Below are positions 1-64,000 of a stretch of 64,000 nt of DNA, one piece after another. The notes beneath the pieces were generated by a model. That model searched no databases. It saw only the letters and a program-made list of their open reading frames with translations, and had not been told where the DNA came from. The stretch spans positions 62,001 to 126,000 of the IMG/VR virus record IMGVR_UViG_3300031521_001337; one strand, written 5' to 3'. How positions within the stretch are numbered: the stretch's first letter is position 1; every line of letters begins with the position of its first letter. A program made the translations under genes and the position numbers.

Positions 1-1
1 T

Positions 2-592
2 GACAAGGAATTTCTTGAACTTGTTTATAAAGGTAAGAGTCAGAAACGTAAGTTCGACTTAAATAAATTTAGTGGTAATTTGTCAATGTCTCATTATGCT
101 TCTAATTGTGATAAGATTTTTAAGAAATCTATGCCTGGAGCTAAAAAACAAACTCTTAATATGGCATTCCAAGTAGGTACCTTCGTTGGAGGTAACTATA
201 GTGGTTCGTTTACTAAGATTTTGAAAACCATTCTTATGTGTCAAGCAATGAACATAAGTGTTAACATTGATATGTTTGATTCAGATACACAAGCAATTGG
301 TAACAAAGCTTCTTACGTTATGGTAAATGTTGCTAAATCTTCTGAAAAATTAAACTTTCGGGAGATCTTAGCAGCATCTCATAGAGAATTCTTCAGAATG
401 ACATTATTCAATGGATATTCGGCATCTGGAGATCAAAGACGTATTGGAACATTCCTAGATCAAAGTAGAATTATCAGAGATTTAGGTACTATGTATGATG
501 TTATTGGTGGAAATATCTTGTTAGATCAAGCTGGACATCAAGAAGGATCACCTTTAGTAAGTAAAATATTAAAAATCGGCATGCTCCGTTAA
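2..592 (+). CDS. hypothetical protein, 5'-truncated by the window edge
   Basis: Frame of ORF 80..592 is open back to base 2 (DKEFLELVYKG...); no motif recognised. Confidence 0.7.
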   Translation, partial: DKEFLELVYKGKSQKRKFDLNKFSGNLSMSHYASNCDKIFKKSMPGAKKQTLNMAFQVGTFVGGNYSGSFTKILKTILMCQAMNISVNIDMFDSDTQAIGNKASYVMVNVAKSSEKLNFREILAASHREFFRMTLFNGYSASGDQRRIGTFLDQSRIIRDLGTMYDVIGGNILLDQAGHQEGSPLVSKILKIGMLR

Positions 593-604
593 CAAGTAAA
601 AATT

Positions 605-1030
605 ATGGAAGAAGAAGTTGTATATGACGCAGTTGAAACGTTTGATACGTTTCCTGCTGTCATAGTTCAAGATGATGGAATTGCTTTATCTGAAAGTGAA
701 GATGTTGTTGAAGAACAAGTAGAAGAAGTTATTGCTATTATCCCCCGTAAAATTACAATTACAAGAGACTATATTCATTTACCTGAGGAAGGAGACGGAC
801 AAGGTGATGGAGAAGGTGAAGGTACAGGTAAAGGTGGAGTTGGCGATATGTCAGAATTCTTGAGGAAAATTCAAGAAGCGCGTGAACAATTAGAAGGTCT
901 GAATGGGGGAGATCCTTATGACGACAGTAGTGAAGGTGATGCATCAGATAACACTGCTGCAGAAGCTCAACACACGTTAGCGTCTACTGATGGTGAACGT
1001 TTTAATGTGCGTAAAAAAGAACGTTTTTAA
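605..1030 (+). CDS. acidic, low-complexity hypothetical protein
   Basis: 141 aa, D/E-rich with GEGDGQGDGEGEG linker. Confidence 0.7.
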   Translation: MEEEVVYDAVETFDTFPAVIVQDDGIALSESEDVVEEQVEEVIAIIPRKITITRDYIHLPEEGDGQGDGEGEGTGKGGVGDMSEFLRKIQEAREQLEGLNGGDPYDDSSEGDASDNTAAEAQHTLASTDGERFNVRKKERF

Positions 1031-1043
1031 AATTTAAAAAGTT

Positions 1044-1391
1044 ATGGGAGTATTTATGTTATTTGGATTTCCGTTTATCGCACTTATTTATTTTATTTGG
1101 TACGTAAGAGTACCCAAAGTTGCAGATGATTTTGATTATTATAGTCCAGATGAATTTAAACCTATAGGTTTAAAAGTTTGGACATTAATGTTAATTGTAA
1201 GCATATCAATTATACCTTTTGCCAATGTTGCTTGTATATTCGTTTCATTAATTTGGTTGGCTGTACAAATATCATTAGAAGGTTGGAGTGAAGTATTTGG
1301 TAAATTTGATAAACCGACTATATTTACTCCTATTGGTAAGTTTTTAAACAAAGAACTCGTTAAACCAAAAAAGAATGATTCCCGTAAATGA
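1044..1391 (+). CDS. small membrane protein
   Basis: Hydrophobic segments; IPFAN and KFLNK motifs shared with 2479..2745. Confidence 0.7.
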   Translation: MGVFMLFGFPFIALIYFIWYVRVPKVADDFDYYSPDEFKPIGLKVWTLMLIVSISIIPFANVACIFVSLIWLAVQISLEGWSEVFGKFDKPTIFTPIGKFLNKELVKPKKNDSRK

Positions 1392-1701
1392 TCAAATAGC
1401 AATATTTGAAGAAGCTAAAGCTAGGTATTTAATCTATCAGAATGCTTTGAATTTCTGTAGTATGTGTTGGAGTTTGAATATCACTCTTAAAGATAAGGGT
1501 TATAAATCCTCAATTTTTGAGATAGATGATTTTCTTCCAACATTTACTTATGAAAACGTGTGTAAATTAGCATCACAGTATAATTTCGAAGAACCTAAGT
1601 GTCAGTTAATAACTATCACTTATTGGTGGGATGTACATAATGCTAAACCACGTATTAGTGCTTTTGATGCATTAGTGAATCAATTAAAAAGAGGGATATA
1701 G
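1375..1701 (+). CDS. hypothetical protein
   Basis: 108 aa ORF in the co-oriented gene run. Confidence 0.65.
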   Translation: MIPVNDQIAIFEEAKARYLIYQNALNFCSMCWSLNITLKDKGYKSSIFEIDDFLPTFTYENVCKLASQYNFEEPKCQLITITYWWDVHNAKPRISAFDALVNQLKRGI

Positions 1702-1752
1702 CTCAGCCGAAAAGAGCCTAGGGTCGGGAGTTTGAATCTCTCTATCCCTCCA
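1691..1752 (+). ncRNA. tRNA-like RNA lacking the anticodon arm
   Basis: Acceptor (G)AGGGATA/TATCCCT(C), D-arm GCTC-AGCCGAAAA-GAGC, only CTA then GGGTC variable loop, T-arm GGGAG-TTTGAAT-CTCTC. Confidence 0.75.
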
Positions 1753-1855
1753 TTTCATTTTGTTTTTGATTCCAATCCGTAGAAATACGGTGCGGAACAA
1801 AAATAATTAAAAAACACATAGATAAAGATGAAAAAAATATTAAAGAGCGTAATAC

Positions 1856-2468
1856 GTGTTAAACAGAATTAAATTAATTGATGTAATTTTAGATAATCAA
1901 TCAGCAACTGATAATGATTTAATTACAGCATTAGAAAATTTTATTGCAAACAGCAAGCCTTATAATCATGAAGAAGATAGTTCATTGAGAGGGTGTGGAG
2001 TTGAAAAACCATCACCTGATAAGTTTGCAAAATTAAAAGATATAGATTGTTCAACATTGTCAGAAGAAACAGAGTTGATTGAATCTATCTTTAACAAAAG
2101 AGAATTAGCATACTTAGTAGTTAGTTCTAAAAAACAATTAATTGAATTACAGAAAGTATTAAAAGAAATTTATAAAGTAATTAAAGAAAAAGATGACGAA
2201 TAACGATAACGGAAAGACAATATTGATGGTAGCATCAACTATGTCTGTAGAAAAAATTATTGAATTGCTTGATGGTGCTCTAAATGGGTATAAAACAGCA
2301 ACCGATAAAGCACAAGCTTATAAAAGATTAGAAGTAGTATGTTCATTAGTCATGGCTAAAAACATTGCACCTAATCCAGAAACTGCTGTATTAATGACTA
2401 AAAAGATTGATGATCTTAAACGTATGGACGATCTTATTAATCCAAACGGAACTTCAAATTCAAACTAA
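1856..2468 (+). CDS. two hypothetical proteins (1856..2203, 2193..2468)
   Basis: Overlapping + strand ORFs, no motif recognised. Confidence 0.6.
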
Positions 2469-2478
2469 ATTTAATTAT

Positions 2479-2745
2479 ATGTGGTTAATTTATTTTATTT
2501 CAATTCTTTTAATGATATATATAATGTATATCGTAAAAGTAAAACTTTATGAAGATCCTAATTATCTTGAAAAAGTTCAAGGTACAATAGGATTTTATGC
2601 ATTAGGAATGGTGATTACATTTATTCCTATTATAAATACTCTTGGAGTATGTTTTTTCATGTATATGCTGATAAGGTTATTACTTGATGAAGAAATCTAT
2701 TACAAGCCAGGTCGAATCCTTAAATTTTTAAACAAAAAATGGTAA
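2479..2745 (+). CDS. small membrane protein
   Basis: ATG at 2479 after previous stop; hydrophobic; resembles 1044..1391. Confidence 0.65.
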   Translation: MWLIYFISILLMIYIMYIVKVKLYEDPNYLEKVQGTIGFYALGMVITFIPIINTLGVCFFMYMLIRLLLDEEIYYKPGRILKFLNKKW

Positions 2746-2951
2746 AATTAATTTTTATTTTCGTAGCAAAAATTATAGGGTATCTCCTTATTTTATTTGC
2801 GTGGTTCGGCATTGTCGCACCTTTTCTTGTGAGTTATCCAAGCAATACTTTGGTAGCTGTCGGTTTTATCGGCACAATCGCAGTAATGTTTTTTTGGCTA
2901 TATTCTATTATCAGAACAATTCAAAAATTCTCTAAACAATTTCTTAATTAA
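2739..2951 (+). CDS. small two-TM membrane protein
   Basis: 70 aa hydrophobic ORF directly upstream of the SPFH gene. Confidence 0.7.
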   Translation: MVKLIFIFVAKIIGYLLILFAWFGIVAPFLVSYPSNTLVAVGFIGTIAVMFFWLYSIIRTIQKFSKQFLN

Positions 2952-2962
2952 AACAACAAAAA

Positions 2963-3838
2963 ATGAAAAACTTCAAGTTTTTAGCAATTTGCGTAATTGC
3001 TGTTCTCTCAATGTCTTTAACTTCTTGTATGCACACAACTGATCCGGGTTATGCCTCTGTAATTAATGAACGTTATGGTTCAGACAAAGGTGTTCAACCA
3101 GTTCCAGTAGGCCCCGGTACTTATTACTCTGGTTTTGGTCAGGATTATTTCGATTTTCCTACTTTCCAAGTAAACTGGACATTTACTCATGACAAATCTG
3201 AAGGCTCTGACACTAATGAAGAATTTACATTTCAAACCAAAGAAGGTATGGAATGTGGAGTAGATTTAGGTCTTGCTATGCACTTTGATATGGATAAATT
3301 GCCGAAAATGTATACAACTTATCGTAAAGGCGTAGAAGAAATTCGTGGTACTGTAGTTCGTAATGCCATTCGTGATGCTTTGAATAGAGTAGCTGGTAAT
3401 ATGCCGGTTGAATCTGTTTATGGTAACGGTAAAGGTTTACTAATTGACACAGTATCAAAACTTGTTAAAGCTCAACTCGCTCCTAATGGAATTGTAGTAG
3501 ATCGTCTATCTTTAATTGGATCAGTACGTATACCTCAATCTATTAAAGATGCGTTGAATTCTAAAGTTCAGATGACACAAGATGCGCAACGTGCGCAAAA
3601 TGAGGTTGTTAAAGCCGAAGCAGAAGCTAAAATTAAAGTAGCTAAAGCACAAGGTGATGCTGAAGCTATGCTTACTAATGCACGTGCAGAAGCTGAAGCT
3701 AATAAACTTAAGAATTCTACTTTAACTCCGTTGTTGGTTCAAATGCGTTGGATTGAAGCATGGCAAGAAGGTGGTTCACACGTTCCTACTTATGTTACTG
3801 GTGCTGCCGGTAATAGCTTCATGATGCAAATGAAGTAA
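2963..3838 (+). CDS. SPFH/band 7/prohibitin-domain lipoprotein
   Basis: Lipobox-like LTSC; SPFH core (IRDALNRVAG...SVYG); Ala/Glu coiled coil AEAEAKIKVAKAQGDAEA; WIEAW..G tail. Confidence 0.9.
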   Translation: MKNFKFLAICVIAVLSMSLTSCMHTTDPGYASVINERYGSDKGVQPVPVGPGTYYSGFGQDYFDFPTFQVNWTFTHDKSEGSDTNEEFTFQTKEGMECGVDLGLAMHFDMDKLPKMYTTYRKGVEEIRGTVVRNAIRDALNRVAGNMPVESVYGNGKGLLIDTVSKLVKAQLAPNGIVVDRLSLIGSVRIPQSIKDALNSKVQMTQDAQRAQNEVVKAEAEAKIKVAKAQGDAEAMLTNARAEAEANKLKNSTLTPLLVQMRWIEAWQEGGSHVPTYVTGAAGNSFMMQMK

Positions 3839-3858
3839 TAATAAATTGAAAAATTGTA

Positions 3859-3896
3859 AAGATCTGCTCTCCTATGTGTGAGAGCGGATCTTTTTT
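3859..3896 (+). terminator. intrinsic terminator
   Basis: AAGATCTGCTCTC/GAGAGCGGATCTT hairpin plus T run. Confidence 0.8.
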
Positions 3897-3929
3897 AAAT
3901 CAAAAACAAAAACAAATAAAATATTAGAT

Positions 3930-4949
3930 ATGCCAATTATTCAAAATAATAAAGTCTATACTATAGGCAATATTACTGGTTCTCACGATAAATTACCCGT
4001 TGGTAATTATGCCTTACAATTTAATGAAAGTAATGAACAATTTTTCCTTACTCAACAAATTGATTTTAAATTACCTTCAAAACTTTATGGTGATTTCAAC
4101 TTTATTGATCGTTGGATTAAATCTTACGAACACAATAGTGCTAAAAATCTTGGTATTTTATTATCTGGTACAAAAGGAACAGGTAAAACAGTAGCTGCTC
4201 AGTTATTCTGTCAAAGAATGAACAAACCTGTTATTTTTATCACTGAAGCATACAATGGTCCCGGTTTTGAAGCATTCATTTCTGATCCACACTTTTCTGA
4301 TTCTATTATCTTTATTGATGAATTTGAGAAAGTATATCGTCGTGATGAAGAATCAAATTCATTATTGACATTAATGGATGGTATGTATCATACTAAATTG
4401 ATTTTCTTATTAACTGCAAACGATCCTTCTTCAATTAATAACAAATTGAAAAATCGTTTGAATCGTGTTAAATATCACAAAATTTACAGTAAACTTGATG
4501 CCGCTACAGTTGCTGAAATTGTTGATGATTTACTTAAAAAACCTGCATATCGTGATTCAGTTGACAAATTTGTTGAAACTGTTGATATGTTGACAATGGA
4601 TGTACTTACATCTATTATCCGGGAAGTAAATTTATTTGATGAATCTGCTCTTGAATGCGCCAAGTTCCTTAACTTGACCGCTGAACCTGAATATTTCAAT
4701 ATTACAGTTACTTATAAAGGAACTGATTATAAATGTGATGGTCAATTTGTAAATTATCGTAAGAACCCTGTAATTATTGCATATTATCAATCTGGTTATC
4801 CAAAAGAATTGACAAAATTATTGCCGGATTATACCAGTGTTAAATTATTCGAACGACCATATTCTATTATTGATGGTGTGGTTGTTTGTAAATATGCTGA
4901 AGGTGTTGAAATTAAACTTTCAAAAAGTTCTTACGCATTATCATTCTAA
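3930..4949 (+). CDS. AAA+ ATPase
   Basis: Walker A GTKGTGKT, Walker B IIFIDEFEK, LLTAN sensor, NRLNR arginine finger. Confidence 0.9.
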   Translation: MPIIQNNKVYTIGNITGSHDKLPVGNYALQFNESNEQFFLTQQIDFKLPSKLYGDFNFIDRWIKSYEHNSAKNLGILLSGTKGTGKTVAAQLFCQRMNKPVIFITEAYNGPGFEAFISDPHFSDSIIFIDEFEKVYRRDEESNSLLTLMDGMYHTKLIFLLTANDPSSINNKLKNRLNRVKYHKIYSKLDAATVAEIVDDLLKKPAYRDSVDKFVETVDMLTMDVLTSIIREVNLFDESALECAKFLNLTAEPEYFNITVTYKGTDYKCDGQFVNYRKNPVIIAYYQSGYPKELTKLLPDYTSVKLFERPYSIIDGVVVCKYAEGVEIKLSKSSYALSF

Positions 4950-4968
4950 AAAATCAAAACAAAAAAAG

Positions 4969-6138
4969 ATGACTATTCAAGAAAAAGTAGCAGAAAAAAT
5001 TGCTGGAAGTAACGATACTATCTCAGCCGCAGTAATAGACAAAATGGCTAATACTGAAATTAACAAACGTGTTGATATTTTGTTTAAATCAATTGAAAAA
5101 CAAGATGCTGCTAAAGCCGCATTAAGTAAAATCAATTATGATGATATTACTGAATATGTTGATGGCGAGCCAAAGACTAAAATGTCAGAAGCTCGTTATA
5201 AAGAAATCAAAAAAGCTAAAGAAAGTTTGGAAAAACTTACTAAAGCTATTGAAATTGCTTTAGCAGCTAACACAGCTGACTCGTACAACAAACTTGCGGA
5301 AGCATCAAAGTAGTATGAAACTGGCGACTTTACAACGAAAAGTAGATGCTATCGTTAAAAAATCGTCACAAGAAATAATTGTGGGCGTCTATCTGAAAAT
5401 GATAGATGCTCACAATGAATTTTGCGACTGTGATTATTGTGAATTGTTGAAAAAATACGTTAAAGCAAAAATATACATATGTAAAATTAAACGTCAGTAT
5501 TATTGGGGTGATGGAGAATCCCAAGATCTTTGGGATAATATTCAACGTCATAAAGAATTAATCAAGACGTTAAAATTACAAAAGGATACACTTAAATTAA
5601 AACTTCATTAAAATGAAAATGGGAACAATTATTACAATTATTTTAGCAGTTGCAGCATTAGTATTAATGTCTGAATTAAAAATATCATTTAAACCTTTTA
5701 GTGTTTCTGCACCAAACTGGTTAAATGTAATCGGATGGATAGTACTTTCTATTGCACTAGCTATTTTAGGTGTTAATGAGAATCTTAAAGGATATAAAGA
5801 AGGTTACAAAAAAGGTTCCGATGATACTATTGAACTTGTAAAACAAGTAAATAAAGAGAAACCTATTGAAACTATTACCATATCCAAAGAACATGAGTAA
5901 AGAAATTATATTACTCGAAGGTGTAGCAACAGCTAGTACTGTTGGACCTTATAGTCTAGAAGATAGAGATCGTATGAATTGGATAACTAAAGCTGGTAAA
6001 AAAGTTAAAGTTCCTGATTTAGACGATAAACACGTTAGTAACATTATTGCAGCAATGCAACGTGGTGATATTAAATGTGATAAAAGTCTTCAAGATTTTT
6101 TTGAATTAGAATTAGCACATAGAGAGAACAACCGATAG
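4969..6138 (+). CDS. four hypothetical proteins (4969..5313, 5315..5611, 5613..5900 membrane, 5893..6138)
   Basis: Tightly packed ORFs; starts adjusted to the first ATG after the upstream stop. Confidence 0.6.
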
Positions 6139-6150
6139 GTTGTTCTTTTT
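6125..6150 (+). terminator. intrinsic terminator or processing hairpin upstream of tmRNA
   Basis: AGAACAACC-GATA-GGTTGTTCT plus T run. Confidence 0.65.
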
Positions 6151-6159
6151 AAAATACTC

Positions 6160-6566
<407 letters not shown>

Positions 6567-6581
6567 TTAAATTGAAATTAA

Positions 6582-6950
6582 ATGGAAATAGTAGAAAATT
6601 TTAAGATGAAAGTTAGTAATCCTGATCAAATAAAAACTGTTCAGAGAATATTAAGTAGTATGGGTTTATTAGAGAAATTTTTATCTTCATTTTATTATGA
6701 AGGAATTTGTTATAGATATCATTCAAAACAAATGACTGGTTTTGGAAATACTAATGTACATTTTGATGATCATGAGCATAAAGAAATTACTTATGATGAA
6801 TTTATTGAAAAATATGATATTTTTAATGTTTCAACTAAAAATGTTATAATTACTACTGATATCATGTTTAAATTCATTGAATATTACATGGATCACCTTA
6901 ATGATGAAAAAACGCCACAAGAACTATTTAAAGATTGGAAAAATGATTGA
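6582..6950 (+). CDS. paralog array 1, member 1
   Basis: ENFKM...VQRIL...EITYDEF.EKY...FIEYYMDHLNDE. Confidence 0.8.
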   Translation: MEIVENFKMKVSNPDQIKTVQRILSSMGLLEKFLSSFYYEGICYRYHSKQMTGFGNTNVHFDDHEHKEITYDEFIEKYDIFNVSTKNVIITTDIMFKFIEYYMDHLNDEKTPQELFKDWKND

Positions 6951-7338
6951 AAGTTTTAAAATTAAAATTGCAGATGAAAGAGAACATAAAATAGTTCAAG
7001 AAACTTTGTTTTCTAATGGAGCTAAATGGAGAGAAGGTCAAGAAACAGTTTTATTTGGACCTAATCCAAATATAAATTGGAATGGACTTGAATATAATTC
7101 TGTAACTAAAAAAATTGGAGGATTTACTGATATAACTTCTACATCATCGTTTAATAGACATGATAAAAATGAAATATCATTTGCAGATTTTTGTAGTAAA
7201 TATGTAACTGACTCTATTCATTCAGAAAAAAATAAATATGTTTTGTTTGTACAATATTGTATGAACCATTTAAATGATGAAAAAACATTTGAAGAATTAT
7301 ATGATGAATATATATTAAATCTGAAAAATGATAAATGA
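6943..7338 (+). CDS. paralog array 1, member 2
   Basis: MIESFKI...VQETLFSNGAKW...EISFADF...YCMNHLNDE; ATG at 6943. Confidence 0.8.
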   Translation: MIESFKIKIADEREHKIVQETLFSNGAKWREGQETVLFGPNPNINWNGLEYNSVTKKIGGFTDITSTSSFNRHDKNEISFADFCSKYVTDSIHSEKNKYVLFVQYCMNHLNDEKTFEELYDEYILNLKNDK

Positions 7339-7720
7339 GAATTTTAAAATAAGAGTAAATAATCCAGAAGAGTCCATATTTGTTCAAAAACTATTATTTC
7401 AAAATGGTTCAAAATGGAGAAATGGTAAATCAGAAGTTAATCTTGTTGATAGCCAAGGTAGTTCGTGGAAAGGGTTATATCATTATTTAAATAATACTAT
7501 AACTGGTGATGCAACTATTGGAGGATATTTTCATAATCATGATAATCCTGAAATAACATTAGAAGAATTTAAAATTAGATATTTTGGTAAAGGTGAAACA
7601 AGTAGACAAACTTGTATTGATTTTGCTAAATATTGTATGGATCATTTAAATGATGAATTAACAATAGAACAATTATTTGATAACTTTATAAAACCAAAAA
7701 ATGGAAATAAAACCTTTTAA
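7328..7720 (+). CDS. paralog array 1, member 3
   Basis: ENFKI...VQKLLFQNGSKW...EITLEEF...YCMDHLNDE. Confidence 0.8.
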   Translation: MINENFKIRVNNPEESIFVQKLLFQNGSKWRNGKSEVNLVDSQGSSWKGLYHYLNNTITGDATIGGYFHNHDNPEITLEEFKIRYFGKGETSRQTCIDFAKYCMDHLNDELTIEQLFDNFIKPKNGNKTF

Positions 7721-8072
7721 AATATATCATCTTGATAATGAACAATCTAAAATTGTTCAAAATATGGTATTTCGCGATGGTGGTGGATGGGGAAGCAGCT
7801 TAGATAAAGATTTAAGAATGTTTAGTCCTAGTAATACTATTACTTTATGTATGACATCTAAAGGTATGTTAAGATCCGGTGTAGTAGTTACCCAAAGTAC
7901 ATTTGATGGTCTTGAAGGAGAAGAATTAACATATGATCAATTTAAAGAAAAATATGCTAATACTTTACGTATATCTAGAGAGAAAATCCTTGCATTTGCT
8001 GAATATTACACTAACAATATAGTTGGCGCATCATCTCCAGATGATGTATTAACTGACTTCTTAAAATTATGA
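7701..8072 (+). CDS. paralog array 1, member 4
   Basis: KPFKI...VQNMVFRDGGGW...ELTYDQF...FAEYY. Confidence 0.8.
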   Translation: MEIKPFKIYHLDNEQSKIVQNMVFRDGGGWGSSLDKDLRMFSPSNTITLCMTSKGMLRSGVVVTQSTFDGLEGEELTYDQFKEKYANTLRISREKILAFAEYYTNNIVGASSPDDVLTDFLKL

Positions 8073-8437
8073 TAATCGAAAATTTTAAAATACATCATCT
8101 TACTAGGGATCAATTTAAATTTGTTCAAGAAATAATATTTAAAAATAATTGTTCATGGGTAGGATCACACACAACTAACATTAAAGAACATTCAGATAGT
8201 AATGATATTTCTATTGTAGTAAATAATCTTGAGGCGAGATCTGGATCAGATATTGTACAAGGTATATTTGATCAACTTAGAGGAGAAGAAATTACTTTTG
8301 AACAATTTAAAGAATTATATTTTATTAATATTCCTAAATTTACTAAACAACAAATGTTTGATTTTGCGGAATTTTATGCAAATAATTCAGACACAATATT
8401 AAATGATGAATTGCTAAAACAATTTTTAAATCCATAA
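8069..8437 (+). CDS. paralog array 1, member 5
   Basis: ENFKI...VQEIIFKNNCSW...EITFEQF...FAEFY. Confidence 0.8.
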   Translation: MIIENFKIHHLTRDQFKFVQEIIFKNNCSWVGSHTTNIKEHSDSNDISIVVNNLEARSGSDIVQGIFDQLRGEEITFEQFKELYFINIPKFTKQQMFDFAEFYANNSDTILNDELLKQFLNP

Positions 8438-9336
8438 TGAACGAAACTCAAACAGAAATTGGAGTTGTTATCGGGAGATTTCAGCTACACGAATTGCATA
8501 CTGAACATATCAAGTTAATTGAACATGTTCTTGCAAACCACGAAAAGGTAATTTTATTCTTAGGAACTACATCTGCAATGGGTACTCAAAGAAATCCATT
8601 GGATTTTATTACCCGTAAAGCTATGATCGAAGCACATTTTAGAAATAGAATATCTTCAATTGTACCACTTGCTGATTGTAAATCCAATGAAGTATGGTCT
8701 ACTCAAATTCGTACTAAAGTAAGAGATATTTTTCCATCTGGAACAGTTACTCTTTATGGAGGTAAAGATTCGTTTATTCCATATTATACTGGAAATTGGA
8801 AAACAACTGAACTTGAACCAGAAGTCTATATATCTGCAACAGATATTAGAAAGAAAGTTGCCGGACGTATATTAGCATCATCTGATTTCAGAGCTGGTAT
8901 AATTTATTCGGTTTTTTCACAATATCCCCGCTCATTTTCAACAGTTGATGTTGCAATCTTTAATGAAAAAGGTGAAATTCTATTAGGTCAAAAACCTGAT
9001 GAAAAAGAATGGTGTTTTGTTGGAGGATTTGTTGATGTTACTGATGAATCCGATGAAGCTGCTGCTCGTCGTGAAGGTAGAGAAGAAACAGGTCTTGAAC
9101 TTGCTGACTTTGAATTCGTTTGTTCAAAACGTGTAGAAGATTGGCGATATAAGAATTCACATGATGCTAAAATTATGACGCATTTATACAAATGTAAATA
9201 TACTTTTGGTAGTCCACAACCTCAAGATGATATTGCTGCCTTAAAATGGTTCCCATACGGTCCTGAGCTAGACAAAATCTTGGTTGGAGAACATAAAAAG
9301 TTATTAGTTGACTTATTAAAAAATACTGAAAAATGA
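8437..9336 (+). CDS. bifunctional NMN adenylyltransferase / Nudix ADP-ribose pyrophosphatase (NadM-Nudix)
   Basis: GRFQ...H..H nucleotidyltransferase motif, RNPLDF..R, ISATDIR; Nudix box GGFVD...AAARREGREETGL. Confidence 0.92.
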   Translation: MNETQTEIGVVIGRFQLHELHTEHIKLIEHVLANHEKVILFLGTTSAMGTQRNPLDFITRKAMIEAHFRNRISSIVPLADCKSNEVWSTQIRTKVRDIFPSGTVTLYGGKDSFIPYYTGNWKTTELEPEVYISATDIRKKVAGRILASSDFRAGIIYSVFSQYPRSFSTVDVAIFNEKGEILLGQKPDEKEWCFVGGFVDVTDESDEAAARREGREETGLELADFEFVCSKRVEDWRYKNSHDAKIMTHLYKCKYTFGSPQPQDDIAALKWFPYGPELDKILVGEHKKLLVDLLKNTEK

Positions 9337-9671
9337 AAAAATACTACAGAGTATGTAACATAAATACCCATCAAGGTTTATGGTATGATTATAAAGGTAT
9401 TTTTACAGGATTAATTCATAATGATTTTAATTTTTGTTTAAATTCAAAACTTGAAATGGATTTTGATCCTAAATTAGTAGGCTGGTTATCAGTTACTGAA
9501 TCATTAGAGGGTTTATATCAATGGTTTCCTAAAGCAGATATTATTAAACTTCAAAAATTTGGATGGTTTGTTCATGAATTTGAAGCAGTTGATATTAAAT
9601 TTTATGAAAGATTTCAACACGATGTTATTAAACAAGACACTTCAAAATTTATTAAATTAATAAAACTATAA
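9333..9671 (+). CDS. hypothetical protein
   Basis: 112 aa ORF with ATGA overlap. Confidence 0.65.
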   Translation: MKKYYRVCNINTHQGLWYDYKGIFTGLIHNDFNFCLNSKLEMDFDPKLVGWLSVTESLEGLYQWFPKADIIKLQKFGWFVHEFEAVDIKFYERFQHDVIKQDTSKFIKLIKL

Positions 9672-9799
9672 TGGAAACGTACTTTAACGCAATTACTACA
9701 ATGAATTTACAAGAAGGTATAATTTTTACAGGTATTTGTATCGTTGTAATAATTGTATTAGGTACATTCATTAAAAACATTAACGATCATATTTAAACA

Positions 9800-10246
9800 A
9801 TGGTAATTAAAGCTCCAAATAATATAAATCAACGAGATATACATAAACCTTCTATGTTTTTAGCAGGTAGTATTGAAATGGGTCAAGCTGAAAATTGGCA
9901 AGATACTATGACAAAATATTTTGAAAAAGATTTTAATATATTTAATCCTCGTAGAGATAATTGGGATAGTTCTTGGGTTCAATCTTTTGATAATCCTGAA
10001 TTTTTTCAACAAGTTTCTTGGGAATTACACGCATTAGATTTTTCTGATATAATTATTATGTATTTTGATCCTAAAACTATGTCTCCAATTAGTTTATTAG
10101 AATTAGGTTTATATGCAACTTCTAAAAAGTTACATGTAATTTGTCCTGAAGGATTTTGGAGAAAAGGTAATATAGAAATTGTATGTTCTAAATATAATAT
10201 TCCTTTATACAATAGTATTGAAGAATTTAAAAATAAATTTAAATAA
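9800..10246 (+). CDS. nucleoside 2-deoxyribosyltransferase-like protein
   Basis: FLAGSIEMG..NWQ, FNPRR..W, QVSWE..AL..SD, SPISLLELG, GN..IVC motifs. Confidence 0.85.
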   Translation: MVIKAPNNINQRDIHKPSMFLAGSIEMGQAENWQDTMTKYFEKDFNIFNPRRDNWDSSWVQSFDNPEFFQQVSWELHALDFSDIIIMYFDPKTMSPISLLELGLYATSKKLHVICPEGFWRKGNIEIVCSKYNIPLYNSIEEFKNKFK

Positions 10247-11677
10247 ATGCCAAAATTTCATCCAACAACCGCAACTGATGCATATAAATTTGTGCATTGG
10301 ACGCAACGTCCTTCGGGATTGACAAGACTTATGTCTTATGGAGAACCTCGTGTAGGAGGTCAACACTCTCATATTGTTTTCTATGGTATACAATATTTCA
10401 TAAAAGAATATTTTATGACTGTTGTCACTAATGAAGATATTGAACGTGGTGCTCGTAGAAGTTTAAATACTTTTGGTAACCCTGGTTATTTCCCTCAAGA
10501 AATTTGGGAAAAAGTTCGCGATTTAGGATATTATCCTTTAGAAATCAAAGCTGTAAAAGAAGGAACTGTTGTTCCAACTGGTAATGTTTGTTATACAATT
10601 GAAGCTACTGAAGAGTGGTTTGCACCAATGGTTAGTCACTTCGAACCTTGGTTAATGTGGAATTGGTATCCAGTTGCCGTTGCTACTCGTATGTATAATA
10701 TTCATAAAGGTATTACTCCATCATTCAAAATCTCTACTAACAACGCTATGTTGGATTATGTAGTTAATGATTTTGGATTAAGAGGTGCTCAAGGTCATGA
10801 AGCTGCTTGTTTAGGTGGTTCTGCTGCTTTAATCTTTTCTGATGGTTCTGATAATGTTCCAGCAATGGAATTTATTGAAGACTATTACGGAGATGCAACC
10901 GTAGGAAAATCTGTATGGGCAACTGAACACTCAGTAGCAACTGTATTTGGTCCTGGTCAGGGAGAATTTGATTATGTCAATGCTCAATTTGATCGCGCTG
11001 GTGACGATGCTATGGTATCAATTGTTATTGATTCTTATGATGATACTAATTTCATTAAAAATGTTATTGGTTCAGAAGCAATCAAACAACGTATTATCGC
11101 ACGTCCAGGTAGAACTATTTTACGTCCGGATTCTGGTGTTCCGTTAACAAATATGATTAAGTATTCTGAAATGCTTGGTAATATTTTTGGATATCACTTA
11201 AATGAAGTAGATTACAGAGTAATTAATCATAATGTAGGCTTAATTCAAGGAGATGGTATGAATGAAAATTCAATCGTTGATATTTATTCAGAATACATTA
11301 AAACTGGTTGGTCTTGTGAAAACTTTGCGGTTGGTTCAGGTGGTGGTTTGCTTGTTGAAGGATTGACCAGAGATACAGATCGTTGGGCAGTAAAATGCTG
11401 TTTCGCTGTAATTGATGGAGAATCAAAAGATATTCGTAAATCTCCTAAAGGAGATATGACTAAAGCTTCAAAAGCTGGTATTTTGAAACTTCATAAAGCC
11501 GGATCAGAATTCATTACTATCGAAAGTTCTAAAGAACAATATGGTATTAATAATGGATATGCTGATGAACTTGAAATAGTTTATCGTAATGGTAAATTAA
11601 TGAGAGATCAACATTGGACAGAAATTCGCACTATTGCTAAGAGTTATCTTGAAGCCGATTTAAAAACAAGTAAATAA
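10247..11677 (+). CDS. nadV: nicotinamide phosphoribosyltransferase (NAMPT)
   Basis: TDAYK.H, DFGLRG, ATEHSV, VIDSYD, RPDSG, IQGDG, GSGGGLL, RDT motifs. Confidence 0.95.
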   Translation: MPKFHPTTATDAYKFVHWTQRPSGLTRLMSYGEPRVGGQHSHIVFYGIQYFIKEYFMTVVTNEDIERGARRSLNTFGNPGYFPQEIWEKVRDLGYYPLEIKAVKEGTVVPTGNVCYTIEATEEWFAPMVSHFEPWLMWNWYPVAVATRMYNIHKGITPSFKISTNNAMLDYVVNDFGLRGAQGHEAACLGGSAALIFSDGSDNVPAMEFIEDYYGDATVGKSVWATEHSVATVFGPGQGEFDYVNAQFDRAGDDAMVSIVIDSYDDTNFIKNVIGSEAIKQRIIARPGRTILRPDSGVPLTNMIKYSEMLGNIFGYHLNEVDYRVINHNVGLIQGDGMNENSIVDIYSEYIKTGWSCENFAVGSGGGLLVEGLTRDTDRWAVKCCFAVIDGESKDIRKSPKGDMTKASKAGILKLHKAGSEFITIESSKEQYGINNGYADELEIVYRNGKLMRDQHWTEIRTIAKSYLEADLKTSK

Positions 11678-11679
11678 CT

Positions 11680-11715
11680 AAATTACACTGGGATTAATTT
11701 CCCAGTGTAATTTTT
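11680..11715 (+). terminator. intrinsic terminator ending the NAD operon
   Basis: AAATTACACTGGGA/TCCCAGTGTAATTT 14-bp hairpin plus T run. Confidence 0.85.
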
Positions 11716-11726
11716 ATACTAACATT

Positions 11727-11954
11727 ATGTTTATAACATTTTTAATCTGGTATTTTATCGGAGTAATATTATCAATATTCATGTTATCATTTGTTAATGA
11801 TTTGTGTGATCATGATTATGAAAAATGTGAAGTTGCCTGGGCTTTCATGAGTTGGATTGTTGTAATTTTTAGTATTTATTACATTATTACAATATCAAAA
11901 ATATTTAAATGGAAACCAAGTTTAAAAAACTTATGGAAAAAGAAAAAGCAGTAA
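11727..11954 (+). CDS. small membrane protein
   Basis: Two hydrophobic segments. Confidence 0.6.
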   Translation: MFITFLIWYFIGVILSIFMLSFVNDLCDHDYEKCEVAWAFMSWIVVIFSIYYIITISKIFKWKPSLKNLWKKKKQ

Positions 11955-12409
11955 TCTTTGATTTAGATCTTACTACTTTGTATCATACTAACAGAAGTCC
12001 TTTTGATTGGAGTGATTTATCAGGTGACGTGCTTATTAAAAGTGTTGGTGAACTAATGCAATCACTAGCTATGCAAGGATATATGATTTTACTTGTTACA
12101 GGGAGACCTGAACGAGTAAGACCTCAAACCGAAGCATGGTTAATTGAAAAACTAGAAGACGGAGGACTTCTGTATGATGATGAATATAAATTATTCATGA
12201 AACAAGGTATAGACTATACTAAATCATATTTATCGAAAGAAGCTACTTTAAAGAAGCTTCAAGAAGAGTATGACATTCTTATGGCATTTGATGATGATAA
12301 TCGTTGTGCTGAGATGTATGTAAGAAATGGTATTATAACAATGATGCCAATGAACTATAAAGTTCCACCAAAAAAAGTTCAACAAGAACTAGAATTCCCT
12401 AAAGAATAG
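11909..12409 (+). CDS. HAD-superfamily phosphatase, polynucleotide kinase 3'-phosphatase-like
   Basis: IFDLDLT motif I, LVTGRP motif II, K, AFDDD motif IV. Confidence 0.8.
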   Translation: METKFKKLMEKEKAVIFDLDLTTLYHTNRSPFDWSDLSGDVLIKSVGELMQSLAMQGYMILLVTGRPERVRPQTEAWLIEKLEDGGLLYDDEYKLFMKQGIDYTKSYLSKEATLKKLQEEYDILMAFDDDNRCAEMYVRNGIITMMPMNYKVPPKKVQQELEFPKE

Positions 12410-12413
12410 AATA

Positions 12414-12821
12414 ATGACTGATATTGAGAAATATATAATAGGAGCGTTGATTACGAATCCTAAGAATGATAAGGATGTTGGATTTAATTCCGCATTAATC
12501 ACATTACTTAAAGGTATGGCTGCAGGAATTCCATTGGATTTAACTGAAGCTAATAATGCTAATAACACAGAACCTGAAGTTGACGCAGGTCTTGATGCTG
12601 TATTATCTTTACGTATTACAAAACGTTCTGCATTAAGAAAAGAAATCACAAAAGTCAATACTGATTTTGGTTATAGTGTTGATAATAAAGAACTTGATAG
12701 AATAATAACAGAATTTGATGCTGGTTCTAAACTTGCAGCTGTAAAGATTCTTAAAGAAATATCACGTTTTGGTTTAAAAGAAGCTGCTGATTGTGTGAGT
12801 ATATTACAAACAATTCATTAA
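12414..12821 (+). CDS. ribosomal protein bL12 (L7/L12) C-terminal-domain-like protein
   Basis: C-terminal AGSKLAAVKILKEISRFGLKEAADCV matches bL12 K..V.K.VR..TGLGLKEAK..V. Confidence 0.7.
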   Translation: MTDIEKYIIGALITNPKNDKDVGFNSALITLLKGMAAGIPLDLTEANNANNTEPEVDAGLDAVLSLRITKRSALRKEITKVNTDFGYSVDNKELDRIITEFDAGSKLAAVKILKEISRFGLKEAADCVSILQTIH

Positions 12822-12834
12822 CAAATAAAATAAA

Positions 12835-13077
12835 ATGGTAAAAGCTGATTACGTATACACAAACGCCGATGGTATCATTAATATTGTCGACTTAAATTTA
12901 GGAAACATGTCTGTAACAAATGATGCAGAGAATGTTTTAACTGAAATAAATGATTCTGAGGAAATTACCGACATGCGTGTAGTTTACATAGACTCAGAAG
13001 AAGAGTTAAGTGAAATGATTCCTGTTTGGGAAAGTGGTAAATGTGTAAGCGTAACGTTTAAACCATTTGTACCATAA
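12835..13077 (+). CDS. small phage hypothetical protein
   Basis: 80 aa with IVDLNLG..SVTNDAENV motif. Confidence 0.7.
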   Translation: MVKADYVYTNADGIINIVDLNLGNMSVTNDAENVLTEINDSEEITDMRVVYIDSEEELSEMIPVWESGKCVSVTFKPFVP

Positions 13078-13474
13078 TAATCTTATGCGAATTCGAATAG
13101 TAAATAGAAAATATCTAATTGGTGGTAAATGGTTCAGATTTGAAAAAATGATGAATATACAGTGTATTGGATATAAGTTTGCGATTGGTAAATTTGAAAT
13201 AAGACTTTATATATAAAATATGGAAGAAGAACTTTTAAAAATCTTTCGCAAATATAAAATAATTGCGACCGGTTCTGATCAAGTTATTATTGCTGAAATT
13301 ATTGAAGTATTTAATAATCATACTGAACCATATGAATTTCTAGATTCTGAAAAATGATCTTTTGTGTGTTTGAGTGAACAATAGTAGCTCTAGATGAAAA
13401 CACATGTGCTTGACAGTATTAAGAACTGTAATTTGGCCACTAATTAAAATATCTCAAGGGCATGAGAAAACAAA

Positions 13475-14464
13475 ATGGGTTTAGGTGTATTATTAACCGT
13501 TAATCTTAAAGGAAACCTTATGGGTTTTCAAAAACATGTTGACAATCAAATTGTCACTGTTGACGTCTCAGAAGTTGGAGCAAAACATCCAAATTTCATT
13601 TCCAGAAAAATCAAACACTCTGATCGCTATCCTTCGGAATGCGTTCGTAAAGTGCGAATTTCTGAAGAAGTGGTAAATGAATGGAACAAACCGGACTGTC
13701 CACATTGGGAGAAACCTGCTCAATGGAAATCTATGTCGAAAGATCAAAGATTTAAATCTCATGTCAATCGATATGATGAAGGTTTCGGAGTTAAGTATGA
13801 CTTCGTTCAATAGTATTAACTTTTAAAAATTTAACAAAATGTTTAAATTTATTACAAACTTGTTCAAGTCAGTTGATTTTGGTGCTAAACGTGCTAAAAT
13901 TATGGGAACTTTTACAAAAGCATTATCTGATGCTCAAAAACTCGACGCTGAATTAAAAGCAAGTATTGATGAAAAAGAAGCCAAACGCGCTGCTATTCTG
14001 AAAGAAATTGATGATCATTCATCTATTCAGGCTCAAAACACTCGATTTATCGAAAATCTTACTAAATTAGTTGAGTAATGAAAAGAATCTTGGTAATTAT
14101 TGCCTTATTGATATCACTATGTTCAGCTTCAGCAGAAATTAAACGGTTTAAAACTGAATTATTTAATGCTAAAGTTTTAAATGGAGAATGGGGTGGATGG
14201 CAAAAATCTAATGTTGTTCTAGTATGGGATAATGTTAGAGACAAGATTACGATTTATTCTACTGATATTCAGTATATTAGTTATAACCAATTAGAAATAA
14301 AAAAGTTTAATGAAAGTACTATATTTAGTGGAAAATTTATAAATCACCACAAAGAAGTTGGACAACTGACTATTACTATTTTAAATAATGGTGATATTTA
14401 TATGTCATTAACTTACCAAGATGCACAACTACTTTATAAGATATACGATATCGATGTGAAGTAA
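13475..14464 (+). CDS. three hypothetical proteins (13475..13813, 13839..14078 coiled coil, 14078..14464 with signal peptide)
   Basis: Co-oriented ORFs; the last begins MKRILVIIALLISLCSASA. Confidence 0.65.
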
Positions 14465-14583
14465 AATTTATTGAAAGATATAACAATAAGAACAGTTAGA
14501 TCATTATTTTATCATAAATTGATAATTTATGGGTTTTTATTGTTCTTATTGTTGTACTTTTGTAGTCCCAATAAAAAATATAT

Positions 14584-14655
14584 GTTCGGGTCTTATAGCG
14601 GCTAGTAATCTGGGTTTTCATCCCAGCAAGCGGGGTTCGATTCCCCGTCCGAATA
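14584..14655 (+). tRNA. tRNA-Glu(TTC)
   Basis: Cloverleaf; CTGGG-TTTTCAT-CCCAG. Confidence 0.9.
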
Positions 14656-14676
14656 CAAAATATTGATAAATTAATT

Positions 14677-14895
14677 ATGATAGAAAAAAAATATTATTTA
14701 CTTAGAATAAGTAATCGTGAAACACCAAGACTTATTTTTAAGTCTTCAAGCATATCAGATCTTAATAAAGTTTCAAGATATTTAAAAGATGCTATAGAAG
14801 ATCATGAAATATTTTTTATTACTGAAAATGATAGTAAAGATGTAATTGAAGAATGGATTTCTGAAGAATTAATTTGTGAAATATTCAATAATTAA
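14677..14895 (+). CDS. hypothetical protein
   Basis: 72 aa ORF between tRNAs. Confidence 0.55.
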   Translation: MIEKKYYLLRISNRETPRLIFKSSSISDLNKVSRYLKDAIEDHEIFFITENDSKDVIEEWISEELICEIFNN

Positions 14896-14898
14896 AAT

Positions 14899-14971
14899 AT
14901 AGATGTGGCGCAGTTGGTAGCGTTCTTGCTTTGGGAGCAAGGGGTCGTGAGTTCGAGTCTCACCATCTATA
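14899..14971 (+). tRNA. tRNA-Pro(TGG)
   Basis: CTTGC-TTTGGGA-GCAAG. Confidence 0.93.
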
Positions 14972-14981
14972 CAAAATATAT

Positions 14982-15054
14982 CGCGAAGTGGTAGCAGTGG
15001 TAGCTCGCAAGGCTCATAACCTTGAGGTCGGGGGTTCAATTCCCTCCTTCGCAA
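14982..15054 (+). tRNA. initiator tRNA-fMet(CAT)
   Basis: C1:A72 mismatch; CAAGG-CTCATAA-CCTTG. Confidence 0.9.
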
Positions 15055-15060
15055 CTAAAT

Positions 15061-15149
15061 ATCCTCAACTCTGTGACCATAAATCGGCAATTGATAATGG
15101 TTCAAACAAAGCACAAGACAGCCGAAACTTGATTGCGGCAGAGAGGGAT
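15061..15149 (+). ncRNA. candidate three-way-junction RNA with kissing loops
   Basis: ATCCTC..CTCTG/CAGAG.AGGGAT closing stem; two hairpins with complementary loops GGC and GCC. Confidence 0.5.
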
Positions 15150-15157
15150 GTTAAAAT

Positions 15158-15236
15158 AAAGGGTGGTAGATAGCAATTATGTGTAATTCATAAACGTATA
15201 AGTTGATTAAAGTTCTACTATATACCCAACCCTTTT
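15158..15236 (+). ncRNA. candidate hairpin RNA or terminator
   Basis: AAAGGGT..GGTAGA/TCTACT..ACCCTTT pairing followed by T run. Confidence 0.35.
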
Positions 15237-15257
15237 TAAAACTTAAACAAATAGATA

Positions 15258-15473
15258 ATGGATTGGATTTTAATGATTTTAAACTTATACGCTTATTATT
15301 TGATAAGTAATAAGAGAATAATTGGCTTCATACTTGGAGCAATTGGAAGTATTCTTGGAATAATATTATTCTGGAATATGATTTCAATAGTTATAATGTA
15401 TTTAGCATTTACAGTTTTAAATATTAGAGGATTTTTAAAATGGAATAAAAAATTAAAAGAAGAAACAGTCTAG
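15258..15473 (+). CDS. small three-TM protein, possibly PnuC-like half-transporter
   Basis: W..L...Y.L...K..IGF..G...........Y......N..GF.KW pattern. Confidence 0.45.
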   Translation: MDWILMILNLYAYYLISNKRIIGFILGAIGSILGIILFWNMISIVIMYLAFTVLNIRGFLKWNKKLKEETV

Positions 15474-15474
15474 G

Positions 15475-15608
15475 TCCAGAGGGCTCTAATTGTATATGAG
15501 GGAAGTGACTCTGGAATTCCTCCGTATTTAAAGTATTGGTGAATGTTATATCTAGAATGGTAATTTATTATCGTCGATGATGTTTCTATAATATACAATC
15601 GCAATTAG
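15475..15608 (+). ncRNA. candidate pseudoknotted RNA
   Basis: TCCAGAG/CTCTGGA stem; loop ATTGTATAT is perfectly complementary to ATATACAAT at 15591. Confidence 0.45.
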
Positions 15609-15629
15609 TATATCTTTTTTAAAATATAA

Positions 15630-15792
15630 AATATTGAAATGTTGGCTTGGAAGCAGCAATCATCTAAAGAGTGGGACGAGACTACGTTGATAAACCAATT
15701 CAAGTTGGAATTTAATGTGGTAAGGTAAGTTGGAGGTCACCCCGTAACTGGTAAGGACTGAAATCCCTTTGGCGTAATAGCACATCAATATT
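15630..15792 (+). ncRNA. 23S rRNA H43-H44 (uL11-binding GTPase-associated centre) mimic with 99-nt insertion
   Basis: ATGTTGGCTTGGAAGCAGCAATCATCTAAAGAGT...GCGTAATAGCACA, closed by AATATTGA/TCAATATT. Confidence 0.75.
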
Positions 15793-15802
15793 TTTAAAAA
15801 TT

Positions 15803-15958
15803 AAATGAGTAACATCCGAGAATGGTCGGTGAGTCAGGTAAGAGGGGAACCCAATGCTGACTTAGAATGAGGAATTAAGTCCAGATATCCCTAACGAAAA
15901 GATGTAGGTGTAGTCCCGTGGATAACATGCGTGTAATTGTCCCTCCCGTTACTCATTT
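15803..15958 (+). ncRNA. candidate structured ncRNA (~156 nt)
   Basis: 11-bp closing stem AAATGAGTAAC/GTTACTCATTT; internal CCGA/TCGG and TGAGTCAG/CTGACTTA stems. Confidence 0.6.
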
Positions 15959-15965
15959 TTAAAAT

Positions 15966-16038
15966 GCTCCAGTAGCTCAGTGGATAGAGCATCGGTTTTC
16001 TAAACCGAGGGTCGCTGGTTCAAGTCCAGCTTGGAGTA
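15966..16038 (+). tRNA. tRNA-Arg(TCT)
   Basis: TCGGT-TTTCTAA-ACCGA. Confidence 0.95.
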
Positions 16039-16039
16039 C

Positions 16040-16525
16040 AACTAGGTTTATTTATTATTAGCTACGATAGAATAAACCATCAAAGATGGGGTTGTAGTCT
16101 TAACTTATAAAGTTATTGCCCATACCAATTAACAAAACTAACTAGGGTCGAGCTACATTTTGCCACTGTTAGTATTAGACTTAGAGATCAGAGGTAGCCG
16201 TGACTACTCTAAGTTGAACAAATAAAATCTCTTTAATTGAAGCAAAACGGTAACCAGGGGGAGACACCCAACCCAATAAGGGGTAAGGACGAAAGTTGAG
16301 TACGTAGGTTATAAACCATAGCAGTGGTTGAATGTTTTGGTAAATGTAGTTATGATATGGTTAGTGTTCGCAGAAAAGCCTTCGTTATGACCTAAGTCAA
16401 TATAATTATTCCACTCTGCTTAAAGTGAATAAAGAGATTTTTTATGCCTACTTATACCCTCAAGCTTATATCTTGTTGAAAGGTTATTTGGTGACAGCCT
16501 GGTTCAATCCCAGGAGTAGGTACAA
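16040..16525 (+). ncRNA. candidate large ornate ncRNA (~480 nt)
   Basis: Several long-range helices of 9-12 bp, some crossing; ends in a T-arm-like hairpin CCTGG-TTCAATC-CCAGG. Confidence 0.55.
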
Positions 16526-16526
16526 T

Positions 16527-17006
16527 ATGGAAAGAAGTAAAAATGAATTATTAGCAATTGAAAAAGGATATAAAATAACTATAAATGGTGATATTTTAAA
16601 TCCTAAAGAAAAAATTTTAACAGGAACTATTTATAATAAAAATTATAAAAAATTTAATATTAGATTAAATGAAAAACATATTCCAGTTAAAGTACATAGA
16701 TTACAAGCATATCAAAAATTTGGAGAAATTATTTTTAACGAAGATATAGTAGTTAGACATTTAGATGGTAACGGATTAAATAATTCTTGGGATAATATTG
16801 AAATTGGATCATATAGTGATAATATGATGGATAAACCTAAAGAAGAAAGAATTAGAATTGCATCTAATGCTAATAAAAAATATTCTGATGAATTAGTTTT
16901 AGAAATTAAAGCATACCGAAATTTAGGGCATACTTATAAAGAAATTATGGAAAAATATAATATTAGTAGTAAAGGAACCATTAGTAATATTATTAATAAT
17001 AGATAA
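16527..17006 (+). CDS. HNH homing endonuclease with C-terminal HTH
   Basis: KVHRL.AY...VVRHLDGNGLNN..DNIEIGSYSDN; ATG at 16527 preferred over GTG 16425, which overlaps structured RNA. Confidence 0.85.
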   Translation: MERSKNELLAIEKGYKITINGDILNPKEKILTGTIYNKNYKKFNIRLNEKHIPVKVHRLQAYQKFGEIIFNEDIVVRHLDGNGLNNSWDNIEIGSYSDNMMDKPKEERIRIASNANKKYSDELVLEIKAYRNLGHTYKEIMEKYNISSKGTISNIINNR

Positions 17007-17079
17007 GCCCGTATGGTGAAGTGGTTAACATTCGATTCTGCAAAAATCGCACGCCCAAGTTCGAATCTTGGTATGGGCT
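17007..17079 (+). tRNA. tRNA-Cys(GCA)
   Basis: CGATT-CTGCAAA-AATCG; U73. Confidence 0.92.
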
Positions 17080-17095
17080 CAAAATAAATAAAATT

Positions 17096-17311
17096 ATGAA
17101 ATCAGGAGATATAGTTAAAATGACTAAATCCTTTAAAAGAGGATTAATTGCAAATGATTGTAAAGATCATGTTGATGAATTTGGAAAGTGTATAGGTATA
17201 GTTGAAGATTTAGTATATCCTGATGGTGAAGGTGATGAATGGAATGTTAGATGGTTACCTTCTAAATTAAGATATGGTTATTCTCCAGAAGAACTTGAAA
17301 TAATTAAATAA
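17096..17311 (+). CDS. hypothetical protein (SH3/KOW-like)
   Basis: MKSGDIVKM...; start moved out of tRNA-Cys. Confidence 0.6.
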   Translation: MKSGDIVKMTKSFKRGLIANDCKDHVDEFGKCIGIVEDLVYPDGEGDEWNVRWLPSKLRYGYSPEELEIIK

Positions 17312-17476
17312 AACCAGTAGGAACAACTGAACGTAGATTGAGAAGGCCTAGGAACTTAATAACGAAAGTTTGATAGTTTATGCATACTTGTCTCGCGCAT
17401 CGTATTTGGCGCATGGGTATTATTAAGTTTTTACCAGTTTGGCATACAATCACCGTGGCACAAAAAACTTTAAATC

Positions 17477-17550
17477 GGGGTCTTAGCTCATTTGGCTAGA
17501 GCGATTGCTTTGCAAGCAATAGGTGGTGGGTTCGAAACCCACAGATTCCA
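17477..17550 (+). tRNA. tRNA-Ala(TGC)
   Basis: G3:U70; ATTGC-TTTGCAA-GCAAT. Confidence 0.95.
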
Positions 17551-17642
17551 CTCTTCGAAGAAGCTAATTGGTAAACAGCAATTAGTTATCATTGGAAAGC
17601 TATTAAGGATGTCGAAAGTCTAAGAATAGTTACTGTTTAACT

Positions 17643-17716
17643 GTTTGCGTAGCTCAGTTGGTTAGAGCACCAGCCTGATAAGTTGGGGGTCACAGGTTCA
17701 AGTCCTGTTGTGAACA
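17643..17716 (+). tRNA. tRNA-Ile(GAT)
   Basis: CCAGC-CTGATAA-GTTGG; GU-rich acceptor stem. Confidence 0.9.
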
Positions 17717-17774
17717 CAAAGTAGATATAAAATTAGTATTGGTTCTACAAGATAGTACTGTCTACAATACAACC

Positions 17775-17846
17775 GAGAGCATAGTTCAGTGGTGGAACGC
17801 TTCCCTTACATGGAAGATGTCGGGAGTTCAATTCTCTCTGCTCTTA
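17775..17846 (+). tRNA. tRNA-Val(TAC)
   Basis: CTTCC-CTTACAT-GGAAG. Confidence 0.92.
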
Positions 17847-17899
17847 CAAATAAATTAGGTAAAATTGGGATGATTACCCAAGTTAAATGAAGATGGAAA

Positions 17900-18469
17900 A
17901 TGATTTTAAAACAAGGAATGAAGGTTTTATTAAAACCTAAAGAATGGTATGATGAGAAAAAAGCAGATTTCTTGCCAATATTGACTAATGATATGGAACA
18001 ATATTTTGGTAAAGAACATATTATAAAATCTGTAAAAATTGGAGGATCTCAATTAAGAGGTGTTGAATTATTTAATATTGAAAGTGATTCTAAAGGTTGG
18101 TATTTCTCAATAGATATGGTTGATAAGTATTATGATATGCCAATTACAACTAATGGATATGATAGATTAGTAAGTATGTATAATACCATAGGATCTAGTT
18201 TAACTTCAGGTACTTCAAGTATGTCAAGTGCTTTAAGTATGTATGAACAACTTTCATTACAAGAATTGAGAGGTAGAATGAGAGGTACTACTGATTTTAG
18301 TGGATTATTAGGTTTTTCAAACAGTCTTTCAATTCACGTTAAAGCATTTATACAATATGTTGAGAAGTTTGTTCCATTTGCTTATGATGGAGTTGTAACT
18401 TATACAGATAATGAAAATAATTCATTTACTTTAACACAGTTATATGAGAGATTCACTACCAACAGTTAA
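17900..18469 (+). CDS. paralog array 2, member 1
   Basis: KQGMKVLLKPKEWY...DMEQYFGK...; C-terminal F..Y.EK...NNSFTL..LYE. Confidence 0.8.
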   Translation: MILKQGMKVLLKPKEWYDEKKADFLPILTNDMEQYFGKEHIIKSVKIGGSQLRGVELFNIESDSKGWYFSIDMVDKYYDMPITTNGYDRLVSMYNTIGSSLTSGTSSMSSALSMYEQLSLQELRGRMRGTTDFSGLLGFSNSLSIHVKAFIQYVEKFVPFAYDGVVTYTDNENNSFTLTQLYERFTTNS

Positions 18470-18902
18470 GTATAAAGTAGGACAATGTGTACATTTGAAA
18501 TCTAAAGATTGGTTTGATGTACATGACGATAGAGGTGATGTTAGATTAGGTTTAGCTAGTGATATGAGACCTTATTTTGGAACAATTCAAGTTATTACTC
18601 ATGTTGATACAAATTATTGTGGATATGTTTTAGCAGGTTGCAGTGGTGGTAGTGATAATGAATATACGTATACTGATCAAATGATTGATAATATAAAAAC
18701 TTCTGAATTAATACATAGACATGAAAATATAATTGATCCTGATCAATATTCATGGGATGTTATTACTCCAAATAAATTTCCTGAACATCTTGAAAAGAAT
18801 TATACTCCATTTCTTGATGGTGAAACTTTAACATTTACTGATAAAGATAATAATTCATTTACTTTAAAAGAAATATTTGATGAGTTCTTTAAAGAAGTAT
18901 AA
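18444..18902 (+). CDS. paralog array 2, member 2
   Basis: KYKVGQCVHLKSKDWF...DMRPYFG...EKNYTP...NNSFTLKEIF. Confidence 0.8.
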   Translation: MRDSLPTVKYKVGQCVHLKSKDWFDVHDDRGDVRLGLASDMRPYFGTIQVITHVDTNYCGYVLAGCSGGSDNEYTYTDQMIDNIKTSELIHRHENIIDPDQYSWDVITPNKFPEHLEKNYTPFLDGETLTFTDKDNNSFTLKEIFDEFFKEV

Positions 18903-19254
18903 AATTGGTGATGTTGTTAGACTAAAATCATTAGCTTGGTTTGATGAAATGATGGAAAATCATGTAGCTGTTGAAGGTGGATTAATTTATGATATGCGTC
19001 AGTTTTTTGGTAAAGAACAAGTAATTTCAAATAATGAAGCAGGTTATGCATATATACCTTTATATCACTTAGTAGATGATCCACGTCATTGGAATTTTAG
19101 TAATGATATGATTGAAGGAATAGCTTCATCTTTTCCTGAATATGTAGAAAAGAATTATACACCACTTATTGATGAAGGTGGATTGTATTTTATAAATGAT
19201 AATAATGATGCATATAGTTTAAAAGAAATATATGAGAGGTACAGAGCGATATAA
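18877..19254 (+). CDS. paralog array 2, member 3
   Basis: KYKIGDVVRLKSLAWF...DMRQFFGK...EKNYTP...NDAYSLKEIY. Confidence 0.8.
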   Translation: MMSSLKKYKIGDVVRLKSLAWFDEMMENHVAVEGGLIYDMRQFFGKEQVISNNEAGYAYIPLYHLVDDPRHWNFSNDMIEGIASSFPEYVEKNYTPLIDEGGLYFINDNNDAYSLKEIYERYRAI

Positions 19255-19768
19255 AGTAGGTGATAAAGTATTAATGCAGTCTTTAGAATGGTTTGAAGAT
19301 GCATTAAATGGACGAGGTCCAAGACCTCTTTTTGGAGTTGTTGAAAGCATGCGTAGATTGTTTGGAAAAGTTCAAACAATTACTATGAGTAGTCAATCTA
19401 TGAATGATGAGGATAAATATAAAATATCAGGAGCTAATGAATTTAATATCAGTAATGATATGATTAGAGGTTTACTTGAAGAATTTAGTCAAACAATAAC
19501 TCATGATGGTAGATCAGAATATGTTCATAATGATGTTCTTGCTAGTATGACACCATCGTCAGGAACTTATATCATTAATTATGGAGATGATCCAAGATTT
19601 GGGGGCACAGTAACAAGAACTAAATCATTTTTACAAGTATTAAAGGAGAATTACACTCCGACAATAATTGATGAAGAATTATTATTTGTTAATAAAGATA
19701 ATGAATCCTATACATTAGATGTTTTATATAATAAATTTCATAATACACCTTCAGGATTATTTGAATAA
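19232..19768 (+). CDS. paralog array 2, member 4
   Basis: RYKVGDKVLMQSLEWF...SMRRLFGK...KENYTP...NESYTLDVLY. Confidence 0.8.
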   Translation: MRGTERYKVGDKVLMQSLEWFEDALNGRGPRPLFGVVESMRRLFGKVQTITMSSQSMNDEDKYKISGANEFNISNDMIRGLLEEFSQTITHDGRSEYVHNDVLASMTPSSGTYIINYGDDPRFGGTVTRTKSFLQVLKENYTPTIIDEELLFVNKDNESYTLDVLYNKFHNTPSGLFE

Positions 19769-19788
19769 ACCACTTCGGTGGTTTCTTT
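19767..19788 (+). terminator. intrinsic terminator
   Basis: AAACCAC-TTCG-GTGGTTT then CTTT. Confidence 0.75.
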
Positions 19789-19818
19789 CTGCTATTAACA
19801 ATATTTAACTAAATATAT

Positions 19819-19849
19819 TTTGCACTTTCGAAAATTTTTTGTATCTTTG
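19819..19849 (+). promoter_or_regulatory. Bacteroidota sigmaA-type promoter
   Basis: TTTG-N19-TATCTTTG matches the -33/-7 consensus. Confidence 0.8.
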
Positions 19850-19874
19850 TACTATTAATATAATAGTTCAATTT

Positions 19875-20618
19875 ATGGAAAACAAATATTCAAAAGAAAA
19901 TTTAGAAAAAATTGTAAAAGAAAGTTATTCTTTTGCAGATGTGTGTAGATATTATGGGTTGCCTTTAACTGCTGGTAATTATGAAACAATTCAAACTAAG
20001 ATAAAAAAACATCAAATTAGCACAATTCATTTTAAAAGAAATTCTTCAAATGAAACTAAGAATGTGTACACTTTAGATACAATCTTTTGTAAAGATTCAG
20101 CATATACACAAACAAGTAAGTTAAGAGATAAATTATTAAAAAATAATCTAAAAGAACATAAATGTGAATGTTGTGATAATACTAAATGAATGGGAGAACC
20201 TATTCCATTAGAAACACACCACATAGATGGTATTAAAACTAATAATGAATTAAATAATCTTAAATTATTATGTCCAAACTGTCATGCTTTTACTGATAAT
20301 TATAAAGGTAAAAATGTTAAAGATAAAGTTATAGATGCATTATATTGTAATTCTTGTGGTAATACTATAACAAGTTCTTCTGTAAGTGGTTTATGTTTAA
20401 GTTGTTCTGCTAAACGAATAGCTAATGATTTTTACGATGAACTTGGTATAACTCGTGAATATTTAAAAACTTTAGTTCGCACAGAAACATTTATTAATAT
20501 TGGTAAATTATACAATAGATCAGATAATGCTATTAGAAAATGGTGTAAACATTTTAATATACCTTCTTCAAAGAAAGAAATAAATAGTTTGTCTGATGAT
20601 GAATGGGATAAAATATAA
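19875..20618 (+). CDS. HNH homing endonuclease with one in-frame TGA (20187..20189)
   Basis: ORFs 19839..20189 and 20190..20618 are one frame: CECCDNTK*MGEPIPLETHHIDG...N...NLKLLCPNCH. Confidence 0.8.
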
Positions 20619-20623
20619 TTTAA

Positions 20624-20696
20624 GGACTCTAAGCTAATCTGGTGAAAGCGTATGCCTGAAGAGCATGAGAGGTTGGATCAAAACCAACAGAGTCCA
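20624..20696 (+). tRNA. tRNA-Phe(GAA)
   Basis: TATGC-CTGAAGA-GCATG; atypical T-loop ATCAAAA. Confidence 0.88.
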
Positions 20697-20772
20697 CTTA
20701 CGGTTTAGGACCGTTGTTGTTTCGGCAACAAACCACTTGGTAGTGTCGCTACAACCAAGTGGTTATTTACAA

Positions 20773-20845
20773 GATCTGATAGCTCAACTGGTAGAGCATC
20801 GCCCTTTTAAGGCGGGGGTTCTGGGTTCAAATCCCAGTCAGATCA
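20773..20845 (+). tRNA. tRNA-Lys(TTT)
   Basis: TCGCC-CTTTTAA-GGCGG. Confidence 0.95.
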
Positions 20846-20861
20846 CAAAAAAAAAACAATC

Positions 20862-20950
20862 GGGGGTGTGGCGAAATTGGTAGCCGCAGCTAAATATAGG
20901 TTAGACCATAGCGGTCGTGAGACATGGGGGTTCGAAGCCCTCCGCCCCCA
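20862..20950 (+). ncRNA. tRNA-Leu-like RNA with a distorted, 7-nt-expanded anticodon arm
   Basis: Leu-type acceptor, D, variable and T arms; anticodon region GCTA-AATATAGGTTAGACCA-TAGC. Confidence 0.7.
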
Positions 20951-20956
20951 CTAAAT

Positions 20957-21035
20957 TCCCCAATGGCGTAATTGGCAGACGCGTATTCTTCGGAATATGT
21001 CGAGAGACATGTGGGTTCGAGTCCTCCTTGGGGGA
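20957..21035 (+). ncRNA. class II tRNA-like RNA with a UUCG tetraloop in place of the anticodon loop
   Basis: TATTC-TTCG-GAATA; D-arm GCG..CGC; variable arm GTC-GAGA-GAC; acceptor TCCCCAA/TTGGGGG. Confidence 0.7.
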
Positions 21036-21041
21036 GCAAAT

Positions 21042-21122
21042 ATGTCAGTATACAAGCGGTTAAAGTAGTTAGTCTCCAAAACTAATCCGAAAGGTTCGTG
21101 GGTTCAAATCCTACCTGATGTG
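21042..21122 (+). tRNA. tRNA-Trp(CCA) with long variable arm
   Basis: TTAGT-CTCCAAA-ACTAA; variable arm CC-GAAA-GG; G73. Confidence 0.85.
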
Positions 21123-21127
21123 CAAAT

Positions 21128-21210
21128 GCTTGAGTGGCGAAATGGTTAATACGCGTATGCCTTAGGAGCATATGTCGAAAGATGTGTCGGTTCGAGTCCG
21201 ACCTCGAGTA
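21128..21210 (+). tRNA. tRNA-Leu(TAG)
   Basis: TATGC-CTTAGGA-GCATA; class II. Confidence 0.95.
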
Positions 21211-21230
21211 CAAATATAAAAATAGATAAA

Positions 21231-21846
21231 ATGAAATGTTTAGATTATTTAAAAAGAATAGGAGTTAAATTAAATGGCCCTAATGTTCATAAAACTGCAA
21301 TGATTCAACTTTCAGTATGTGAAAGATATGACAAACGATGGAATAGTAAGAATTATTATAATCCTTACACTTTTCAATATGGTCGACGTAAAGAACATTC
21401 AGCTAAAAGTTGGAATCAGATTATAACTCCTCCGATTTTTCCTGATAAACCTAAATATAATTTTGAACGTAAAGAAATAGAAGTTGAAGGATTTAGATTT
21501 TTACAACCCGAGAGTTATATAGATGGTAAAACTTATTTTAAATATGAAGAAACTTCTTTTGTAAGAAAGAATTGGAGACATATTGAAAATGAATGTAAAT
21601 CATATTCTAAAAAATGTGAAGATTATTGGTATTTAAAAGGAATATTTGACGAAAATAACAATTAAGATGGCAGCTAAATGTGTAAAATTAGGATGTGTTC
21701 CTAGAATTAATAATTGGGGAATTAGTTGGTGTACCGAATGTGGTAAATTATTTCCTTTTAATCTAAATCACAAACCGATTAATAAGAATTTTCTTACAGA
21801 AGAATCTAAACTTATTTATGAGAATTATTTAAAATCAAATCAATAA
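21231..21846 (+). CDS. two hypothetical proteins (21231..21665, 21646..21846)
   Basis: ORFs between tRNA blocks. Confidence 0.6.
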
Positions 21847-21853
21847 ATTAAAT

Positions 21854-21943
21854 GGAAGAGTACTCAAGTGCTTTAAGAGGACGGTCTTGAAAATCGTTAG
21901 ATCGTGTAAAAGCGGTGCGTGGGTCGGAATCCCACTTCTTCCA
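21854..21943 (+). tRNA. tRNA-Ser(TGA)
   Basis: ACGGT-CTTGAAA-ATCGT; long variable arm; C19:G56 swap. Confidence 0.88.
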
Positions 21944-21956
21944 CAATAATTAAACT

Positions 21957-22042
21957 GGAAATAGTAACTTACGAGAAGTAAGGCTTGCCTGCTAAGCAAA
22001 GCGTTCGTTTAGGCGAATAGGAGTTGGAATCCTACATTTCCG
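21957..22042 (+). tRNA. tRNA-Ser(GCT), atypical D and T arms
   Basis: TTGC-CTGCTAA-GCAA; variable arm TTCG..CGAA; G73. Confidence 0.75.
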
Positions 22043-22061
22043 CAAATTAAAACATAAACAG

Positions 22062-23006
22062 ATGAAGATATTATTTATTGGTAATGGAATTTTTGGAGTT
22101 CCAGCATTAAAAAAATTACATGAAATTTATCAAGTTACAGTTATAACAACACCACCACGACGTTTCGGTAGAGTAGTACAAAATACACCTATTTATATTG
22201 CTGGTAAAGCTTTAGGTTGTTTAGTATATACTGCTAATGATATTAATGAACTTGAACATCGTATAATTAGTACTGATTTTGATTTAATTGTTGTTGCATC
22301 TTATGGACAAATAATTAAAATGAAAATACTTGATTCTGCTAAATATGGTGCAATTAATATTCATGGTTCATTATTACCGAAGTATAGAGGTGCTTCTTGT
22401 ATTCAAGCTGCTATTTTGAATAGAGATTCTGAAACAGGAGTTACATTTATTAAAATGAATGCTGCTGTAGATGCTGGAAGTATTATTACTCAACGTAAAA
22501 TGTATCTACCTGTAGGAATGGGATATATTATGCTTCTTGATCAATTATCAAACTTAGCTGCTGAAAATATTCTTCTAACAATCACTAAATATACTCGTGG
22601 AGTTATTTTAAGACCACAGATAGAAAGTGAAGCTACATATTGTTGTAAAATAACTAAAGATGATTGTTTACTTGATTTTAATAAAAATGTTGATGATGTA
22701 TATGCAAAAATGAAGGCATATGAATCGAATCACGGAGTATTCTTTTATTTACCAGATAACAATACTGAAGTTAAAATTAAAGATGCATGTATGTATACTG
22801 GACGTGTTAAAGGTGATTTCTTAGATGGAGAATTAATTTGTGTTGAAAATAATAAACTTTTTATAAATTGTAATAAAAGTAGTCTTCAGATTGTTTCATT
22901 ACAATTACCTAATAAAAAGGTTATGTCAGCTAGAGATTTTATTAATGGTCATAAGAAGTTAATCACACAATTTGCTGATTTACAAATAATTGTACATAAT
23001 GTATGA
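22062..23006 (+). CDS. fmt: methionyl-tRNA formyltransferase
   Basis: KILFIG...FG..AL..L, TTP.RR.GR, VASYG.I, INIHGSLLPKYRGA..IQ, ETGVT, VDAG.I; ~314 aa. Confidence 0.92.
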   Translation: MKILFIGNGIFGVPALKKLHEIYQVTVITTPPRRFGRVVQNTPIYIAGKALGCLVYTANDINELEHRIISTDFDLIVVASYGQIIKMKILDSAKYGAINIHGSLLPKYRGASCIQAAILNRDSETGVTFIKMNAAVDAGSIITQRKMYLPVGMGYIMLLDQLSNLAAENILLTITKYTRGVILRPQIESEATYCCKITKDDCLLDFNKNVDDVYAKMKAYESNHGVFFYLPDNNTEVKIKDACMYTGRVKGDFLDGELICVENNKLFINCNKSSLQIVSLQLPNKKVMSARDFINGHKKLITQFADLQIIVHNV

Positions 23007-23011
23007 AAAAT

Positions 23012-23095
23012 GGGATGTTATACCGTAGCTTATAGCGGGCCTGACTGTAACTTAGGTGTCTTCGGACTCGGGTGGTTTGACTCCACCACATCCCA
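23012..23095 (+). tRNA. tRNA-Tyr(GTA)
   Basis: CCTGA-CTGTAAC-TTAGG; variable arm GTC-TTCG-GAC. Confidence 0.88.
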
Positions 23096-23171
23096 CTAAA
23101 GTATTAGTCTTTAGACAATAAGCAAGATAAAAATAAGGAGTGGCACTTGCGTTCACCAATAATACTTTTCA

Positions 23172-23244
23172 CACGATGTAGCTCAGTTGGTAGAGTAGTC
23201 CTTTCATGCAGGACGGGTCAGGAGTTCAAATCTCTTCATCGTGA
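23172..23244 (+). tRNA. tRNA(CAT), elongator Met or lysidine Ile2
   Basis: GTCCT-TTCATGC-AGGAC; C1:G72 paired; unusual G37. Confidence 0.85.
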
Positions 23245-23262
23245 CAAACTAAACAAAATAAA

Positions 23263-23629
23263 ATGGATAAATTATTATTAGTACTTTCAATTCTTACATT
23301 ACCTGGAACATTGTTACTTATTACAGGTTTAGCAGATCTTTCTACTGTTAAAGAAGAGAAGGATAAAATAACGTATAATATTGCAGTATTTCTTAGATTT
23401 ACATCAATATTAACATTAGCATTAGCTATATTTGGAATTATTGCTTACATTTTAAATTAAAATTATGACTCTGTATAAAAAACTAAAGTGGACGTTCTTT
23501 GCAACACCACGACATGCAACTGAATGGGCTGAACAAAATGAAATGAGAATAACAGCTGCATTAGGAGTTGTTTTTGTAACATTTTTAATATTATTATTAT
23601 TTGGTCAACTTCCAACATGGGCTGGATAA
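23263..23629 (+). CDS. two small membrane proteins (23263..23460, 23465..23629)
   Basis: Hydrophobic ORFs; the second (54 aa) is below the ORF track cutoff. Confidence 0.55.
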
Positions 23630-23730
23630 ATGACGCTGCTCGATGAGTAGATGTCCTGGTGGGTCGCATTACCGAAATTGCGATAGTAGAACATGGGATA
23701 GCACTACTTAAAAAAGAGCCCTCCCACCAC

Positions 23731-23802
23731 GCCCGAGTAGCTCAGTGATAGAGCAATGGTATTGTAAACCATTTGTCGTCGGTTTGACCCCGACCTTGGG
23801 CT
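23731..23802 (+). tRNA. tRNA-Thr(TGT)
   Basis: ATGGT-ATTGTAA-ACCAT; A19:U56. Confidence 0.9.
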
Positions 23803-23819
23803 CTATTAAAAATAAAGAG

Positions 23820-24200
23820 ATGATTAAAAACATTATTAAAAGTTGGAAACATATTCCATATACATTGAAACATTATATAGCTTTTTTAAAACTTGAAAAG
23901 AAGTTATTAGGTTATTATAAGTATAAGTTTCATGATTTGGATAAAGTGTTAATGTATCTATTCATTCCTTTTATAGGAACACATCGAATTAAAATGATAC
24001 ATCGTAAGATTAATAGACATCATATTACATTTTATAAAACGAATTGTAATTATGAAGAAGCTATTATTGATTGGGAATGTTCAAGGTTTACAAAAGCTGA
24101 TAAACCTAGAACAGCAAGAGAAATTGTTAATGATAGACCTGATAAAAATTCAAGACACTATTATGAACTAGTAAGACAATTAAATAAATTTAATTTATAA
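23820..24200 (+). CDS. HD-like His-rich hypothetical protein
   Basis: HD..K, H...N.HH, E.IIDWECSR motifs; start moved out of tRNA-Thr. Confidence 0.6.
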   Translation: MIKNIIKSWKHIPYTLKHYIAFLKLEKKLLGYYKYKFHDLDKVLMYLFIPFIGTHRIKMIHRKINRHHITFYKTNCNYEEAIIDWECSRFTKADKPRTAREIVNDRPDKNSRHYYELVRQLNKFNL

Positions 24201-24202
24201 TT

Positions 24203-24765
24203 ATGGATAAAAATCAAAGTGATAATATTTGTCCTAATTGTGGGGCTATATTAAATGCAAATACAGCGTGTACAGATGGTACTAAAGCTGGACCTGGTGA
24301 TATTTCAATATGTTTGTATTGTCAATCAGTTAATATATTATCAGAACATATGACAACTCTTAAACTTTCACAAGAAGAATATGACGCTCTAGATGCTGAT
24401 ATAAGAGCTAAAATTGAAAAAGTCATAGAAGTAGCTAAGGCAATGAACATTAAATACAAAGAATAATGACAGTAAGAGAATTATATGAGTATTTAGGAGG
24501 ATTACCTTATAATAGTCAACATTGGGATGATGAAGTTGTTATTCCTTTAGACTATCCTTCTATGGGTAGTCGTATATCAGAACCTATTCTTCGAACTAAT
24601 TTTGGTTTTGATTGGGATTCTAGTAAATGTTTTATAGTAACAGAAGCCAAACTTGTAAAGAGTTTTAAAGCTCCTGGAACAGGTGAACCTTTAGAAGTAA
24701 TTGAATTAAAGAATTTGACTAAACCGTCGAATCCTAAAGATAAAAGTGTTGGAGAAACTTCGTAA
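24203..24765 (+). CDS. two hypothetical proteins (24203..24466 Zn-finger CPNC/CLYC, 24466..24765)
   Basis: Coupled ORFs. Confidence 0.6.
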
Positions 24766-24818
24766 GAAGACTGATCTAGTCTCGGTAGGCACGTGCACAG
24801 TGATCCTACCCGTACCAT

Positions 24819-24892
24819 GCAGTAATAGCTCAGTTGATCAGAGCACTCGCCTTCCAAGCCTGGGGTCGTGGGTTTGAACCCCACTTACTGCT
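24819..24892 (+). tRNA. tRNA-Gly(TCC)
   Basis: CTTCCAA loop; U73; anticodon stem has two mismatches. Confidence 0.8.
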
Positions 24893-24899
24893 CTTACAT

Positions 24900-24973
24900 G
24901 GTGACATTAGCTCAATTGGTAGAGCGCTGGTTTGTGGTGCCGGTCGTTGCGGGTTCGATCCCCGTGTGTCACA
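24900..24973 (+). tRNA. tRNA-His(GTG)
   Basis: CTGGT-TTGTGGT-GCCGG; encoded G-1, but A73. Confidence 0.88.
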
Positions 24974-24996
24974 CAAGAACAATTAAATTTTAAATT

Positions 24997-25362
24997 ATGT
25001 ATTACAAAGCAATTAAAAGAAATTCAGATGGTCGTGAATTGTATTCAGAAGTATTATGTCTTATTAAAGTAAAAGATTATGTGAAAGCAACACGTAATTA
25101 TACAGAAGTTATTCCAATTATTCCAGAAGTAATTGAAATTGTACCTGAAACAATGCGACAAATGGGTTGGAGGAGACAATCATTTTATTTAGATGATACT
25201 CAAGGAAATCAACACAATTTTTTCAATTGTGATAATTTTAGTCATTTAGCACAAATCTTTCGAGATAAAAAAGTTTTTGTGTATCATTCTCGTAGAGGTG
25301 GAGAAATCCGTCGCTCTATAGTTGGTACAATTGATGAAACCAATACAGAACATTGGTTTTAA
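24997..25362 (+). CDS. hypothetical protein
   Basis: 121 aa ORF. Confidence 0.65.
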   Translation: MYYKAIKRNSDGRELYSEVLCLIKVKDYVKATRNYTEVIPIIPEVIEIVPETMRQMGWRRQSFYLDDTQGNQHNFFNCDNFSHLAQIFRDKKVFVYHSRRGGEIRRSIVGTIDETNTEHWF

Positions 25363-25373
25363 CATGGTATAAA

Positions 25374-25394
25374 GGTTCGTAGCTCAGTGGTTAG
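25374..25394 (+). pseudogene. 5' fragment of a tRNA gene
   Basis: GGTTCGTAGCTCAGTGGTTAG with no anticodon or T arm following. Confidence 0.5.
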
Positions 25395-25417
25395 TAAACA
25401 AGTAAAAATTAGTAAAA

Positions 25418-25595
25418 ATGGATGAAATGAGAGTGTGTAAAACACATGGTGAAACAACATTTAGATCCAAATGAAAAAGATTTTGGAATATCAGCAAAAG
25501 GATATACTAGAGCATGAGAAAAAGTTAAAGAAGAATTAGATAAATGTATTATGGTCTGTGCTAATTGTCACAGAGAAATACATTCAGAAGAATAA
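25418..25595 (+). pseudogene. internally deleted HNH endonuclease remnant
   Basis: MDEMRVCKTHGETT joined out of frame to HLDPNEKDFGISAKGYTRA*EKVKEELDKCIMVCANCHREIH. Confidence 0.75.
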
Positions 25596-25596
25596 T

Positions 25597-25683
25597 GTAC
25601 ACGTTGCCTTAGTTGGTCGACAGGTCCAGGCTGTTAACCTGGTGAATAATATTCCACCGCAGGTTCGAATCCTGCCGTGTACG
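25597..25683 (+). tRNA. tRNA-Asn(GTT) with long variable arm
   Basis: CCAGG-CTGTTAA-CCTGG; GAAT-AAT-ATTC variable stem; G73. Confidence 0.85.
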
Positions 25684-25692
25684 CTTCTATAT

Positions 25693-25763
25693 TGACCGAT
25701 GGTGTAATGGTAGCACACATCCCTTTGACGGATGTCGCCCAGGTTCGAGTCCTGGTTGGTCAA
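25693..25763 (+). tRNA. tRNA-Gln(TTG)
   Basis: CATCC-CTTTGAC-GGATG; U1:A72. Confidence 0.93.
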
Positions 25764-25785
25764 CTAAATTATAAATTATAAAATA

Positions 25786-26064
25786 ATGAATGAATACGGT
25801 GAAGATTCAGAGTATAAATGGTATTTCTTTACAGGTTGTCTTATGGAATGTGCTAATGCAAGTTGTTGTCTTTATGGTGGTAATATTGGCTATGATAAAT
25901 TTAGTTTTAGTGATATGATAAAAGTAAATGGAACAAGAGGTTATCCTGGACAATGTTCAGCAACTGTTGGACTACTTATTATTGATGAACATTTAGATCA
26001 TCCTAAATTTATAGAATGGATGAATAACTTACCTGATGAAATAAGAAATAATTTACCTTTTTAA
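25786..26064 (+). CDS. Cys-containing hypothetical protein
   Basis: 92 aa; ends FIEW..LP.EIRNNLPF. Confidence 0.7.
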   Translation: MNEYGEDSEYKWYFFTGCLMECANASCCLYGGNIGYDKFSFSDMIKVNGTRGYPGQCSATVGLLIIDEHLDHPKFIEWMNNLPDEIRNNLPF

Positions 26065-26074
26065 AAATAGAATA

Positions 26075-26422
26075 ATGAGATTAGTAACAGTAAATTTAGA
26101 TATAGATCCTGAATCTGGACTTGAAGAAGAATTTGATGATGTACCACAATCAGAATGGTGATTTTGGACATGTTATTACAAAAGTGAACCCGATGGACTT
26201 TGTTGTGTATATGGTTATCAAGATCCAGATCAACCACATCAGTTAATATATAGTCAACAAATTGAAGTTTGTGGTCGATATGTTAGAGGTTTTGGTTCAT
26301 GTTGTTATGATCATGAATTATTTGCATTAACTAATAATACAGATAATTACGAATTTATATGTTGGTTTGAAAAACTAAGTTATGAAATTAGAAAAGAATT
26401 AATGATAATATTACCTTTTTAA
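26075..26422 (+). CDS. paralog of 25786..26064 with one in-frame TGA (26159..26161); absent from the ORF track
   Basis: MRLVTV...QSEW*FWTCYY...LCCVYG...FICWFEKLSYEIRKELMIILPF*. Confidence 0.7.
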
Positions 26423-26576
26423 TAAAAATATGATTAAAAAATTAATTAAATGGTTTAAGAAACCAAAGAAACAAAAGACTTGTTTTGCTGATGCAGATGG
26501 TATGTCACATGCAGGATGTGCTTCTATGCCTTCTTGTGATAAATGTTCTTGTTACAGATATAAACTGTAGTAAAAT

Positions 26577-26668
26577 GTCTAAGTGGCGAAGTTTGGCTGA
26601 AACGCATAAGACTTAAAATCTTATACCCTTTGTGGTGAACACCGTGGGTTCGATCCCCACCTTAGATA
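26577..26668 (+). tRNA. tRNA-Leu(TAA)
   Basis: TAAGA-CTTAAAA-TCTTA; class II. Confidence 0.92.
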
Positions 26669-26735
26669 CTTAAAAATACTAGTAAATCTTAATTTATTTA
26701 AGTTGGCTTCGTGGGTTAAAAGGAATCCACACTAT

Positions 26736-26809
26736 AGCTTGTTAGTTCAGTTGATTAGAATGCCGCCCTGTCACGGCGGAGGTCGCCGGTTTGAGCCCGG
26801 TACAAGCTG
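26736..26809 (+). tRNA. tRNA-Asp(GTC)
   Basis: CCGCC-CTGTCAC-GGCGG; G73; A19:U56. Confidence 0.93.
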
Positions 26810-26814
26810 CTTAG

Positions 26815-26841
26815 AAGGAGATCTATTAGGTCTCCTTTTTT
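26815..26841 (+). terminator. intrinsic terminator ending the tRNA island
   Basis: AAGGAGAT..GGTCTCCTT plus T run. Confidence 0.8.
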
Positions 26842-26856
26842 AATTTAAAAAATATT

Positions 26857-28920
26857 ATGAGGAAATTAAAACGGATATATTGGGAAATAGCTGAAGAAAA
26901 AGAAATTAAAGGTACTTATAAGATATCTGAAGATTATATTATCGAATATATAATTTTTGATAATAATTCTGTTCGTAAAATGAAAACTTTAATCGTATGT
27001 GAAAACAATAGATGTAATCATGTATCAGGTGATGAATCTATAAATAAACTTAGACAACATGCTGAACGAGATTTAGATCGTCGTATAAAACTTTATAATA
27101 TGAATGACGACTCACATGAAATCAATATATGGTTTCATGAATATAAACATAAACACAAATAAAATAGATTATGCAGAAAAAAACTTTAACACTTAAAGAT
27201 TTTGACGGTAAGGTATTAGTATCTTACTTAAAGGAAGATGATCGATTGCAATCAGCAATTGATTATAGATGCGAAGGTGGCCCAAAAGCTATCCTCGAAG
27301 TAGTAAAAGGTGAAAGAATCGGAGTAGTTGTTGCACTTGGTGCAGGAGTATTCGGATGGTCACTTTGTAACAAAAAGGATCAATTGGTTCCAGTTGCTGA
27401 AACATCTGGAGAAATTGTAGTTATTTCTGTACCTGGTGATACGTTTGACAAAGCAATTGGTTTAGACAAAGCACTTCAACGTGCAAAAATTGCTCAATCA
27501 TTGGATGCTGAAAACCGTGTGAGTTTCTACAAAAAAGTTCCGTACACTCTTTCAAACTTGTTTGAACAAATGACGGAGCGTGCTGAAATCTACTACGCAA
27601 ATAAGTAAGATGATTGTAATTAAAGGTAAAGAATTCGAAATGGTTCAGTCAAATACGACTGGACCATTTTTTGATTTAAGTTTACTTGTAAAAGTAAATG
27701 AGGGCAAGGACACTGAACGTACAGAAATGAAATTAGTAGCTCACGGATTACCTTTTGAAGTATGTATGCAGAAGATTGTAGGAATTAAAATGGCTGACAA
27801 AGATGGAGTTTATACTGTTGCTGAATTTATTGCAAAGTATAAAACTGTAGTTGATGAAGTTGCTAAATTAATTACTAATGAAGAGAAACCTAAAAAAGTA
27901 AAAGAAGATTCAGATGAATGATTCTATATTAATAATTAACGAAGAAGATCTATTACAAGATATTACTCTTGATCGTATAAATGATTGGATGGTTGAAGCA
28001 GGTGAAGATTTCCTAGATTATTGTGGAGATATAAATCATGAAAAATTTGCATATCAATTTATGGGTTTTGCTTTAGCAAGACACCCTGAATGGGGTCCAG
28101 AATTAATAGATTCTTGTAATGGAGATCATATTTATACACAATTAGTAGCACAAGTATATTATGATAAGTATGAACATTCTGGAGATGCTGGCGATTTATT
28201 TTATCAAGATTTATGTGATTTTATTAATCATACAACATATACTAAAAAGAAAGTTAATCAATTTTTAATTGAAGAAATAGATGGATAATATAACCTGGAA
28301 TAAATTAGGACAAGATGTTAATGCAAAACCAGTAGAAACTACTGAAGAAAAAAAAGTTGTATTAACACACGATGAAATTAAAATACAAGTTGGAAAACTT
28401 ATTGAACAATGCGATGCATTAGTAGCTTCGGCAAATACTTTATATAGTGAATTCATTAATAAAGAATTATATGATTCATTAGTAATGCTTGAATCAGGAC
28501 AGAAATCATTGAAAAAAGTATACATTAAAGAACCAATGGTCGATAAAGTATTAGAAAAAGCAGAAGCATGATAAAAATAATATTAATTGCATTAATTATT
28601 TTAATAGGATTATTTGCAATTTTAATTGATAAAGATTAATGGAAAATCCAGAATTAAGGTATTGGAAATGTATGATTGGTCCTATAGAAAAAGATTCATT
28701 TATGGGATTATCTGATGGAGCATTACGTGATTCAATAAAAGGTAGGTTCTTTTCATTGTTTAGTAAACATGCTGATAATTGTGTATCAAGTTGGGGTGTT
28801 GATGAAGAAAAGTTTGAACTCATTAGAGAAATCGAAAGATATTCAGTTGATGATTTAAGACATGTAATAACAGAATTAAAAATGATGAAAGATGCTGAAA
28901 GAGCAAATAATAGAGCATAG
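26857..28920 (+). CDS. run of hypothetical proteins (26857..27162, 27171..27608, 27610..27921, 27914..28288, 28281..28571, 28639..28920)
   Basis: Densely packed co-oriented ORFs, no motifs recognised. Confidence 0.6.
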
Positions 28921-29263
28921 GCTCACTAACCGAGAAACAAGAACACTTTTAGGAGTAGTTCTTGGAGAAATTGAAAGAATTGAAAAAGGTCCTAAGAAAG
29001 TAGCAGGTTACATTGCTACAGACGAGGAAGTTGTTTCAGTTCTTAAGAAGATGATAGCTAGTAACATTGAATGTAATACTAACTTAGAAGAAAATGTTAT
29101 ACTTGAACAATTCTTACCACAACAATTAAATGATTTAGATATTAAAGATATTCTAAATGAATATAAATTTAATTCAGTTGGAGAATGTATGAAACATTTT
29201 AAACAATATCACGCTGGTTTATATGATGGTAAACAAGTAAGTAAATTATTCACAAATAAATAG
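28892..29263 (+). CDS. GatB/YqeY-domain protein
   Basis: L..VLGEI...EK...DEEV..VLKKM...N...E..ILEQFLPQQL...MK. Confidence 0.8.
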   Translation: MLKEQIIEHRLTNRETRTLLGVVLGEIERIEKGPKKVAGYIATDEEVVSVLKKMIASNIECNTNLEENVILEQFLPQQLNDLDIKDILNEYKFNSVGECMKHFKQYHAGLYDGKQVSKLFTNK

Positions 29264-29271
29264 AAATAAAG

Positions 29272-30382
29272 ATGAAATTATCAAATGCGCAAGTAGGTGC
29301 TTTAGCATCAAAGATTAAAAAAGAATTAAAAGAAAAGTATCAAGATCCAATTTATGCTGCAAATGCTGCAATTAGAGAATCGGATGAATACAAAAATTTC
29401 TTCGAACTTAATGAAGATTGTATTATGTTACAAACGATTTCTGATAAATGGAAGGTTCGTTCATATCGTACAAACGATACTATGAATGAAATTCGTTCTG
29501 CATATTTTGAAACTATTCTTAAAGATGCTCCTAGTTTTAGTACAGAGGATATCGAAAATGAAATTCACTTGGCTACGATTGATGTTCAGAATATAGATGA
29601 ACTTATCAAAAAGGTTGCAAATAAATTTGCAGTCTAAAAAATTCAGAGAGAGCTTAGGCTCTCTCTATTTTAACTAACTATGATTATAGAAGAAAAGGAT
29701 TTTAAAATAGTACATGAAGGTGGAAATTTTGTTTTGTATTCAACAACAGGATCAGAAACCAACAAATCAAAACCCGTAGGTTACTACTTACAATTAGAGA
29801 GTGCTCTAAGAGCAATAGTAACTATAAGAAAAGATAAAAAATATACTGGGGGTGAATCGTATACCCAGCTATCTCACGATTTAAGATCTTATACTAAAGC
29901 AAAGAGTGATTTTAATGCTGTAGTTTATTCAATTTATAATCCGATTTCAGACCTTAAAAAACAAGTCATAACTTATTAAACTTAAAATAATGACACATGC
30001 TGAATATTTAGAGCAACAAGAATTAATAGAATATAGAAAACATACTCAAGCTAGTGCAAGAGATATGAATCTAGATTGTATTATTGGTGAAGACATCAAT
30101 ACAATTAATGATGAAGTAGGTGGACAAGATGGAATGTATAGTAACTTTCCAATTAGTAGAGTCTATAGAAATGCCGAATCTATTAGAGTTTATTGTTTAA
30201 CATCACAAGGTGGAGTTGCAATAATTCAAATAGACGGACGTCCTCAAGTAGTAACATTAGGTGAAGATGATGGATATTTCTTTCTTAATTCAGCTAGTTT
30301 ATATTGTGGTTTCTACGGAAATAAAACTAGTTTTGTTTGGGCTCTTTCTGAAGCGTTGTCATTATTCAATAATATAACTTAA
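29272..30382 (+). CDS. three hypothetical proteins (29272..29637, 29680..29979, 29990..30382)
   Basis: ORF track. Confidence 0.6.
29645..29671 (+). terminator. intrinsic terminator
   Basis: AGAGAGAGC..GCTCTCTCT then ATTTT. Confidence 0.7.
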
Positions 30383-30383
30383 T

Positions 30384-30770
30384 ATGATTAACATAATCGT
30401 TATTTACTTTATTCTTATTCTTCATTGGTTAGCAGATTTTGTTTTTCAAACTGATTATCAAGCAAAAAATAAGCATAAAAGTTTTAAAGCTTTATTAGCA
30501 CATGCAGCTATTTATTCGCTGATATTATATGTGCCTATGCAAATCCTACAAGAAGTAGGTTACTTCGGTGCACAGTATTGGTATACATCATTATTATTTG
30601 CTTTAATTCAGTTTGTAACGCATACTGCAATTGATGCAATAACTAGTAGAATTAACTCAATTCTATGGAATAACAAACAAGTACATGACTTCTTTGTAAG
30701 TATTGGATTTGATCAGTTTTTACATTTAAGTATTTTATTTGGAAGTTTTAATTTAGTTTATTATGGATAA
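30384..30770 (+). CDS. DUF3307-like membrane protein
   Basis: H.LADFVFQT...K...L..H...H..ID...FDQ.LH. Confidence 0.8.
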   Translation: MINIIVIYFILILHWLADFVFQTDYQAKNKHKSFKALLAHAAIYSLILYVPMQILQEVGYFGAQYWYTSLLFALIQFVTHTAIDAITSRINSILWNNKQVHDFFVSIGFDQFLHLSILFGSFNLVYYG

Positions 30771-32206
30771 TTTAAATTTTGATGAAACAGGTTGGCCTAT
30801 TTCAAATATTCCAGAATATACTGAAGAAGATAGACTTATTGAAGAAGCTGCATTTAAAAAATGTTGTGGTTCTTGTGAAAATTTTATAAATTATCATGGT
30901 GAAGCTGGATTTTGTAAGAATTCAAAACTTAAACCATGTGACCCGAAAGCTATGATTGATATGTTTAAACCTAAATGTAGAAAATGGAAAAACAATTTGT
31001 AACATATGAGATTGCTAAGCAATTAAAAAGATTAGGATTTGATGAAGAATGTTTAGGAATTTATTGTCCAGAACTTGATATTCATAATGTAGGAGTGAAT
31101 TGGAATACTAATAATATTAATGATATTAAAAAAGAATGGTATTCAGCACCTCTTTGGCAACAAGTAATTGATTGGTTAATTGAAAAACTTTTATTAAATG
31201 ATGATTATTTTGAATTAGAATTAAGATATTTTTCAGATTATTCTGGAGGAATTTATTTAAAGGATAAAGAAATAATTGATTTTGATAATAAGGAAATGTT
31301 AATCGAATCATTAATTCAATTATTAAACAAATAGAATTATGTCAGAAAGAAAAATAAATTTACAAAACATATTATCCGAAAAATTAGGTGATGAAAAATT
31401 ATCTATTAATGAAGTTGTAATTGAAGCAATGAAAGAAGTATGTAAACAACTCCTTGAATTAGCTGCTGAAAATGCTTATATAGAACGATATGAAACCGGT
31501 TTTGGTGGTTCACATTATAATGAATGTAAATCTAAAACATTTGAAGTTGGACAAGAAGAATTTGTATCAATTGACAAACAATCAATTTTAGACACAATTA
31601 ATCAAGTAGAATAATGCCACCTTGTAGAGTAAGATCGTGTCATTGTGAACAATGTCGATATTCAAAAAATAAACATAGTAAACGTAGACTTAAAAAAGTT
31701 ATAAAACGATTACTAAATAAGAGAAGAAGAAATCCGCAATTTGACGGAACAGTGTTTAACCATTATTGGGCTTAATATGAAAACACCAGAAGAATTAGAA
31801 GAACATTATATGAATTCTAATAAAGGTAAAGGAAATTATTTACCATTTACAGACTTTATAAAACAAATTCAAGATGATGCATATTTACAAGGTCTTAAAG
31901 ATGCTGAAATGGGATTTAGATTTATGAGTGACATGAGTACTAAAACTCAAGGATTTCATAATTTACAAGAACGAATTAAAAAATTAGAAGATGATAAATC
32001 CGGAGAAGTATGTTTTGACGAAAATAGTGAAATCGACTAAAGATTACACTTATAATGATTATGTAAAAGCAATTGAAGAAATTCAAAAAGATGCATATAA
32101 TCAAGCAATTGAAGATGCTGTTAATGATGCTGAATGTTATGATCCTCCTCATGAAGATAAACAATATGCACTTGATAGACAATCAATTTTAAAATTAAAG
32201 AAATGA
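30763..32206 (+). CDS. run of hypothetical proteins (30763..31002 Cys-rich, 30984..31334, 31339..31614, 31777..32040, 31991..32206)
   Basis: ORF track; some share IQ.DAY and QSIL motifs. Confidence 0.55.
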
Positions 32207-32940
32207 AATTAAAAGTAATGGCGATGAGTGATTTGCATGGTAATTTACCAGAAGTCATAGAATCCGCAAACATAGCAATAATTGCAGGAGATATATCACC
32301 ATTAGAAATTCAATTTAATAAACCTGCTATGAAAGTATGGTTAGAAACTGAATTTGCAGGATGGGTGAAATCTTTACCTGTTGATAGAGTATTTTTGGTT
32401 GCTGGTAACCATGATGCTTATTTTGAAAGTGCCAGTAGAGCTAATATATTAGCATTCACTCAAGCATGTGGTAAACTCACATACTTAAAAAATGAAACCA
32501 CTCATTATTATGATGATTGGGGTCAATTATGGTCTATATTTGGAACACCTTATTGTCATATATTTGGTACTTGGCCATTTATGAGAACAGAAGAATTTAT
32601 GACCGATAAATTTAAAGAAATACCTGATAAAGTTGATATTATTATAACACATGATCCAGCATTTGGAGTAGGTGATACTGATGTTATTTTAGAAGGTCCT
32701 ATACATCGTTCACAACGAATGTTTCAACACTTAGGTAATGAACCGTTAAGAGCACGAATAACTGATGTAGAATATAAATTATTAATTTGTGGACACATTC
32801 ACGGTGGTGATCATATTTATAATGAAGGATGGAAAGCAGTAAATGTAAGTCATTTAAATGAATTTTACAAACCTGTTTATACGCCATTTTATATTGAATT
32901 AGAACACGATAGTGTAACAGAACCAGAAACCGAAGCCTAA
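32203..32940 (+). CDS. calcineurin-like metallophosphoesterase
   Basis: SDLHG, AGD, AGNHD, ITHDP, CGHIH. Confidence 0.9.
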   Translation: MKLKVMAMSDLHGNLPEVIESANIAIIAGDISPLEIQFNKPAMKVWLETEFAGWVKSLPVDRVFLVAGNHDAYFESASRANILAFTQACGKLTYLKNETTHYYDDWGQLWSIFGTPYCHIFGTWPFMRTEEFMTDKFKEIPDKVDIIITHDPAFGVGDTDVILEGPIHRSQRMFQHLGNEPLRARITDVEYKLLICGHIHGGDHIYNEGWKAVNVSHLNEFYKPVYTPFYIELEHDSVTEPETEA

Positions 32941-33522
32941 TGGAAGAAGACAAAGAATTACAAGACATCATTGAAATGGAATTTGAGTATAAAAAATCTT
33001 GTGAATTACATGAACAGTTTACAAGTAAAGTAATACATAGAAGATTGGCGTTTCAAAATAGTTGTTCACATGTTGAAACTTATATAAAGGATTATATTAA
33101 TCCATTAAATAGTAAAGCATTTCATACATATTACTGTAAACGTTGTAATAAATATTTATATAAAAAGAGAAATAATGAAAGTAATAAATCCAATATTATT
33201 AAATAAAGAGAAATTTATTGAGATTATGAGTATAATTTATGAACAATTTGAACATGATCGAAAAGTAAATAAATTACTTGAAGAAATATTTGAAGATGGT
33301 CAAGGATATCCTAAAAATAATGGCATAATCTGCGCATTAACAGATTTATTAAAAATTTTATTATTTGATGAAGAAGATATTGAGTATTTTATGTATGATT
33401 TAGATTTCGGAAAAGAGTGGCAGCCTGGAATGATTAAGTGTTTGAATAAAGATACTGGAGAAGAAGATGATATTAATTTATCTACCGCAGAAAAATTGTA
33501 CGATTATTTAATTAGTAAATAA
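32940..33522 (+). CDS. two hypothetical proteins (32940..33206, 33175..33522)
   Basis: ORF track. Confidence 0.6.
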
Positions 33523-33532
33523 AAGAAATAAG

Positions 33533-34219
33533 ATGATTTGGTTTACAAGCGATACACATGCGTATCATAAGAATATAACAAAAGGTGTCTCTACTTGGGA
33601 CGATAAAGACATTAGTTGTCGTGATTTTCCAACACTTGAAGAAATGACGGATGCCGTAGTTAACTCAATTAACAAATATGTTATGGAGGATGATGAATTG
33701 TATCACGATGGTGATGTAAGTTTTGGAGGAATTGAAAACATTTGGAATTTTCGTAAGAGAATCAAATGTAAAAATTTTCATTTAATTCTCGGAAATCACG
33801 ATGACCATATCAAGAAAAATAAAATTCTTCCTAATTGTCATTGGGTTACTAAAGTTGTAAAAATAGATGGGTGTGATACTATACAAAATGATTATATTGA
33901 AGATGCAACTTTTATAGATCCACTTAATCCTGTTAGAGCTCAAGATTTATTTACTTCTGTAGATAAATATCTTGAATTAAAAATTGAAAAGAAAACTATA
34001 ATCTTATCCCACTATGCTTTTGAAGAATGGTATGAGATGGATCTTACAGGATCATATCATTTACATGGTCACAATCATCATAGATTTGATGATAAAGAAT
34101 TAAATACTAAATATCGTAGAATGGATATTGGTATAGATTGGGAAGAATTTCGTCCATATTCTTGGGATGAAATCAAAGAGATAATGAAAAATAGAAAAAT
34201 TAAAAAACACAATTCATAA
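33533..34219 (+). CDS. calcineurin-like metallophosphoesterase
   Basis: WFTSDTH..H, HDGD, LGNHD, LSHY, HLHGH.H. Confidence 0.9.
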   Translation: MIWFTSDTHAYHKNITKGVSTWDDKDISCRDFPTLEEMTDAVVNSINKYVMEDDELYHDGDVSFGGIENIWNFRKRIKCKNFHLILGNHDDHIKKNKILPNCHWVTKVVKIDGCDTIQNDYIEDATFIDPLNPVRAQDLFTSVDKYLELKIEKKTIILSHYAFEEWYEMDLTGSYHLHGHNHHRFDDKELNTKYRRMDIGIDWEEFRPYSWDEIKEIMKNRKIKKHNS

Positions 34220-34220
34220 A

Positions 34221-34310
34221 ATGAAAAACTTTAAACTAAACATAGAAAATCCAAATACTGATACCGATATTGATCCAAATCCAGTACCTCCAATAACTCC
34301 TGTTAATTAA
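34221..34310 (+). CDS. 29-aa Pro-rich peptide MKNFKLNIENPNTDTDIDPNPVPPITPVN
   Basis: ATG 2 nt after the previous stop; its TAA overlaps the next ATG (TAATG). Confidence 0.55.
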   Translation: MKNFKLNIENPNTDTDIDPNPVPPITPVN

Positions 34311-34684
34311 TGGATAATAAATTTAAGTTTTGTATTAATTTAGTAAGATGTATTCCAATTCTTTCAACATTTTGTATAATAATTTCACTCATTTTTGCAT
34401 TATTTGAAATTAATATAGTAAAAATATTTTATCCATTTTCAAGTTCTATCATTACGGGAATTTTATTATATTCTCTTTCAAAGATATTTAAATTTTGTTT
34501 ATGGCATAGAGTATTAATAATTAACTTATTATTGGTTGCAAGTTTTACTTGGATTAATACTTTATTTAAATTAACATCAAATTTAATGACAATACGGATG
34601 ATGTTACTAATTACTAGTTTATCATCTATATTAGCATTAATAATTTTTATAAAAAATGGGAGTATTAGAAAAACTTCTTGTTGA
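34310..34684 (+). CDS. four-TM membrane protein
   Basis: Hydrophobic throughout; S..FKFC.WHR motif. Confidence 0.75.
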   Translation: MDNKFKFCINLVRCIPILSTFCIIISLIFALFEINIVKIFYPFSSSIITGILLYSLSKIFKFCLWHRVLIINLLLVASFTWINTLFKLTSNLMTIRMMLLITSLSSILALIIFIKNGSIRKTSC

Positions 34685-34958
34685 AGCATTAACCATGTGT
34701 AGAAGTGGTAATTGTGATAACATAACACCACAAGAATTGGAAATGTTATCTGAAATGATTCATAAACCTGAAACTGTTGGACGAGAAGATGCAGCAAAAT
34801 TTTTAGGAGTGTCACTAACTAAATTTCATGAATTAAAAGATTCTGGAGTAATTAAAGAACCAAGAAAGCGAAAAGGTTTTAAAGAAAAAGAATACTATTT
34901 ATCAGATTTACGTAAGTCATTGGAAATCATCAAGTTAAATGATGAAAAAATTCATTAA
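34656..34958 (+). CDS. HTH DNA-binding protein (excisionase/MerR-like)
   Basis: GREDAAKFLGVSLTKFHELKDSG.I..P. Confidence 0.75.
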   Translation: MGVLEKLLVEALTMCRSGNCDNITPQELEMLSEMIHKPETVGREDAAKFLGVSLTKFHELKDSGVIKEPRKRKGFKEKEYYLSDLRKSLEIIKLNDEKIH

Positions 34959-34978
34959 TATTTATCATTAAAAAATAT

Positions 34979-34986
34979 TATTTTTG
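34979..34986 (+). promoter_or_regulatory. putative Bacteroidota -7 promoter element
   Basis: TATTTTTG ~55 nt upstream of the Gly-rich gene; -33 element not clear. Confidence 0.4.
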
Positions 34987-35040
34987 TATTGAAGTTCTAG
35001 CTAGATTTCAGTTTTACAAACAATTTAATATTTTTTTATT

Positions 35041-35826
35041 ATGGCACTTACATTAGATGGCACAACTCCGATGCCTAATTTCGGAGGAGGATCTGGCGCA
35101 GGTTTAGGCGTTGGAGGTGGAGTTCTTGGTGGACTTTTAGCTGGTGGTCTTGGTGGAGCATTAGCAGGTGGTTTATTCGGCAATCGTGGTGGTTGGGGTG
35201 GTAATGGATACGGAGCAGCTCCTGCAGCAACAGCTGTAGCAACTGACGTTGTTCTTAATCCTGCTTTTCAATCATTACAAACACAAATTACTAATTTAGG
35301 ATCTCAAGTTGCTTCTGGTGACTTAAATAGTATCTTGAATAGTGAATTTCGTAGAGTTAACAGCGCTATAGATAATAGTTCTGCTGACATTTTAAATTCG
35401 GTAGCTAATCTTTCTACAGCACAAGCTACATCAGCATTTACTACTTTGCAAGGAATTAACGATTTAGGTCGTGATATTACTGCACAAAGTAATCAAGGTC
35501 AGTTACAACAATTAAATTCATTTAATAATTTAACAACTACAACATTACAAGGTTTTAATGGAGCAGCAATGCAAAATCAAAACGCTACAAATCAAATTAT
35601 ATCACAAGGTACAGCTAATGCAATGGCAATGGCTCAATGCTGTTGTGAAATAAAATCAGCAATTGCTGCTGATGGTGGAGCAACTCGTGCATTAATTAAT
35701 GATTTGAATGTTCAAAGTTTACGTGATCAACTTGCTACTGCAAACGGTAAAGTAAGTAATAACGAACAAAATCAATATCTATTAAGTACGATTTTAGCTC
35801 ACTTTACTCCTACTGCTGTTGTTTAA
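35041..35826 (+). CDS. Gly-zipper / Gln-Asn-rich coiled-coil protein with CCC motif
   Basis: GGVLGGLLAGGLGGALAGGLFG, NRGGWGG, AQCCCEIK...TRALI. Confidence 0.85.
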   Translation: MALTLDGTTPMPNFGGGSGAGLGVGGGVLGGLLAGGLGGALAGGLFGNRGGWGGNGYGAAPAATAVATDVVLNPAFQSLQTQITNLGSQVASGDLNSILNSEFRRVNSAIDNSSADILNSVANLSTAQATSAFTTLQGINDLGRDITAQSNQGQLQQLNSFNNLTTTTLQGFNGAAMQNQNATNQIISQGTANAMAMAQCCCEIKSAIAADGGATRALINDLNVQSLRDQLATANGKVSNNEQNQYLLSTILAHFTPTAVV

Positions 35827-35851
35827 AATAATTTTAAAAAAAATTAAAATT

Positions 35852-36329
35852 ATGGCAAGCCCAATTACAATAGGAACTACTGCTACAATTGTAGTCGAAA
35901 AAAATAGAAAAAGAGTTAATGTTAGATTTCAAAATACCAGTCCGAATATAATTTATTTGAAGAAAATTCCTTTAAAAGGAGCTTATTCTATTGTATCTCC
36001 AACTGATTATGAAGTTCAATTATTTCCAGCATCATCATCTCAAGAAGGTGGTGAAGCTTTTGAAACAAACTCTATTTCATCTTTTATGGCAATTTCAGCT
36101 GCAGCAGGAAGTACGTTAGCAATTTATGAAACGTATAAAATTTAATAATATGACTGAAGACTATGTAAAAATTCCTTTAGTAAAAGTTATTGAATTAATA
36201 CTTATGGAAGAACGAAATAAAATAAGAAAACATTATCTCGAAACTTTAGGTAAGCCTACAAGTGATGTGATGGATACTTATGTTATTGAAGACTGTGAGA
36301 TTTTAAAAATCTTGAAATGTGAAAATTAA
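35852..36329 (+). CDS. two hypothetical proteins (35852..36145 beta-rich, 36150..36329)
   Basis: Follow the CCC gene up to a terminator. Confidence 0.6.
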
Positions 36330-36338
36330 AAATTATTT

Positions 36339-36367
36339 AAGGAAGGGGTAATACTCCTTCCTTTTTT
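36339..36367 (+). terminator. intrinsic terminator
   Basis: AAGGAAGGG..CTCCTTCCTT plus T run. Confidence 0.8.
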
Positions 36368-36378
36368 ATTAAAAAATT

Positions 36379-36681
36379 ATGGATGAGAATACAAATATAA
36401 ATACAGACGGGATTCAATTACCCGTTGCAAAAATACCTGCATCAGAAGCAATTCAAGGTACAGGAACTTTAAAACCTATAACATATCCTATGGTTGAAGA
36501 GTTAACTTTTAGAGCAGTTATTAAAAGTGAAGCAGAAGGATATGCTTTATTACGAGCAGTTCAAATAATTGTAAATGAATTTGGAGCAGAATCTTTAATA
36601 ACCGTAATGGCTACTATGGAAAAGAAACCTGAATTATTACAAAAAGCAAAACAATATTTACCTTATATAAATATATTATAA
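36379..36681 (+). CDS. hypothetical protein
   Basis: 100 aa ORF. Confidence 0.65.
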   Translation: MDENTNINTDGIQLPVAKIPASEAIQGTGTLKPITYPMVEELTFRAVIKSEAEGYALLRAVQIIVNEFGAESLITVMATMEKKPELLQKAKQYLPYINIL

Positions 36682-37164
36682 ATGTTTGAAATAAAAATAC
36701 ACAGTGCAGTTGATCTTATTACTAATTCATCAACTACAATATATACATTTCATGATGGATGTATTGGACCTTTGAAAGAATTAATAAATGAGATGTTATC
36801 AGTACTTAATCATGGTGAAAAATTTGATGATATAATGATTGCCGGAGTCTTTTTAGATTCTTACAGATATATTGATACTTTTGAAGATCATAATGAAATA
36901 GGTGAATTTACTTATGAGGAATGTATAAATATTCCTAGAGGTACATTGACTCCTTATGATTATGTAAAAGCTATCATTGAAGATATATTACATAATCGAG
37001 TTGATAAACCTGAATGGATGACTAGAGTTGAAGAATATGTTAGAGATGATAGTTATGCTGATTCTAACTTATATATTGTGGCTAAAGATCCTATTTACCA
37101 ACCATTGTGTGATAAATTATTACGTTTTTTAAACAGTTCTGAATCAGCTGAACATTATGATTAA
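36682..37164 (+). CDS. hypothetical protein with N-terminal DLITNSST motif
   Basis: HSAVDLITNSSTTIY; overlaps the radical SAM gene. Confidence 0.75.
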   Translation: MFEIKIHSAVDLITNSSTTIYTFHDGCIGPLKELINEMLSVLNHGEKFDDIMIAGVFLDSYRYIDTFEDHNEIGEFTYEECINIPRGTLTPYDYVKAIIEDILHNRVDKPEWMTRVEEYVRDDSYADSNLYIVAKDPIYQPLCDKLLRFLNSSESAEHYD

Positions 37165-38017
37165 AAGAAGAAAAGAAGAAGATGCTAATTATAGAGCTAT
37201 TTGGTGTAATGGTAAAACAATTCGTTTTGCAATTGATCCAAGTAAACCTATTACTGAGTTGAAGTATCCAGAATTTTATGATGTAAAAGTTACTGGAAAT
37301 TGTGAGGGTGAATGTCCGTGGTGTTATATGGATAGTAAGAAAGAAACTCATTATGAGAATATTGTTGATAAATTTAAAACTTTCTTCAGTAATGTTTCAA
37401 AAGAACAATTACCTTTTCAAATAGCATTTGGTGGTGGAGAACCAACTTCACATCCTGATTTTGTTGAATTGATGAGAGTTTGTAAGGAAGAGTTTGATAT
37501 TACTCCAAATTATACTACTAATGGTATGTGGTATCATTTAGATGAATTTAATCCTCAAGAACAAGCAAATTTATTAAATGCTACAAAACAATATTGTGGA
37601 GGAGTTGCTATAAGTTGTCATCCACATTTGAAAAAATATTGGGATAATGCAGCAAAACTTTATGTGGGAAATGGAATTAAACTTAATTTTCATCATATAA
37701 TTTCTGATAAACAATCAATTGATGATTTTGTTAAAATTTATAATGAGTGGAAAGATAAAGTTGATTACTTTGTACTTCTTCCTTATGGTAATGTAGGACG
37801 TGCTCCTCATAAAGAAATTGATTGGGATTATCTTGTAACTCAGTTACCAGAAGACGCGAGTAAAATAGCATTTGGTGCAAATTTCTATCCTTATCTTAAA
37901 GATGGTGATCACAATATAAAGATAAGTTTATATGAACCCGAAATTATGAGTAAATTCTTAGATCTTAAAGATATGAGTATTTATCCAAGTAGTTTCAGTA
38001 ATGAAAAAATTAATTAA
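37157..38017 (+). CDS. radical SAM protein
   Basis: CEGECPWC (CxxxCxxC), FGGGEP, YTTNG. Confidence 0.92.
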   Translation: MIKRRKEEDANYRAIWCNGKTIRFAIDPSKPITELKYPEFYDVKVTGNCEGECPWCYMDSKKETHYENIVDKFKTFFSNVSKEQLPFQIAFGGGEPTSHPDFVELMRVCKEEFDITPNYTTNGMWYHLDEFNPQEQANLLNATKQYCGGVAISCHPHLKKYWDNAAKLYVGNGIKLNFHHIISDKQSIDDFVKIYNEWKDKVDYFVLLPYGNVGRAPHKEIDWDYLVTQLPEDASKIAFGANFYPYLKDGDHNIKISLYEPEIMSKFLDLKDMSIYPSSFSNEKIN

Positions 38018-38107
38018 TATGGGATTATTACTAACATTTATAGGTGGAGTATTCACAGGAGTTATTTTAGGACTTGTGTGGTTACTTTCACAAGCTGACA
38101 GATAGTT

Positions 38108-38816
38108 ATGGAAGATGAAGAATTTTTAATGGAAGAAGAGCCAATAAGTTTTGAAACTGCTGTATTGGCTAAAGAAAAAGGATTTTTTGATCCATATCAT
38201 CCTACATTAGTGTATGATGATGCACCTCAATCTCTTTTACAAAGATGGTTAAGAGAAAAACATAAAATACATATTACAATTTATTCTTGTTCTCAAGAAT
38301 CTTGGATGTATAATATAACAACACCTCACCAACAATTACCTGATGGTATATATGGAGAAGACTTTGAAGATTATGAAGATGCATTAGAAGATGCTTTACA
38401 AGAATCTTTAAAAACAATTTAGCATGTTAAGATACGAAACAAAGAAAATAATTAATTCATATGATCTTGATAGATTAATTAGAGAAACTTACGGAAAACC
38501 TTATATGTTTCAACAACAAGATGGTTGTAAAAGTAGAGGAGTAGATTATATAACAATACCTGTAAGAGAACCCGATTATTATGAAAATACTTCATTAGAA
38601 TTTGAAATAAATGGTGATGAAATGGGTGTTTCTTTTGATACTTGGTTAAATACTACAGTTGAAGAAATAAATGAACTTCATCCTGAATCTTATAAAGGTC
38701 AAAATGATTTATGGTGGGAAAGAAACTTTTATCCACATATTGAAACAATTGTAAACGATCTTTATGAAAGAGGGTTAATTGAAGCGGGTGAGTATATGAT
38801 TAATATTGATTGGTAA
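38108..38816 (+). CDS. two hypothetical proteins (38108..38422, 38424..38816)
   Basis: The first resembles 30984..31334 (A..LK..GF...AP....WL). Confidence 0.6.
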
Positions 38817-39227
38817 TTGATGAGTAAAATATTGGTATATGCTGACGGAGCTTATTCTTCTGCAAGAAATCAAGGAGGATGGGCATTTGTTGTTGTAAAA
38901 GACGAAATTAAAATTCATTCAGCATTTTTTCCTATAACAGGAGGAACTAATAATGTTGCTGAAATAATGGCTGCATTAGAAGCTTGTTTATGGTGTAAAA
39001 GTGTTGGATATACTGAAATAACTATGTTATGTGATTCTATGTATGTTATCGGTGCTATTAGTTTAGGTAATAAACGAAATAAAAACAAAGAACTATTAGC
39101 AGAATTGGATAAAGCTGTTGAAGGAATGAATATTACATGGTCCCATGTTAAAGGGCACGAAGGAAATAAATATAATGAACTTTGTGATGTACTCGCTGTA
39201 GAGGCATCACATTTTAAAGAAGATTAG
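38817..39227 (+). CDS. rnhA: ribonuclease HI
   Basis: YADGA, TNN.AE, CDS.YV, HVKGH.GN.YNE.CD.LA. Confidence 0.92.
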   Translation: MMSKILVYADGAYSSARNQGGWAFVVVKDEIKIHSAFFPITGGTNNVAEIMAALEACLWCKSVGYTEITMLCDSMYVIGAISLGNKRNKNKELLAELDKAVEGMNITWSHVKGHEGNKYNELCDVLAVEASHFKED

Positions 39228-39232
39228 AAAAA

Positions 39233-39805
39233 ATGAGAGGAAGTGGGATTAGAACAATTGTAGAGGAAAGACCTAAGAACGTAGCAGTAATGGATGTATT
39301 TTCAAAATTGGTACAAGAAAGAATTATTTTTATTGATGGGGTTATTGATGAAGACTTAGCAAATGGCATTATTGCTCAAATGTTATACCTTGATTCATTA
39401 GACAAGGTAAAACCAATTAATATTTATATTAATACTTATGGTGGAAGTGTATATGATGGATTAGGTATATATGATATTGCTGAAAAAATTTCAGCTCCTA
39501 TTAGAACTGTAGCTATGGGTAAATGTTGTTCTATGGGAGTTCCATTAGTACTTATGGGTACAGAACGTTGTGCTACTAAACGTACAAGATTTATGATTCA
39601 TCAACCATCTGGTGGTGCTGATGGTCAAGTATCTGATATCAAAATTACACTTGAAGAAATGTTATTACTTAAGACAGAATTATATAATATTATTTCTGAA
39701 AGAACGGGACAAACTTACGAACAAGTTGAAAAAGATTGTGATCGTGACAAATGGATGAGTGCTGAAGAAGCACTAGCATACGGAATTATCACAAAAATTC
39801 TTTAA
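39233..39805 (+). CDS. clpP: ATP-dependent Clp protease proteolytic subunit
   Basis: DVFSKL..ERIIF, INT.GG, CSMG catalytic Ser, MIHQP, DRD.WM.AEEA..YG. Confidence 0.95.
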   Translation: MRGSGIRTIVEERPKNVAVMDVFSKLVQERIIFIDGVIDEDLANGIIAQMLYLDSLDKVKPINIYINTYGGSVYDGLGIYDIAEKISAPIRTVAMGKCCSMGVPLVLMGTERCATKRTRFMIHQPSGGADGQVSDIKITLEEMLLLKTELYNIISERTGQTYEQVEKDCDRDKWMSAEEALAYGIITKIL

Positions 39806-40149
39806 TGAAAAAGTCTATTGAATATGTAACTTATATAAAGGATGATTTAACTATTTTGGTTGAACCATCTGGGTTATTTGTTTATGAATCAAGTGTATAT
39901 CTTTATCATAAAGATTACTTTGCACTTTGTAATCAAAAATATTTCTCTAACCCTAGAGAAATTAATGGAGTAGTTGAATCTTTTTGGAAGACTCCACATA
40001 TTCAAATTTGTTCGGAACTATTTGCGGCTCCTGAACAATGGCTAATAGATAATGGTTTTACAAGATATACCAAACCTAAAAAAGATGAGAAAGTTACAAA
40101 CAATGTAAAGGTTAAAGGTAATGCCAAACAGAAAACTAAGTCTGATTAG
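39805..40149 (+). CDS. hypothetical protein
   Basis: 114 aa ORF. Confidence 0.6.
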   Translation: MKKSIEYVTYIKDDLTILVEPSGLFVYESSVYLYHKDYFALCNQKYFSNPREINGVVESFWKTPHIQICSELFAAPEQWLIDNGFTRYTKPKKDEKVTNNVKVKGNAKQKTKSD

Positions 40150-40624
40150 CGATACCCTCGGTACATTATTAATAAAGCAAGTAGCTCATGAATTGAAAAA
40201 TTTCAATTTATATATGAGTTTTGCTAATTATTTTAGTGTAGAAGGTGTTACTGATTTAGAAGAATATTATAGAAAACGTGCAGCTGAAGAAAAAAATCAC
40301 CACCAATGGATAATGGATTATCTGTCAGAAGCTGATTATAAATTCACATATCCTGCTGTAGAACTAAACACTGAGAAATTTGAATCTTATGAAGTACCAT
40401 TTTCACAAACTGTTGATAGAGAAATCTTGACTACACAACTGATTTATGCTATTTATGAAGCTGCGTTAGCTGAAAAAGATTTTATGACTGCTTCATGGTT
40501 ATATGATAAATTGATCAAAGAACAAATTGAAGAAGAAAACGTTTCAAGAATGGCTAAAACCATTATTGAAGAAAAAGCCGATATCTACGTCCGTGCTGAG
40601 AAGATTCTTGAACTTTTAGATTAA
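40121..40624 (+). CDS. non-heme ferritin
   Basis: Q..HE.....Y, EE..H, E, EQ.EEE ferroxidase ligands. Confidence 0.88.
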   Translation: MPNRKLSLISDTLGTLLIKQVAHELKNFNLYMSFANYFSVEGVTDLEEYYRKRAAEEKNHHQWIMDYLSEADYKFTYPAVELNTEKFESYEVPFSQTVDREILTTQLIYAIYEAALAEKDFMTASWLYDKLIKEQIEEENVSRMAKTIIEEKADIYVRAEKILELLD

Positions 40625-40799
40625 ATATGAACTATTTAGTATTAAATGAAGAAGAGGAACTACTCGATGTACTTAATTTTAATTCTGATAAAGAATTAAA
40701 TGACTATAAAACTGCAAACCCTACTCACATTATTAAAGAAGAAAAAGATCTAATTATTGATGAAGATGACTTTTTTTACGATGATGATGATGAAGCAGT

Positions 40800-42439
40800 G
40801 TGGTAGAACAAGTAAAGTATGTTGAATTAGTAGCAGTTAGAGAGGGTACATATACAACATATGTTTTTAAAGATTTTAAATCTCATGAATATATTATGTG
40901 TGCAAAACCCCCTAACTGGCAAGTTCCAGAAATAAGTGTTGGGGATAAAGGCTTTGTTAATTATCAAGTTGTTGAGGCGGGTGATGAATATGTTACTCCG
41001 GAAGGAGAACGAATGGTTTATAAATACTCCAGTATTTATTTCTTGAATTTTGTAAATAAAACAGATGTTTTAAAAAATAAAGAAATAATATTGTAAGATA
41101 TGAGTACATTGATAGAAGAAAAAATGAAAGAAGCGATTGGTAAAAAACAAGTAGACATTAATACGTTTATTTGGAAAGGTAATAAAGTTCTTGATGAACA
41201 GGGAAAATACAAACAAACCGAAAAGAAATTAACGGCTATGATTGAATATGAACTGAATGAATGTTATGACCATTGTAAAACTATGCTATTTAACAAGGAT
41301 ATTCAAAATCCTGGTAGATATGTAGTTTTAGAAACAATTGCAGACCAGAAAGATAAGTGTGGAGCTGAACTGTTTTTGAGATATGTTGATCAAAAAAATA
41401 ATTTAAGTCGTTTTACACTATTAGGATCAATAAATGAATTCCTAAAAAACAACAAAGAAGCCTTTAAGAATTACAAACCTGTGGTAGGCGATGTATTTTC
41501 GGGTGTACCTAATGAATTTACAAAAATTCCATTGAGTATGATTATAGACGGATGTCTTGATCGATTAGGTACTTTTAATAAAAAACACATAACTAGAACA
41601 TTCATCCTTAAACAAGGAATCTGGTTGACTCCCTCTGAATCTAAAGAACTTGCAGAATCTGAAGCTGGTGAAACTAGAGATCGATTAGAAGTTATTAGAG
41701 AACGTTTGAATATTAAAGACATTGAGAAATTGTATATTAACTCTAAAGGTTTGAACTATACACAAATGCGAGCAATGCTTAATATTAAACCTAATAAAAA
41801 ATATATGGATCTAACAACTCATCAATTGGAAACTTTAAGATATAGAATCTTATTTAGCCTTGAAGAAACTGTTAAAGATCATATTTCAGCATGGGAAAAA
41901 AGAATGGAGGAAATCGAATCAGTAGCTGAGTTTAAAGGATTTAAATTATAAAAAATGGAAAGAGCAATTGTATTACCAGAAGCAACTAATAGTCATATTT
42001 ATCCAAATCTTATTGAACCTGGACCTAATAAAATGATTATTGTATATCTTGATAATAACATGGTTGGATTTATTGAATATATAGATTGTGATTGGTCTTT
42101 AATAATTGGAACAGAATGGAAAGATTCTGATTCTAGTTTAGAAACTCTTATTAGAGATAATCCTCAATATACTTATAGACTAATTGAATCATGACAAGTA
42201 GAATCATAACTAAAGAGTTAGTGGATGATGTTCAAAAAGGAGAGTTCTACGGAATTCTCCTTATTTTGAATGAAAGCAATGACGTTATAGGATTTGTTTA
42301 CCACTATGAAGAAAAAGAAGTTTGGGTTATTGAAACTGTAGATTTTTTATCTGATGATTTCGGTACATTTAATGAATTATGGGATTATTGGGAAGTTAGC
42401 CCAGATTTCGATGATTTTAAAATGATTGTGAGAGAATGA
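40800..42439 (+). CDS. four hypothetical proteins (40800..41096, 41100..41951, 41955..42194, 42191..42439)
   Basis: ORF track, directly upstream of the polymerase. Confidence 0.65.
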
Positions 42440-44355
42440 TAAGTGAAGTGTATGATATCGAATGTTTAAGTAATTTATTTACTTATACAGGTTACTGTAG
42501 ACAAACAAAAGATTATCATCAATTCGTAATTCATAGTTCTCGTAATGATTACATTGCTTTTATAGCACATCTTCGTCGTGAGAAAGATATGATAATGATT
42601 GGATTTAATAACGATAGTTATGATTATCCAATTCTTCATCATCTCATTAATCACTACGATGAGTATCAATTTTTAAGTGGTTATGAATTATCTCAAAAGA
42701 TATATACAAAATCACAAGAAATAATTGCTACTCAATTTTCAGCTGTAGCTGAATGGAATAAACATATCAAACAAATTGATTTGTTTAAAATATGGCATTT
42801 TGATAATGTCGCCAAAGCAACTTCACTGAAAAATCTTGAAGTAGCTATGAATTTACCCTTAGTCGCCGATATGCCATTTGAACATACTGAATGGATTGAT
42901 GCAAGTCAAATTGCAGCAGTTCTAGAGTATAATAAAAATGACGTGTATGCGACTAACGTATTTTTGGACATAACTCAAGGAGATACTGAACTTAGTAACT
43001 ATAAAGGAAAAAATAAATTGTATCTAAGATATTTGATTAAACACAAATATGGAATTGATTGTATTAATTACAACGATATTAAATTAGGTACTGAATTAAT
43101 TTTAAAACTTTATTGTGATAAATTTGGTTTCAATATGAAAGAAGTTCGAAAAGCTAGAAGTTACAGACCTCTAATTAAATTAGATGATTGTATTCCAGCT
43201 TGGTGTGACCTACGAACTAAACCTTTCTTAGGATTGGTTGAAAAGTTTCGATCAACACATATTCATGATGCTATTTTAAAAGGTGTATTTGCACATAGTG
43301 TCATATATAATCAAACAAAAATAGATTTTGGTGCAGGAGGAGCTCATGCTTCAATTAAAGCTGGAGTTTATAATGCAGATGATTATTATATGATACTTGA
43401 TGTAGATGTTGATGCAATGTATCCAATGTTAGGTATTTCACAAAGAGTATTTCCTGAGCATTTAGGATCTGAATTTGTGGATATCTACGATGGAGAAATC
43501 GTTTCTAAACGTTTAGCTGAAAAGAAGAAACCGAAAAAGGAACGAGATTTTGTAATTGTTGAAGGATTTAAACTTGCTGCCAATGGAAGTTACGGTAAAA
43601 CTAATTCTGAAGACAGTTGGTTATATGATCCGTTGTATACCTTAACAACGACCATTAGTGGTCAAATATTCATCTCAATGTGGATGGAGAAAGTATGTGA
43701 AAAATTTGATGATGTTACAATTATTCAAGTAAATACTGATGGTTGGACTATGCGTATTCCAAGAAAACATCATGAAGGTATTTTGCAGTTGTCTACTGAA
43801 TTATGTGAATCTGTAGGATTAAGTTATGAAGCTAACTATTATAATAAAATGGTAATTAGAGATGTTAACAACTATTCTGCTAGATATATTGATGGAAAAA
43901 TTAAAGCTAAAGGCGATTTTGAAATTGATAGAGAATTACATAAAGATCCATCAATGAAAGTTGTACGTATTGCATTAGAGAAGTATTTCTTTGATGGAAT
44001 ACCTGTAGAAACTACTATTAGAAGTCACACCAATATTTATGATTTTGGAATGAGATTAAGAACTAATAGAGATTCTACTGCACAGTATAAATATATTGAT
44101 GAAGAAGCTCAACAAATAAAAGTAATGGATTTAAGTAGAACTACCCGATATTATATCTCCAATCACGGAGGATCATTAAGAAAGAATTTTAATAATGGTA
44201 AGATATCTGGAGTGAATATAGGATTTATAGTTACGATATTCAACACCTATGTTGAAAAACCTATGGGTGAATATGATATAAATTATGATTTCTATATACT
44301 TGAAGCCAAGAAAATTATTAATCAAATTGAATCAACTCAGTTATCATTATTCTAA
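42436..44355 (+). CDS. family B DNA polymerase with 3'-5' exonuclease
   Basis: YDIE, GFN..SYD, YN.ND; motif A DVDAMYP, motif B KLAANGSYGK, motif C NTDG. Confidence 0.93.
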   Translation: MISEVYDIECLSNLFTYTGYCRQTKDYHQFVIHSSRNDYIAFIAHLRREKDMIMIGFNNDSYDYPILHHLINHYDEYQFLSGYELSQKIYTKSQEIIATQFSAVAEWNKHIKQIDLFKIWHFDNVAKATSLKNLEVAMNLPLVADMPFEHTEWIDASQIAAVLEYNKNDVYATNVFLDITQGDTELSNYKGKNKLYLRYLIKHKYGIDCINYNDIKLGTELILKLYCDKFGFNMKEVRKARSYRPLIKLDDCIPAWCDLRTKPFLGLVEKFRSTHIHDAILKGVFAHSVIYNQTKIDFGAGGAHASIKAGVYNADDYYMILDVDVDAMYPMLGISQRVFPEHLGSEFVDIYDGEIVSKRLAEKKKPKKERDFVIVEGFKLAANGSYGKTNSEDSWLYDPLYTLTTTISGQIFISMWMEKVCEKFDDVTIIQVNTDGWTMRIPRKHHEGILQLSTELCESVGLSYEANYYNKMVIRDVNNYSARYIDGKIKAKGDFEIDRELHKDPSMKVVRIALEKYFFDGIPVETTIRSHTNIYDFGMRLRTNRDSTAQYKYIDEEAQQIKVMDLSRTTRYYISNHGGSLRKNFNNGKISGVNIGFIVTIFNTYVEKPMGEYDINYDFYILEAKKIINQIESTQLSLF

Positions 44356-44371
44356 ATATATGTTAATTTAG

Positions 44372-44402
44372 TTGTATATGTCAAGATTTTTTTGTATCTT
44401 TG
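44372..44402 (+). promoter_or_regulatory. Bacteroidota sigmaA-type promoter
   Basis: TTG-N20-TATCTTTG upstream of the helicase. Confidence 0.7.
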
Positions 44403-44458
44403 TGTAGATAAATTTTTAATCAACCAAGTACTTAAAAGTATGATAATAAATTTTTTAA

Positions 44459-45691
44459 ATGACACTTGATAGAACCGAGCGTCAAAAAGAAGGAGTTAGA
44501 AAGTGGATGGCGAATGGCTGTAGAGGTAGTTGGATGTATTGTACCGGATTCGGGAAAACATTTAGTGCCATTATGGCTATCAAAGCATTTCTAACTAAAA
44601 ACAAAGATCGAGTTATTGTGGTTGTTGTACCTACTGAACATTTAAAAATTCAGTGGATTCAAGAACTATCGAAACACAATCTTCTTTATGCAGTATCTGT
44701 TGAGATAATTAATACTGCTGCAAAAATAAAATCCGAAGTTGATTTTATTTTATTAGATGAATGTCATAGATATGCATCTGATACTTTTTATAATATATTT
44801 CAAAATAGACAACCGAAAATAGTATTAGGTTTGTCAGCAACTTTTAGTAGACTTGATGGTAGACACGAATTACTTGAGCGTTATTGCCCAGTATGTGATA
44901 CAGTTACTGTTAAAGAAGCTATTGAAAACAAATGGTTATCCCCTTACGTTGAGTATAAGATAATTATTGAACCTGATGATATTGAAATATATAAAAAGGC
45001 AAATAGAGAATTCAATGAAGCGTTCGCTGTATTTGATTTCGACTTTAAGTTAGCTATGGATTGTATGACTAACATAATTGCCCGTAGAATATATGGAAAG
45101 AAAATGGGTATGGCTGTTGCAGAATTAGATGCAGTTGTTTTTACTTGGGGAAGAGCTTTACGTGCTCGTAAGAAATACGTAATGGAACATCCTAAGAAAA
45201 TAGAAATTGCTCGTAAAATTTTAGCTGCCAGACCAAATGAAAAGGCAATTACGTTTTCGTCAACAATAGCACAAGCTGAAAAGATTGGTGGAGGATTTGT
45301 TGTCCATTCTGGTAACACTAAAAAGAAGAACAGAATAACAATGGAAGATTTCGCTAAACTATCAACAGGTGTTGTACATACTGCGAAAAGTTTGGATGAA
45401 GGTGCTGATGTTAAAGGTTTAAGTGTTGCAGTTGTATTATCTAATACATCCTCACAAACTCAGAAAACTCAACGAGTTGGAAGAGTTATACGGTATGAAG
45501 AAGGTAAGAAAGCTGAAATATTTACACTTGTTATCAAGGGAACTATGGAAGAGGGATGGTTTAGTACATCATCAGCAGGTAAAAGTTATATAGAAATAAC
45601 TGAAGCTGAATTAGATGAAATACTAGACTTCAATGAGTCTGAAAATTTGGTTCATGAAGCCAAAGAAGTAGGTCAAATGTTTAGATTTTAG
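44459..45691 (+). CDS. superfamily 2 (DExH) helicase
   Basis: TGFGKT, DECH, LSAT, LDEG.D, QRVGRVIR. Confidence 0.93.
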   Translation: MTLDRTERQKEGVRKWMANGCRGSWMYCTGFGKTFSAIMAIKAFLTKNKDRVIVVVVPTEHLKIQWIQELSKHNLLYAVSVEIINTAAKIKSEVDFILLDECHRYASDTFYNIFQNRQPKIVLGLSATFSRLDGRHELLERYCPVCDTVTVKEAIENKWLSPYVEYKIIIEPDDIEIYKKANREFNEAFAVFDFDFKLAMDCMTNIIARRIYGKKMGMAVAELDAVVFTWGRALRARKKYVMEHPKKIEIARKILAARPNEKAITFSSTIAQAEKIGGGFVVHSGNTKKKNRITMEDFAKLSTGVVHTAKSLDEGADVKGLSVAVVLSNTSSQTQKTQRVGRVIRYEEGKKAEIFTLVIKGTMEEGWFSTSSAGKSYIEITEAELDEILDFNESENLVHEAKEVGQMFRF

Positions 45692-45694
45692 AAT

Positions 45695-46691
45695 ATGAAT
45701 GGAATGTATATTTTAGACGGAAAAACACCTGTTAAATGTGATGATTTAACAGAGTGGTCGATACAGATGTCAACAATGAACAGAATAGTCGCAAAGACTG
45801 TTATTGGTTGTGCTGAAGTTTCAACAGTATTTTTAGCTATAGATCATCAATTTGGTGACGGTGTTCCGTTATTATTTGAAACAATGATCTTTGGTGGAGA
45901 ATACGATATGTATCAAGATCGATATTCAACATGGGAAGAAGCCTTAATTGGTCATGACTGTGCTTGTGATATGATTAGATAAGTTTTTTATAAACCCACA
46001 ACTTACCAAAAACCCATTATTACAATCCCTTAAAGGATATTACAGGAAAGGAAAGCGTAGTTTTAAACTACAATTAATGCAACAATTTGAACTTTCTTCG
46101 AAAGAAGAAATCAATATTTATATAAATAGCGGGTTAACACCTACAGAACTATTTATATTACGATTACTATTTTTAGCAATTGATGGTGACTCTAGCCAAT
46201 TAATAAATTATTTGTCAAACGTTCAAGACGGAAAACAATTATTTAGACAGGTTTTAGTTTCACTAAAAGAGAAGAAAGTAATACTATCAACATTTAAAGT
46301 ACCCTGTGAAGGAGAATCGTTGAACTATCAAAATATACCTTTTAATAAGAATTTTATTAAAATGTATGCTCGAGAATCTAATGAGATTGGAAAAGAGTTA
46401 TTTGATGCTTACCCACCTTTTATCAATATTAATGGTAAAATGTGTAGCATTAAAAACTTTACCAAAGCTGGTTTGTACTCGTTTGATGAGTTTTGTTTAT
46501 ATTATTCGAAGGCGATAAAGGCTGCTGGAGTAACTCATGAAAGAGTTATGAATGCCCTTGAATATGGAAAAGAGCATAATTTAATTGCTTATTCTATCAT
46601 TGAATACATCGCATCTCATAAATGGGTTGAGATTGAATATATAAGAGATAGTGGTAATGTGAATGGCTACAATAATTCAGAACTATTGTAA
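45695..46691 (+). CDS. two hypothetical proteins (45695..45982; 46077..46691, possible replication/helicase-loader factor)
   Basis: The second is coupled to the DnaB-like helicase. Confidence 0.6.
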
Positions 46692-47761
46692 TGGGTGTAG
46701 CTAAATTATATAAAAACGTAAAGAGGGGTCAACAAGGTAAAAATATTGGAATTTCAACTGGAATTCCTAAATTGGATAAAGTAATTTATGGAATCCAAAA
46801 GAAATATCTTTATACCATTGGGGCTGATACCTCGGGAGGTAAGACATCATTCGCGCTTGATGTCTTTATTTATAATCTTATTAAGAATGCAGGAAATACT
46901 CCCATTTCCATTTTATACTATTCTTTTGAAATGGCTGCCGATGTGCTATATGCCAAATTGTTATCGCGTCATATATGGGATGCATATGGAGAAATTGTAA
47001 CCTATGAGGATATTTTATCTCTTACATCACCAATATCTGACCGTCACATGGAGCTTGTGCGCAGGTCCGAAGGATGGTTATTAGGATTAGAGAAACATCT
47101 TGTTATCTATGACAAAGCATTAACACCTAATGGAATTTATGTAACTTGTAGAAATTGGCTAAGTCAATTCGGCGAATTCATTCAAGTTGATGAACACACT
47201 GAGGACTATAAGGATAGTGATCCTAGTCGTTATAAGGTTGTTCTCATAGATCACGTTGGTCTTATAAGTGGTACTGACTCTAAAAAAGTTAGGATTGATA
47301 CAGTAGTTGATACTATGATTTATTTAAGAAATAAATGTGGTTTAACTGGCGTATTTGTTCAACAATTAAATAGAGGTGCTAAGTCAATGGAGAGAAAAAA
47401 CTCCGGTTATGAACTTATCCAATTGGATGATTTCAAAGACACTTCTGGAACTACTGATGGTTCTGAGGTTGTTATAGGTCTATACTTCCCTCATAGAGAA
47501 AAAATTGCTAGATGCGAGGGTTATCCAATACAAAACATACTAAAGAAACGCTTTAGGTTATGTCAGATTCTTAAGAATCGTTATGGACAGTCTGATGTTA
47601 ATTTAGGATTAGGTTTTTATGGAGAAATAGGAATGTTTAGAGAATTACCTAAACCAGAGGAAATTGGCGATTATGAGCCATACTTAACGTTAAATCATAG
47701 TACACAGATAAATACGAAACCAGATGAAGAAATTGATGAAAAAAACGTATTTAAATTTTAA
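46691..47761 (+). CDS. DnaB-like replicative helicase
   Basis: STGIPKLD, GADTSGGKT, YSFEM, VLIDHVG, QQLNR, KNRYG. Confidence 0.9.
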   Translation: MGVAKLYKNVKRGQQGKNIGISTGIPKLDKVIYGIQKKYLYTIGADTSGGKTSFALDVFIYNLIKNAGNTPISILYYSFEMAADVLYAKLLSRHIWDAYGEIVTYEDILSLTSPISDRHMELVRRSEGWLLGLEKHLVIYDKALTPNGIYVTCRNWLSQFGEFIQVDEHTEDYKDSDPSRYKVVLIDHVGLISGTDSKKVRIDTVVDTMIYLRNKCGLTGVFVQQLNRGAKSMERKNSGYELIQLDDFKDTSGTTDGSEVVIGLYFPHREKIARCEGYPIQNILKKRFRLCQILKNRYGQSDVNLGLGFYGEIGMFRELPKPEEIGDYEPYLTLNHSTQINTKPDEEIDEKNVFKF

Positions 47762-47763
47762 AA

Positions 47764-48462
47764 ATGGCAGAATTAGGCGCAATCGTTGGAGGTAGTGGTT
47801 CAGGAAAATCAACCTCTCTTAGAAACTTAGACCCAACAAAAACATTTGTGATAAATGTAGCAAACAAACCCCTTCCGATCAGAGGGTTTAGAAAGAATTA
47901 TAAAGCATTAACCCCAGCTCCTGATGGACGTGGTTATGTTGGAAATCTTTATAACACGTCAAGTGTTGAAAAAATCGGACAAATTTTAAAAGTGATAAAC
48001 ATGACAATGCCACACATTGAACAAGTTATTATTGACGATAGTCAATATTTAATGAGTTTTGAAGCGATGGATAGAGCCTCTGAAAAGGGGTTTGACAAGT
48101 TTACACAAATTGCTCAGCACTTTTATTCGGTATTAAAAGAAGGTATGAATATGAGGGATGATTTAAAAGTATTTATACTTACTCATTCTGAAAATATTGG
48201 TGATGCTTTGAATCCTAGTTTCAAGATTAAAACTATGGGTAAAATGATTGACAACATGATTACTGTTGAAGGTTTATTTACTTATGTAATTTTTACTTGT
48301 AATACTAAAGATGATGAAGGTAACATGCAGTATAAATTTATGACTCAAACAGATGGAACAACTACAGCCAAAACTCCTATGGGATGTTTTGATGAATTGT
48401 ATATCGACAACGATTTACAACTTGTATTTGATAAAATCAACGAATATAATAACGCAGAGTAA
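47764..48462 (+). CDS. AAA_24/Sak4-like P-loop NTPase
   Basis: GGSGSGKST, VIIDDSQY, FIL.H, KTP.G. Confidence 0.8.
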   Translation: MAELGAIVGGSGSGKSTSLRNLDPTKTFVINVANKPLPIRGFRKNYKALTPAPDGRGYVGNLYNTSSVEKIGQILKVINMTMPHIEQVIIDDSQYLMSFEAMDRASEKGFDKFTQIAQHFYSVLKEGMNMRDDLKVFILTHSENIGDALNPSFKIKTMGKMIDNMITVEGLFTYVIFTCNTKDDEGNMQYKFMTQTDGTTTAKTPMGCFDELYIDNDLQLVFDKINEYNNAE

Positions 48463-49031
48463 TGATCAAACAAATTGCAATAACATTTGATTTTAATACA
48501 GAGACTGAAGAAGTTACGAATATTAAAACCGTAGGTAGTGAAGTAAAAGCTAAAAAAACTACTACCACTAAGAAATTAAAAGAAGCTGTCGAAGAAATGG
48601 CAAGCGAGTCCTTAATCACCCTAGAATCTAATAAATTAGTATTCAATAATAAAGCTGTTGCCGATATGGAACTAGAATACGAACAGCGTATTGTGATTGA
48701 ATATAAAAAATCAGGTAGAGTAATGTCCCCTATTATTCGTAAAGATGAAGAAGCTGGTAACAAAGTAACTAAATCTAATACGGTAACATATAAAGGTAAG
48801 GCAAATACAGTATTAGCTGAATTTGGTTCTGAATTTACTTTGGAACCATTATCCGAAGGTGTATGGAAATTAGTTTCCAAAACACCTAAAAAAGAAGTGA
48901 GCAACGAGCAATCGCCAACTCCTTCGTTCTCATTAGAGGACGTTATCTCACAAGCAGAGGCTACTGAGCCTGACTTGTTAGTTGAATCAGATGAAACTAC
49001 CCAAATAGATGAATTCACATTTAAATTGTAA
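48462..49031 (+). CDS. hypothetical protein
   Basis: 189 aa, acidic tail. Confidence 0.65.
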   Translation: MIKQIAITFDFNTETEEVTNIKTVGSEVKAKKTTTTKKLKEAVEEMASESLITLESNKLVFNNKAVADMELEYEQRIVIEYKKSGRVMSPIIRKDEEAGNKVTKSNTVTYKGKANTVLAEFGSEFTLEPLSEGVWKLVSKTPKKEVSNEQSPTPSFSLEDVISQAEATEPDLLVESDETTQIDEFTFKL

Positions 49032-49043
49032 TTATAATAAATA

Positions 49044-49760
49044 ATGAGTGCATTTTCATTTAATACAACAGCAGGTGCTTCACAAAGTGCTGCAAAATCG
49101 AGATTAACAGGTAATGATATCTATACTGTAAAATTTGACGGTTGTGAAATCGTTGATATCAAAGGTGTTAAAGATCCATCTATGACGTATAAAGTTTTGA
49201 AATTGAAATTTTCTAACGAAGATGGAACTTTTGAACATACTATTTTTGAACCAAAGCAAGCGGATTTTAGCAGAACAGAGACTGAGTTCACTAAAGACGG
49301 TAAGACTGAAAAAATTCCACAAGCATCTGGAGTAGAAAATATGATGTTATTGTTTAAACATGCGATTGATGCTATTGCACCAAAAGTAGGTAAACAAATC
49401 GATGATGGTTCTAAAAACCTTGGAGCACCAGATTGGAATGGATTGAGACTTTTAGTTTCACAAATTCTTGATTCAGGTAAAGGTACTGAAACTAAAATCA
49501 AATTAATGATTAATAATAAAGGAGAAGCACAGTTTCCAGGATTCTTCTCAGGCGTGAGTAGAGAAGGTAAAGCGTATATCAGAAATAACTTCATGGGTGA
49601 AAAACTAGCGTTTAGTACTTATGAACTTACTCGTATTAATAACGCAGCTACCGCAAGACCAACTCCAATGGCTAATACGGCACGTACTAATACTCCAATT
49701 AATATAACAACAACCCAGAGCGATCCTTTAGATTTCTCATTTGAAATGCCAAATTTGTAA
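49044..49760 (+). CDS. probable single-stranded DNA-binding protein
   Basis: Position between Sak4-like NTPase and primase; beta-rich core with flexible tail ending in D/F residues (inference). Confidence 0.5.
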   Translation: MSAFSFNTTAGASQSAAKSRLTGNDIYTVKFDGCEIVDIKGVKDPSMTYKVLKLKFSNEDGTFEHTIFEPKQADFSRTETEFTKDGKTEKIPQASGVENMMLLFKHAIDAIAPKVGKQIDDGSKNLGAPDWNGLRLLVSQILDSGKGTETKIKLMINNKGEAQFPGFFSGVSREGKAYIRNNFMGEKLAFSTYELTRINNAATARPTPMANTARTNTPINITTTQSDPLDFSFEMPNL

Positions 49761-49771
49761 AAACTTTTGAT

Positions 49772-49779
49772 TATCTTTG
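49772..49779 (+). promoter_or_regulatory. putative -7 promoter element
   Basis: TATCTTTG 21 nt upstream of primase; -33 spacing not canonical. Confidence 0.45.
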
Positions 49780-49799
49780 TGACTTAAACAATTAATACT

Positions 49800-50813
49800 A
49801 TGTACGAATTAGATATAGCACCAAAGATAACTAAAGAACTTTTACTCACAAAATACTCCCAAGAAACGTTCATGGAACATTACTTGGGAGTATCTATTAA
49901 AAAAGGACTATTCAAGAGTCCACCCACTTTGAGGGTTGATCATACACCAACATGTAGCTTTTATAAGGATAAAAAAGGTACTCTATTTTTTAAAGACTTT
50001 GCTGGACCAAGTTTCGACTTTCTCGGCGCAGTAATGCATATTTTTCAATGTAATTATTATAAAGCTTTAAGAATTATTGCTAATGATTTTGGAATTATAA
50101 AAGTAGATAATATGCAAATGAATCCTCCACTTATACCATATTCAGGTTCAATCTTACAGGAAACTGAAAAGGCGAACATTCAAGTTGAAGTCAAGGACTT
50201 TAGCCGAAAAGAATTGGATTGGTGGAATTCATTTGGTGTATCAATCGTAACCCTTAAAAAGTATAAGGTGTTTTCTATAAAATCTGTTTTCTTAAATGGA
50301 GTTTATTTTTCATCTTCTACAGAATCTTGTCCTATTTATGGATATTATGGTGGAAATACTTCAGATGGTGATGAGTTGTGGCGATTATATATGCCAACTA
50401 AAAGAAACTATAGGTTTCTTAGCAATTGGAAATCAACGATGATTCAAGGTGCCAAACAACTATCAAAATCTGGAGATTTCATTGTAATAACTAAATCACT
50501 TAAAGACGTAATGGCTTTAGATGAATTTGGTATAACAGCAGTAGCCCCTAATAGTGAAAATATATTCTTAACTCAAGCTCAGTATGAAAAATTACAGCTT
50601 AAATTTAAAGATATTTATTTGTTATACGATAGGGATCTACCGGGTGTTAAAGCTGCCAATAAAATTAGGAAAGCCTTTCCAGGTGTAAAAGTACTCTTAG
50701 TTCCAAAAGTAAAAGACTTTACTGATTATGTCAAAAAGTATGGAACATTAAAAACATTTAATTTAATAGAAGAATGGCTAGAAAAAAGAAAGACGAATCT
50801 ACCACTTGAGTAG
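49800..50813 (+). CDS. DNA primase (TOPRIM)
   Basis: D..P.CSFY, FKDF, IQG, ITKS.KD, YDRD..G, KDFTDY. Confidence 0.8.
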   Translation: MYELDIAPKITKELLLTKYSQETFMEHYLGVSIKKGLFKSPPTLRVDHTPTCSFYKDKKGTLFFKDFAGPSFDFLGAVMHIFQCNYYKALRIIANDFGIIKVDNMQMNPPLIPYSGSILQETEKANIQVEVKDFSRKELDWWNSFGVSIVTLKKYKVFSIKSVFLNGVYFSSSTESCPIYGYYGGNTSDGDELWRLYMPTKRNYRFLSNWKSTMIQGAKQLSKSGDFIVITKSLKDVMALDEFGITAVAPNSENIFLTQAQYEKLQLKFKDIYLLYDRDLPGVKAANKIRKAFPGVKVLLVPKVKDFTDYVKKYGTLKTFNLIEEWLEKRKTNLPLE

Positions 50814-50821
50814 AAGGAGAG

Positions 50822-51223
50822 GTGACGGTTGAAAAACCGAAGAAGAAAAGGAGTTCGGGTTATTCCAAACAAAAAGGTAATACTTACGAAAGACAAATTG
50901 TAAATGAGCTAAAAGAATTAACAGGTAATGAGAACATATGTACTGCACGAAGTGAATCTAAGAAATTAGATGATATGAAAATTGATATTTCAGATCCCGA
51001 CAATGCTATTCCTTGTTATATTCAGACTAAGAAAACACAAAGTACCCCAAGCGTTAAGAAAATTAATGCAGAAGTTGGACTAAAGGATAAACCTTTGTGT
51101 ATTATATGGAATATACAGGAAAAGAAAGAAGGAAATACAAATATTACTTCAAACGGTGAGTACGCTATTATTCCAAAAGAATTTTTTTATGAATTATTAA
51201 AAAGTCATAATGATAAAAGGTAA
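50822..51223 (+). CDS. Holliday junction resolvase-like PD-(D/E)XK nuclease
   Basis: KG..YER.I..EL, D..KIDI, IQ.K. Confidence 0.75.
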   Translation: MTVEKPKKKRSSGYSKQKGNTYERQIVNELKELTGNENICTARSESKKLDDMKIDISDPDNAIPCYIQTKKTQSTPSVKKINAEVGLKDKPLCIIWNIQEKKEGNTNITSNGEYAIIPKEFFYELLKSHNDKR

Positions 51224-51419
51224 GCTTTACAAATTAGGTACAGTTGTAATATTCTGTACTAAAACTGATATAAATCCAGATCGTAAATGTTACGAAGGAT
51301 TTATTATTAAAACAGAGGATTATTCAACTTTAGGATATTTTTCTACAGGTTGGAATAAAGAATCTTCTGAAGAATATATTGGTCAATTAAGTTTGAACAA
51401 TGTGTTGATAGAAAAATAG
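51210..51419 (+). CDS. hypothetical protein
   Basis: 69 aa ORF. Confidence 0.55.
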   Translation: MIKGKLYKLGTVVIFCTKTDINPDRKCYEGFIIKTEDYSTLGYFSTGWNKESSEEYIGQLSLNNVLIEK

Positions 51420-51436
51420 ATAAATTAAAAAATAAA

Positions 51437-51943
51437 ATGAAGAATATGAATGTATATTTAGATATTGATGACGTTATTTTTGATTGGCATCGTGATTATG
51501 CTAAACGCTTTAATTGTGCGGTTCCTAGTAAATGGGATAAGACTAAGCGAATGGGTAAACGATTAAAAATTCTTTCTGATGAAAAGGATTTTTGGATGAA
51601 TTTGACAATTAAAAACAAACCGAACTTTATCCCAAGAGGTTTCGTAAGTGCACGAGGTATTAATAAAGATTGGACGATAGCGTCCTTGAGGAAACATAAT
51701 ATACCCGGAAGAAGCAATGTACACCAAGTACACTGGGGTCAGAGTAAAGTGGAGTTGTTGAAGAGTTTAGATTGTGACTTATTTATTGATGATAAATATG
51801 AAACATTTAAAGAATGTAATAAGAGCGGAATTTTCTGTTTACTTATGGATGCTCCTCACAATCAACACATAAACACTGAATATCGAATCTATACATTAGA
51901 TATCGAAACTATATTAAGTTTATGGCGCAAATTGCGGAAATAA
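51437..51943 (+). CDS. HAD-family 5'(3')-deoxyribonucleotidase-like phosphatase
   Basis: YLDIDDV, VSAR, K, FIDDK, DAPHN. Confidence 0.82.
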   Translation: MKNMNVYLDIDDVIFDWHRDYAKRFNCAVPSKWDKTKRMGKRLKILSDEKDFWMNLTIKNKPNFIPRGFVSARGINKDWTIASLRKHNIPGRSNVHQVHWGQSKVELLKSLDCDLFIDDKYETFKECNKSGIFCLLMDAPHNQHINTEYRIYTLDIETILSLWRKLRK

Positions 51944-52944
51944 AAATAATTCCAGGCACTTTTACATTAATTAAAATTAGTGATGAAGAATATTTCAGTG
52001 CTGAATATAAAGACTATATTTCTAATTCTAGACTATCATTGATAGACCCTAGTGAAGGAGGATCTATGGAGAATTATATTAACGGATATTCAGGTGGATT
52101 TTCAAGTTCTTATGAACTAGGATCTGCTGTTCATGCTAGTGTATTACAACCAGAATTTTATACGATTTCTAATTTAGCTAAACCAAGTGGTAAACTTGGC
52201 TTATTTACTGAGGAAGTATATAAATTTCGAAAAGAAGGATACAGTATTAAAGATTCAATGAAGTTAGCTTCTGTATCGGCGGATTATTATTCTAGTCAAT
52301 TTACACAAACTAGAATCAGTACAGCTTTAAAAACTGCACTTCCTTTTTATATCAATCGTTTAAGAGCTAAAGAAATAATTGGAACACAAACATTATACTT
52401 ATCTCAAGCAACGCAAGATAAACATGATTTATGTATGAATGGTATTGCAGCTAATCCTGCAATTAAAAAAGTATTATATCCTGAAGGATTATTACAAACT
52501 CCTGAAGTTTTTAATGAATATGCAATATTTGTAGAAGTTGATGTAACAGTTGACGGAATTACTAAACGAGCTAAATTAAAAGCCAAACTTGATAATTTTA
52601 CAGTTAATCATGAAACTAAAGAACTTACACTAAATGATCTTAAAACAACAGGTAAACCAGTGAATTTCTTTATGGGAGGAAAATCTGTAAATGCAGAAGG
52701 AGATACTATTCAACACGAAGGATCTTTTCAAAAATTTCACTATTATAGACAAATGGCAATGTATGGTTGGTTAATGAGTTGCTTAATGCAATCATCAGGA
52801 ATCGATTATCAATGTAAAATGAATATGGTAGTTGTTGAAACTATTCCTACATATAAATCTAAAGTAATTCCTGTTACAAATGGTCACATTAAACAAGGTC
52901 TTGCTGAATTCAAAAAATTATTAATATTAGTTACACATGGATAG
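51922..52944 (+). CDS. RecE/ExoVIII-like PD-(D/E)XK exonuclease
   Basis: Y.....ISNS, GSAVH...L.PE, KAKLD, NDLKT, YYRQ.A.Y. Confidence 0.82.
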   Translation: MAQIAEIKIIPGTFTLIKISDEEYFSAEYKDYISNSRLSLIDPSEGGSMENYINGYSGGFSSSYELGSAVHASVLQPEFYTISNLAKPSGKLGLFTEEVYKFRKEGYSIKDSMKLASVSADYYSSQFTQTRISTALKTALPFYINRLRAKEIIGTQTLYLSQATQDKHDLCMNGIAANPAIKKVLYPEGLLQTPEVFNEYAIFVEVDVTVDGITKRAKLKAKLDNFTVNHETKELTLNDLKTTGKPVNFFMGGKSVNAEGDTIQHEGSFQKFHYYRQMAMYGWLMSCLMQSSGIDYQCKMNMVVVETIPTYKSKVIPVTNGHIKQGLAEFKKLLILVTHG

Positions 52945-53323
52945 ACATTCAGTAGAATCTACTGTTATTACTTTAAATGGGTTAGTTTGTGATGATAAAA
53001 GAAGTGTTTACCATAAAGTTTTTTCATTAGGCAATTTTGAGTCTGGTGATATGAATGATAAGTTGATGCTAATTTCATTAGTTGCTTTAGCCTATAGAAA
53101 GATGAAAGAAAAAGATGTGGAAATGACACCTTTAAAACTGCTGATGAAACTTACAAGAGAAGAAAAGAGTAATTCTGGTTTTTATCAGTTCTTAGAAGCT
53201 CTTGCAATTCTTGTTGAAGATTTATCCTATGGGTGCACAAAGATTGACACTTGTGGTATGAAAACCTCACAAGAGATTATTAACAAAATTAAAGAAATTT
53301 TATCACAATGGCTTCCATTTTAG
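52937..53323 (+). CDS. hypothetical protein
   Basis: 128 aa ORF. Confidence 0.65.
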   Translation: MDRHSVESTVITLNGLVCDDKRSVYHKVFSLGNFESGDMNDKLMLISLVALAYRKMKEKDVEMTPLKLLMKLTREEKSNSGFYQFLEALAILVEDLSYGCTKIDTCGMKTSQEIINKIKEILSQWLPF

Positions 53324-54255
53324 ACCCAGACGTACCACAATTATTTGTATTAGAAGATTTTATAGAAATGCATAGAGAAAATAGTAGAGAAGAAGATGAC
53401 GAAGAAAACAAAGTATCAATATGGGTTAAAACCGGAGATATTATTCGTGCGTCAATTGATGAAGAAAAATTTGAAAAACTAGAACCAGGTGTTTATACAG
53501 TTGATTATTCTAGAGAAGCAGGTTTATTTATAAAACAAATGGATGTAAAGTCTGATGAATTATTTGTATTTAGTGATTCAATTACAACAAAACTAATGGA
53601 AGAAATTAACATGTTTTGGGATAAAGCGGATCGTTATAAAGAAAACAAATTAATTCACAAACGTGGTATTCTTTTAGAAGGATATCCTGGAACTGGTAAA
53701 AGTTCAATCATTTCAATCTTATCGAAAGAAATTATGAACAGAGGTGGTGTTGTATTTAAAATTACAGGTTATCGTAATTTAGATCATTATGTAGAATTTC
53801 TACGTACATGTTTTAGAAAAGTACAACCAGATACTCCGGTTATAACAATTCTTGAAGATTTGGATCAGTATGAAGATGTTGAGATGGAATTATTAGATTT
53901 TTTAGATGGTAAAACCCATTTAGATCATCATGTTGTTATTGCAACAACAAATAATACTCAAGTAATTCCTGATACTTTCTTAAGACCAAGTCGTATAGAC
54001 TTAAAAATAGAAATACCTTTACCTTGTGAAAACACACGTAAAGAATATTTTGAACATAAAAATGTTCCTAGTGCTGATATTGCCGAGCTTGTAGAAAAGT
54101 CGGATAAGTTTTCATTAGCTGATCTGAAAGAATTATATATTAGTATATATCTATTGGATTACTCTGTGGATGAAGCAATTGCAAAAATTGATTCTCCGAG
54201 AGATAAAAAAAGTTATATGGAATCTCCTATACACAAAACAGTATTGGGAATTTAA
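53308..54255 (+). CDS. AAA+ ATPase
   Basis: RGILL.GYPGTGKS, ILEDLD, ATTN, LRPSRID. Confidence 0.9.
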   Translation: MASILDPDVPQLFVLEDFIEMHRENSREEDDEENKVSIWVKTGDIIRASIDEEKFEKLEPGVYTVDYSREAGLFIKQMDVKSDELFVFSDSITTKLMEEINMFWDKADRYKENKLIHKRGILLEGYPGTGKSSIISILSKEIMNRGGVVFKITGYRNLDHYVEFLRTCFRKVQPDTPVITILEDLDQYEDVEMELLDFLDGKTHLDHHVVIATTNNTQVIPDTFLRPSRIDLKIEIPLPCENTRKEYFEHKNVPSADIAELVEKSDKFSLADLKELYISIYLLDYSVDEAIAKIDSPRDKKSYMESPIHKTVLGI

Positions 54256-54299
54256 CATTTTTTAACAAGGTGTATAGCTTTTATTCCAAATAAAAGCAT

Positions 54300-54307
54300 T
54301 ATCTTTG
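54300..54307 (+). promoter_or_regulatory. putative -7 promoter element
   Basis: TATCTTTG in the intergenic gap, preceded by a GCTTTTATT/AATAAAAGC hairpin. Confidence 0.5.
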
Positions 54308-54374
54308 TATTGTAATTAGATGAGGAAAACGCATAGATGAAAATTAAATTATTACAAAAAATGTAAAAGGACTT

Positions 54375-55061
54375 ATGAAAACAGTAGAAGTACAAGGGTA
54401 CAACAAACAAGCAGCTTTAGAAGCAACAGGATTAGACGTGAAATTAGAAATGTTGAAAAACGCTACACAAGCATGGAAAAAAGAAGGATCTCCAGTAAAT
54501 ACAAAAGATCTTAATCGTTTCATGGCTGATTATATCAAGAAAAATAAAGCAGTTGGTGCTTATTTAGTAGTTGATGCAGCGTCTGATGATACTCGTTTAC
54601 GTCCATATAGTGTGATTAATGAAACAACTATTGGAAAACGTAAAACTATCACAGTATACCAAATCAAAGAAGCTGAACTAGCAGTTAAATTTCATACTGA
54701 AAAGAAAACAGTAATTGATCCAGAAACAAAAGAAGAAAAAGAAGTAGAATTCCAATCTCCTTATCGTAAAGAAACAATTACAGTAGAATTCAAAAATGAG
54801 GATGGTGAATTAGAAACCAAAACTAAAGAAGTTGAAATTCCTGAAGTTAAAGTTATCGCTACCGGTGCTGTTGAAGCTCGTGCTGATAAAAAAGATTTAG
54901 CTCTTAAAATCATGAAAGAGTTGATCGAAGCAAACAAAAAAGACTACGTTATTGAAATCGTAAAAGAAGTAACTGACGGTCAAAAATATGCAGGTTATGG
55001 ACAATATACTCCATCAAAATCTGCAAAATTAGGTAAATTCTTGTTTTTCGTACAAGAGTAA
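54375..55061 (+). CDS. hypothetical protein
   Basis: 228 aa with its own putative promoter and terminator. Confidence 0.75.
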   Translation: MKTVEVQGYNKQAALEATGLDVKLEMLKNATQAWKKEGSPVNTKDLNRFMADYIKKNKAVGAYLVVDAASDDTRLRPYSVINETTIGKRKTITVYQIKEAELAVKFHTEKKTVIDPETKEEKEVEFQSPYRKETITVEFKNEDGELETKTKEVEIPEVKVIATGAVEARADKKDLALKIMKELIEANKKDYVIEIVKEVTDGQKYAGYGQYTPSKSAKLGKFLFFVQE

Positions 55062-55111
55062 TCACTAGGGAATTAGCAACCCAGTCTTTAGACAAATAGC
55101 TAATATTTTTA

Positions 55112-55145
55112 AAAGGTCGATAGATTAATTTCTATCGGCCTTTTT
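55112..55145 (+). terminator. intrinsic terminator
   Basis: AAAGGTCGATAGA/TCTATCGGCCTTT plus T run. Confidence 0.8.
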
Positions 55146-55188
55146 CATTTTATAAACATAACGGCGTAACAGCACATACAAAAAATAA

Positions 55189-56571
55189 ATGGATAAAAAG
55201 AAAGTAGTAAAAAGCGATGCTTCAGTAGATGCCGCATTTGATGGAAGAACACTGATTTCAGTTGATAGAGATAATTCGCAATCAATTAAGATTGGTTCAG
55301 AAACAGTTGGCAAGATATCTGGATATAAGTTTAAGATCTTAGTTCGTAATAAACCAGCCATTGAAGGTGAATTTACCCGCGAAGAAGTTGACTTAATGTA
55401 CAGATTGTATTCTGCCGAAGGATCAAATTTAACTCAACGCACAATATCAAGATATTTCCCGAACTATACATTTCAGGATTTCAAAAAGATATTAAAAGCC
55501 TTTGGTGTTACCAAAGCCGCTTCTCCTATAGCACCGCATGTTATTGAGGAGAAATCAACAGATGAGTTAATCACATTAACTCTACAAAACAAAGAAAACG
55601 ATTTTCTAAGAAAATTAGAACAAGATAGAACTCGGTTAACTGAAACCAAACTAAGAGAAATGACTGGTAAGTATTATGACTTGAAACAACAAGTCGCAAA
55701 CTTTTCAGAATTTATTAGTTCATTAAACATCACTGGAACAGCTGTAGTAAATACTCCACTAGTAAAAAATGATGTTACACTTATGGTATATCTAAGTGAT
55801 ATGCATATTGGTGCCGAAGTTTCAGATTATTCTATATATGGAAACCGTTTTGATTATGATGTAGCAACAGAACGCTTATTCAAAATCTATGAAAAAGCAC
55901 GTTCATTAGCATTAGTAACCGGAGCTACAAATATAATTGTTTGTAATAATGGTGATGCCTTAGATGGTTATAATGCTGAAACAACTCGTGGAGGTCATAC
56001 TTTACCTCAAAATATGAATAATAAAGATCAATTTAAGAATTATGTAAAAATGATGACTAAATTTTTCTCTAATCTTTCTTCTTGTGGTCAATTCTCTAAC
56101 ATTAAATATGTTAGTGTTGAAGGTGGAAACCATGATGGAGATTTTGGATTTGTTGCAAATAAAGCTTTAGAAGCTGTATTAGAAGTAATCAATCCTAATA
56201 TTGAAGTTGAAATTTTTGAAAAATATATTCAACACTTTACAGTTGGTAATCATACTTTTGTATTATGTCATGGTAAAGATGCAAAGGATGTATTTAGAAA
56301 TATGCCACTTGTAATCAACGATAAGACCGAAAATCAAATCAGAGAATACTTGGATTATAATGAAATTACTGGTAAAAATGTTCACTTTATAAAAGGTGAT
56401 TTACATCAATCTGCAACTACTTATGCTAAAAAGTTCAGATATAAAGCAGTAGCTTCATTCTTTGGTTCTAGTGAATGGATTCATAAAAACTTTGGTAATA
56501 CACCAGCAGCTTGTGATTTCGATATTGTAGATGGTGATAGTATTTTAGAAACTCGTTTAGTATTAAGTTAA
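55189..56571 (+). CDS. Mre11/SbcD-like metallophosphoesterase with N-terminal extension
   Basis: LSDMHIG, NGDALDG, GNHD, HGKD, GDLHQ. Confidence 0.85.
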   Translation: MDKKKVVKSDASVDAAFDGRTLISVDRDNSQSIKIGSETVGKISGYKFKILVRNKPAIEGEFTREEVDLMYRLYSAEGSNLTQRTISRYFPNYTFQDFKKILKAFGVTKAASPIAPHVIEEKSTDELITLTLQNKENDFLRKLEQDRTRLTETKLREMTGKYYDLKQQVANFSEFISSLNITGTAVVNTPLVKNDVTLMVYLSDMHIGAEVSDYSIYGNRFDYDVATERLFKIYEKARSLALVTGATNIIVCNNGDALDGYNAETTRGGHTLPQNMNNKDQFKNYVKMMTKFFSNLSSCGQFSNIKYVSVEGGNHDGDFGFVANKALEAVLEVINPNIEVEIFEKYIQHFTVGNHTFVLCHGKDAKDVFRNMPLVINDKTENQIREYLDYNEITGKNVHFIKGDLHQSATTYAKKFRYKAVASFFGSSEWIHKNFGNTPAACDFDIVDGDSILETRLVLS

Positions 56572-56572
56572 T

Positions 56573-57862
56573 ATGGAAGAAGAAAAAATATATCAACCTC
56601 ATGAATTGTATTTTTCAATTTATAAAGATCCAGAAGAAGATTCATCTGATTATTGGGCTGTAGGTTGGACAGTTTGTTTTACTACAATTGAATGGTTTAA
56701 TGAAGAACACTGTCAATCTGATGATTTAGGTGGACATAATGTAAATAACGAAGCTTTAATTAAAGCTGGATTATGTGATACTGAATTATTAGAATCAGTA
56801 TTTGAAGTAGAAATAGGTGATACAAAAGAAGAAATTCATCAAAATTTATTAGATGCTGGATTTATTTTTAATGTCGAATTTGATAATTTTATGAATCAAT
56901 ACAGTTAATATGAAAAGACTTCCTAGTGATTTTACAAAAGAATTATGGGGAAAGCAAATGTTAGAAGATTTCAGGCCTGCTTCGGCAGAACCTGAAATCG
57001 AAGACATTTACAAACATAATTATATGGTAGTGTCTAATATGAGAATGAAAACTCTTAAAAAGACTATACCATTTTCTAAATGTGCAACAGATGGATTGAT
57101 TGAATTTTCTTATGGAGGTAAAACTTTTATGGGAATTCAAGAAGTTAAGTTTAAAAAAGCTTATACAGATTGGCAATTAAAACAACAATTAGTTCAAGCT
57201 TTAATGTATGAATGGATGTTTGAACAAGCCGAAGTTGAATATAAACTTAGTGTTTTTATATTAAATAGCGAATCATATTTTGCTTATGTGTATAATGATG
57301 AAATTCAACAACTTAAAAAAACTTTGTGGTCAATTTTTCCTGAAATAACCGAAACTCCTTGTAAAGCCTATAAAAATAAGCTTATTCAGGATGTTATCCG
57401 AAAGAAAGTTATTCCAATTAATAAATCACAAATTACAGATAATTATTCAATGCACGGAACAATCCGTGATATATGTAAACACTGTTTATAATGAAGTATT
57501 ATTTAATTAAAGAAACAACGTGGTTTTACGATCCCCACGGTACTCCAGATTTTGGAGGAGAAACAAAAGAAGTTATTGAGGATGATGAAGAATCAGGTAT
57601 AACAATTGATGGAACATATATTAGTGGATATCGTTATAATGATTATTTGGATTGTAAAGATGAAGAAATGGATTTATATTTTGATGATGATGATGAAACT
57701 GATTTTGAATATTATCTTAAACCTGATGATTATGACAAAGTTATGAAACTATCTGGTCAAGATGGTTATAATTGTGAAGAAACTGATTTTGAAATTAAAG
57801 AAATCTCCGAAGAACAATATAATAGATACAAAGAAATTATCAATGAATACAGTAAAATATAA
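56573..57862 (+). CDS. three hypothetical proteins (56573..56908 acidic; 56910..57491 with possible PD-(D/E)XK EVK motif; 57491..57862 very acidic)
   Basis: ORF track and composition. Confidence 0.6.
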
Positions 57863-58626
57863 TGGATATTAGTGTATCGGAATTGTTGAAAGGAAAAGCA
57901 ACAATTATAAAAAATAAAGAATTTTTCCAAACTAAAAATTATGCAGAGCCTTTTTTGGAAAGAATGTCTGCATTTACAGATGATTTTCGTATTCAGGTTA
58001 AAATGCCTGATCAAATGACAGGTAGCAAAGATGCAACTGATTTAACTTATAATAGAGTTCTTATTCAAGCAGTGATGCCGAGAGAACATTCAATTGATGA
58101 CCATGATGAAGTTATCGGTTTTTTATATGGTATTGATGTTAAGAAACCTGTTGCTAAAATATATAGAGGGTATTTAAACCAAGCATGTACTAACTTGACA
58201 GTATTCAATCCTCAGTGGATGGATGTGCAAGAAATGACTCCTGGTGATCCCTTAAATTACAATGCTGTTAAACAATTGATGGAACAAACCAACGATTTTC
58301 AAACAACATTAAAGAAATTAAAAGCCACAACTATTAGTAGAAATTTGAGAAAACAATACTTAGGTGAGTGGGTTGACTATTCAATGCGTGAAAGTCAAGA
58401 CTATGGATATGGTAAAGTAAAAATTGCAGTATCCACCCCGATTGATGCTTATAAGCAATTATTCATTGATCAAGACAGTGCTTATTACATTCCAGAAGGA
58501 GTAGATCCGAATATGTTTGATGTATATAATGCATTTACTCAAATTATTACCGATGATAAAAAGGATATTGTTAATAAATTCGAAAAGTCAATTATAATAG
58601 GAAAAATGCTTGGAGTTGTATCCTAA
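57862..58626 (+). CDS. DUF932-like protein
   Basis: G...ACTNL motif; YNAFTQ..T C-terminus. Confidence 0.6.
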   Translation: MDISVSELLKGKATIIKNKEFFQTKNYAEPFLERMSAFTDDFRIQVKMPDQMTGSKDATDLTYNRVLIQAVMPREHSIDDHDEVIGFLYGIDVKKPVAKIYRGYLNQACTNLTVFNPQWMDVQEMTPGDPLNYNAVKQLMEQTNDFQTTLKKLKATTISRNLRKQYLGEWVDYSMRESQDYGYGKVKIAVSTPIDAYKQLFIDQDSAYYIPEGVDPNMFDVYNAFTQIITDDKKDIVNKFEKSIIIGKMLGVVS

Positions 58627-58711
58627 TCATTATATTTTATAGTTTTTACATAATATAGTTTTTTCATAAAATTATTTTATTATTTTTGTATAAACTAAAA
58701 AATTATAAAAT

Positions 58712-59602
58712 ATGGGTAAAACATTAACAACACAAGAATTTATTGAGAAAGCAAAATTAGTTCATAATGAAAAATACGATTATTCTAAAGTTGATTATAA
58801 AAAATCATCTAAGAAAGTAATAATTGTATGTAAAGAACATGGTGAATTTGAACAAACTCCGAATATTCATTTAGATAATCATGGGTGTCCAGCTTGTTCT
58901 AAATTAAAAAAGCGAAACGATATTTCAAAAATTCCAAATATAAAATTATCTAATTATATTGTTTCAAATCCGATTGAACTTTCAGGAAAATTAGAAATAA
59001 TAGGATCTATTTATTTATTTATAAATCCTATAAATAATAAAAAATATATTGGAAAAACAATTATGAAATTAAGTAGTAGATTTTCTGCACATTTAAATAA
59101 ATCAAAACATTCTGATTACTATTTTTATAGATCCATCCGTAAATATGGATGAAATGTATTTGAAAAACATGTATTATATCAAACAGAAATAGTTGATAAC
59201 AATAAAGAAAATAAAAAATTAATAGATTCTATTATTTGTGGAAAAGAAATAGAATTTATTAATTTATTTGAATCAAATAATCCTAAATTTGGATATAATG
59301 AAACAAATGGAGGTGAAGGAACAGCTGGATGTAAATTTTCTAATAAAGTTAAAGAAAAAATGAGTAATGCTAGAAAAGGTAAAGGAAATTCAATGTATGG
59401 AAAAACATTAGATAAAAATCCTAGATCTATTCCAATTTTACAATTAGATTCTAATAATAATATAATAAAAAGATGGAGCTGTGCTGTTGAAATACATCAA
59501 GAATTAGGATACTCTATTAGTAGAATTAGAGATTGTTACAATAATAAATGTGAGATATATAAAAAATATAAATGGATAAAAGAAGAAAATTATGGAAAAT
59601 AA
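58712..59602 (+). CDS. GIY-YIG homing endonuclease (Zn-ribbon N-terminus, NUMOD3/HTH-like tail) with one in-frame TGA (59150..59152)
   Basis: CKEHG...GCPAC; SIY..IN..NNKKYIGKT; SIRKYG*NVFEK...E..FI...GYN...GG; frame continues into 59360..59602. Confidence 0.82.
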
Positions 59603-59909
59603 AATAAGATGTCCAAAATGTAGTTCAGATAAATTAACAGCAAACAAGAAAGGATTTAGTGGAGGAAAAGCTGTAATAGGTGGATTATTAACTGGTGGTA
59701 TTGGATTAACTGCTGGTTTTATTGGTAGTAATAAGATACAAATAACATGTATAAATTGTGGTCATATGTTTAAACCTGGACAAGGTATTTCTGAAAATGA
59801 ATTAACTGATGAAGAAATATTATCATCTAATTCATCTAATCAAGGATGTATGTATACTATGATTGGTATATTTGCATTAATTGTATTTATAACAATATTA
59901 TTTTTATAA
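59592..59909 (+). CDS. Zn-ribbon / Gly-zipper membrane protein
   Basis: CPKC...GKAVIGGLLTGGIGL.AG...CINCG; C-terminal TM segment. Confidence 0.7.
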   Translation: MENKIRCPKCSSDKLTANKKGFSGGKAVIGGLLTGGIGLTAGFIGSNKIQITCINCGHMFKPGQGISENELTDEEILSSNSSNQGCMYTMIGIFALIVFITILFL

Positions 59910-60082
59910 AATATGGAACCAGAAGAATTAAAAACAGTTGATATTACAGTAATGTTGACAATGAGTGTAGAAGTACCTATTGATACAACTGATGATATAT
60001 TAAGAGAAGAAACTATGACTATATTAACTAGAGATTTACGTCATACAGATTTTGAAATTGAAGAAATATTAATTGAAGATTA

Positions 60083-60352
60083 ATGAAAGTAATTAAAGTA
60101 ATTTATAATAATGAGTGTGAATTCATTATGAAAATTGTTGCTGAAGTAACTGAACCTCATATCTTAGAGGAATATAACATCAGTTATCGTCAAGATAGAA
60201 AAAAAGCTCGTGAAATAATGGAAAGACACGGAACAAAAAAACTTCCGTTAATAGTATTGGAGGATGAGAATCTTGAAGAATACACTGCTATTTGGAGTGA
60301 ACAAAACCCAGATTGGAAAGTAGAATTAATTAAGAAAATGAGTGATGAGTAA
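60083..60352 (+). CDS. glutaredoxin/thioredoxin-fold-like protein lacking CxxC
   Basis: HG..KLPLIV cis-Pro-like motif. Confidence 0.45.
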   Translation: MKVIKVIYNNECEFIMKIVAEVTEPHILEEYNISYRQDRKKAREIMERHGTKKLPLIVLEDENLEEYTAIWSEQNPDWKVELIKKMSDE

Positions 60353-60515
60353 ATATAGAATATATGTAGACAATAATAATTTAGATAAAACGATTGAAAT
60401 AGAAGCACATGATGTATATGCACATTATCAAGCAGGTATAAACTTACTTAGAGATAAGAATAATAATACAATTGCATCTATTCCACTAGGTTTAATTATT
60501 ACTAAAATTGACTAA

Positions 60516-61001
60516 ATGAAAGTAAACGTAATAAATAAAAGTACAAATAAACTTCCTGAATATGCTAAACCAGGTGATGCTGGTATGGATTTAAGAGCTG
60601 ATTTCTCACGAGGAATTAGTGATGAATATATGTATGGTGCTGTTTATGATGAAGTAAGAGAAGTTGTATTAGTATACCCAGGTGGTAGATACTTAGTTCC
60701 TACTGGTCTATTTACTTCATTTCCACCAGGATATGAATTTCAAGTTAGACCTAGAAGTGGATTAGCTCTTAAAGAAGGTATAACTGTTCTAAATACTCCA
60801 GGAACAATAGATGCAGGTTATCGTAACGAATGGGGAGTAATCCTTATGAATTTAGGTGATGATGTATTTGAAATTCAACATGGTGATAGAATTGCACAAG
60901 GTGTACTTGGGAAAGTATGTTTGTGTGAATGGAATGAAGTTGAAACATTGGATGAATCAGATAGAGGAAAAACAGGATTTGGAGCAAGTGGGGTAAAATA
61001 A
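60516..61001 (+). CDS. dut: dUTPase
   Basis: AGMDL, RPRSGLA, NTPGTIDAGYR, RIAQ, RG..GFG.SG. Confidence 0.97.
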   Translation: MKVNVINKSTNKLPEYAKPGDAGMDLRADFSRGISDEYMYGAVYDEVREVVLVYPGGRYLVPTGLFTSFPPGYEFQVRPRSGLALKEGITVLNTPGTIDAGYRNEWGVILMNLGDDVFEIQHGDRIAQGVLGKVCLCEWNEVETLDESDRGKTGFGASGVK

Positions 61002-61279
61002 TGAGTAAACTACAAACAATGAAAATTTTGGATGTCCAATGGGGTACTCCAAAAATGCCTGATGATGTTAGGAGATTCTTTTTTGATTATTATGACAATA
61101 TTGGTAATGATGTATGGGTTGATTATACCGTTGGAGATTCATCAGAATATGAATATAAAGAAGATGAAGATGGAAATGAAATCTGTGATATTAGCGAACT
61201 TAGTATTTTAGATAACTGGTTATGCTCTGAATGTGAGTTAGAACTAGGAGAAGAACTATTATTAAAACATTGGTGGTAA
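61001..61279 (+). CDS. acidic hypothetical protein
   Basis: 92 aa ORF. Confidence 0.6.
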   Translation: MSKLQTMKILDVQWGTPKMPDDVRRFFFDYYDNIGNDVWVDYTVGDSSEYEYKEDEDGNEICDISELSILDNWLCSECELELGEELLLKHWW

Positions 61280-61432
61280 TGAAAATTAGAGTAACATACG
61301 ATCAAATATTTTATACAGAAGAACTAGGAATTATCAGTGATGATATGGAAGTTATTCAAGAAGCTATTAGAGATAGACTTTTTGAAGATGCAGATGAAGT
61401 AGTTTCGTTTTTACAATTGGAAAAATTAGAAG

Positions 61433-62629
61433 ATGATAGTAAGTAAAATACATTTAGTAACAAGAAATGCAAGGGATAAAGTTCAAGTTGTAGTTGCTGA
61501 ATTAGAACAAAATGGTAATAGCTTTACTATTAAAAGGTCAACCGGACAATATCAAGGTAAAATGACAGAACAACCAGAAGTTACTATTGAAAGAGGTAAA
61601 GCTAAGAGGTCTGTTATTGAACAAGCTAATTTAGAGTTTAACAGTAAAATCAATAAATATCTTGATAAAGGATATAAACGATTAGACAGTTTAACAACTA
61701 AAAAGTTTGAGGAATTATCTGAGTCCGAAATCAATGATATTGTTCCAACACTTCGTTCTGATACTAATGGTAATCTTAAACCAATGCTTGCTAAAAAATC
61801 AGAAGACTGTCAAAATTCTGTGTTTAATAAACCACTTTATTGTTCAAGAAAACTTGATGGAGTAAGGTGTATGATTAAAATCAAATGGGATGAAGAACTT
61901 CAAAAAGTAGTTACAGTTTCAAGAGGTGGTAAAGACTATGATATAGCTGCTAGTAAAATTATGGCTCAACTTGAATCATTTTTAAAAGAACATCCAACTT
62001 ATGTATTTGATGGTGAATTATATCATCATGGAACACATTTACAAACTATATCAGGTGTTGCTCGACTTAAAACTTGGGAAGATCGTTGTGATATGTTAGA
62101 ATTTTGGATTTATGATTTAGCTATTCCTGATATGATATTTACGGATAGACTTTCAATTTTAGAAGAATTTGCATTTGAATGTGAAAAACCTGAATTTGAT
62201 AAAATTAAAGTAATTGAACATGTTTTAAGTTCTAGTTGGGATGATATTCAACGATTACATGATCGTTGGGTACTTGAAGGATTTGAAGGATTAGTTGCGC
62301 GTAAGCCTGATAAAATGTATGAATTTGGTAAACGTGGTTCAACTATGATTAAAGTTAAACAATATAAAGATGATGAATTTTTAATTGTTGATTATCAAGA
62401 TGGATTGAGACCAGAAGACTTCTGTTTTATTTGTGAAACTAAAGATGGTAAACCGTTTGCTGCGAAGCCAATTGGTGATAGAGAGTTGAAAGCTTGGTAT
62501 TTAGAAAATATTAATGATATTATTGGACATAAAGGTAAAGTTAAATACTTTAACTATTCTATTGATGGAATTCCTATCCAAACTATATTTCAAGCTGTTA
62601 GATATGATGAGGATATTGATAAAAAATAA
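61433..62629 (+). CDS. ATP-dependent DNA ligase
   Basis: KPMLA, RKLDGVRC adenylation motif, FDGELY, EG...RK, KVK, OB-fold G...TIF. Confidence 0.93.
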   Translation: MIVSKIHLVTRNARDKVQVVVAELEQNGNSFTIKRSTGQYQGKMTEQPEVTIERGKAKRSVIEQANLEFNSKINKYLDKGYKRLDSLTTKKFEELSESEINDIVPTLRSDTNGNLKPMLAKKSEDCQNSVFNKPLYCSRKLDGVRCMIKIKWDEELQKVVTVSRGGKDYDIAASKIMAQLESFLKEHPTYVFDGELYHHGTHLQTISGVARLKTWEDRCDMLEFWIYDLAIPDMIFTDRLSILEEFAFECEKPEFDKIKVIEHVLSSSWDDIQRLHDRWVLEGFEGLVARKPDKMYEFGKRGSTMIKVKQYKDDEFLIVDYQDGLRPEDFCFICETKDGKPFAAKPIGDRELKAWYLENINDIIGHKGKVKYFNYSIDGIPIQTIFQAVRYDEDIDKK

Positions 62630-62632
62630 ACG

Positions 62633-62887
62633 ATGCGAAAACTAATTAAATTCGGAGCCGATTGGTGTGTTCCATGTAAAACTGTCGATAAAATTCTTAT
62701 CGAATTGAGAAAAGAAACTGATATTGTTATTGAACACATCGACATTGATGAAGACGATAATAATCTAGTAGGATATTACAATGTACGTAATATTCCAACA
62801 ATCATCTATTTTGTAGATGATCAACAAGTGGGTAAAACTGTAGGTTCAGTATCTAAAGAAAAGATACTAGAATCTTTTAATGTTTAA
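62633..62887 (+). CDS. thioredoxin
   Basis: WCVPC, VRNIPT. Confidence 0.93.
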   Translation: MRKLIKFGADWCVPCKTVDKILIELRKETDIVIEHIDIDEDDNNLVGYYNVRNIPTIIYFVDDQQVGKTVGSVSKEKILESFNV

Positions 62888-62898
62888 AAAATAAAATT

Positions 62899-63551
62899 AT
62901 GTATGCATTATATAAAGTAGAAGTGTGGATTAAAGCTGATTTAGAATCAAGAACTCCATTAGCTGAAATACTGCAACAAGCTGAAAATATTCCATCTGGT
63001 CAAGTTAACTTTATCGAAGATGAAAATTACAAAACAGCAACAGAGAAATTCATCACCCCAGTAGAGGGTGGTGAAGCTACTCTAAAAATATTCTCTGATA
63101 AAGGAGAAGAGTTATACACAAATGAAAAACGATAAAAGTAATTTAAAAAATAAAATATTATCCGATTTTAAAAAATTTATAAAAAATTCATCTTTTCATA
63201 AAATGAATTTTAATAATAAAATGGTTAATAAGAAAGTATCTGAATATATATATTTATATTTTAGTGATATAATTATAAAAAATGATTATGTATTAATTTG
63301 GAGTGATAATACATCACTACTTTCTGCAAAATCATTAGGAATTAAAGGATATTCGAATAAATATAAAAATTTTACTTATAGAGTAATAAATAAAATCAAT
63401 TAAAATGGCTACAACAGTAAAACAATGTAACTGCACAGGACCTGCTGCAGAATTTCAAGACAAAACTTATGGTAAAGGAATGCGTTTGCATAACGAAAAA
63501 CTTGTAGGTAAAGGTGCTAAATGCACTGTGTGTGGAACAATTAAAAAATAG
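62899..63551 (+). CDS. three small hypothetical proteins (62899..63135, 63122..63403, 63405..63551 with CNC/CTVC)
   Basis: ORF track plus a 48-aa ORF read by eye. Confidence 0.55.
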
Positions 63552-63553
63552 TA

Positions 63554-64000
63554 ATGATAGTTGATAATTTTGAACAAATTAAACAACTTTTAACTTTCAA
63601 ATCTGAGGATGAGTTTTATCATCTTCAGATTCTGAAAAGAAAGAAAGATTGTCCAGAGCATGAACGAGCTCGTAATAACAATGCTCGTTGTGTTAAGACC
63701 TACTATATAAAAAATATTGAGTATTTAGAGTCGAAGAAATCCGAAATTATTGGATTGTGTGAAATGTTTAATGCTCGTGCATACATAAATCTTAATACCA
63801 AAAGCTTTGAGAAAGCGGCTTTACAATTAACTAAAGAAACAGTTAATCGAATTATATTCAAACAATATGAGCATGTATATCGTGCTTATGAAACTGTAGT
63901 AGGTGCTAAAGAATCTAATGTTGGTGATAAACGATGGATTATTGATGTTGATGAAAAAAATATGGAACTTGTATCTAAAACAATTTATGAAATTACTAAA
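63554..64000 (+). CDS. hypothetical protein, 3'-truncated by the window edge
   Basis: MIVDNFEQIK...FY.LQI.KRKKD...RWIIDVD; open to the end of the window. Confidence 0.7.
   Translation, partial: MIVDNFEQIKQLLTFKSEDEFYHLQILKRKKDCPEHERARNNNARCVKTYYIKNIEYLESKKSEIIGLCEMFNARAYINLNTKSFEKAALQLTKETVNRIIFKQYEHVYRAYETVVGAKESNVGDKRWIIDVDEKNMELVSKTIYEITK

Follow-up and report, generated by a model that had tools for sequence, protein, structure and literature searches.

A non-decoding tRNA-like gene without an anticodon arm in a phage operon from peat, and similar genes in other phages

The mascRNA of MALAT1 is a non-decoding tRNA-like fold that sits within a longer transcript and serves as a handle for RNase P and RNase Z, fixing the ends of adjoining RNAs, as do the t-elements and the TMERs of MHV68; all of these retain some of the anticodon stem. 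The t-elements are tRNA-like handles for the same two enzymes in plant mitochondria (PMC1920247) and Haloferax (PMC4946936), and the TMERs are viral RNAs with a tRNA-like 5' part followed by hairpins (PMC4337559). The gene described here, which we call a mini-tRNA, shares with all three a non-decoding tRNA-like fold, probably embedded, as theirs are, in a longer transcript, and with the TMERs the combination of a tRNA-like part and a downstream hairpin. Unlike them, it has either lost the anticodon stem completely or, in one lineage, keeps 3 bp closed by a tetraloop. It also differs from them in lying within the operon of a DNA phage, where by analogy it would be processed in the same manner.

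YrlA, a bacterial Y RNA, has a permuted topology, with its 5' and 3' ends in the Ro-binding stem, and it is linked to an Rsr/Ro protein. Its tRNA-like module (PMC4201824) resembles the mini-tRNA in mimicking the T arm, D arm, and acceptor of a tRNA without decoding, but the ends of the mini-tRNA form the acceptor stem. The tRNA-like domain of tmRNA also combines an acceptor stem with a T arm and has no anticodon arm. The mini-tRNA differs from it in being free-standing (~60 nt), in its full 4-bp D arm, in having neither an mRNA-like part nor pseudoknots, and, in the window variant, in its G3:C70 pair instead of the G3:U70 of tmRNA; neither Rfam nor ARAGORN gives a tmRNA match at the site. The irregular G-1 tRNAs of soil (PMC5389517) come from a similar habitat, have a G-1-type acceptor, and are also non-translational tRNA-like genes, but they keep the anticodon arm and are found in polycistrons near toxin-antitoxin genes.

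Phage tRNA genes are usually regarded as helpers of codon usage or, lately, as substitutes for tRNAs cut by defense systems. The tRNA-Tyr of T5, for instance, rescues translation against retron effectors (PMC11555353). Such anti-defense tRNAs and the mini-tRNA have in common a tRNA-type gene, an accessory region, and a phage rich in tRNA biology. However, the former decode through an intact, cleavage-resistant anticodon loop, and the mini-tRNA has no anticodon. A conserved non-decoding tRNA-like gene in a phage would add a third role to these two, the fold either serving the processing enzymes of the host as a handle or imitating the top half of a tRNA.

The DNA analyzed (64,000 nt, hereafter the window) belongs to a giant phage recovered from peat metagenomes as a viral contig of 213 kb, of which it covers positions 62001-126000. 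It has 30% G+C and all of its genes on a single strand. The phage DNA polymerase has at most ~34% identity to that of any deposited phage, and a megablast search of the INPHARED phage collection returned no close relative. There are 24 tRNA genes in the window, at 14.5-26.8 kb, together with a tmRNA, an Fmt-like formyltransferase, a Pnkp-type phosphatase, NAPRT, NUDIX, and HNH endonucleases. The mini-tRNA is far from this tRNA island, as the initial annotation of the sequence had remarked, the nearest tRNA gene starting at 14584, i.e., 12.8 kb off. The features of the locus are collected in Table 1.

Table 1. Coordinates in the window of the mini-tRNA, its parts, and the associated features
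Feature	Position	Strand	Description	Basis
Upstream ORF	1375..1701	+	108 aa, orphan family; TAG stop at 1699-1701, inside the mini-tRNA	
Anticodon-arm-less tRNA-like gene (mini-tRNA)	1691..1752	+	GAGGGATA / TA / GCTC / AGCCGAAAA / GAGC / CTAGGGTC / GGGAG / TTTGAAT / CTCTC / TATCCCTC / CA	sequence, fold, Rfam, four-variant stem table, descriptor scan
Acceptor stem	1691-1698 / 1743-1750	+	8 bp including a G-1:C73-like pair	
U8-A9	1699-1700	+		
D stem	1701-1704 / 1714-1717	+		
D loop	1705-1713	+		
Linker and variable region	1718-1725	+	CTAGGGTC	
T stem	1726-1730 / 1738-1742	+		
T loop	1731-1737	+	TTTGAAT	
3' CA	1751-1752	+		
Long irregular hairpin	1760..1806	+	14 nt downstream of the mini-tRNA	alignments, folds
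Hairpin core	1770-1797	+	TTCC-AAT-CCGTA-GAAA-TACGG-TGC-GGAA	
Downstream ORF	1856..2203	+	115 aa, GTG start; AAGAG ribosome-binding site ~8 nt upstream	
Phage tmRNA	6160-6566			ARAGORN, Rfam
Second non-decoding tRNA-like gene	20956-21037		class II-type cloverleaf, UUCG tetraloop as anticodon loop	

The initial annotation had described an 8-bp acceptor, a 4-bp D stem, a T arm, and only 3 nt in the place of the anticodon arm, and all of these are present. Pairing is complete in the acceptor (8/8), the D stem (4/4), and the T stem (5/5, with one G-U). The 7-bp acceptor AGGGATA / TATCCCT is followed by C, and the extra G:C pair stands on top of it. The minimum-free-energy structure is a three-helix junction, with an energy z-score of just -0.9. 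When the search was confined to the short segment 1680-1765, RF00005, the tRNA model of Rfam, matched positions 1692-1750 with 35.3 bits (E = 1.5e-6, gathering score 29); filtered Rfam searches of the whole window and of a 600-nt segment missed it. In this alignment the 3 nt replace 18 positions of the model, essentially the anticodon arm (normally 17 nt). Acceptor, D arm, T arm, T-loop consensus, elbow pair, and score are those of a canonical tRNA; the 5-bp stem and 7-nt loop of the anticodon arm are missing. ARAGORN, run on the whole window, made no call at 1691-1752. Comparison with the covariance models of tRNA, tmRNA, and YrlA had been suggested from the start, and only the first of them matched, the Rfam tmRNA model giving no match at this site and YrlA / Y RNA nothing up to E = 10. 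With a structural descriptor, the mini-tRNA was the sole convincing anticodon-arm-less tRNA in the 64 kb, and 100 dinucleotide shuffles averaged 0.19 matches.

In the elbow of the mini-tRNA, the T loop contributes U56 and the D loop G-A in place of G-G. The same combination is found in the Thr, Gly, and Asp tRNAs of the phage. Its Tyr tRNA has U56 too, with a D loop that is not clearly readable, and every C56 tRNA read from the phage has a G-G D loop. The mini-tRNA therefore displays the same 19:56 covariation as the working tRNAs of the phage, and like them it encodes N73-C74 and not the full CCA, two resemblances that had been pointed out in the initial annotation and that hold. The tRNA-His of the phage has A73, not C73. 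Since the window variant has G3:C70, the alanine identity pair is missing from it.

Using the neighboring ORFs as queries, we obtained four independent variants, from other samples. The same mini-tRNA is found in three close relatives. One variant (L017/L018), in which the product of the 108-aa ORF is 94% identical, carries the mini-tRNA with a single D-loop change. In another (L025), with a downstream 115-aa product 90% identical, T54 is replaced by A and there is a G:A mismatch in the acceptor. A third (L015/L016) is more diverged, with 73% identity in the 108-aa protein and 67-79% DNA identity between the flanking ORFs of the window and those of L015. Here, a 3-bp stem and a GTAA (GUAA) loop stand for the anticodon arm, i.e., the arm is a stub capped by a GNRA tetraloop, with no anticodon loop. 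The sequence is GAGGGGTA-TA-GCTC-AGTGGATA-GAGC-G-TTC-GTAA-GAA-AGGTC-GGGAG-TTTGAGT-CTCCC-TACTTCTC-CA, and it scores 44 bits against the Rfam tRNA model in a local search, having been missed, like the window variant, in the larger, filtered ones. The extra G-1:C73-like pair proposed for the acceptor is found in all four variants.

We counted the stem pairs of the window, L017, L025, and L015 variants on verified segments. Between the window and L015 there are five stem substitutions, and pairing is kept in 5/5. They comprise a double change from A:U to G:C, two changes from G:C to G:U, and one from G:U to G:C. The D loop, T loop, and linker, on the other hand, vary freely between the two. Paired stem changes together with free loops, in lineages that have diverged, argue for selection on the structure and against the decay of a pseudogene, and since both lineages are arm-less, the non-decoding state must be older than their split. 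The initial annotation had taken the gene for a non-decoding mimic of elbow and acceptor rather than a product of random decay, and had suggested a search for homologues in related phages. The arm-less homologue of L015, with compensatory and wobble changes that preserve its stems, bears out that idea, and none of the relatives examined has an intact tRNA at this place. We consider it very probable that the mini-tRNA is a selectively maintained, non-decoding tRNA-like RNA.

More distant relatives, identified by a Band_7 protein (79-63% identity), had no mini-tRNA, hairpin, or tRNA at the corresponding place, and the same was true next to remote homologues of the 108-aa ORF (49-35% identity). 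Given that it is missing in distant relatives, the module is an accessory insertion in a variable region and not part of the core. A blastn search with the element in the INPHARED phage collection gave just short T-arm matches to tRNA-Pro, and scans of viral contigs anchored on two neighboring proteins returned the same phage alone. For the 127-nt element, no RNA run was listed; the wastewater runs marked "RNA?" correspond to contigs of an L017-like variant, flat in depth and for the most part judged to be probably DNA, and so carry no information on transcripts.

The hairpin that follows the mini-tRNA is conserved in a different way. A 33-nt block (1764-1796) is invariant across the four variants save for one loop base, which changes the loop between GAAA and GTAA, both of the GNRA type. 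Between the window and L015, this core is unchanged despite the divergence of the flanking ORFs; in the lower A-U stem, a G-U pair becomes G-C in L015. Folded together, the mini-tRNA and the hairpin have a z-score of -3.4 for the window variant and -2.3 for that of L015. The hairpin occurs once in the window and is therefore not a repeated promoter or terminator. It had no match in Rfam, and scans of viral and metagenome contigs recovered the same phage and four chance matches alone. One locus (L264) that shares GTAGAAATAC was considered as a homologue; it had no supporting structure and no Rfam match, and it was treated as chance. The conservation of the hairpin in sequence, and of the mini-tRNA in structure, suggests that the hairpin has a sequence-specific partner.

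Both elements lie between two ORFs of the same strand. The mini-tRNA begins 11 nt ahead of the end of the 108-aa ORF in the window, and in L015 the stop of this ORF is 5 nt before the mini-tRNA. This leaves no space for a separate promoter at the junction, which points to co-transcription. That the TAG stop of the upstream ORF falls within the tRNA-like gene had gone unmentioned in the initial annotation. The downstream ORF is ~100 nt from the module and starts at the same place in L015, with ATG. No intrinsic terminator was predicted in a scan between the mini-tRNA and this ORF. Scans of the neighbors with Pfam, PHROG, and PADLOC revealed no defense or counter-defense gene beside the mini-tRNA, and no match to a Ro-type family was found among the neighboring ORFs scanned. 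The upstream 108-aa ORF in particular had no match in Pfam, PHROG, or PADLOC, and its AlphaFold model (pLDDT 49) was too poor for use. Its structural look-alikes in the Atlas include an anticodon-binding domain (TM ~0.5) and, coming from a low-confidence model, are to be taken as leads only. We also considered this ORF as the partner protein of the mini-tRNA and discarded it; it belongs to an orphan family, and its distant homologues have no mini-tRNA after them, so the two do not form one unit.

For the wider class, we scanned viral contigs for a common D arm followed by a linker of ≤14 nt, GGTC, and the first bases of the T loop, a pattern that leaves the 3' strand of the T stem and the whole acceptor stem free. 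At least 114 loci fit this pattern, and 98/114 (86%) among the matches listed have intact T and acceptor stems, so that there are at least 98 such genes in viral contigs. Stems were counted as intact with ≥4/5 T-stem pairs and ≥6/7 acceptor pairs, and for the acceptor alone the probability by chance is ~1%. ARAGORN calls a single one of the 98 intact loci among the matches listed; many class members score 41-50 bits with the Rfam tRNA model. Again among the matches listed, solitary genes, for which the fetched locus contains no further tRNA, make up 64 of the 98, and in 18 another tRNA lies within 500 nt. Their linkers range from 2 to 14 nt, and 29 of the 35 long ones form a hairpin of ≥3 bp with a 3- to 5-nt loop. 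GNRA caps 6 of the 17 tetraloop stubs in this set, versus ~3% expected. Clustering of the genes near the matches listed gave no recurrent partner, only lineage-specific families and a terminase shared between different families of these genes. The lack of a specific recurring partner protein suggests that host tRNA enzymes are the partners.

Cultured phages of three lineages carry members of the class. In Bacteroides phage BF1-TP2 and in the Alteromonas N4-like phage PT15-A5, the gene is unannotated, and in the Vibrio phage K476 group it is annotated as a 60-nt "tRNA," within a tRNA cluster and with ACCA encoded. The gene lies at ~67152-67226 in BF1-TP2 (PQ571263), at ~49783-49845 in PT15-A5 (OP481051), and at 141592-141651 in K476 (OZ195911). 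In the family of the Bacteroides phage (15 contigs), the mini-tRNA is 96% identical, compared with 69% and 82% for the 250-nt flanks, and it is placed between two covarying hairpins. Across the class there is a modest enrichment of flanking hairpins, with a count inflated by one family, and fold z-scores do not support a downstream hairpin as a general feature of the class. The retention of CCA is mixed, and members are often without it where neighboring tRNAs encode it. Applied to bacterial genomes and MAGs, the same pattern gave ~40 genuine cases, including a tandem array in one genome; matches with NN in the linker, which are normal tRNAs with a masked stretch, were left out. Some of the bacterial cases resemble simple deletions of known tRNAs, e.g., a Gly-GCC derivative.

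Within the full-text literature searched, anticodon-arm-less tRNA-like genes in phages are undescribed. Mimicry of tRNAs and tRNA-like processing handles were already known, and what is new is the free-standing form without an anticodon arm and its wide distribution in phages. As its members are unannotated or labeled as ordinary tRNAs, it is probable that a large class has been overlooked, one that would alter the tRNA counts of phage annotation and could reveal a general way in which phages cut and stabilize their operon RNAs or disturb host factors that bind tRNA. The cultured Bacteroides, Vibrio, and Alteromonas phages make experiments possible.

RNase P, RNase Z, and the CCA-adding enzyme act on the top halves of tRNAs (acceptor, T arm, and D arm or elbow). 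The mini-tRNA retains the acceptor stem, T arm, D arm, and 19:56 elbow pair, and the part needed solely for decoding is gone. The module is placed at the end of one ORF in a same-strand operon, with no predicted terminator. We tentatively favor, as a plausible but by no means assured explanation, that it is a tRNA-like processing module by which the mRNA is cut and a stable mimic and the conserved hairpin are released. The nascent operon RNA would fold into a tRNA-like L-shape, which host RNase P would cut on the 5' side. RNase Z would be expected to cut on the 3' side, because both the phage tRNAs and the mini-tRNA lack an encoded CCA. These cuts would punctuate the mRNA and free a stable mini-tRNA of ~60 nt, open to CCA tailing, and the downstream RNA would be left with the conserved hairpin in its 5' region. 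Loss or capping of the anticodon arm would keep the handle out of translation, which could explain why the arm has been lost recurrently. Transcription, cleavage, and the identity of the selected product are the parts of this model that we infer; the fold and its conservation, the setting in the operon, and the wider class are observed.

Several lines of evidence are consistent with the processing model: the tRNA homology, with substitutions that keep the stems paired between the window and L015 where loops and linker are free; the 19:56 pair, covarying as in the working tRNAs of the phage; and the position of the ORF stop, inside the mini-tRNA or 5 nt before it, with no terminator predicted. 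The arm of L015 is a capped stub, and GNRA is common on the stubs of the class. Among the matches listed, intact stems that the pattern did not require are found in 98/114 loci, and 64/98 are solitary. The absence of a recurring partner protein, the conservation of the Bacteroides-phage mini-tRNA above its flanks, the modest enrichment of flanking hairpins, and the hairpin core that stays unchanged beside diverged ORFs point in the same direction. The model has its difficulties as well. A cut by RNase P would strip the stop codon from the upstream ORF in the window lineage, which looks costly, and L025 has the T54-to-A change and the G:A mismatch in its acceptor. The module is accessory, as it is lacking in more distant relatives, and a simple processing signal does not need an invariant hairpin sequence. 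Within the class, some members lie in tRNA clusters, where a processing signal would be redundant, CCA is often absent beside tRNAs that encode it, and the downstream hairpin is not general.

The initial annotation had proposed, as examples, a decoy or a sink. According to this idea, which we regard as possible although rather unlikely, the released mini-tRNA would be a decoy, a sink, or an uncleavable competitive inhibitor of a factor that reads the acceptor end and elbow; candidate targets are toxSAS or MenT/AbiEii-type CCA-end toxins, acceptor-stem nucleases, RelA, EF-Tu, or a synthetase. The elbow and acceptor stem are complete, and the 19:56 pair covaries. The hypervariable accessory region and the restriction to one lineage are what is often seen for counter-defense genes. 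However, the anticodon loop, precisely what the mini-tRNA lacks, is the target of most anti-phage tRNases known. A decoy would fit the investment of this phage in tRNAs (24 tRNAs, tmRNA, Fmt-like enzyme, and Pnkp-type phosphatase), the presence of a further non-decoding tRNA-like gene, in which UUCG caps the anticodon stem, and the class members that lie in tRNA clusters with CCA encoded, and phage tRNAs are known to counter tRNA-cleaving defenses (PMC11555353). Against it, none of our results points to the specific functions proposed, there is no linked target and no signal in PADLOC, Pfam, or PHROG nearby, a stoichiometric enzyme decoy would require very high expression, and the invariant hairpin is left unexplained. 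A substrate for end processing would account at least as well as a decoy or sink for the place of the element in the operon, the parts it keeps, and the invariant hairpin that follows it. Extended to the class, the idea would be that many phage lineages and some bacteria encode free-standing arm-less tRNA mimics that act as free RNAs, and we find this similarly doubtful. The arm would then apparently have been lost many times independently, often with a tetraloop-capped stub in its place, and the products may be uncleavable inhibitors or sinks for tRNA-directed defense enzymes and acceptor-end toxins, or else aminoacyl carriers. The mini-tRNA, its hairpin, and the UUCG-capped gene at 20956-21037 would all be members.

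The gene could also be a decaying, functionless pseudogene left by a slipped deletion in a tRNA, for example between CTAG/TTAG repeats of the anticodon stem. tRNA-Arg(ACG) genes with the same T arm suggest such an event, normal tRNAs of other phages (Arg, Arg, and Val) contain an identical 22-nt variable loop and T arm, and some bacterial cases, the Gly-GCC derivative among them, look like plain deletions. The two structure-weakening changes of L025, the absence from distant relatives, and an identity of the mini-tRNA between lineages (70-81%) that does not exceed the value for the flanking ORFs would also suit decay. Decay is nevertheless unlikely given that pairing is kept in 5/5 stem substitutions while the loops change, that the arm-less state predates the split of the lineages and has a GNRA cap in L015, and that the hairpin core is the same in both; in addition, the stems are intact in 86% of class loci among the matches listed, and one family conserves the mini-tRNA far above its flanks. 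A chargeable, non-decoding aminoacyl carrier of His type, feeding a non-ribosomal transfer or titrating a synthetase, seems very unlikely. The 8-bp acceptor with its G-1:C73-like pair in 4/4 variants does resemble tRNA-His, and histidine minihelices are substrates of HisRS, but the tRNA-His of the phage itself has A73 and four sequences have little power to call the extra pair selected. Irregular G-1 tRNAs reported from peat and forest soils are charged by HisRS and not used in translation (PMC5389517), and Mom is a tRNA-dependent phage enzyme (PMC13219725), both of which would speak for a carrier; against it, there is no adjacent transferase gene and the other class members have no common acceptor identity. 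We give hardly any credence to a structure that controls transcription or translation (branched terminator, attenuator, or 5'-UTR element) without tRNA mimicry. The module does lie between two ORFs, and a U-rich run, TTTCATTTTGTTTTTG, follows the acceptor stem in all variants, but this run is the 5' strand of the second hairpin, the terminator scan was empty, and a terminator needs neither the T-loop sequence, the D arm, nor the 19:56 covariation. A tRNA-like gene comparable to the one at 20956-21037, with a 4-nt loop, is found beside tRNA-Arg in the relative with 63% identity.

In the window and in two of the variants recovered from other samples (L017 and L025), the TAG stop codon of the 108-aa ORF (positions 1699-1701) lies inside the mini-tRNA, the tRNA-like gene without an anticodon arm, so that RNase P cleavage would turn the mRNA of this ORF into a non-stop message. 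In L015, a diverged variant, the stop codon is located 5 nt upstream of the mini-tRNA. The phage also encodes its own tmRNA (predicted tag GNKTISFARTAFMAAA), 4.4 kb downstream of the ORF with this potentially non-stop message. The acceptor strands of the mini-tRNA (1691-1698 and 1743-1750) resemble Shine-Dalgarno (AAGAGGG) and anti-Shine-Dalgarno (CCCUCC) sequences, a likeness that is weaker in L015 than in the window and is probably a coincidence derived from a purine-rich stem.

The mini-tRNA is not the only tRNA mimic in the phage. Four tRNA-like genes, all with a long variable arm and separated by 4 nt, form a run at 20862-21211, and only two of them were called by Rfam at the gathering score. 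One member, classified by ARAGORN as "tRNA-???", has a UUCG tetraloop capping the anticodon stem (UAUUC/GAAUA). Since this tetraloop replaces the 7-nt anticodon loop, the gene is a second non-decoding tRNA mimic of this phage. Another, "Tyr(AUA)," has an abnormal anticodon loop, and the array also includes a tRNA with a CCA anticodon and a long variable arm. The other genes listed below, coding for Fmt-like, Pnkp-type, NAPRT/NAMPT, NUDIX and deoxyribosyltransferase-like proteins, suggest that the phage invests in translation and NAD salvage.

Features of the window and of the relative L266
Feature	Sequence	Position	Strand	Remarks
tmRNA	window	6160-6566	+	phage-encoded; Rfam, 107 bits
NUDIX protein	window	8437-9336		
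Nucleoside 2-deoxyribosyltransferase-like protein	window	9800-10246		
NAPRT/NAMPT	window	10247-11677		
Pnkp-type HAD phosphatase	window	11909-12409		RNA-repair-type enzyme
HNH endonuclease genes	window	16425-17006, 20190-20618		scattered between tRNA genes
Class II-type tRNA-like gene	window	20956-21037	+	ARAGORN "tRNA-???"; inside the array
Fmt-like methionyl-tRNA formyltransferase	window	22062-23006		within tRNA island
tRNA-like gene	L266	1211-1286		odd 8-nt anticodon loop
tRNA-Arg(TCT)	L266	2968-3042		normal
tRNA-like gene	L266	3065-3138		4-nt loop (TCAC) capping anticodon stem

Pattern scans detected arm-less tRNA-like genes in other contigs. In the viral contig L128, one is located at 1908-1964, 4 nt downstream of an abiF RNA motif (RF03085, 1866-1903, 39.9 bits). 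The genome of the Bacteroidota Phaeodactylibacter xiamenensis KD52 (L216, 1028-1302) contains three pattern matches in tandem, ca. 115 nt apart, two of which pass the test of T-stem and acceptor pairing as arm-less tRNA-like genes (stub linker GCCCGTACGGGA). Two copies each were found in L148 and L161 as well. Many apparent mini-tRNAs of the bacterial collection (e.g., L258, L228 and L244) hold "NN" in the linker and resemble ordinary CCA-ending tRNAs; the masked stretch has seemingly been collapsed, and thus we rejected them as masking artefacts rather than real deletions.

Through the Band_7 protein (63% identity) we reached a 99-kb relative, L266, with three tRNA-type genes about 2 to 4 kb upstream of the Band_7 gene. 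L015 is a mosaic relative: the Band_7 proteins of L015 and the window share 96% identity, whereas the ORFs 1 to 2 kb upstream reach only 44 to 72% (regions compared, 6481-7353 versus 4868-5191).

What the first reader, a model, noticed from the sequence alone, without database searches (positions are those of the whole stretch)
6582..8437. Five-gene tandem paralog array between tmRNA and the NAD operon
Five translationally coupled ~120-135 aa genes share an N-terminal FK(I/M)...VQ..LF module (G..W in most members), a central EI(T/S)(F/Y)..F..KY and a C-terminal F..Y..(D/N)HLNDE helix, with a divergent middle. Conserved scaffold plus variable insert in tandem suggests a diversifying family of host-interaction or anti-defence proteins (inference).
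Basis: partly seen in the sequence, partly recalled or inferred. Interest (0 to 1): 0.6.

Follow-up and report, generated by a model that had tools for sequence, protein, structure and literature searches.

The report
Shuffling five-gene phage paralog array
A 213-kb uncultured phage carries five overlapping copies of a small two-part protein of unknown function, and close relatives have swapped the front halves, fused genes and changed the copy number, which suggests, without proving it, an arms-race role.

Summary
Window 6582-8437 carries five overlapping, same-strand genes of 122-131 aa. They are true paralogs (BLASTP down to 1e-21) in two subgroups, g1-g3 and g4-g5. They lie between a phage tmRNA and a NatV/NadV NAD+ salvage (NARP2-type) gene set, and the 213-kb phage has no other copy.

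Each protein has two parts:
- **C-terminal hairpin:** about 35 aa, two helices, found only in this phage lineage.

The N-domain is widespread in phages. It occurs alone, repeated up to 8 times in one chain, or in front of about 36 different C-terminal families, including T7 gp1.7-like nucleotide kinases and MazZ-like pyrophosphohydrolases.

Related contigs have flanking genes 90-97% identical in protein. Their arrays have only four genes, N-domains exchanged as cassettes (36-43% identity) and hybrid genes, while each hairpin stays 80-97% identical.

So diversification is well supported. A host-interaction or anti-defence role remains an inference with no direct test. I rate it a new variant of a known kind, of moderate interest.

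The parts
6160..6568 (+). Phage-encoded tmRNA, ending 14 nt before g1
   Evidence: ARAGORN (which ends it at 6566); Rfam RF00023, 107 bits, full length
6582..6950 (+). g1, 122 aa. N-domain type N5, lacking the NG..W segment, plus hairpin type C1 (..FIEYYMDHLNDE..)
6943..7338 (+). g2, 131 aa (ATG at 6943). N-domain N6 plus hairpin C4
7328..7720 (+). g3, 130 aa. N-domain N2 plus hairpin C3. This is the protein that was modelled
   Evidence: (phrog_17589, 2.2e-7)
7328..7591 (+). g3 N-terminal alpha/beta domain, residues 1-88: E6-9, H13-25, E49-52, E57-61, H66-70, H78-86
   Evidence: AlphaFold2 pLDDT 95.5, pTM 0.86. No solved relative
7604..7690 (+). g3 C-terminal two-helix hairpin, residues 93-121
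   Evidence: AlphaFold2 gives H93-105 and H113-121. It is slot-specific and conserved among relatives
7701..8072 (+). g4, 123 aa. N-domain N7 plus hairpin C5. Absent from relatives L010, L011 and L012
8069..8437 (+). g5, 122 aa. N-domain N8 plus hairpin C2. Its stop overlaps the NatV start
8437..9336 (+). NatV-like bifunctional NMN adenylyltransferase / Nudix protein (the Nmnat half of NARP2)
   Evidence: Pfam: NUDIX 1e-17. CTP_transf_like is weak (E 0.0024, 18.5 bits, below its 21-bit cut-off). Phage homologues are annotated as bifunctional NMNAT
10247..11677 (+). NadV-like nicotinamide phosphoribosyltransferase (the Nampt half of NARP2)
   Evidence: Pfam NAMPT_N 4e-16 and NAPRTase 8.6e-24. 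NARP2 is defined in bioRxiv 10.1101/2024.02.11.579819
11680..11713 (.). 14-bp-stem palindromic hairpin just after NadV. It is the first terminator-like element downstream of the array, so it may mark the end of the transcription unit (inference)

Best explanation
The locus is a tandem array of five paralogous small cytoplasmic phage proteins. It is probably co-transcribed, and translated by stop-start coupling, with the downstream NAD+ salvage genes.

Each protein joins two modules. The first is an N-terminal alpha/beta domain of about 88 aa from the phage-specific family phrog_17589. It has a conserved core (strand 1, helix 1 and the 'PEITF..F..Y' strand-helix) around a hypervariable stretch at residues about 31-73. 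The second is a slot-specific two-helix C-terminal hairpin.

I read the N-domain as a target-binding module, probably for proteins, and the hairpin as a constant part that gives a shared output. That output might be oligomerisation or docking onto a common partner.

The array evolves like an accordion. Recombination at the conserved domain boundary swaps N-domain cassettes between lineages. Unequal crossover fuses or deletes genes.

The most likely driver is an arms race with host factors that differ between host strains, that is, defence proteins or takeover targets.

Shown here: the paralogy, the two-module build, the confident fold without a solved relative, the promiscuity of the domain, the cassette shuffling, and the faster divergence than the flanks.

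Inferred: co-transcription, binding, the role of the hairpin, and any counter-defence function.
For: - **Paralogy and copy number:**
- **Gene overlaps:** 1-20 nt through to NatV, with no terminator-like site on the + strand before 11680.
- **Models:** whole g3 pLDDT 86.8; N-domain alone 95.5, pTM 0.86.
- **Conservation:** it sits in strand 1, helix 1 and PEITF..F..Y, with residues 31-73 variable.
- **Spread of the N-domain:** 177 representative clusters at E<=1e-3. 46 of 83 multi-domain hits match phrog_17589.
- **Architectures among 172 proteins:** 44 stand-alone, 118 N-terminal with an extension, 21 with 2-8 copies in one chain. C-terminal partners fall into 36 clusters. They include gp1.7-like nucleotide kinases, a dATP/dGTP pyrophosphohydrolase and one ART-PolyVal polyvalent protein.
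- **Charge:** the domains are mostly acidic, median pI 5.4. This fits protein binding better than nucleic-acid binding.
- **Shuffling:** 12 N types and 9 C types occur in 15 combinations. N3 is found with C2, C3 and C4, and C2 with four N types. blastn breakpoints fall at the domain boundary.
- **Rates:** flanking genes are 90-97% identical with dN/dS 0.10-0.19. Swapped N-domains are 36-43% identical. Orthologous N-domains have dN/dS 0.33-0.69 against 0.06-0.32 for their hairpins.
- **Relative L022:** NatV is 93% identical but array members only 39-55%.
- **Context:** the neighbouring Nampt plus Nmnat pair is the published NARP2 counter-defence pathway.
Against: - No sequence or fold similarity to any characterised anti-defence, defence or host-takeover protein.
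- No expression data. No RNA run clearly holds the stretch.
- dN/dS stays below 1 for clean orthologues. The values near or above 1 come from replaced cassettes, where alignment and saturation make them unreliable. Relaxed constraint plus recombination could therefore explain the pattern without positive selection.
- Relative L008 keeps the array but has lost the 3' part of NatV through NadV. The array is therefore not functionally tied to NARP2.
- An HNH homing endonuclease sits beside the array in L010. It could drive local recombination without any selection on the array.
- Fusion of the N-domain to housekeeping-type nucleotide enzymes suits a generic adaptor role as well as a conflict role.
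Confidence: 0.4

Rival explanations
1. The proteins are accessory or regulatory subunits of phage nucleotide or NAD+ metabolism. The N-domain would be a nucleotide-sensing or enzyme-docking module, and the five proteins would tune or scaffold NatV, NadV or other nucleotide enzymes.
For: The N-domain is fused to T7 gp1.7-like nucleotide kinases (DUF3310; phrogs 236, 1689, 4472) and to a dATP/dGTP pyrophosphohydrolase (PF18909, phrog_801). The array overlaps NatV and lies in a block with Nampt, a nucleoside 2-deoxyribosyltransferase-like gene and a HAD/PNKP phosphatase.
Against: L008 keeps a four-gene array after losing NatV(3')-NadV. Most fusion partners, 36 clusters in all with the largest at 32 members, are not recognisable nucleotide enzymes. 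A metabolic subunit would not be expected to swap its main domain between phages that are 90-97% identical in flanking proteins.
Confidence: 0.15
2. The array is a weakly selected, recombination-prone multigene family. Its variability would come mainly from local recombination, through homing-endonuclease activity and unequal crossover between repeats, and not from an arms race. Individual copies would be dispensable.
For: Copy number varies between 4 and 5 and hybrid genes occur. An HNH endonuclease gene is inserted next to the array in L010. One relative has a 1-nt deletion in an A7 run of g2. dN/dS is below 1 but raised in the N-domain.
Against: All five frames are intact and identical across many peat samples. 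Hairpins are under clear purifying selection, with dN/dS 0.06-0.32. Every hybrid found joins at the domain boundary and keeps the frame. The fold is confidently predicted and conserved across at least 172 diverse proteins.
Confidence: 0.15
3. The proteins act in phage-against-phage competition or superinfection exclusion. Each N-domain variant would target a protein of a competing phage or mobile element.
For: The same diversification pattern as above. The domain occurs in many unrelated phage lineages, which could be both users and targets.
Against: There is no specific evidence. The proteins have no membrane segments or signal peptides that would suggest entry exclusion (sequences).
Confidence: 0.08
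4. The proteins are RegA-like translational or RNA regulators, possibly linked to the adjacent tmRNA.
For: A language-model feature search placed a PF01818 (T4 RegA) cluster third at score 0.82, which is a lead only. RegA is also about 122 aa (from my own knowledge). The array starts 14 nt after the tmRNA.
Against: Pfam gives no PF01818 hit even at E<=1. The profile search of PDB sequences does not find RegA. Neither fold search lists it. The proteins are acidic.
Confidence: 0.03

Closest known systems
PHROG family phrog_17589 (phage proteins of unknown function)
   Same: The N-terminal 80 or so residues of g3 match the profile (2.2e-7). g1 is marginal (0.009) and g2 weak (0.096). 46 of 83 multi-domain relatives found with the array profile match it, down to 1e-28.
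   Different: The PHROG profile covers only the N-domain. The C-terminal hairpin, the five-gene array and the cassette shuffling are not part of it. g4 and g5 do not reach it on their own.
Viral multigene-family expansion and contraction under host pressure ('genomic accordions', anti-defence gene islands in phages)
   Same: Tandem paralogs, copy-number change among close relatives, in-frame hybrid genes from unequal crossover, faster divergence than the flanks, and a position beside a known counter-defence pathway.
   Different: No target or phenotype is known, and formal positive selection is not shown. The comparison is by behaviour only and rests partly on my own knowledge of those systems.
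Promiscuous N-terminal domains of DNA-virus proteins such as KilA-N and Bro-N
   Same: A domain of about 90 aa found mostly at N-termini, joined to many unrelated C-terminal domains, sometimes in several copies.
   Different: No Pfam hit to KilA-N or Bro-N and no fold match to any solved structure. This is an analogy, not membership.
NARP2 (Nampt plus Nmnat NAD+ reconstitution pathway; KVP40 NadV/NatV)
   Same: The genes right after the array carry the Nampt domains (PF18127, PF04095). They also carry a NUDIX domain with a weak cytidylyltransferase-like match, as in the published pathway.
   Different: The five array proteins are not part of the defined pathway, and one relative keeps the array without it.

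Membership tests
phrog_17589 | Significant match to the family profile HMM | tested here: met
   g3 2.2e-7 over residues 5-81. g1 0.0089, g2 0.096, g4 and g5 none. All five are joined by their own profile, and that profile retrieves phrog_17589 members.
EF-hand calcium-binding proteins | Canonical 12-residue loop with acidic or polar ligands at positions 1, 3 and 5, Gly at 6 and Glu at 12, plus a significant profile match | tested here: not met
   The best PDB sequence hit, calcineurin B, has E 0.037 and 0.17 with the N-domain profile. With the conserved I/L placed at loop position 8, g3 has H, H and N at positions 1, 3 and 5 and Pro at 6. g4 and g5 have Gln at 12 (sequences).
T4 RegA translational repressor (PF01818) | Pfam match or fold match to 1REG | tested here: not met
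   No Pfam hit at E<=1. Not among the PDB profile hits or the fold hits. The only trace is an Atlas feature score of 0.82.
T7 gp1.7-like nucleotide kinase (DUF3310, PF11753) | Presence of the DUF3310 domain | tested here: not met
   None of the five proteins has it. It occurs only as a C-terminal partner of the N-domain in other phages.
Known anti-phage defence system components (PADLOC) | Match to a PADLOC model | tested here: not met
   The only hit is KwaA at E 0.031 for g2, which is not significant.
Anti-defence proteins (functional class) | Inhibits or evades a bacterial defence system when expressed | not testable with these tools
   This needs a host or defence-system assay. Only context is available.
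NARP2 (for the neighbouring genes) | Nampt (PF18127 plus PF04095) together with an Nmnat in the same phage | tested here: met
   NadV at 10247-11677 has both domains. NatV at 8437-9336 has NUDIX at 1e-17 plus CTP_transf_like at E 0.0024, 18.5 bits, below its 21-bit cut-off. Enzyme activity was not tested.

The most novel reading that the evidence does not exclude
The phrog_17589 domain is a new protein fold that phages use as a general, evolvable binding scaffold, a phage counterpart to antibody-like or repeat-protein scaffolds. This array would then be a combinatorial library of inhibitors. Recombination at the domain boundary would swap N-domain 'heads' onto constant hairpin 'handles' to track variable host immune proteins.
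Probability: 0.15. Interest if true: 0.8.

Novelty: new variant of a known kind. Interest (0 to 1): 0.5.

Why it matters
If the N-domain is an evolvable binding scaffold, it would annotate a large block of phage 'dark matter'. That block covers at least 177 sequence clusters, many architectures, and repeats of up to 8 per chain. It would also add a family of candidate counter-defence or host-takeover proteins beside a known NAD+ counter-defence pathway.

The locus gives a clean natural example of domain-level cassette exchange in a phage gene array. It also offers a confidently predicted small fold with no solved relative, which makes a good structural target.

If the variability turns out to be neutral, this is an ordinary multigene family of hypothetical proteins in a large phage.

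Tried and rejected
- **Pfam, NCBIfam, PADLOC on all five proteins:** nothing significant.
- **blastn of the locus against cultured phages:** no match.
- **tblastn of g3:** only 'hypothetical protein' genes of Rheinheimera Barba phages at about 28% identity, plus one Pseudomonas phage record not listed in the output.
- **tblastn of a stand-alone N-domain (P0026):** no match.
- **EF-hand resemblance of the '..H.HD.PEIT.EEF' stretch:** sub-significant, and the ligand positions do not fit.
- **RegA lead from the Atlas feature search:** not backed by any other test.
- **Homodimer prediction for g3 (two copies):** no verdict, score 0.24 against a mark of 0.42. It counts neither for nor against binding.
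- **Promoter scans:** sigma-70 sites are not enriched (40 found against 39 expected). The Bacteroidota-type TANNTTTG motif is not enriched either (86 against 106 expected). No promoter is claimed.
- **NatV as an anchor in IMG/VR:** only identical fragments.
- All runs were contigs, so they say nothing about expression.

Full report
**Setting.** The window is bases 62001-126000 of a 213,486-bp IMG/VR virus record that CheckV rates 100% complete. It is about 30% G+C. It carries a tmRNA and 24 tRNA genes and a replication block with DNA polymerase, helicases, primase and ligase. Its nearest cultured relatives share only about 34% identity in the polymerase. Only 2 of 92 longer genes have a Shine-Dalgarno-like core, and the bases before start codons are A-rich. 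From general knowledge this suggests a Bacteroidota host, which is an inference. Twenty 'peat metagenome' runs hold the stretch almost completely. Related contigs come from sewage and wastewater assemblies.

**The observation.** Five + strand genes lie at 6582-6950 (g1), 6943-7338 (g2), 7328-7720 (g3), 7701-8072 (g4) and 8069-8437 (g5). They overlap by 8, 11, 20 and 4 nt, and g5's stop overlaps the start of the next gene by 1 nt. The tmRNA ends 14 nt before g1.

The genes after the array are:
- a NatV-like NUDIX protein with a weak cytidylyltransferase-like match;
- a 112-aa ORF;
- a nucleoside 2-deoxyribosyltransferase-like gene;
- a NadV-like Nampt.

Nampt plus Nmnat is the NARP2 counter-defence pathway (bioRxiv 10.1101/2024.02.11.579819).

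The five proteins are 27-37% identical. BLASTP E-values reach 1e-21, and they form two subgroups, g1-g3 and g4-g5. A profile built from them finds exactly these five places in the whole phage genome. HLNDE is in g1-g3 only, and G..W is in three of the five.

**Anatomy.** AlphaFold2 with a 76-row alignment gives a confident model of g3 (pLDDT 86.8). It has an N-terminal alpha/beta domain (residues 1-88) and a C-terminal two-helix hairpin (93-121). The N-domain folded alone reaches pLDDT 95.5 and pTM 0.86.

Conservation across 90 relatives sits in strand 1 (FKI.V), helix 1 (PEQS.IVQE.LF.NGY.W) and the strand-helix 'PEITF..F...Y'. Residues 31-73 are variable and prone to insertions.

**The wider family.** An exhaustive profile search of 1.84 billion representatives finds 177 proteins at E<=1e-3. 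Only about 13 of them are full-length, with E<=1e-10. The rest match the N-domain alone. This domain corresponds to phrog_17589, a family of unknown function.

Among 172 proteins with the domain:
- 44 are stand-alone;
- 118 have it at the N-terminus followed by something else;
- 10 have it internally;
- 21 carry 2-8 copies in one chain;
- the C-terminal partners fall into 36 sequence clusters.

Recognisable partners are T7 gp1.7-like nucleotide kinases (DUF3310), a MazZ-like dATP/dGTP pyrophosphohydrolase, and one polyvalent protein with an ADP-ribosyltransferase domain. Most partners are unknown. The domains are mostly acidic, with median pI 5.4. The C-terminal hairpin is confined to this phage lineage.

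**Evolution of the array.** Fragments identical to the window occur in several JGI and IMG records. Related contigs are 85-93% identical in nucleotides in the flanks and differ sharply inside the array.

| Contig | What differs from the window |
|---|---|
| L010, L011, L012 | Four genes; g4 is missing |
| L008 | Four genes. Its second gene joins a g2-slot N-domain to the g3 hairpin, as expected from unequal crossover. It has also lost the 3' part of NatV through NadV |
| L019 | 91-96% identical on both sides, but g1 residues about 10-68 are replaced |
| L022 | NatV is 93% identical (278 of 299), but its four array proteins are only 39-55% identical to any window member. One joins a g3-like N-domain to a g4-like hairpin |

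At a 60% identity threshold I count 12 N-domain types and 9 hairpin types in 15 combinations. One N type is found on three different hairpins, and one hairpin carries four N types. Breakpoints sit at the conserved domain boundary.

Flanking genes have dN/dS 0.10-0.19. Clean orthologues in the array have 0.33-0.69 in the N-domain and 0.06-0.32 in the hairpin. Replaced cassettes are 36-43% identical while the hairpin of the same gene is 80-97% identical. Contigs from one peat run show two coexisting versions of 8076-8434, within g5.

**Interpretation.** The structural and evolutionary description is well supported. For function I commit, at about 0.4, to the following. The N-domain is a binding scaffold with a variable surface, the hairpin is a constant handle, and the array is diversified by recombination under pressure from variable host factors such as defence or takeover targets.

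The support is indirect. It rests on the scaffold-like conservation pattern, the promiscuous and repeated use of the domain, its acidity, the accordion-like behaviour, and the overlap with a NARP2-type gene set.

Against it: there is no similarity to any characterised protein and no expression data, dN/dS is below 1 in clean orthologues, the array persists without NARP2 in L008, and a homing endonuclease gene lies beside the array in L010 and could promote recombination on its own. The rivals are set out in their own section: nucleotide-metabolism adaptors, a weakly selected recombination-prone family, inter-phage competition, and RegA-like regulators.

**Comparison with what is known.** The N-domain belongs to phrog_17589, with the membership test met for g3 and met through the shared profile for the others. 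The array behaves like viral multigene families that expand and contract under host pressure. The domain behaves like the promiscuous N-terminal domains KilA-N and Bro-N. Both are analogies only. The EF-hand, RegA, DUF3310 and PADLOC memberships were tested and not met.

**Verdict.** The feature is real. I rate it a new variant of a known kind: a diversifying accessory gene array built from an uncharacterised, widespread phage domain with no solved fold. Interest is moderate at 0.5.

Noticed in passing
window 6160-6568: Phage-encoded tmRNA (Rfam 107 bits). ARAGORN reads the tag peptide as GNKTISFARTAFMAAA. It sits directly upstream of the array. Relatives share it at only about 74-89% nucleotide identity.
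   Followed up: partly
window 14584-26810: Block of 24 tRNA genes on the + strand. It includes an odd tRNA-Tyr with anticodon ATA (20862-20951) and one call with an undetermined two-base anticodon (20956-21037).
   Followed up: no
L010 4134-4658 (between the window's 6553 equivalent and the array): An HNH endonuclease gene (174 aa, minus strand) is inserted between the tmRNA and the array in one relative only. A homing endonuclease here could promote local recombination.
   Followed up: partly
L008 5037-5294, against window 8437-11652: This relative has a deletion equal to window 8695-11652. It leaves an 85-aa NatV stub and removes NadV, so NARP2 is lost while the paralog array is kept.
   Followed up: yes
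window 9800-10246; L010 7607-8146; L011 3046-3174: The slot between the 112-aa ORF and NadV also varies. The window has a nucleoside 2-deoxyribosyltransferase-like gene (148 aa). L010 and L012 have a 179-aa ORF in a stretch with no blastn match to the window. L011 has neither.
   Followed up: partly
L019 about 2036-2430 (g2 equivalent): A 1-nt deletion in an A7 run breaks the g2 frame in a 3-kb JGI contig. It could be an assembly error, a pseudogene or slippage.
   Followed up: partly
window, all + strand genes: Only 2 of 92 longer ORFs have a Shine-Dalgarno-like core, and the upstream bases are A-rich. This suggests a Bacteroidota-type host.
   Followed up: partly
window 2963-4949: A Band_7/SPFH protein with a lipoprotein-like N-terminus (291 aa), followed by an AAA ATPase (339 aa), lies upstream. 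The AAA gene is only 70% identical in L008, though 94% in L010.
   Followed up: no
window 8076-8434, run X15: Contigs of one peat metagenome run show two coexisting versions of this part of g5. One is identical to the window, the other differs at about 10% of positions with small indels.
   Followed up: partly
L007 2286-3167 and neighbouring ORFs; P0023: The largest class of N-domain fusion proteins (32 clusters) carries further uncharacterised domains that repeat an '..EITFEQFKKY(V/I)L' motif. Neighbouring ORFs in L007 carry the same motif without the N-domain.
   Followed up: no

Follow-up and report, generated by a model that had tools for sequence, protein, structure and literature searches.

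A mosaic tRNA island in a TGA-recoded peat phage includes a stand-alone mimic of the ribosomal GTPase-associated centre

Analysis of a 64,000-nucleotide stretch (the window) of a 213-kb peat phage genome revealed a mosaic tRNA island on the plus strand (14584-26810) and, within it, a stand-alone copy of 23S rRNA helices 42-44, the L11-binding GTPase-associated centre (GAC), at 15627-15793. TGA was a sense codon in this genome, as seen in many long minus-strand ORFs, and a tRNA(UCA) was also encoded. The explanation towards which we lean, with some reserve, is that of a TGA-recoded phage with a reshuffled tRNA island and accessory RNAs, among them a GAC mimic that serves as a decoy.

The GAC mimic, which bore out the rRNA mimic claimed in an earlier reading of the DNA (the sequence-only reading), matched 23S positions ~1051-1108 and was built from H43 and the H44 loop together with an insert (P3, a helix or domain) and a closing helix that resembles the top of H42 (P1). 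Nucleotides 1054-1086 of E. coli 23S rRNA matched the window copy at 91% over 33 nt, and in a position-wise profile against 48 distinct rRNA sequences the consensus base was held at 49 of 50 positions within 1055-1104, the sole difference being A rather than U at 1101. Features shared with the 58-nt L11- and thiostrepton-binding domain of rRNA (nt 1051-1108) were the U1060-U1078 mismatch, the H43 loop, the UUAAAGAGUG junction, the GUAAUA loop of H44 and a closing helix where the top of H42 sits. In contrast with the rRNA domain, the mimic was phage-encoded, free-standing among tRNAs and ~130-440 nt long, with an additional, variable helix between 1091 and 1092, A at 1101 and a closing helix free to vary in sequence; lower H42, the L10 site, was missing, so that the whole stalk base is not reproduced. 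Position A1067, invariant in rRNA, was G in the window copy as well as in 13% of copies. The cleft loops were preserved (A1095 in 98% of copies, G1071 and C1072 in 100% and A1067 in 86%). Conservation in the family looks higher than it is, since the copies were gathered with a pattern that fixed many positions and a 3' filter that demanded a purine at 1101.

That pattern matched 111 IMG/VR contigs, from which 77 unique full-length copies were obtained, and the insert was present in 95 of the 111 viral matches as opposed to none of 120 cellular matches. Unannotated homologues were noted within the tRNA arrays of Aeromonas phage 4_4572, Pseudomonas phage pf16, UNO-G1W1, Milchi and Astolliot, and matches of ~35 nt to the 5' block occurred in unannotated DNA of Serratia phage BF, Erwinia pEa_SNUABM phages, Xanthomonas phage XacN1, Cronobacter phage GAP32 and a Paenibacillus phage. 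Covariation over the predicted pairs was 0.502 versus 0.142 after shuffling (a value reached by none of 500 shuffles) and 0.11-0.15 with slid partners. All eight pairs of the closing helix changed on both sides, and the pair equivalent to 1058-1080 occurred as GC (16), AU (15) and UA (10). All 283 tRNAs within 1 kb of GAC mimics were on the same strand as the mimic. The present genome held one copy; the element is dispensable, since it was missing altogether from one close relative. No family matched it in an Rfam search at E<=10, no description of such an RNA family was found in the literature, and no co-occurring protein family emerged from a search across the phages that carry it. Sequencing runs labelled as RNA contained a relative as contigs, with real rRNA swamping the depth at the GAC mimic.

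The GAC mimic would fold as the ribosomal GTPase-associated centre and, acting in trans, would sequester a host factor that recognizes this centre, either as a sponge or as a decoy; the likeliest target is ribosomal protein L11. Titration of L11 would weaken L11-dependent activation of RelA, and this in turn would keep translation going while phage tRNAs load the cell.

Other accounts of the GAC mimic were considered. An origin of the stretch in contamination, or in chimeric assembly with host 23S rRNA, as might be suspected from genuine rRNA within some "phage" records (Acinetobacter, Staphylococcus), was effectively refuted: the locus was 100% identical across several independent assemblies and more than 20 sequencing runs, and just ~58 nt of rRNA were present, split by an insert never seen in cellular rRNA matches and enclosed by a covarying closing helix of its own. 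An unlikely, though not negligible, proposal is that the decoy soaks up an immune effector, competitor toxin or small molecule that attacks the GAC or L11, thereby shielding ribosomes. Consistent with this are the preserved drug- and factor-binding loops of the cleft, the genes that adjoin the island, which are tRNA-repair-like (PNKP phosphatase domain) and anti-defence-like (NAD salvage), and the known role of phage tRNAs in countering tRNA-targeting immunity (PMC10264068, PMC11555353). Against it, position A1067 switches between A and G. Moreover, we know of no bacterial defence effector directed at H43/H44, and literature searches gave none.

An effect on termination is improbable; here the mimic would titrate RF2 or L11, and the suppressor tRNA(UCA) would then read UGA more readily in late genes. 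GAC mutations (e.g., G1093A) and loss of L11 do alter RF1/RF2-dependent termination, and the sense use of TGA together with the encoded tRNA(UCA) fits this proposal; however, many cultured phages that carry the mimic (pf16, GAP32, XacN1, Serratia BF) have no known recoding, and it is absent from a close relative of the present phage. We give similarly little credence to a cis-acting element, either one that directs processing of the tRNA transcript or a regulatory leader that binds an r-protein and controls a downstream gene. The constant location of the mimic on the tRNA strand near tRNAs would suit such an element, and rRNA-mimicking mRNA leaders (the Rfam L10 leader and similar) are a known kind, but the 3' neighbour was usually a tRNA or unrelated sequence rather than a conserved ORF, the near-identity to rRNA was well above that of known leaders, and the closing helix makes the mimic a self-contained domain.

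The island as a whole spans 12,227 bp, of which ORFs (22, counted with TGA read as sense) account for 65%, non-coding DNA for 20% (2,430 bp) and tRNA for 15%. ARAGORN identified 24 tRNA or tRNA-like genes, all on the plus strand; their anticodons account for all 20 amino acids, which confirmed the full tRNA set claimed previously, and the Rfam tRNA gathering score was reached by 21 of the genes. The island would constitute a long same-strand gene run, closed by the intrinsic terminator at 26813-26845 (plus strand) directly 3' of the last tRNA (Asp), and accessory RNAs are probably freed from shared transcripts by tRNA-processing enzymes. An initiator-type tRNA-Met (14982-15055, plus strand) was recognized by its C1xA72 mismatch, which is typical of bacterial initiator tRNAs, and a plus-strand gene for Fmt, methionyl-tRNA formyltransferase (22062-23006), by Pfam matches of E=1e-23 and 1e-17, in agreement with the fMet-tRNA and Fmt of the sequence-only reading. 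The tmRNA (6160-6566) and YqeY (28892-29263) of the proposed translation toolkit were likewise found, whereas the bL12-like protein scored 21 bits, under the Pfam cut-off of 25.9, and was not upheld. These results support a self-sufficient-looking translation set of tRNAs for 20 amino acids, initiator tRNA, Fmt, tmRNA and YqeY. The toolkit reading therefore stands in its gene set, its rRNA mimic and its tRNA-like non-decoders but not in its bL12-like protein or its "many" spacer RNAs; that the island RNAs serve as replacements and decoys is a function they may have.

Several of the tRNA-like non-decoders anticipated as tRNA mimics were located in the island. Two plus-strand ARAGORN calls were aberrant: a class-II tRNA-like RNA with anticodon AUA (20862-20951) that had no Rfam match, and an anticodon-less paralogue of tRNA-Leu(UAG) (20956-21037, 28.2 bits) in which a 6-bp stem closed by UUCG replaced the anticodon stem-loop. 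Both may be non-decoding or odd-decoding paralogues, and together with the tRNA-Trp(CCA) that follows (21042-21123, plus strand), which has an unusually long variable arm, they formed one cassette that was missing from a relative. A further atypical class-II tRNA-like RNA with a GCU anticodon loop (21956-22043, plus strand) was recognized neither by ARAGORN nor by the Rfam tRNA model. Seven distinct copies in other phage contigs covaried with that of the window, such that in the alignment of eight copies 93% of cells were paired, covariation was 0.607 versus 0.214 and 14 pairs had changed on both sides, and the sole difference from a relative with 7-8% ORF divergence was a 1-nt loop insertion. 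The CUGCUAA anticodon loop, long variable arm, 7-bp acceptor stem and 5-bp T stem resemble those of class-II tRNA-Ser(GCU), while the 4-nt acceptor-to-D linker and the 5-bp D stem with its 5-nt loop do not; the 7/5 acceptor/T arrangement also differs from the 8/4 or 9/3 of allo-tRNAs, which are tRNAs with a non-canonical cloverleaf. Given the anticodon loop, the long variable arm and a 3' end of G-CCA in six of the eight copies (G-CAA in the window), this RNA is probably a tRNA-Ser of unconventional build that reads AGY codons.

The sequence-only reading had also described the spacers as GC-enriched, self-complementary and filled with many structured RNAs. Within the island, GC content was 51.5% for tRNAs, 32.9% for non-coding DNA and 27.2% for ORFs; the enrichment over ORFs is genuine yet modest, and most marked in spacers B, C, D, H, K and L, at 36-53% GC. 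General self-complementarity was not borne out. Folding z-scores were about 0 for the whole of spacers B and C, and among 18 sub-elements only H (20698-20772, plus strand), where three hairpins follow one another between tRNA-Phe and tRNA-Lys, was clearly past chance (z=-4.7, and -5.4 on the opposite strand), the rest ranging from -2.1 to +1; the MFE z-score of the GAC mimic itself was likewise unremarkable. Nor were the spacers filled with RNAs, as most of their length was protein-coding (HNH endonucleases and small ORFs). The DNA between tRNAs is mostly small ORFs, with accessory RNAs a minority.

Three HNH endonuclease genes or remnants were noted among the island ORFs, all on the plus strand: 16527-17006, 19875-20618 (one in-frame TGA, 20187-20189) and a remnant at 25422-25595 (two in-frame TGA) within a segment (25375-25595) that starts with a 5' tRNA fragment. 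Homing-endonuclease activity would mean ongoing reshuffling of the island, which would be why whole cassettes are gained and lost among relatives. A possible but doubtful alternative is that the spacers, tRNAs aside, are mostly debris of this process, i.e., tRNA pseudogenes, broken endonuclease genes and cassette-exchange junctions, with GC enrichment simply inherited from decayed tRNA-like sequence. Several tRNA-like pieces do look like leftovers of endonuclease-driven rearrangement, with remnants adjoining HNH genes both at 25375-25397 and at 16441-16526 (plus strand), where a tRNA-like remnant with intact acceptor and T arm but an aberrant centre lies 4 nt 5' of the HNH start codon. Large insertions and deletions distinguish relatives, and the mostly near-zero z-scores point the same way, as does the failure to detect homologues of B3, D, E, F, J, L and N. 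Debris cannot, however, account for two of the RNAs, the GAC mimic and the GCU tRNA-like RNA, both of which covary across unrelated phages. Also against it, the A1, B1a and C blocks exceed adjacent ORFs and tRNAs in conservation and hold sharp borders while their flanks are swapped. A1 (15062-15149, just 3' of the initiator tRNA) was almost unchanged across four phage variants with differing flanks, with changes only in its apical hairpin; B1a (15474-15537), which begins directly after the TAG stop of a PnuC-like ORF and is possibly an H-type pseudoknot as judged by eye, had 1 change in its 64 nt versus ~4% in the ORF; and C (16136-16370) kept a 5' block (16136-16236) and a 3' block (~16330-16370) around a middle part that was different in each of three relatives. 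The first 57 nt of K, a 49% GC element upstream of tRNA-Thr (23630-23730), had no listed difference from a relative with 7% divergence in neighbouring ORFs, and the GC-rich B3 (15794-15965, 11-bp closing stem, z=-1.9) was missing from one relative together with the GAC mimic; all of these modules lie on the plus strand. Such comparisons of sequence indicate structure or constraint in several elements; for A1, B1a, C, B3, D and K, conservation was seen yet no covariation was found, so that their folds are candidates only.

T4 RNAs C and D are small stable non-tRNA RNAs that are co-transcribed and processed with phage tRNAs. The island RNAs, as small non-tRNA RNAs in a phage tRNA cluster, are likened to them by description only, and no T4-type phage was among the sequence matches. 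The GAC mimic resembles the L10 leader (RF00557) in that the binding site of a ribosomal protein is imitated outside the ribosome; however, r-protein leaders regulate in cis from a position upstream of r-protein genes and bear a loose likeness to rRNA, whereas the mimic copies rRNA almost exactly and has no r-protein gene associated with it. Like phage tRNA arrays that replace tRNAs cut by host defences (PMC10264068, PMC11555353), the island combines a large tRNA set and some unusual anticodon arms with a PNKP-phosphatase-like gene nearby but, unlike them, includes members incapable of decoding (UUCG tetraloop). GOLLD and ROOL are large ornate RNAs found near phage tRNA islands (PMC12286853), and the window gave no sequence or model match to either. 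In another phage locus (L247), ROOL lies a short way upstream of the GCU tRNA-like RNA. The GAC mimic is, like them, a non-tRNA structured RNA of phages or prophages located beside tRNA arrays, but it is far smaller, and the ribosome is its obvious template in the cell.

Across the island of phage tRNA genes, ORFs and non-coding spacers at 14584-26810, ARAGORN called 24 tRNA or tRNA-like genes, all on the plus strand and with anticodons for all 20 amino acids, and 21 of the 24 scored at or above the gathering score (29 bits) of the Rfam tRNA model (RF00005), in the range of 39-72 bits. The Tyr(GUA) gene at 23012-23096, called by ARAGORN, reached 22.9 bits with this model, under the gathering score, as did an element with a 4-nt UUCG loop at 20956-21037 (28.2 bits). 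A tRNA-like element at 20862-20951, called Tyr(AUA) by ARAGORN, gave no Rfam match at E<=1, and a further one with a GCU anticodon, at 21956-22043, escaped both ARAGORN and the Rfam tRNA model. Bacterial initiator tRNA-fMet is marked by a mismatch between positions 1 and 72 and by an anticodon stem with three G-C pairs in a row; the first tRNA-Met of the island (14982-15055) had a C1xA72 mismatch and an anticodon stem (AGG/CCU) with only two G-C pairs. The ORF at 22062-23006 encodes a methionyl-tRNA formyltransferase (Fmt; PF00551, Formyl_trans_N, E=1.4e-23; PF02911, Formyl_trans_C, E=1.3e-17). The sequence-only reading had counted 23 canonical tRNAs that together cover every amino acid, plus an fMet-tRNA and Fmt; the complete set and Fmt were borne out, but the number of canonical tRNAs was about 22. 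Unusually long variable arms were noted in tRNA-Trp(CCA) (21042-21123, 82 nt) and tRNA-Asn(GUU) (25597-25684, 88 nt), both normally class-I tRNAs. A strong intrinsic terminator (26813-26845) lay directly 3' of the last tRNA, and promoter-like sites were not above chance.

The viral record, 213,486 bp with 29.6% GC, was recovered from peat metagenomes. Reading TGA as sense opened minus-strand ORFs of 2986, 2820, 1580 and 1559 codons with 6-16 in-frame TGA each (e.g., genome 138208-147165(-) and 147170-155629(-)), and in-frame TGA was absent from most long plus-strand ORFs. Outside the window, the minus strand encodes a 74-nt tRNA(UCA) with discriminator G (Trp-like; genome 30014-30087). Judged from these frames and from this suppressor tRNA, the genome is that of a stop-codon-recoded phage, in which TGA is read as sense. 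Within the island, an HNH gene (19875-20618) was split only by the TGA at 20187-20189, across which the PHROG HNH profile ran on and where the sequence context was compatible with tryptophan; because this gene was interrupted solely by TGA, spacers were re-scored with TGA as sense. Another in-frame TGA was seen at 26159-26161.

On this basis, the 12,227-bp island consisted of 22 ORFs (65%), tRNAs (15%) and 2,430 bp of non-coding DNA (20%). The ORFs included two HNH endonucleases, one HNH remnant and a truncated PnuC-like ORF (15258-15473), and tRNA fragments (16441-16526 and 25375-25397) adjoined HNH genes. Four tandem paralogous ORFs that interrupt the tRNA island at 17900-19768 shared an N-terminal K-[VI]-G-D..V.L[KQ]S..WF[DE] and a C-terminal EKNYTP motif and had no match in Pfam or PHROG; two further paralogous ORFs were found at 25786-26422. 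The GC content of non-coding DNA was 32.9% as opposed to 27.2% for ORFs, and reached 36-53% in the spacers lettered B, C, D, H, K and L. The folding energy of the two 490-nt spacers flanking tRNA-Arg was not beyond chance (z about 0), and the sole stand-out among 18 folded sub-elements was a triple hairpin in spacer H (20698-20772, z=-4.7). Folding energy cannot decide spacer structure, since the one element established by comparison, the rRNA mimic described below, scored only z=-0.6. The earlier description of the spacers as GC-enriched and self-complementary was thus only weakly true: GC was indeed higher in non-coding DNA, but folding scores were mostly at chance level and most of the length was ORFs.

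Searches of the spacers with Rfam models (gathering score, E<=1 and E<=10) returned nothing beyond tRNA-like noise, and neither GOLLD (RF01998) nor ROOL (RF03087) was matched at E<=10 in 15040-16540 or at E<=1 in 14000-27500; the same model search readily detected ROOL in another phage locus (L247, 305 bits). All spacers were also compared with rRNA, represented by the rrn operon of E. coli and 120 loci of diverse phyla, and with phage loci that bear the mimic (1 Mb in total). The possibility that they mimic other parts of rRNA was rejected, as only the region of the L11-binding GTPase-associated centre (GAC) of 23S rRNA matched. Spacer C had no match in E. coli, and no homologues of B3 (15794-15965) or of spacers D, E, F, J, L and N were found among cultured phages, rRNA loci or mimic-bearing phage loci.

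The GAC mimic (15627-15793), single-copy in this genome, belongs to a family that was found when spacer B, used as a BLAST query on cultured phages, gave matches in unannotated DNA. Copies were situated inside tRNA arrays and on the tRNA strand in Aeromonas phage 4_4572 and in Pseudomonas phages UNO-G1W1, Milchi, pf16 and Astolliot. Matches in Serratia phage BF and several Erwinia jumbo phages were confined to about 35 nt of the 5' block, again in unannotated DNA and, for BF, with no annotated tRNA within 1.5 kb; the pf16 copy as query gave similarly short matches in Xanthomonas phage XacN1, Cronobacter phage GAP32 and a Paenibacillus phage. A degenerate pattern scan identified 111 IMG/VR contigs, which yielded 77 unique full-length copies; in these, the distance from 5' block to 3' block ranged from 77 to 383 nt owing to a variable insert between them. 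A tRNA lay within 1 kb of 76 of 115 copies, and every neighbouring tRNA shared the strand of the mimic (283/283 within 1 kb and 569/569 within 5 kb). When neighbouring genes were clustered, no protein family recurred at more than 10 of the roughly 110 mimic loci, and no protein partner was apparent. Rfam 15 contained no family matching the mimic, and no description of this RNA was found in the literature searched, which does not disprove that one exists. Four phage-filed records (CAKLQF020000045.1, CAKLQH020000072.1, OR845016.1 and OR850018.1) contained plain 23S rRNA, so annotated in two of them; this is likely host contamination, and records of this kind can lead searches for rRNA-like elements of phages astray.

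The conserved blocks of the mimic correspond to helices 43-44 of 23S rRNA, the copy in the window being 91% identical over 33 nt to E. coli nucleotides 1054-1086. Consensus sequences of 73 viral copies and 48 distinct cellular rRNAs were identical over 1055-1104 except at 1101 (A, not U), a comparison in which the search pattern fixed many positions and the 3' filter forced a purine at 1101. The sequence of the helix below 1055/1104 was unconstrained in the mimics. This agreement over 1055-1104 above a free helix indicates that the mimic is the counterpart of the classical 58-nt L11-binding domain, into which an extra helix is inserted between 1091 and 1092. The U1060-U1078 mismatch was invariant, as in rRNA, and G1071, C1072, A1088, G1091-C1100 and C1092-G1099 were likewise invariant or nearly so among the 73 copies, many of these positions being fixed by the pattern; at the position of A1067, the window copy and 13% of copies had G instead. 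Thus, helices 43 and 44 and the bases of the tertiary contacts were all found in the mimic, which is predicted to adopt the GAC fold.

Evidence for the paired structure came from a 43-sequence alignment, in which the covariation score was 0.502, compared with 0.142 for shuffled alignments (none of 500 reached the observed score) and 0.11-0.15 for slid partners. In the closing helix, each of the eight pairs had changes in both partners, the counterpart of pair 1058-1080 occurred as GC (16), AU (15) or UA (10) and was never unpaired, and three pairs covaried in the helix that closes the insert.

That these loci are simply 23S rRNA genes or fragments was rejected, because in the window and in 95 viral copies an insert interrupts helix 44 (GAGUG / CGUAAYAGCUCAC) and the element has a closing helix of its own. 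The insert was present at 95 of the 111 viral loci, none of which was rRNA-like, whereas among the 120 cellular matches listed 111 had the uninterrupted rRNA form, 9 were close rRNA variants and none carried an insert. The cellular scan, whose listed matches were all true 23S genes since GAGUG is a natural rRNA variant, serves as a control rather than a survey of distribution. Sequencing depth at the mimic in RNA-labelled runs reflects real rRNA. The stalk-base site for L10(L12)4 was also rejected as the element copied, for the closing helix, which is free in sequence, stops some 8 bp below the junction and does not include the lower segment of helix 42, which is the L10 binding region.

How such an RNA might act is suggested by its setting and its template. 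Accessory RNAs of the island would be co-transcribed with the tRNAs and then freed by tRNA-processing enzymes, and the mimic, once folded as a GAC, would work in trans by binding a factor that recognizes this fold. The most direct candidate is L11, because the match covers the minimal L11-binding domain but leaves out the L10 site. Cells deficient in L11 do not activate RelA and show a "relaxed" phenotype; titration of L11 would mimic this phenotype, which might suit a phage that translates with its own tRNAs. We put forward, tentatively and as one possibility, that the mimic represents a new and widespread class of phage ncRNA, a free-standing, trans-acting replica of the GAC made from tRNA operons that captures L11 or another GAC reader (RelA, a release factor, a translational GTPase or an immune effector), thereby rewiring host translation control in infection.

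Other functions could also account for a conserved copy of the GAC. The mimic could be a decoy for a toxin directed at the GAC, but no GAC-directed defence effector is known. In a phage with recoded TGA, it could modulate RF2-dependent termination, although most carriers of the mimic are not known to be recoded. Finally, an RNA embedded among tRNA genes of the same strand could be a cis element; the mimic, however, is a closed domain and is usually followed by a tRNA. Capture of L11 or another GAC reader, if true, would add a new layer of phage control over host translation and the stringent response.

A second family was defined by the GCU tRNA-like element (21956-22043), which forms a class-II cloverleaf whose anticodon loop reads CUGCUAA but differs from a normal tRNA in its 4-nt acceptor-to-D linker, 5-bp D stem and 5-nt D loop. 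Its exact 22-nt anticodon-arm anchor occurred in nine other viral contigs, each time within a tRNA array, and none of these homologues was called by ARAGORN or the Rfam tRNA model. In an alignment of eight distinct sequences, 93% of cells were paired, 14 pairs varied on both sides, and the covariation score was 0.607 as opposed to 0.214 for shuffled alignments (0/500) and <=0.13 for slid partners. The 3' end was G-CCA in six of the eight and G-CAA in the window copy. In a related wastewater phage, one inserted nucleotide in the loop of the variable arm was the sole difference in this element, and ORFs there differed by 7-8%. No other island tRNA serves AGY codons, and the simplest reading is that the element would be an unconventional tRNA-Ser. 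A recurrent phage tRNA type missed by standard finders affects counts of phage decoding capacity. In other phage tRNA arrays, GCU tRNA-like elements adjoined ROOL (L247:3315-3883) and a permuted tmRNA (L250:1865-2178, 87 bits), and these loci confirm phage tRNA arrays as hot spots of non-tRNA RNAs.

The UUCG element (20956-21037) is a clear paralogue of tRNA-Leu(UAG) (21128-21211) in which a 6-bp stem closed by UUCG takes the place of the anticodon stem-loop, so that it cannot decode; a pattern scan for this arm found no homologous tRNA-like RNAs. Together with the neighbouring GC-rich, class-II element with anticodon AUA (20862-20951) and tRNA-Trp, it forms a cassette (20850-21123) that was missing from the wastewater relative.

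Neither megablast with the island nor tblastn with Fmt found relatives among cultured phages, and a viral-contig scan for relatives of Fmt returned an identical copy only. Four relatives were available for comparison: the wastewater phage, known only as contigs in two RNA-labelled runs, a 21.7-kb Logan contig (L259; ERR14653892), a 954-bp ENA contig (L260) and a 1,986-bp JGI peat contig (L262). These showed that the island is mosaic between relatives. The wastewater phage joins 15534 to 15956 and hence has neither the GAC mimic nor B3, and several of its tRNAs and ORFs were also missing or replaced; in L260, tRNA-Arg followed directly 3' of the PnuC-like ORF and spacer B was wholly absent; L259 contained the start of the mimic. 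L259 also aligned at 82% across the tmRNA region of the window (6160-6566), ARAGORN called no tmRNA or tRNA on a 10.4-kb stretch of this contig, and its initiator tRNA allele had many compensatory changes.

Amid this variation, three non-coding blocks appeared to behave like functional modules. A1 (15062-15149) was nearly invariant across four variants with differing flanks, its changes being confined to the apical hairpin plus one C-to-U that retains a G-U pair. B1a (15474-15537) had one change in 64 nt in a relative, compared with about 4% in the preceding ORF. In C (16136-16370), a 5' block (16136-16236) and a 3' block (about 16330-16370) were kept and the middle was different in each of three relatives. 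No covariation was seen in A1, B1a or C with so few sequences, and exact-block scans for A1 and C matched this phage alone in IMG/VR; among JGI metagenomes they yielded one mosaic relative. Directly after the TAG of the PnuC-like ORF, interleaved UCCAGAG/CUCUGGA and GAGGGAA/UUCCUCC at 15471-15537 form a candidate H-type pseudoknot; possible roles of the B1a block are a read-through signal, a terminator or a processing site. In an RNA-labelled run (X23), a contig resembling the middle of C (about 16270-16310) with 9 substitutions and 3 deletions had a word depth of 650, as against 50-110 for neighbouring contigs of the relative; either high expression of a related element or an unrelated abundant RNA could explain this.

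The island and its surroundings had been read from sequence as a translation-protection toolkit of replacements and decoys. The tmRNA (6160-6566), Fmt and YqeY (28892-29263) are present as that idea supposes, but most of the spacers proved to be ORFs and key cassettes were dispensable in relatives. A supposed bL12-like protein could not be upheld, the ORF concerned (12414-12821) scoring 21 bits against a Pfam cut-off of 25.9 and covering only positions 4-35 of the 67 in the Ribosomal_L12 profile. Also in favour of the toolkit, genes nearby included an ORF 2 kb upstream of the island (11909-12409) with a polynucleotide kinase-phosphatase phosphatase domain (PF25109, E=4e-19), which may have an RNA-repair function, and an NAD-salvage pair consisting of a NAMPT-like ORF (10247-11677) and a bifunctional NMNAT/Nudix-like ORF (8437-9336). 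Phages use such pairs against NAD-depleting immunity. Published work favours the idea as well, with evidence of phage tRNAs acting against tRNA-targeting immunity (PMC10264068, PMC11555353).

Among the RNAs that accompany phage tRNA sets, the mimic stands out by an unmistakable cellular template, which points to a concrete, testable partner. This template is the most studied small rRNA domain, and the occurrence of the family in cultured phages (pf16 and Aeromonas 4_4572, with short matches in XacN1, GAP32 and Serratia BF) makes it accessible to bench experiments now. If it does sponge L11 or another factor that binds the GAC, the mimic would be the first rRNA-domain decoy known to us in a bacterial virus. 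Large phage tRNA sets with internal HNH endonucleases are already known, as are large ncRNAs (GOLLD and ROOL; PMC12286853) beside phage tRNA sets. As far as Rfam 15 and the literature searched show, neither the GAC mimic nor the GCU tRNA-like family has been described. Both belong with the accessory RNAs of phage tRNA islands, a known sort, to which the GAC mimic could prove to add a new class.

Follow-up and report, generated by a model that had tools for sequence, protein, structure and literature searches.

A conserved family of phage RNAs with a core homologous to the GTPase-associated centre of 23S ribosomal RNA

The segment from 15628 to 15794 (+ strand) of the window, the whole 64-kb stretch of DNA analysed here, is a gene for one member of a conserved family of RNAs, and the core of this RNA is shown to be homologous to the 58-nt domain of 23S rRNA that folds independently and binds uL11 (the top of H42, H43 and H44). 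This domain forms the GTPase-associated centre (GAC) of the ribosome, where uL11, the stalk and the translational GTPases dock and where thiopeptide antibiotics bind. The family has at least 67 distinct members, with lengths of 102–370 nt for the pooled sequences. The phage from which the window derives is uncultured and large, has a GC content of about 30%, and is distant from known phages.

The resemblance of the element to 23S rRNA is far beyond chance. The sequence of E. coli K-12 23S rRNA for positions 1051–1108, taken from the rrlH gene that was fetched for the comparison, is gccaggATGTTGGCTTAGAAGCAGCCATCATTTAAAGAAAGCGTAATAGCTCActggt. Residues 15639–15669 are identical to positions 1057–1087 of this molecule at 28 of 31 places, with three mismatches, and the segment GCGTAATAGCACA at 15772–15784 is identical to positions 1091–1103 at 12 of 13 places, the sole change being A1101. 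The match to 1057–1087 occurs once in the window, with 0.00 expected from 100 dinucleotide-preserving shuffles. A BLAST comparison of the whole window with the E. coli rrn operon finds the element alone, besides the similarity of tRNAs to each other.

The first-pass annotation had described a copy of 23S positions ~1057–1103 with both loops, a compensatory helix in place of the flanks, a U1090-A1101 pair, and an insert closed by GGGA/TCCC. All of these features are present. The helix formed by the flanks is longer than had been proposed, with 10 base pairs between 15628–15637 and 15785–15794, and residues 15672 and 15782 make the Watson-Crick pair equivalent to U1090-A1101. The insert of 99 nt (15673–15771) can be divided into an arm of 95 nt and a TTTG linker (15768–71). 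In the window copy, 1067 is a G, 1062 and 1076 are mismatched (G-A), and 1082/1086 is C/A, and these three places count against the model favored below. The features of the element are summarized in Table 1.

Table 1. Features of the GAC-like RNA in the window, with the equivalent positions in E. coli 23S rRNA.
Feature	Position	Strand	Remarks
Closing stem, 5′ strand	15628..15637	+	Equivalent to the top of H42 (23S ~1046–1055); pairs with 15785–15794, 10 bp in the fold
A at 1056	15638	+	Faces A1103 (15784); purine-A non-canonical pair, as in rRNA
H43 hairpin (1057–1081)	15639..15663	+	Part of the 28/31 match to E. coli 23S
'1067 loop'	15647–15655	+	UUGGAAGCA; G instead of A1067 at 15649
Junction 1082–1086	15664..15668	+	CUAAA; contains the lone tertiary pair 1082/1086, which is C/A in the window and unpaired
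H44 base, 5′ strand (1087–1090)	15669..15672	+	GAGU; A1088 is the partner of U1060
Family-specific arm, between 1090 and 1091	15673..15767	+	Base GGGA/UCCC, 15673–76/15764–67
Long hairpin within arm	~15681–15721	+	
Module hairpin within arm	15736–15758	+	GUC-AC-CCG-UAAC-UGG-UAAG-GAC
UUUG linker	15768..15771	+	Joins the arm to G1091
H44 tip and 3′ strand (1091–1102)	15772..15783	+	1091–1103 identical to E. coli at 12/13; A1101 (15782) pairs with U1090
'1095 loop'	15774–15779	+	GUAAUA
Closing stem, 3′ strand	15785..15794	+	Followed by a U/A-rich tail
tRNA-Arg(UCU)	15966..16039	+	Nearest downstream gene, outside the RNA

As had been argued at first pass, the element is not a fragment of an rRNA gene. 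It is a stand-alone mimic of H42 (top)-H43-H44. There is no rRNA gene within the 64-kb window, which contains a tmRNA and 24 tRNAs, and the Rfam LSU model (RF02541) has no match in the window at the gathering score or at E ≤ 10. The flanks consist of phage intergenic DNA and tRNAs. The flanking tRNAs are called by ARAGORN and Rfam, which report no tRNA, tRNA-like structure or Y RNA at 15628–15794. A leftover piece of an rRNA gene or contamination from the host was considered and rejected in view of the absence of flanking rRNA, the family-specific signature and the phage context. A genuine 23S fragment encountered in the searches (L060) looks different, as it runs on into 23S, and a true contaminant (Pd_22F) is also unlike the element. 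The neighboring stem-closed piece at 15803–15958, a candidate for a second rRNA mimic, has no similarity to rRNA and was rejected. In 716 kb of member loci, no other segment of rRNA is mimicked, including the sarcin-ricin loop.

A covariance model built from phage members only finds one copy in the window, and it detects members on which it was not trained (pf16, GAP32, XacN1, L024, L083, and the minimal member L074 with 101 nt). The same model detects the real GAC, at nucleotides 1044–1115 of E. coli 23S rRNA with 48.9 bits and in a Paenibacillus 23S fragment with 55.4 bits. These two alignments run from end to end, and only the arm and the linker are deleted. In the reverse direction, positions 1094–1147 of RF02541 align to the element of phage pf16 with 23.1 bits, the best among 12 member loci, compared to a gathering threshold of 50. 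Apart from this sub-threshold LSU alignment, no family of Rfam 15, including the L10 leader, GOLLD, ROOL and Y RNA, has a match to the element in the window or in the 12 member loci (E ≤ 1–10), and a known Rfam family was rejected. For the L10 leader (RF00557), there is in addition no rplJ gene nearby, and the closing stem is a plain, covarying Watson-Crick helix. The first-pass annotation knew of no description of such an RNA. None was found in the openly accessible full-text literature either, including the papers on XacN1 and on jumbo phages, and the GAC-like RNA family therefore appears to be undescribed.

The secondary structure was assessed with a MAFFT alignment of 24 diverse members, with the conserved halves numbered according to E. 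coli 23S. In this alignment, 92.5% of the cells are paired, compared to 72.7% after shuffling (0/500 shuffles), and double changes are found at 18 of the 24 pairs. The covariation score is 0.529, as against 0.146 for shuffled alignments and 0.07–0.17 when the pairing partners are slid by 1–3 columns. With no model supplied, RNAalifold recovers the closing stem, both segments of H43, the base of the arm, and the tip of H44. The minimum free energy of the single sequence is no better than that of shuffled sequences (z = −0.44), and the support for the structure is therefore comparative rather than thermodynamic.

The family has the three-way junction, the H43 and H44 hairpins and the closing stem, all in the register of the rRNA. 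The closing stem shows covariation at all 9 pairs tested, which are 69–100% canonical compared to 39–90% in shuffled alignments. In H43, the pairs that covary are 1057/1081 (A-U/C-G), 1058/1080 (G-C/U-A/A-U/G-U), 1062/1076, and 1064/1074. The lone tertiary pair 1082/1086 is U-A in 20 members, C-G in 9 and A-U in 4, and it is canonical in 92% of the cases compared to 57% after shuffling (0/1000). Moreover, the non-canonical pairs of the rRNA are retained in the family, namely U1060.U/C1078, R1056.A1103, and G1093.A1098. At 1056/1103, where E. coli has G1056 and A1103, the combination is A-A in 22 of 36 members, G-A in the other 14, and Watson-Crick in none. The homologues conserve the fold of the domain, and the resemblance recurs in no fewer than 67 distinct sequences, whose covariation agrees with the structure of the rRNA.

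Some of the conserved positions are set by the search patterns, and each half was therefore scored again only in sequences that were retrieved by the other half. In these subsets, U1060, G1071, C1072, A1077, A1084, A1085, G1087 and A1088 are found in 45 of 45 members, and the UUU of the linker, G1091–U1094, A1098–C1100, C1102 and A1103 are found in 14 of 14. The subsets agree with the picture of conservation from the pattern-retrieved sequences. U1060-A1088, the 1082/1086 pair, the interactions of G1071 and C1072 with the G1091-C1100 and C1092-G1099 pairs, and U1065-A1073 are tertiary contacts of the GAC in its crystal structures. The nucleotides of these contacts are invariant or covarying in these ascertainment-free subsets. 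Both loops are largely kept in the homologues, as had been expected, but more loosely than in rRNA. Positions 1067, 1068, 1070, 1096 and 1097 are less constrained. Among the exposed loop bases in the same subsets, A1067 is present in 39 of 45 members and A1095 in 13 of 14, while 1096 is A or G and 1097 can be any base.

The arm always enters after U1090, and its length varies from 32 to 300 nt, with a bare hairpin of about 26–32 nt in the minimal members L027 and L074. Pairs 1–3 at its base are 95–98% canonical and covary (G-C at the first, then GC/AU/UA/CG). It is followed by a linker of sequence TTTG in 53 of the 67 members and TTTA in the other 14. A hairpin module, CC(C/G)-loop-GGUAAGG, is present in 18 of 61 arms. 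The arms have no similarity to rRNA; the possibility that the module is a copy of another region of rRNA or a kink-turn was rejected, as it also lies off the kink-turn consensus by inspection. A second hairpin, located between 1078 and 1079, is found in five members (L031, L034, L039, L047, L117). The base of H44 carries a signature as well, with GAGT at 1087–1090 in 60 of 61 members and A1101 on the opposite strand, which gives a Watson-Crick U1090-A1101 pair. This GAGU is kept in gammaproteobacterial phages, whereas the host rRNA there has GAAA...U1101. The difference between the signature of the family (GAGU...A1101, arm, UUUR) and the gammaproteobacterial host rRNA indicates a single old lineage that has spread horizontally among phages rather than repeated capture from hosts.

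The family is rare, which counts against the model favored below. A blastn search with the intergenic gap that contains the element finds Aeromonas phage 4_4572, which has the same split of the domain, a longer insert, and a position just upstream of a tRNA. IMG/VR was scanned with two independent patterns, one for the 5′ half together with the base of the arm and the other for the linker together with the 3′ half, and 48 loci have both halves, 42 of them unique. The family occurs in about 20 of the 50,697 GenBank phage records. Full members are present in the Pseudomonas phages pf16, UNO-G1W1, Astolliot and Milchi, in the Xanthomonas phages XacN1, XaC1 and XbC2, and across the whole GAP32/CBB/BF/pEa_SNUABM/fHe-Yen9 clade of jumbo phages, where they occupy a syntenic position and are unannotated. 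A restriction of the family to viruses was considered and rejected. The count of 0 in 185,579 cellular genomes is an artefact of the requirement for GTGGG, and a looser 3′ pattern finds 23 members with both halves in phage-like or prophage contigs, mostly of metagenome-assembled genomes from very diverse phyla. The other 48 hits of this looser pattern have one half only, a number within the chance expectation for that pattern. Two of the loci are derived from isolates, and they represent prophage or phage DNA, as genes for tail fibre, phage RNase H and phage methyltransferase are present in them.

The genomic context of the element is that of the phage tRNAs. In 71 member loci, all of the 414 tRNA and tmRNA genes (262 + 152) are on the strand of the element, and in many loci the element is located inside a tRNA array, with spacers of 13–23 nt on both sides. 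On the other hand, it is a solitary gene in the GAP32 clade and in XacN1, and 15 of the 48 viral loci have no adjoining tRNA. A run of four or more T residues lies within 12 nt past the closing stem in 18 of 66 members, compared to 4 of 66 on the upstream side. In XacN1, a gene for a 2′-5′ RNA ligase of the RNA-repair type adjoins the element. No protein cluster is common to more than two of 41 loci, and searches of the cultured carriers find no gene for uL11 or bL12. The lack of a conserved protein neighbor and of these two genes points to a partner that is encoded by the host and universally conserved.

The element would be expressed as a non-coding RNA, stable and about 167 nt long, which is probably transcribed together with the phage tRNA array. 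Its ends would be produced by processing of the tRNA type or, for about a quarter of the members, by transcription stopping at the closing stem of the RNA itself. The free RNA would adopt the ribosomal GAC fold and compete with the ribosomes for a ligand of the GAC that comes from the host. We lean towards a trans-acting GAC mimic for which uL11 is the likeliest ligand. The broader proposal, for which we judge the case evenly balanced, is that the RNA acts in trans as a mimic and, by binding some universally conserved ligand of the GAC, reprograms host translation or shields it during infection. This ligand might be uL11, a GTPase of translation, a component of the stalk, machinery related to RelA, or a toxin directed at the GAC.

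The isolated 58-nt domain folds independently and binds L11 and thiostrepton (PMC2719339). The C-terminal domain of L11 binds GAC RNA tightly, with Gly130-Thr131 of L11 in contact with U1060-A1088 (PMC2175356), and U1061 and A1070 are among the GAC contacts that these studies cover (PMC2175356, PMC2719339). uL11 is the best candidate because the determinants of the fold and the U1060-A1088 contact are invariant and because the partner must be universal and host-encoded. Binding of uL11 by the GAC-like RNA is therefore a plausible proposition. The insertion sites, 1090/1091 in all members and 1078/1079 in five, are at most 2 nt from the U1060-A1088 pair contacted by L11, and insertions there could help or block L11. 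As both sites are within 2 nt of this pair, the arms might stand in the way of uL11 instead of accommodating it. They may replace or exclude uL11 and display the loops to another ligand.

Titration of uL10 was also envisaged in the first-pass annotation. uL10 recognizes the kink-turn of H42, according to PMC10931766, which cites Iben & Draper 2008. Since this kink-turn is missing from the phage RNA, binding of uL10(bL12)4 is doubtful; in its place is a plain, covarying Watson-Crick stem, which often ends 13–23 nt from the next tRNA. As for the downstream effect, there might be a smaller number of uL11-containing ribosomes and hence weaker activation of RelA, or the RNA might instead absorb a factor or toxin directed at the GAC. 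Damping of the stringent response, deregulation of ribosomal protein operons and absorption of a toxin, the effects suggested at first pass, are purely speculative. As a point against such a sponge, the RNA would have to be plentiful compared to the ribosomes, which number tens of thousands.

The foremost alternative, which we consider unlikely but deserving of attention, is that the RNA is a decoy for an attack on the GAC and is not directed at uL11. The naked 1067 and 1095 loops would absorb a damaging or blocking factor and thus protect the ribosomes during infection. The arms would perhaps stabilize the fold in place of uL11, and the factor could be an RNA ADP-ribosyltransferase, a nuclease or a thiopeptide-like compound, from the host or from a competitor. 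The toxin Tre23 ADP-ribosylates nucleotides 1095–1098 of H44 and blocks EF-G (PMC8661411), which provides an example of such an attack. However, Tre23 is an interbacterial T6SS effector, and no anti-phage defence is known to be directed at the GAC. Among the genes of jumbo phages are alarmone hydrolases and many counter-measures to effectors that target translation (PMC7824862), and a proposed role of the tRNA arrays in which the element sits is itself the replacement of damaged RNAs of translation. The RNA ligase gene beside the XacN1 element is of the kind expected under this model, but there is no consistent linkage of the family to RNA-repair or anti-defence genes. The conservation of the loops is similarly divided. 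A1067 and A1095 are mostly retained (39/45 and 13/14) although they are exposed bases, and the two sites of insertion lie together on the face for uL11 (PMC2175356), but 1096 and 1097 vary freely, and 1067 is a G in the window.

It is decidedly unlikely that the core serves only as a scaffold, a compact and nuclease-resistant module that stabilizes the RNA, with the variable arm carrying a lineage-specific function such as base-pairing or the binding of a phage protein. An arm is indeed present in every member, at a constant site and with an invariant linker, the hairpin module is shared by 18 of 61 arms, and the tenfold range of arm length is what would be expected for exchangeable cargo. The core, however, is the sole part that is universally conserved, and in the minimal members L027 and L074 the arm is a bare hairpin. 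The core is conserved to the level of rRNA in phages whose hosts belong to very different bacterial phyla, and this extends to exposed loop bases for which a scaffold has no need, and no conserved phage protein partner was found.

We find it highly improbable that the element acts in cis or in processing of the tRNA operon (as a spacer, RNase entry site, terminator or insulator), or that it represents a piece of rRNA acquired by accident and kept with no function in trans. The element is always on the strand of the tRNAs, often in a 'tRNA slot', and a terminator-like closing stem with a U-run is found in 18 of 66 members. On the other hand, many members have no adjoining tRNA (the GAP32 clade, XacN1, 15 of the 48 viral loci). 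Neither purifying selection on tertiary contacts nor covariation of 1082/1086 is needed by a spacer or terminator, and the signature is unlike that of gammaproteobacterial host rRNA, which argues for one old lineage and against accidental recapture. Incorporation into ribosomes in trans, to replace or supplement the host GAC in the manner of fragmented rRNAs, is barely credible despite the near-identity of the core to the real domain, since the ends of the RNA pair in a self-contained stem that leaves no sequence free to dock on H42 of 23S, the resident domain would first have to be removed from the host 23S, and no other pieces of rRNA are encoded.

The family represents a whole tertiary domain of rRNA that exists outside the ribosome, is modified in a fixed way, and is under purifying selection of the grade seen in rRNA, in unrelated phages whose hosts span many bacterial phyla. 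An action in trans would make it a new way to manipulate or shield the translation apparatus, and the exchange of uL11, the activation of RelA and the role of GAC-directed toxins during infection would become testable with an RNA of about 100–200 nt. If the reading as a GAC mimic is true, the RNA would belong to a new class of viral RNA weapon, and the base of the ribosomal stalk would be a battleground between phage and host. The family is also a natural, independently evolving version of a well-studied RNA-protein model system, in which the arm and the UUUR junction are a new structural solution. It is unannotated in GAP32, CBB, BF and XacN1, and it merits an entry in the RNA family databases.

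The known contributions of phages to translation are tRNAs, tmRNA and a small number of ribosomal proteins, and a piece of rRNA is not known to be among them. The phage tRNA arrays, tmRNA, GOLLD and ROOL share the genomic niche and strand of the element and its large, tRNA-rich carriers. The tRNAs and tmRNA differ in that each is equivalent in function to a cellular RNA and none is a piece of rRNA, while GOLLD and ROOL are much larger and unrelated in sequence, with no match to the element.

Other RNAs resemble the element in their logic. The leaders of ribosomal protein operons (the L10 leader, RF00557, and the L1 site of the L11 operon) also imitate the site of a ribosomal protein outside the ribosome, with the L10 leader modelled on part of the stalk-base region concerned here. 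These are cis-regulatory mRNA leaders of cellular operons, however, which reproduce a local motif only (the kink-turn for uL10) and have little identity to rRNA. In comparison, the phage RNA is a stand-alone gene that reproduces a whole tertiary domain nearly base for base, without the kink-turn (PMC10931766). The plant P5SM element of the TFIIIA pre-mRNA, which binds ribosomal protein L5, is likewise an rRNA look-alike outside the ribosome, and both are thought to act through the cognate ribosomal protein. P5SM, on the other hand, is eukaryotic, is located in an exon of a pre-mRNA, regulates splicing in cis, and mimics 5S rRNA rather than a domain of 23S. 6S RNA, CsrB and the phage antitoxin mimic pseudo-ToxI imitate a nucleic-acid target and titrate a protein, as is proposed for the element, and pseudo-ToxI gives a precedent for RNA mimicry by which a phage defeats a host system (PMC3475682). 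They have other targets and folds, and none of them imitates a functional centre of the ribosome. None of these nearest concepts (ribosomal protein leaders, P5SM, sponge RNAs) is a virus-encoded, stand-alone copy of such a centre.

The GAC of 23S rRNA itself (1051–1108) has the same helices, the same non-canonical pairs (U1060.U1078, R1056.A1103, G1093.A1098) and the 1082/1086 pair, with U1060/A1088 and G1071/C1072 invariant in both. The phage RNA is distinguished from it by its location outside an rRNA gene, its own closing stem, the arm with the UUU(G/A) linker, A1101 and, in some members, the hairpin at 1078/1079.

Five members of the GAC-like RNA family (L031, L034, L039, L047 and L117) carry an extra hairpin, inserted into the 3′ strand of H43 (the hairpin 1057–1081, in E. 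coli 23S numbering) between 1078 and 1079, opposite U1060. This second hairpin is followed by a U/A-rich linker, the same design as that of the main arm, the family-specific insert between 1090 and 1091 with its UUU(G/A) linker.

Genuine, contiguous 23S rRNA sequence is located at the record end of L060 (GenBank MZ092003.1, Paenibacillus phage Pd_22F), and is probably host DNA within the assembly. Host rRNA or ribosomal-protein DNA also makes up several further small 'phage' records of the collection.

In the window, a second RNA-like piece is found between the GAC-like RNA and tRNA-Arg(UCU), the nearest gene downstream. It is closed by a stem of 11 bp, and its minimum free energy is -41.4 kcal/mol (z = -1.66). 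Rfam gives no match to the piece at E<=10, the E. coli rrn operon shows no resemblance to it, and homologues are absent from GenBank phages. The window also encodes a tmRNA, with the predicted tag peptide GNKTISFARTAFMAAA. A tmRNA near the GAC-like RNA is observed at several other member loci as well, including L051 (22 nt away), L066 and L074.

Features of the window and of two other member loci
Feature	Location	Strand	Remarks
tmRNA, phage-encoded	window 6160-6568	+	107 bits
NUDIX-domain protein	window 8437-9336	+	just upstream of tRNA cluster
Nicotinamide phosphoribosyltransferase (NAMPT)	window 10247-11677	+	just upstream of tRNA cluster
Stem-closed piece	window 15803-15958	+	
HNH endonuclease	window 16425-17006	+	inside tRNA cluster
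Unusual tRNA (ARAGORN)	window 20862-20951	+	
Unusual tRNA (ARAGORN)	window 20956-21037	+	
Met-tRNA formyltransferase-like	window 22062-23006	+	inside tRNA cluster
2'-5' RNA ligase	L059 830-1480 (Xanthomonas phage XacN1)		ends ~20 nt before GAC-like RNA
Strong terminator-like hairpin	L059 ~1735-1780 (XacN1)		directly after GAC-like RNA
PHROG 850 'RNA-binding protein', 507 aa	L119 2070-3593 (Bacterium D16-76 scaffold)		E = 8e-131

In L119 the gene for the PHROG 850 protein, which may be Ro60-like, is positioned 1.2 kb downstream of the GAC-like RNA and a tRNA-Leu.

One of the two unusual tRNAs called by ARAGORN in the window is a tRNA-Tyr with the anticodon ATA, and the other has a 2-nt 'anticodon'. 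Neither is reported by the Rfam tRNA model, and they may be degenerate genes or tRNA-like. Among the protein genes around the tRNA cluster, those for the NUDIX-domain protein and NAMPT are an NAD-salvage pair. Pairs of this kind have been proposed as a counter to NAD-depleting defence.
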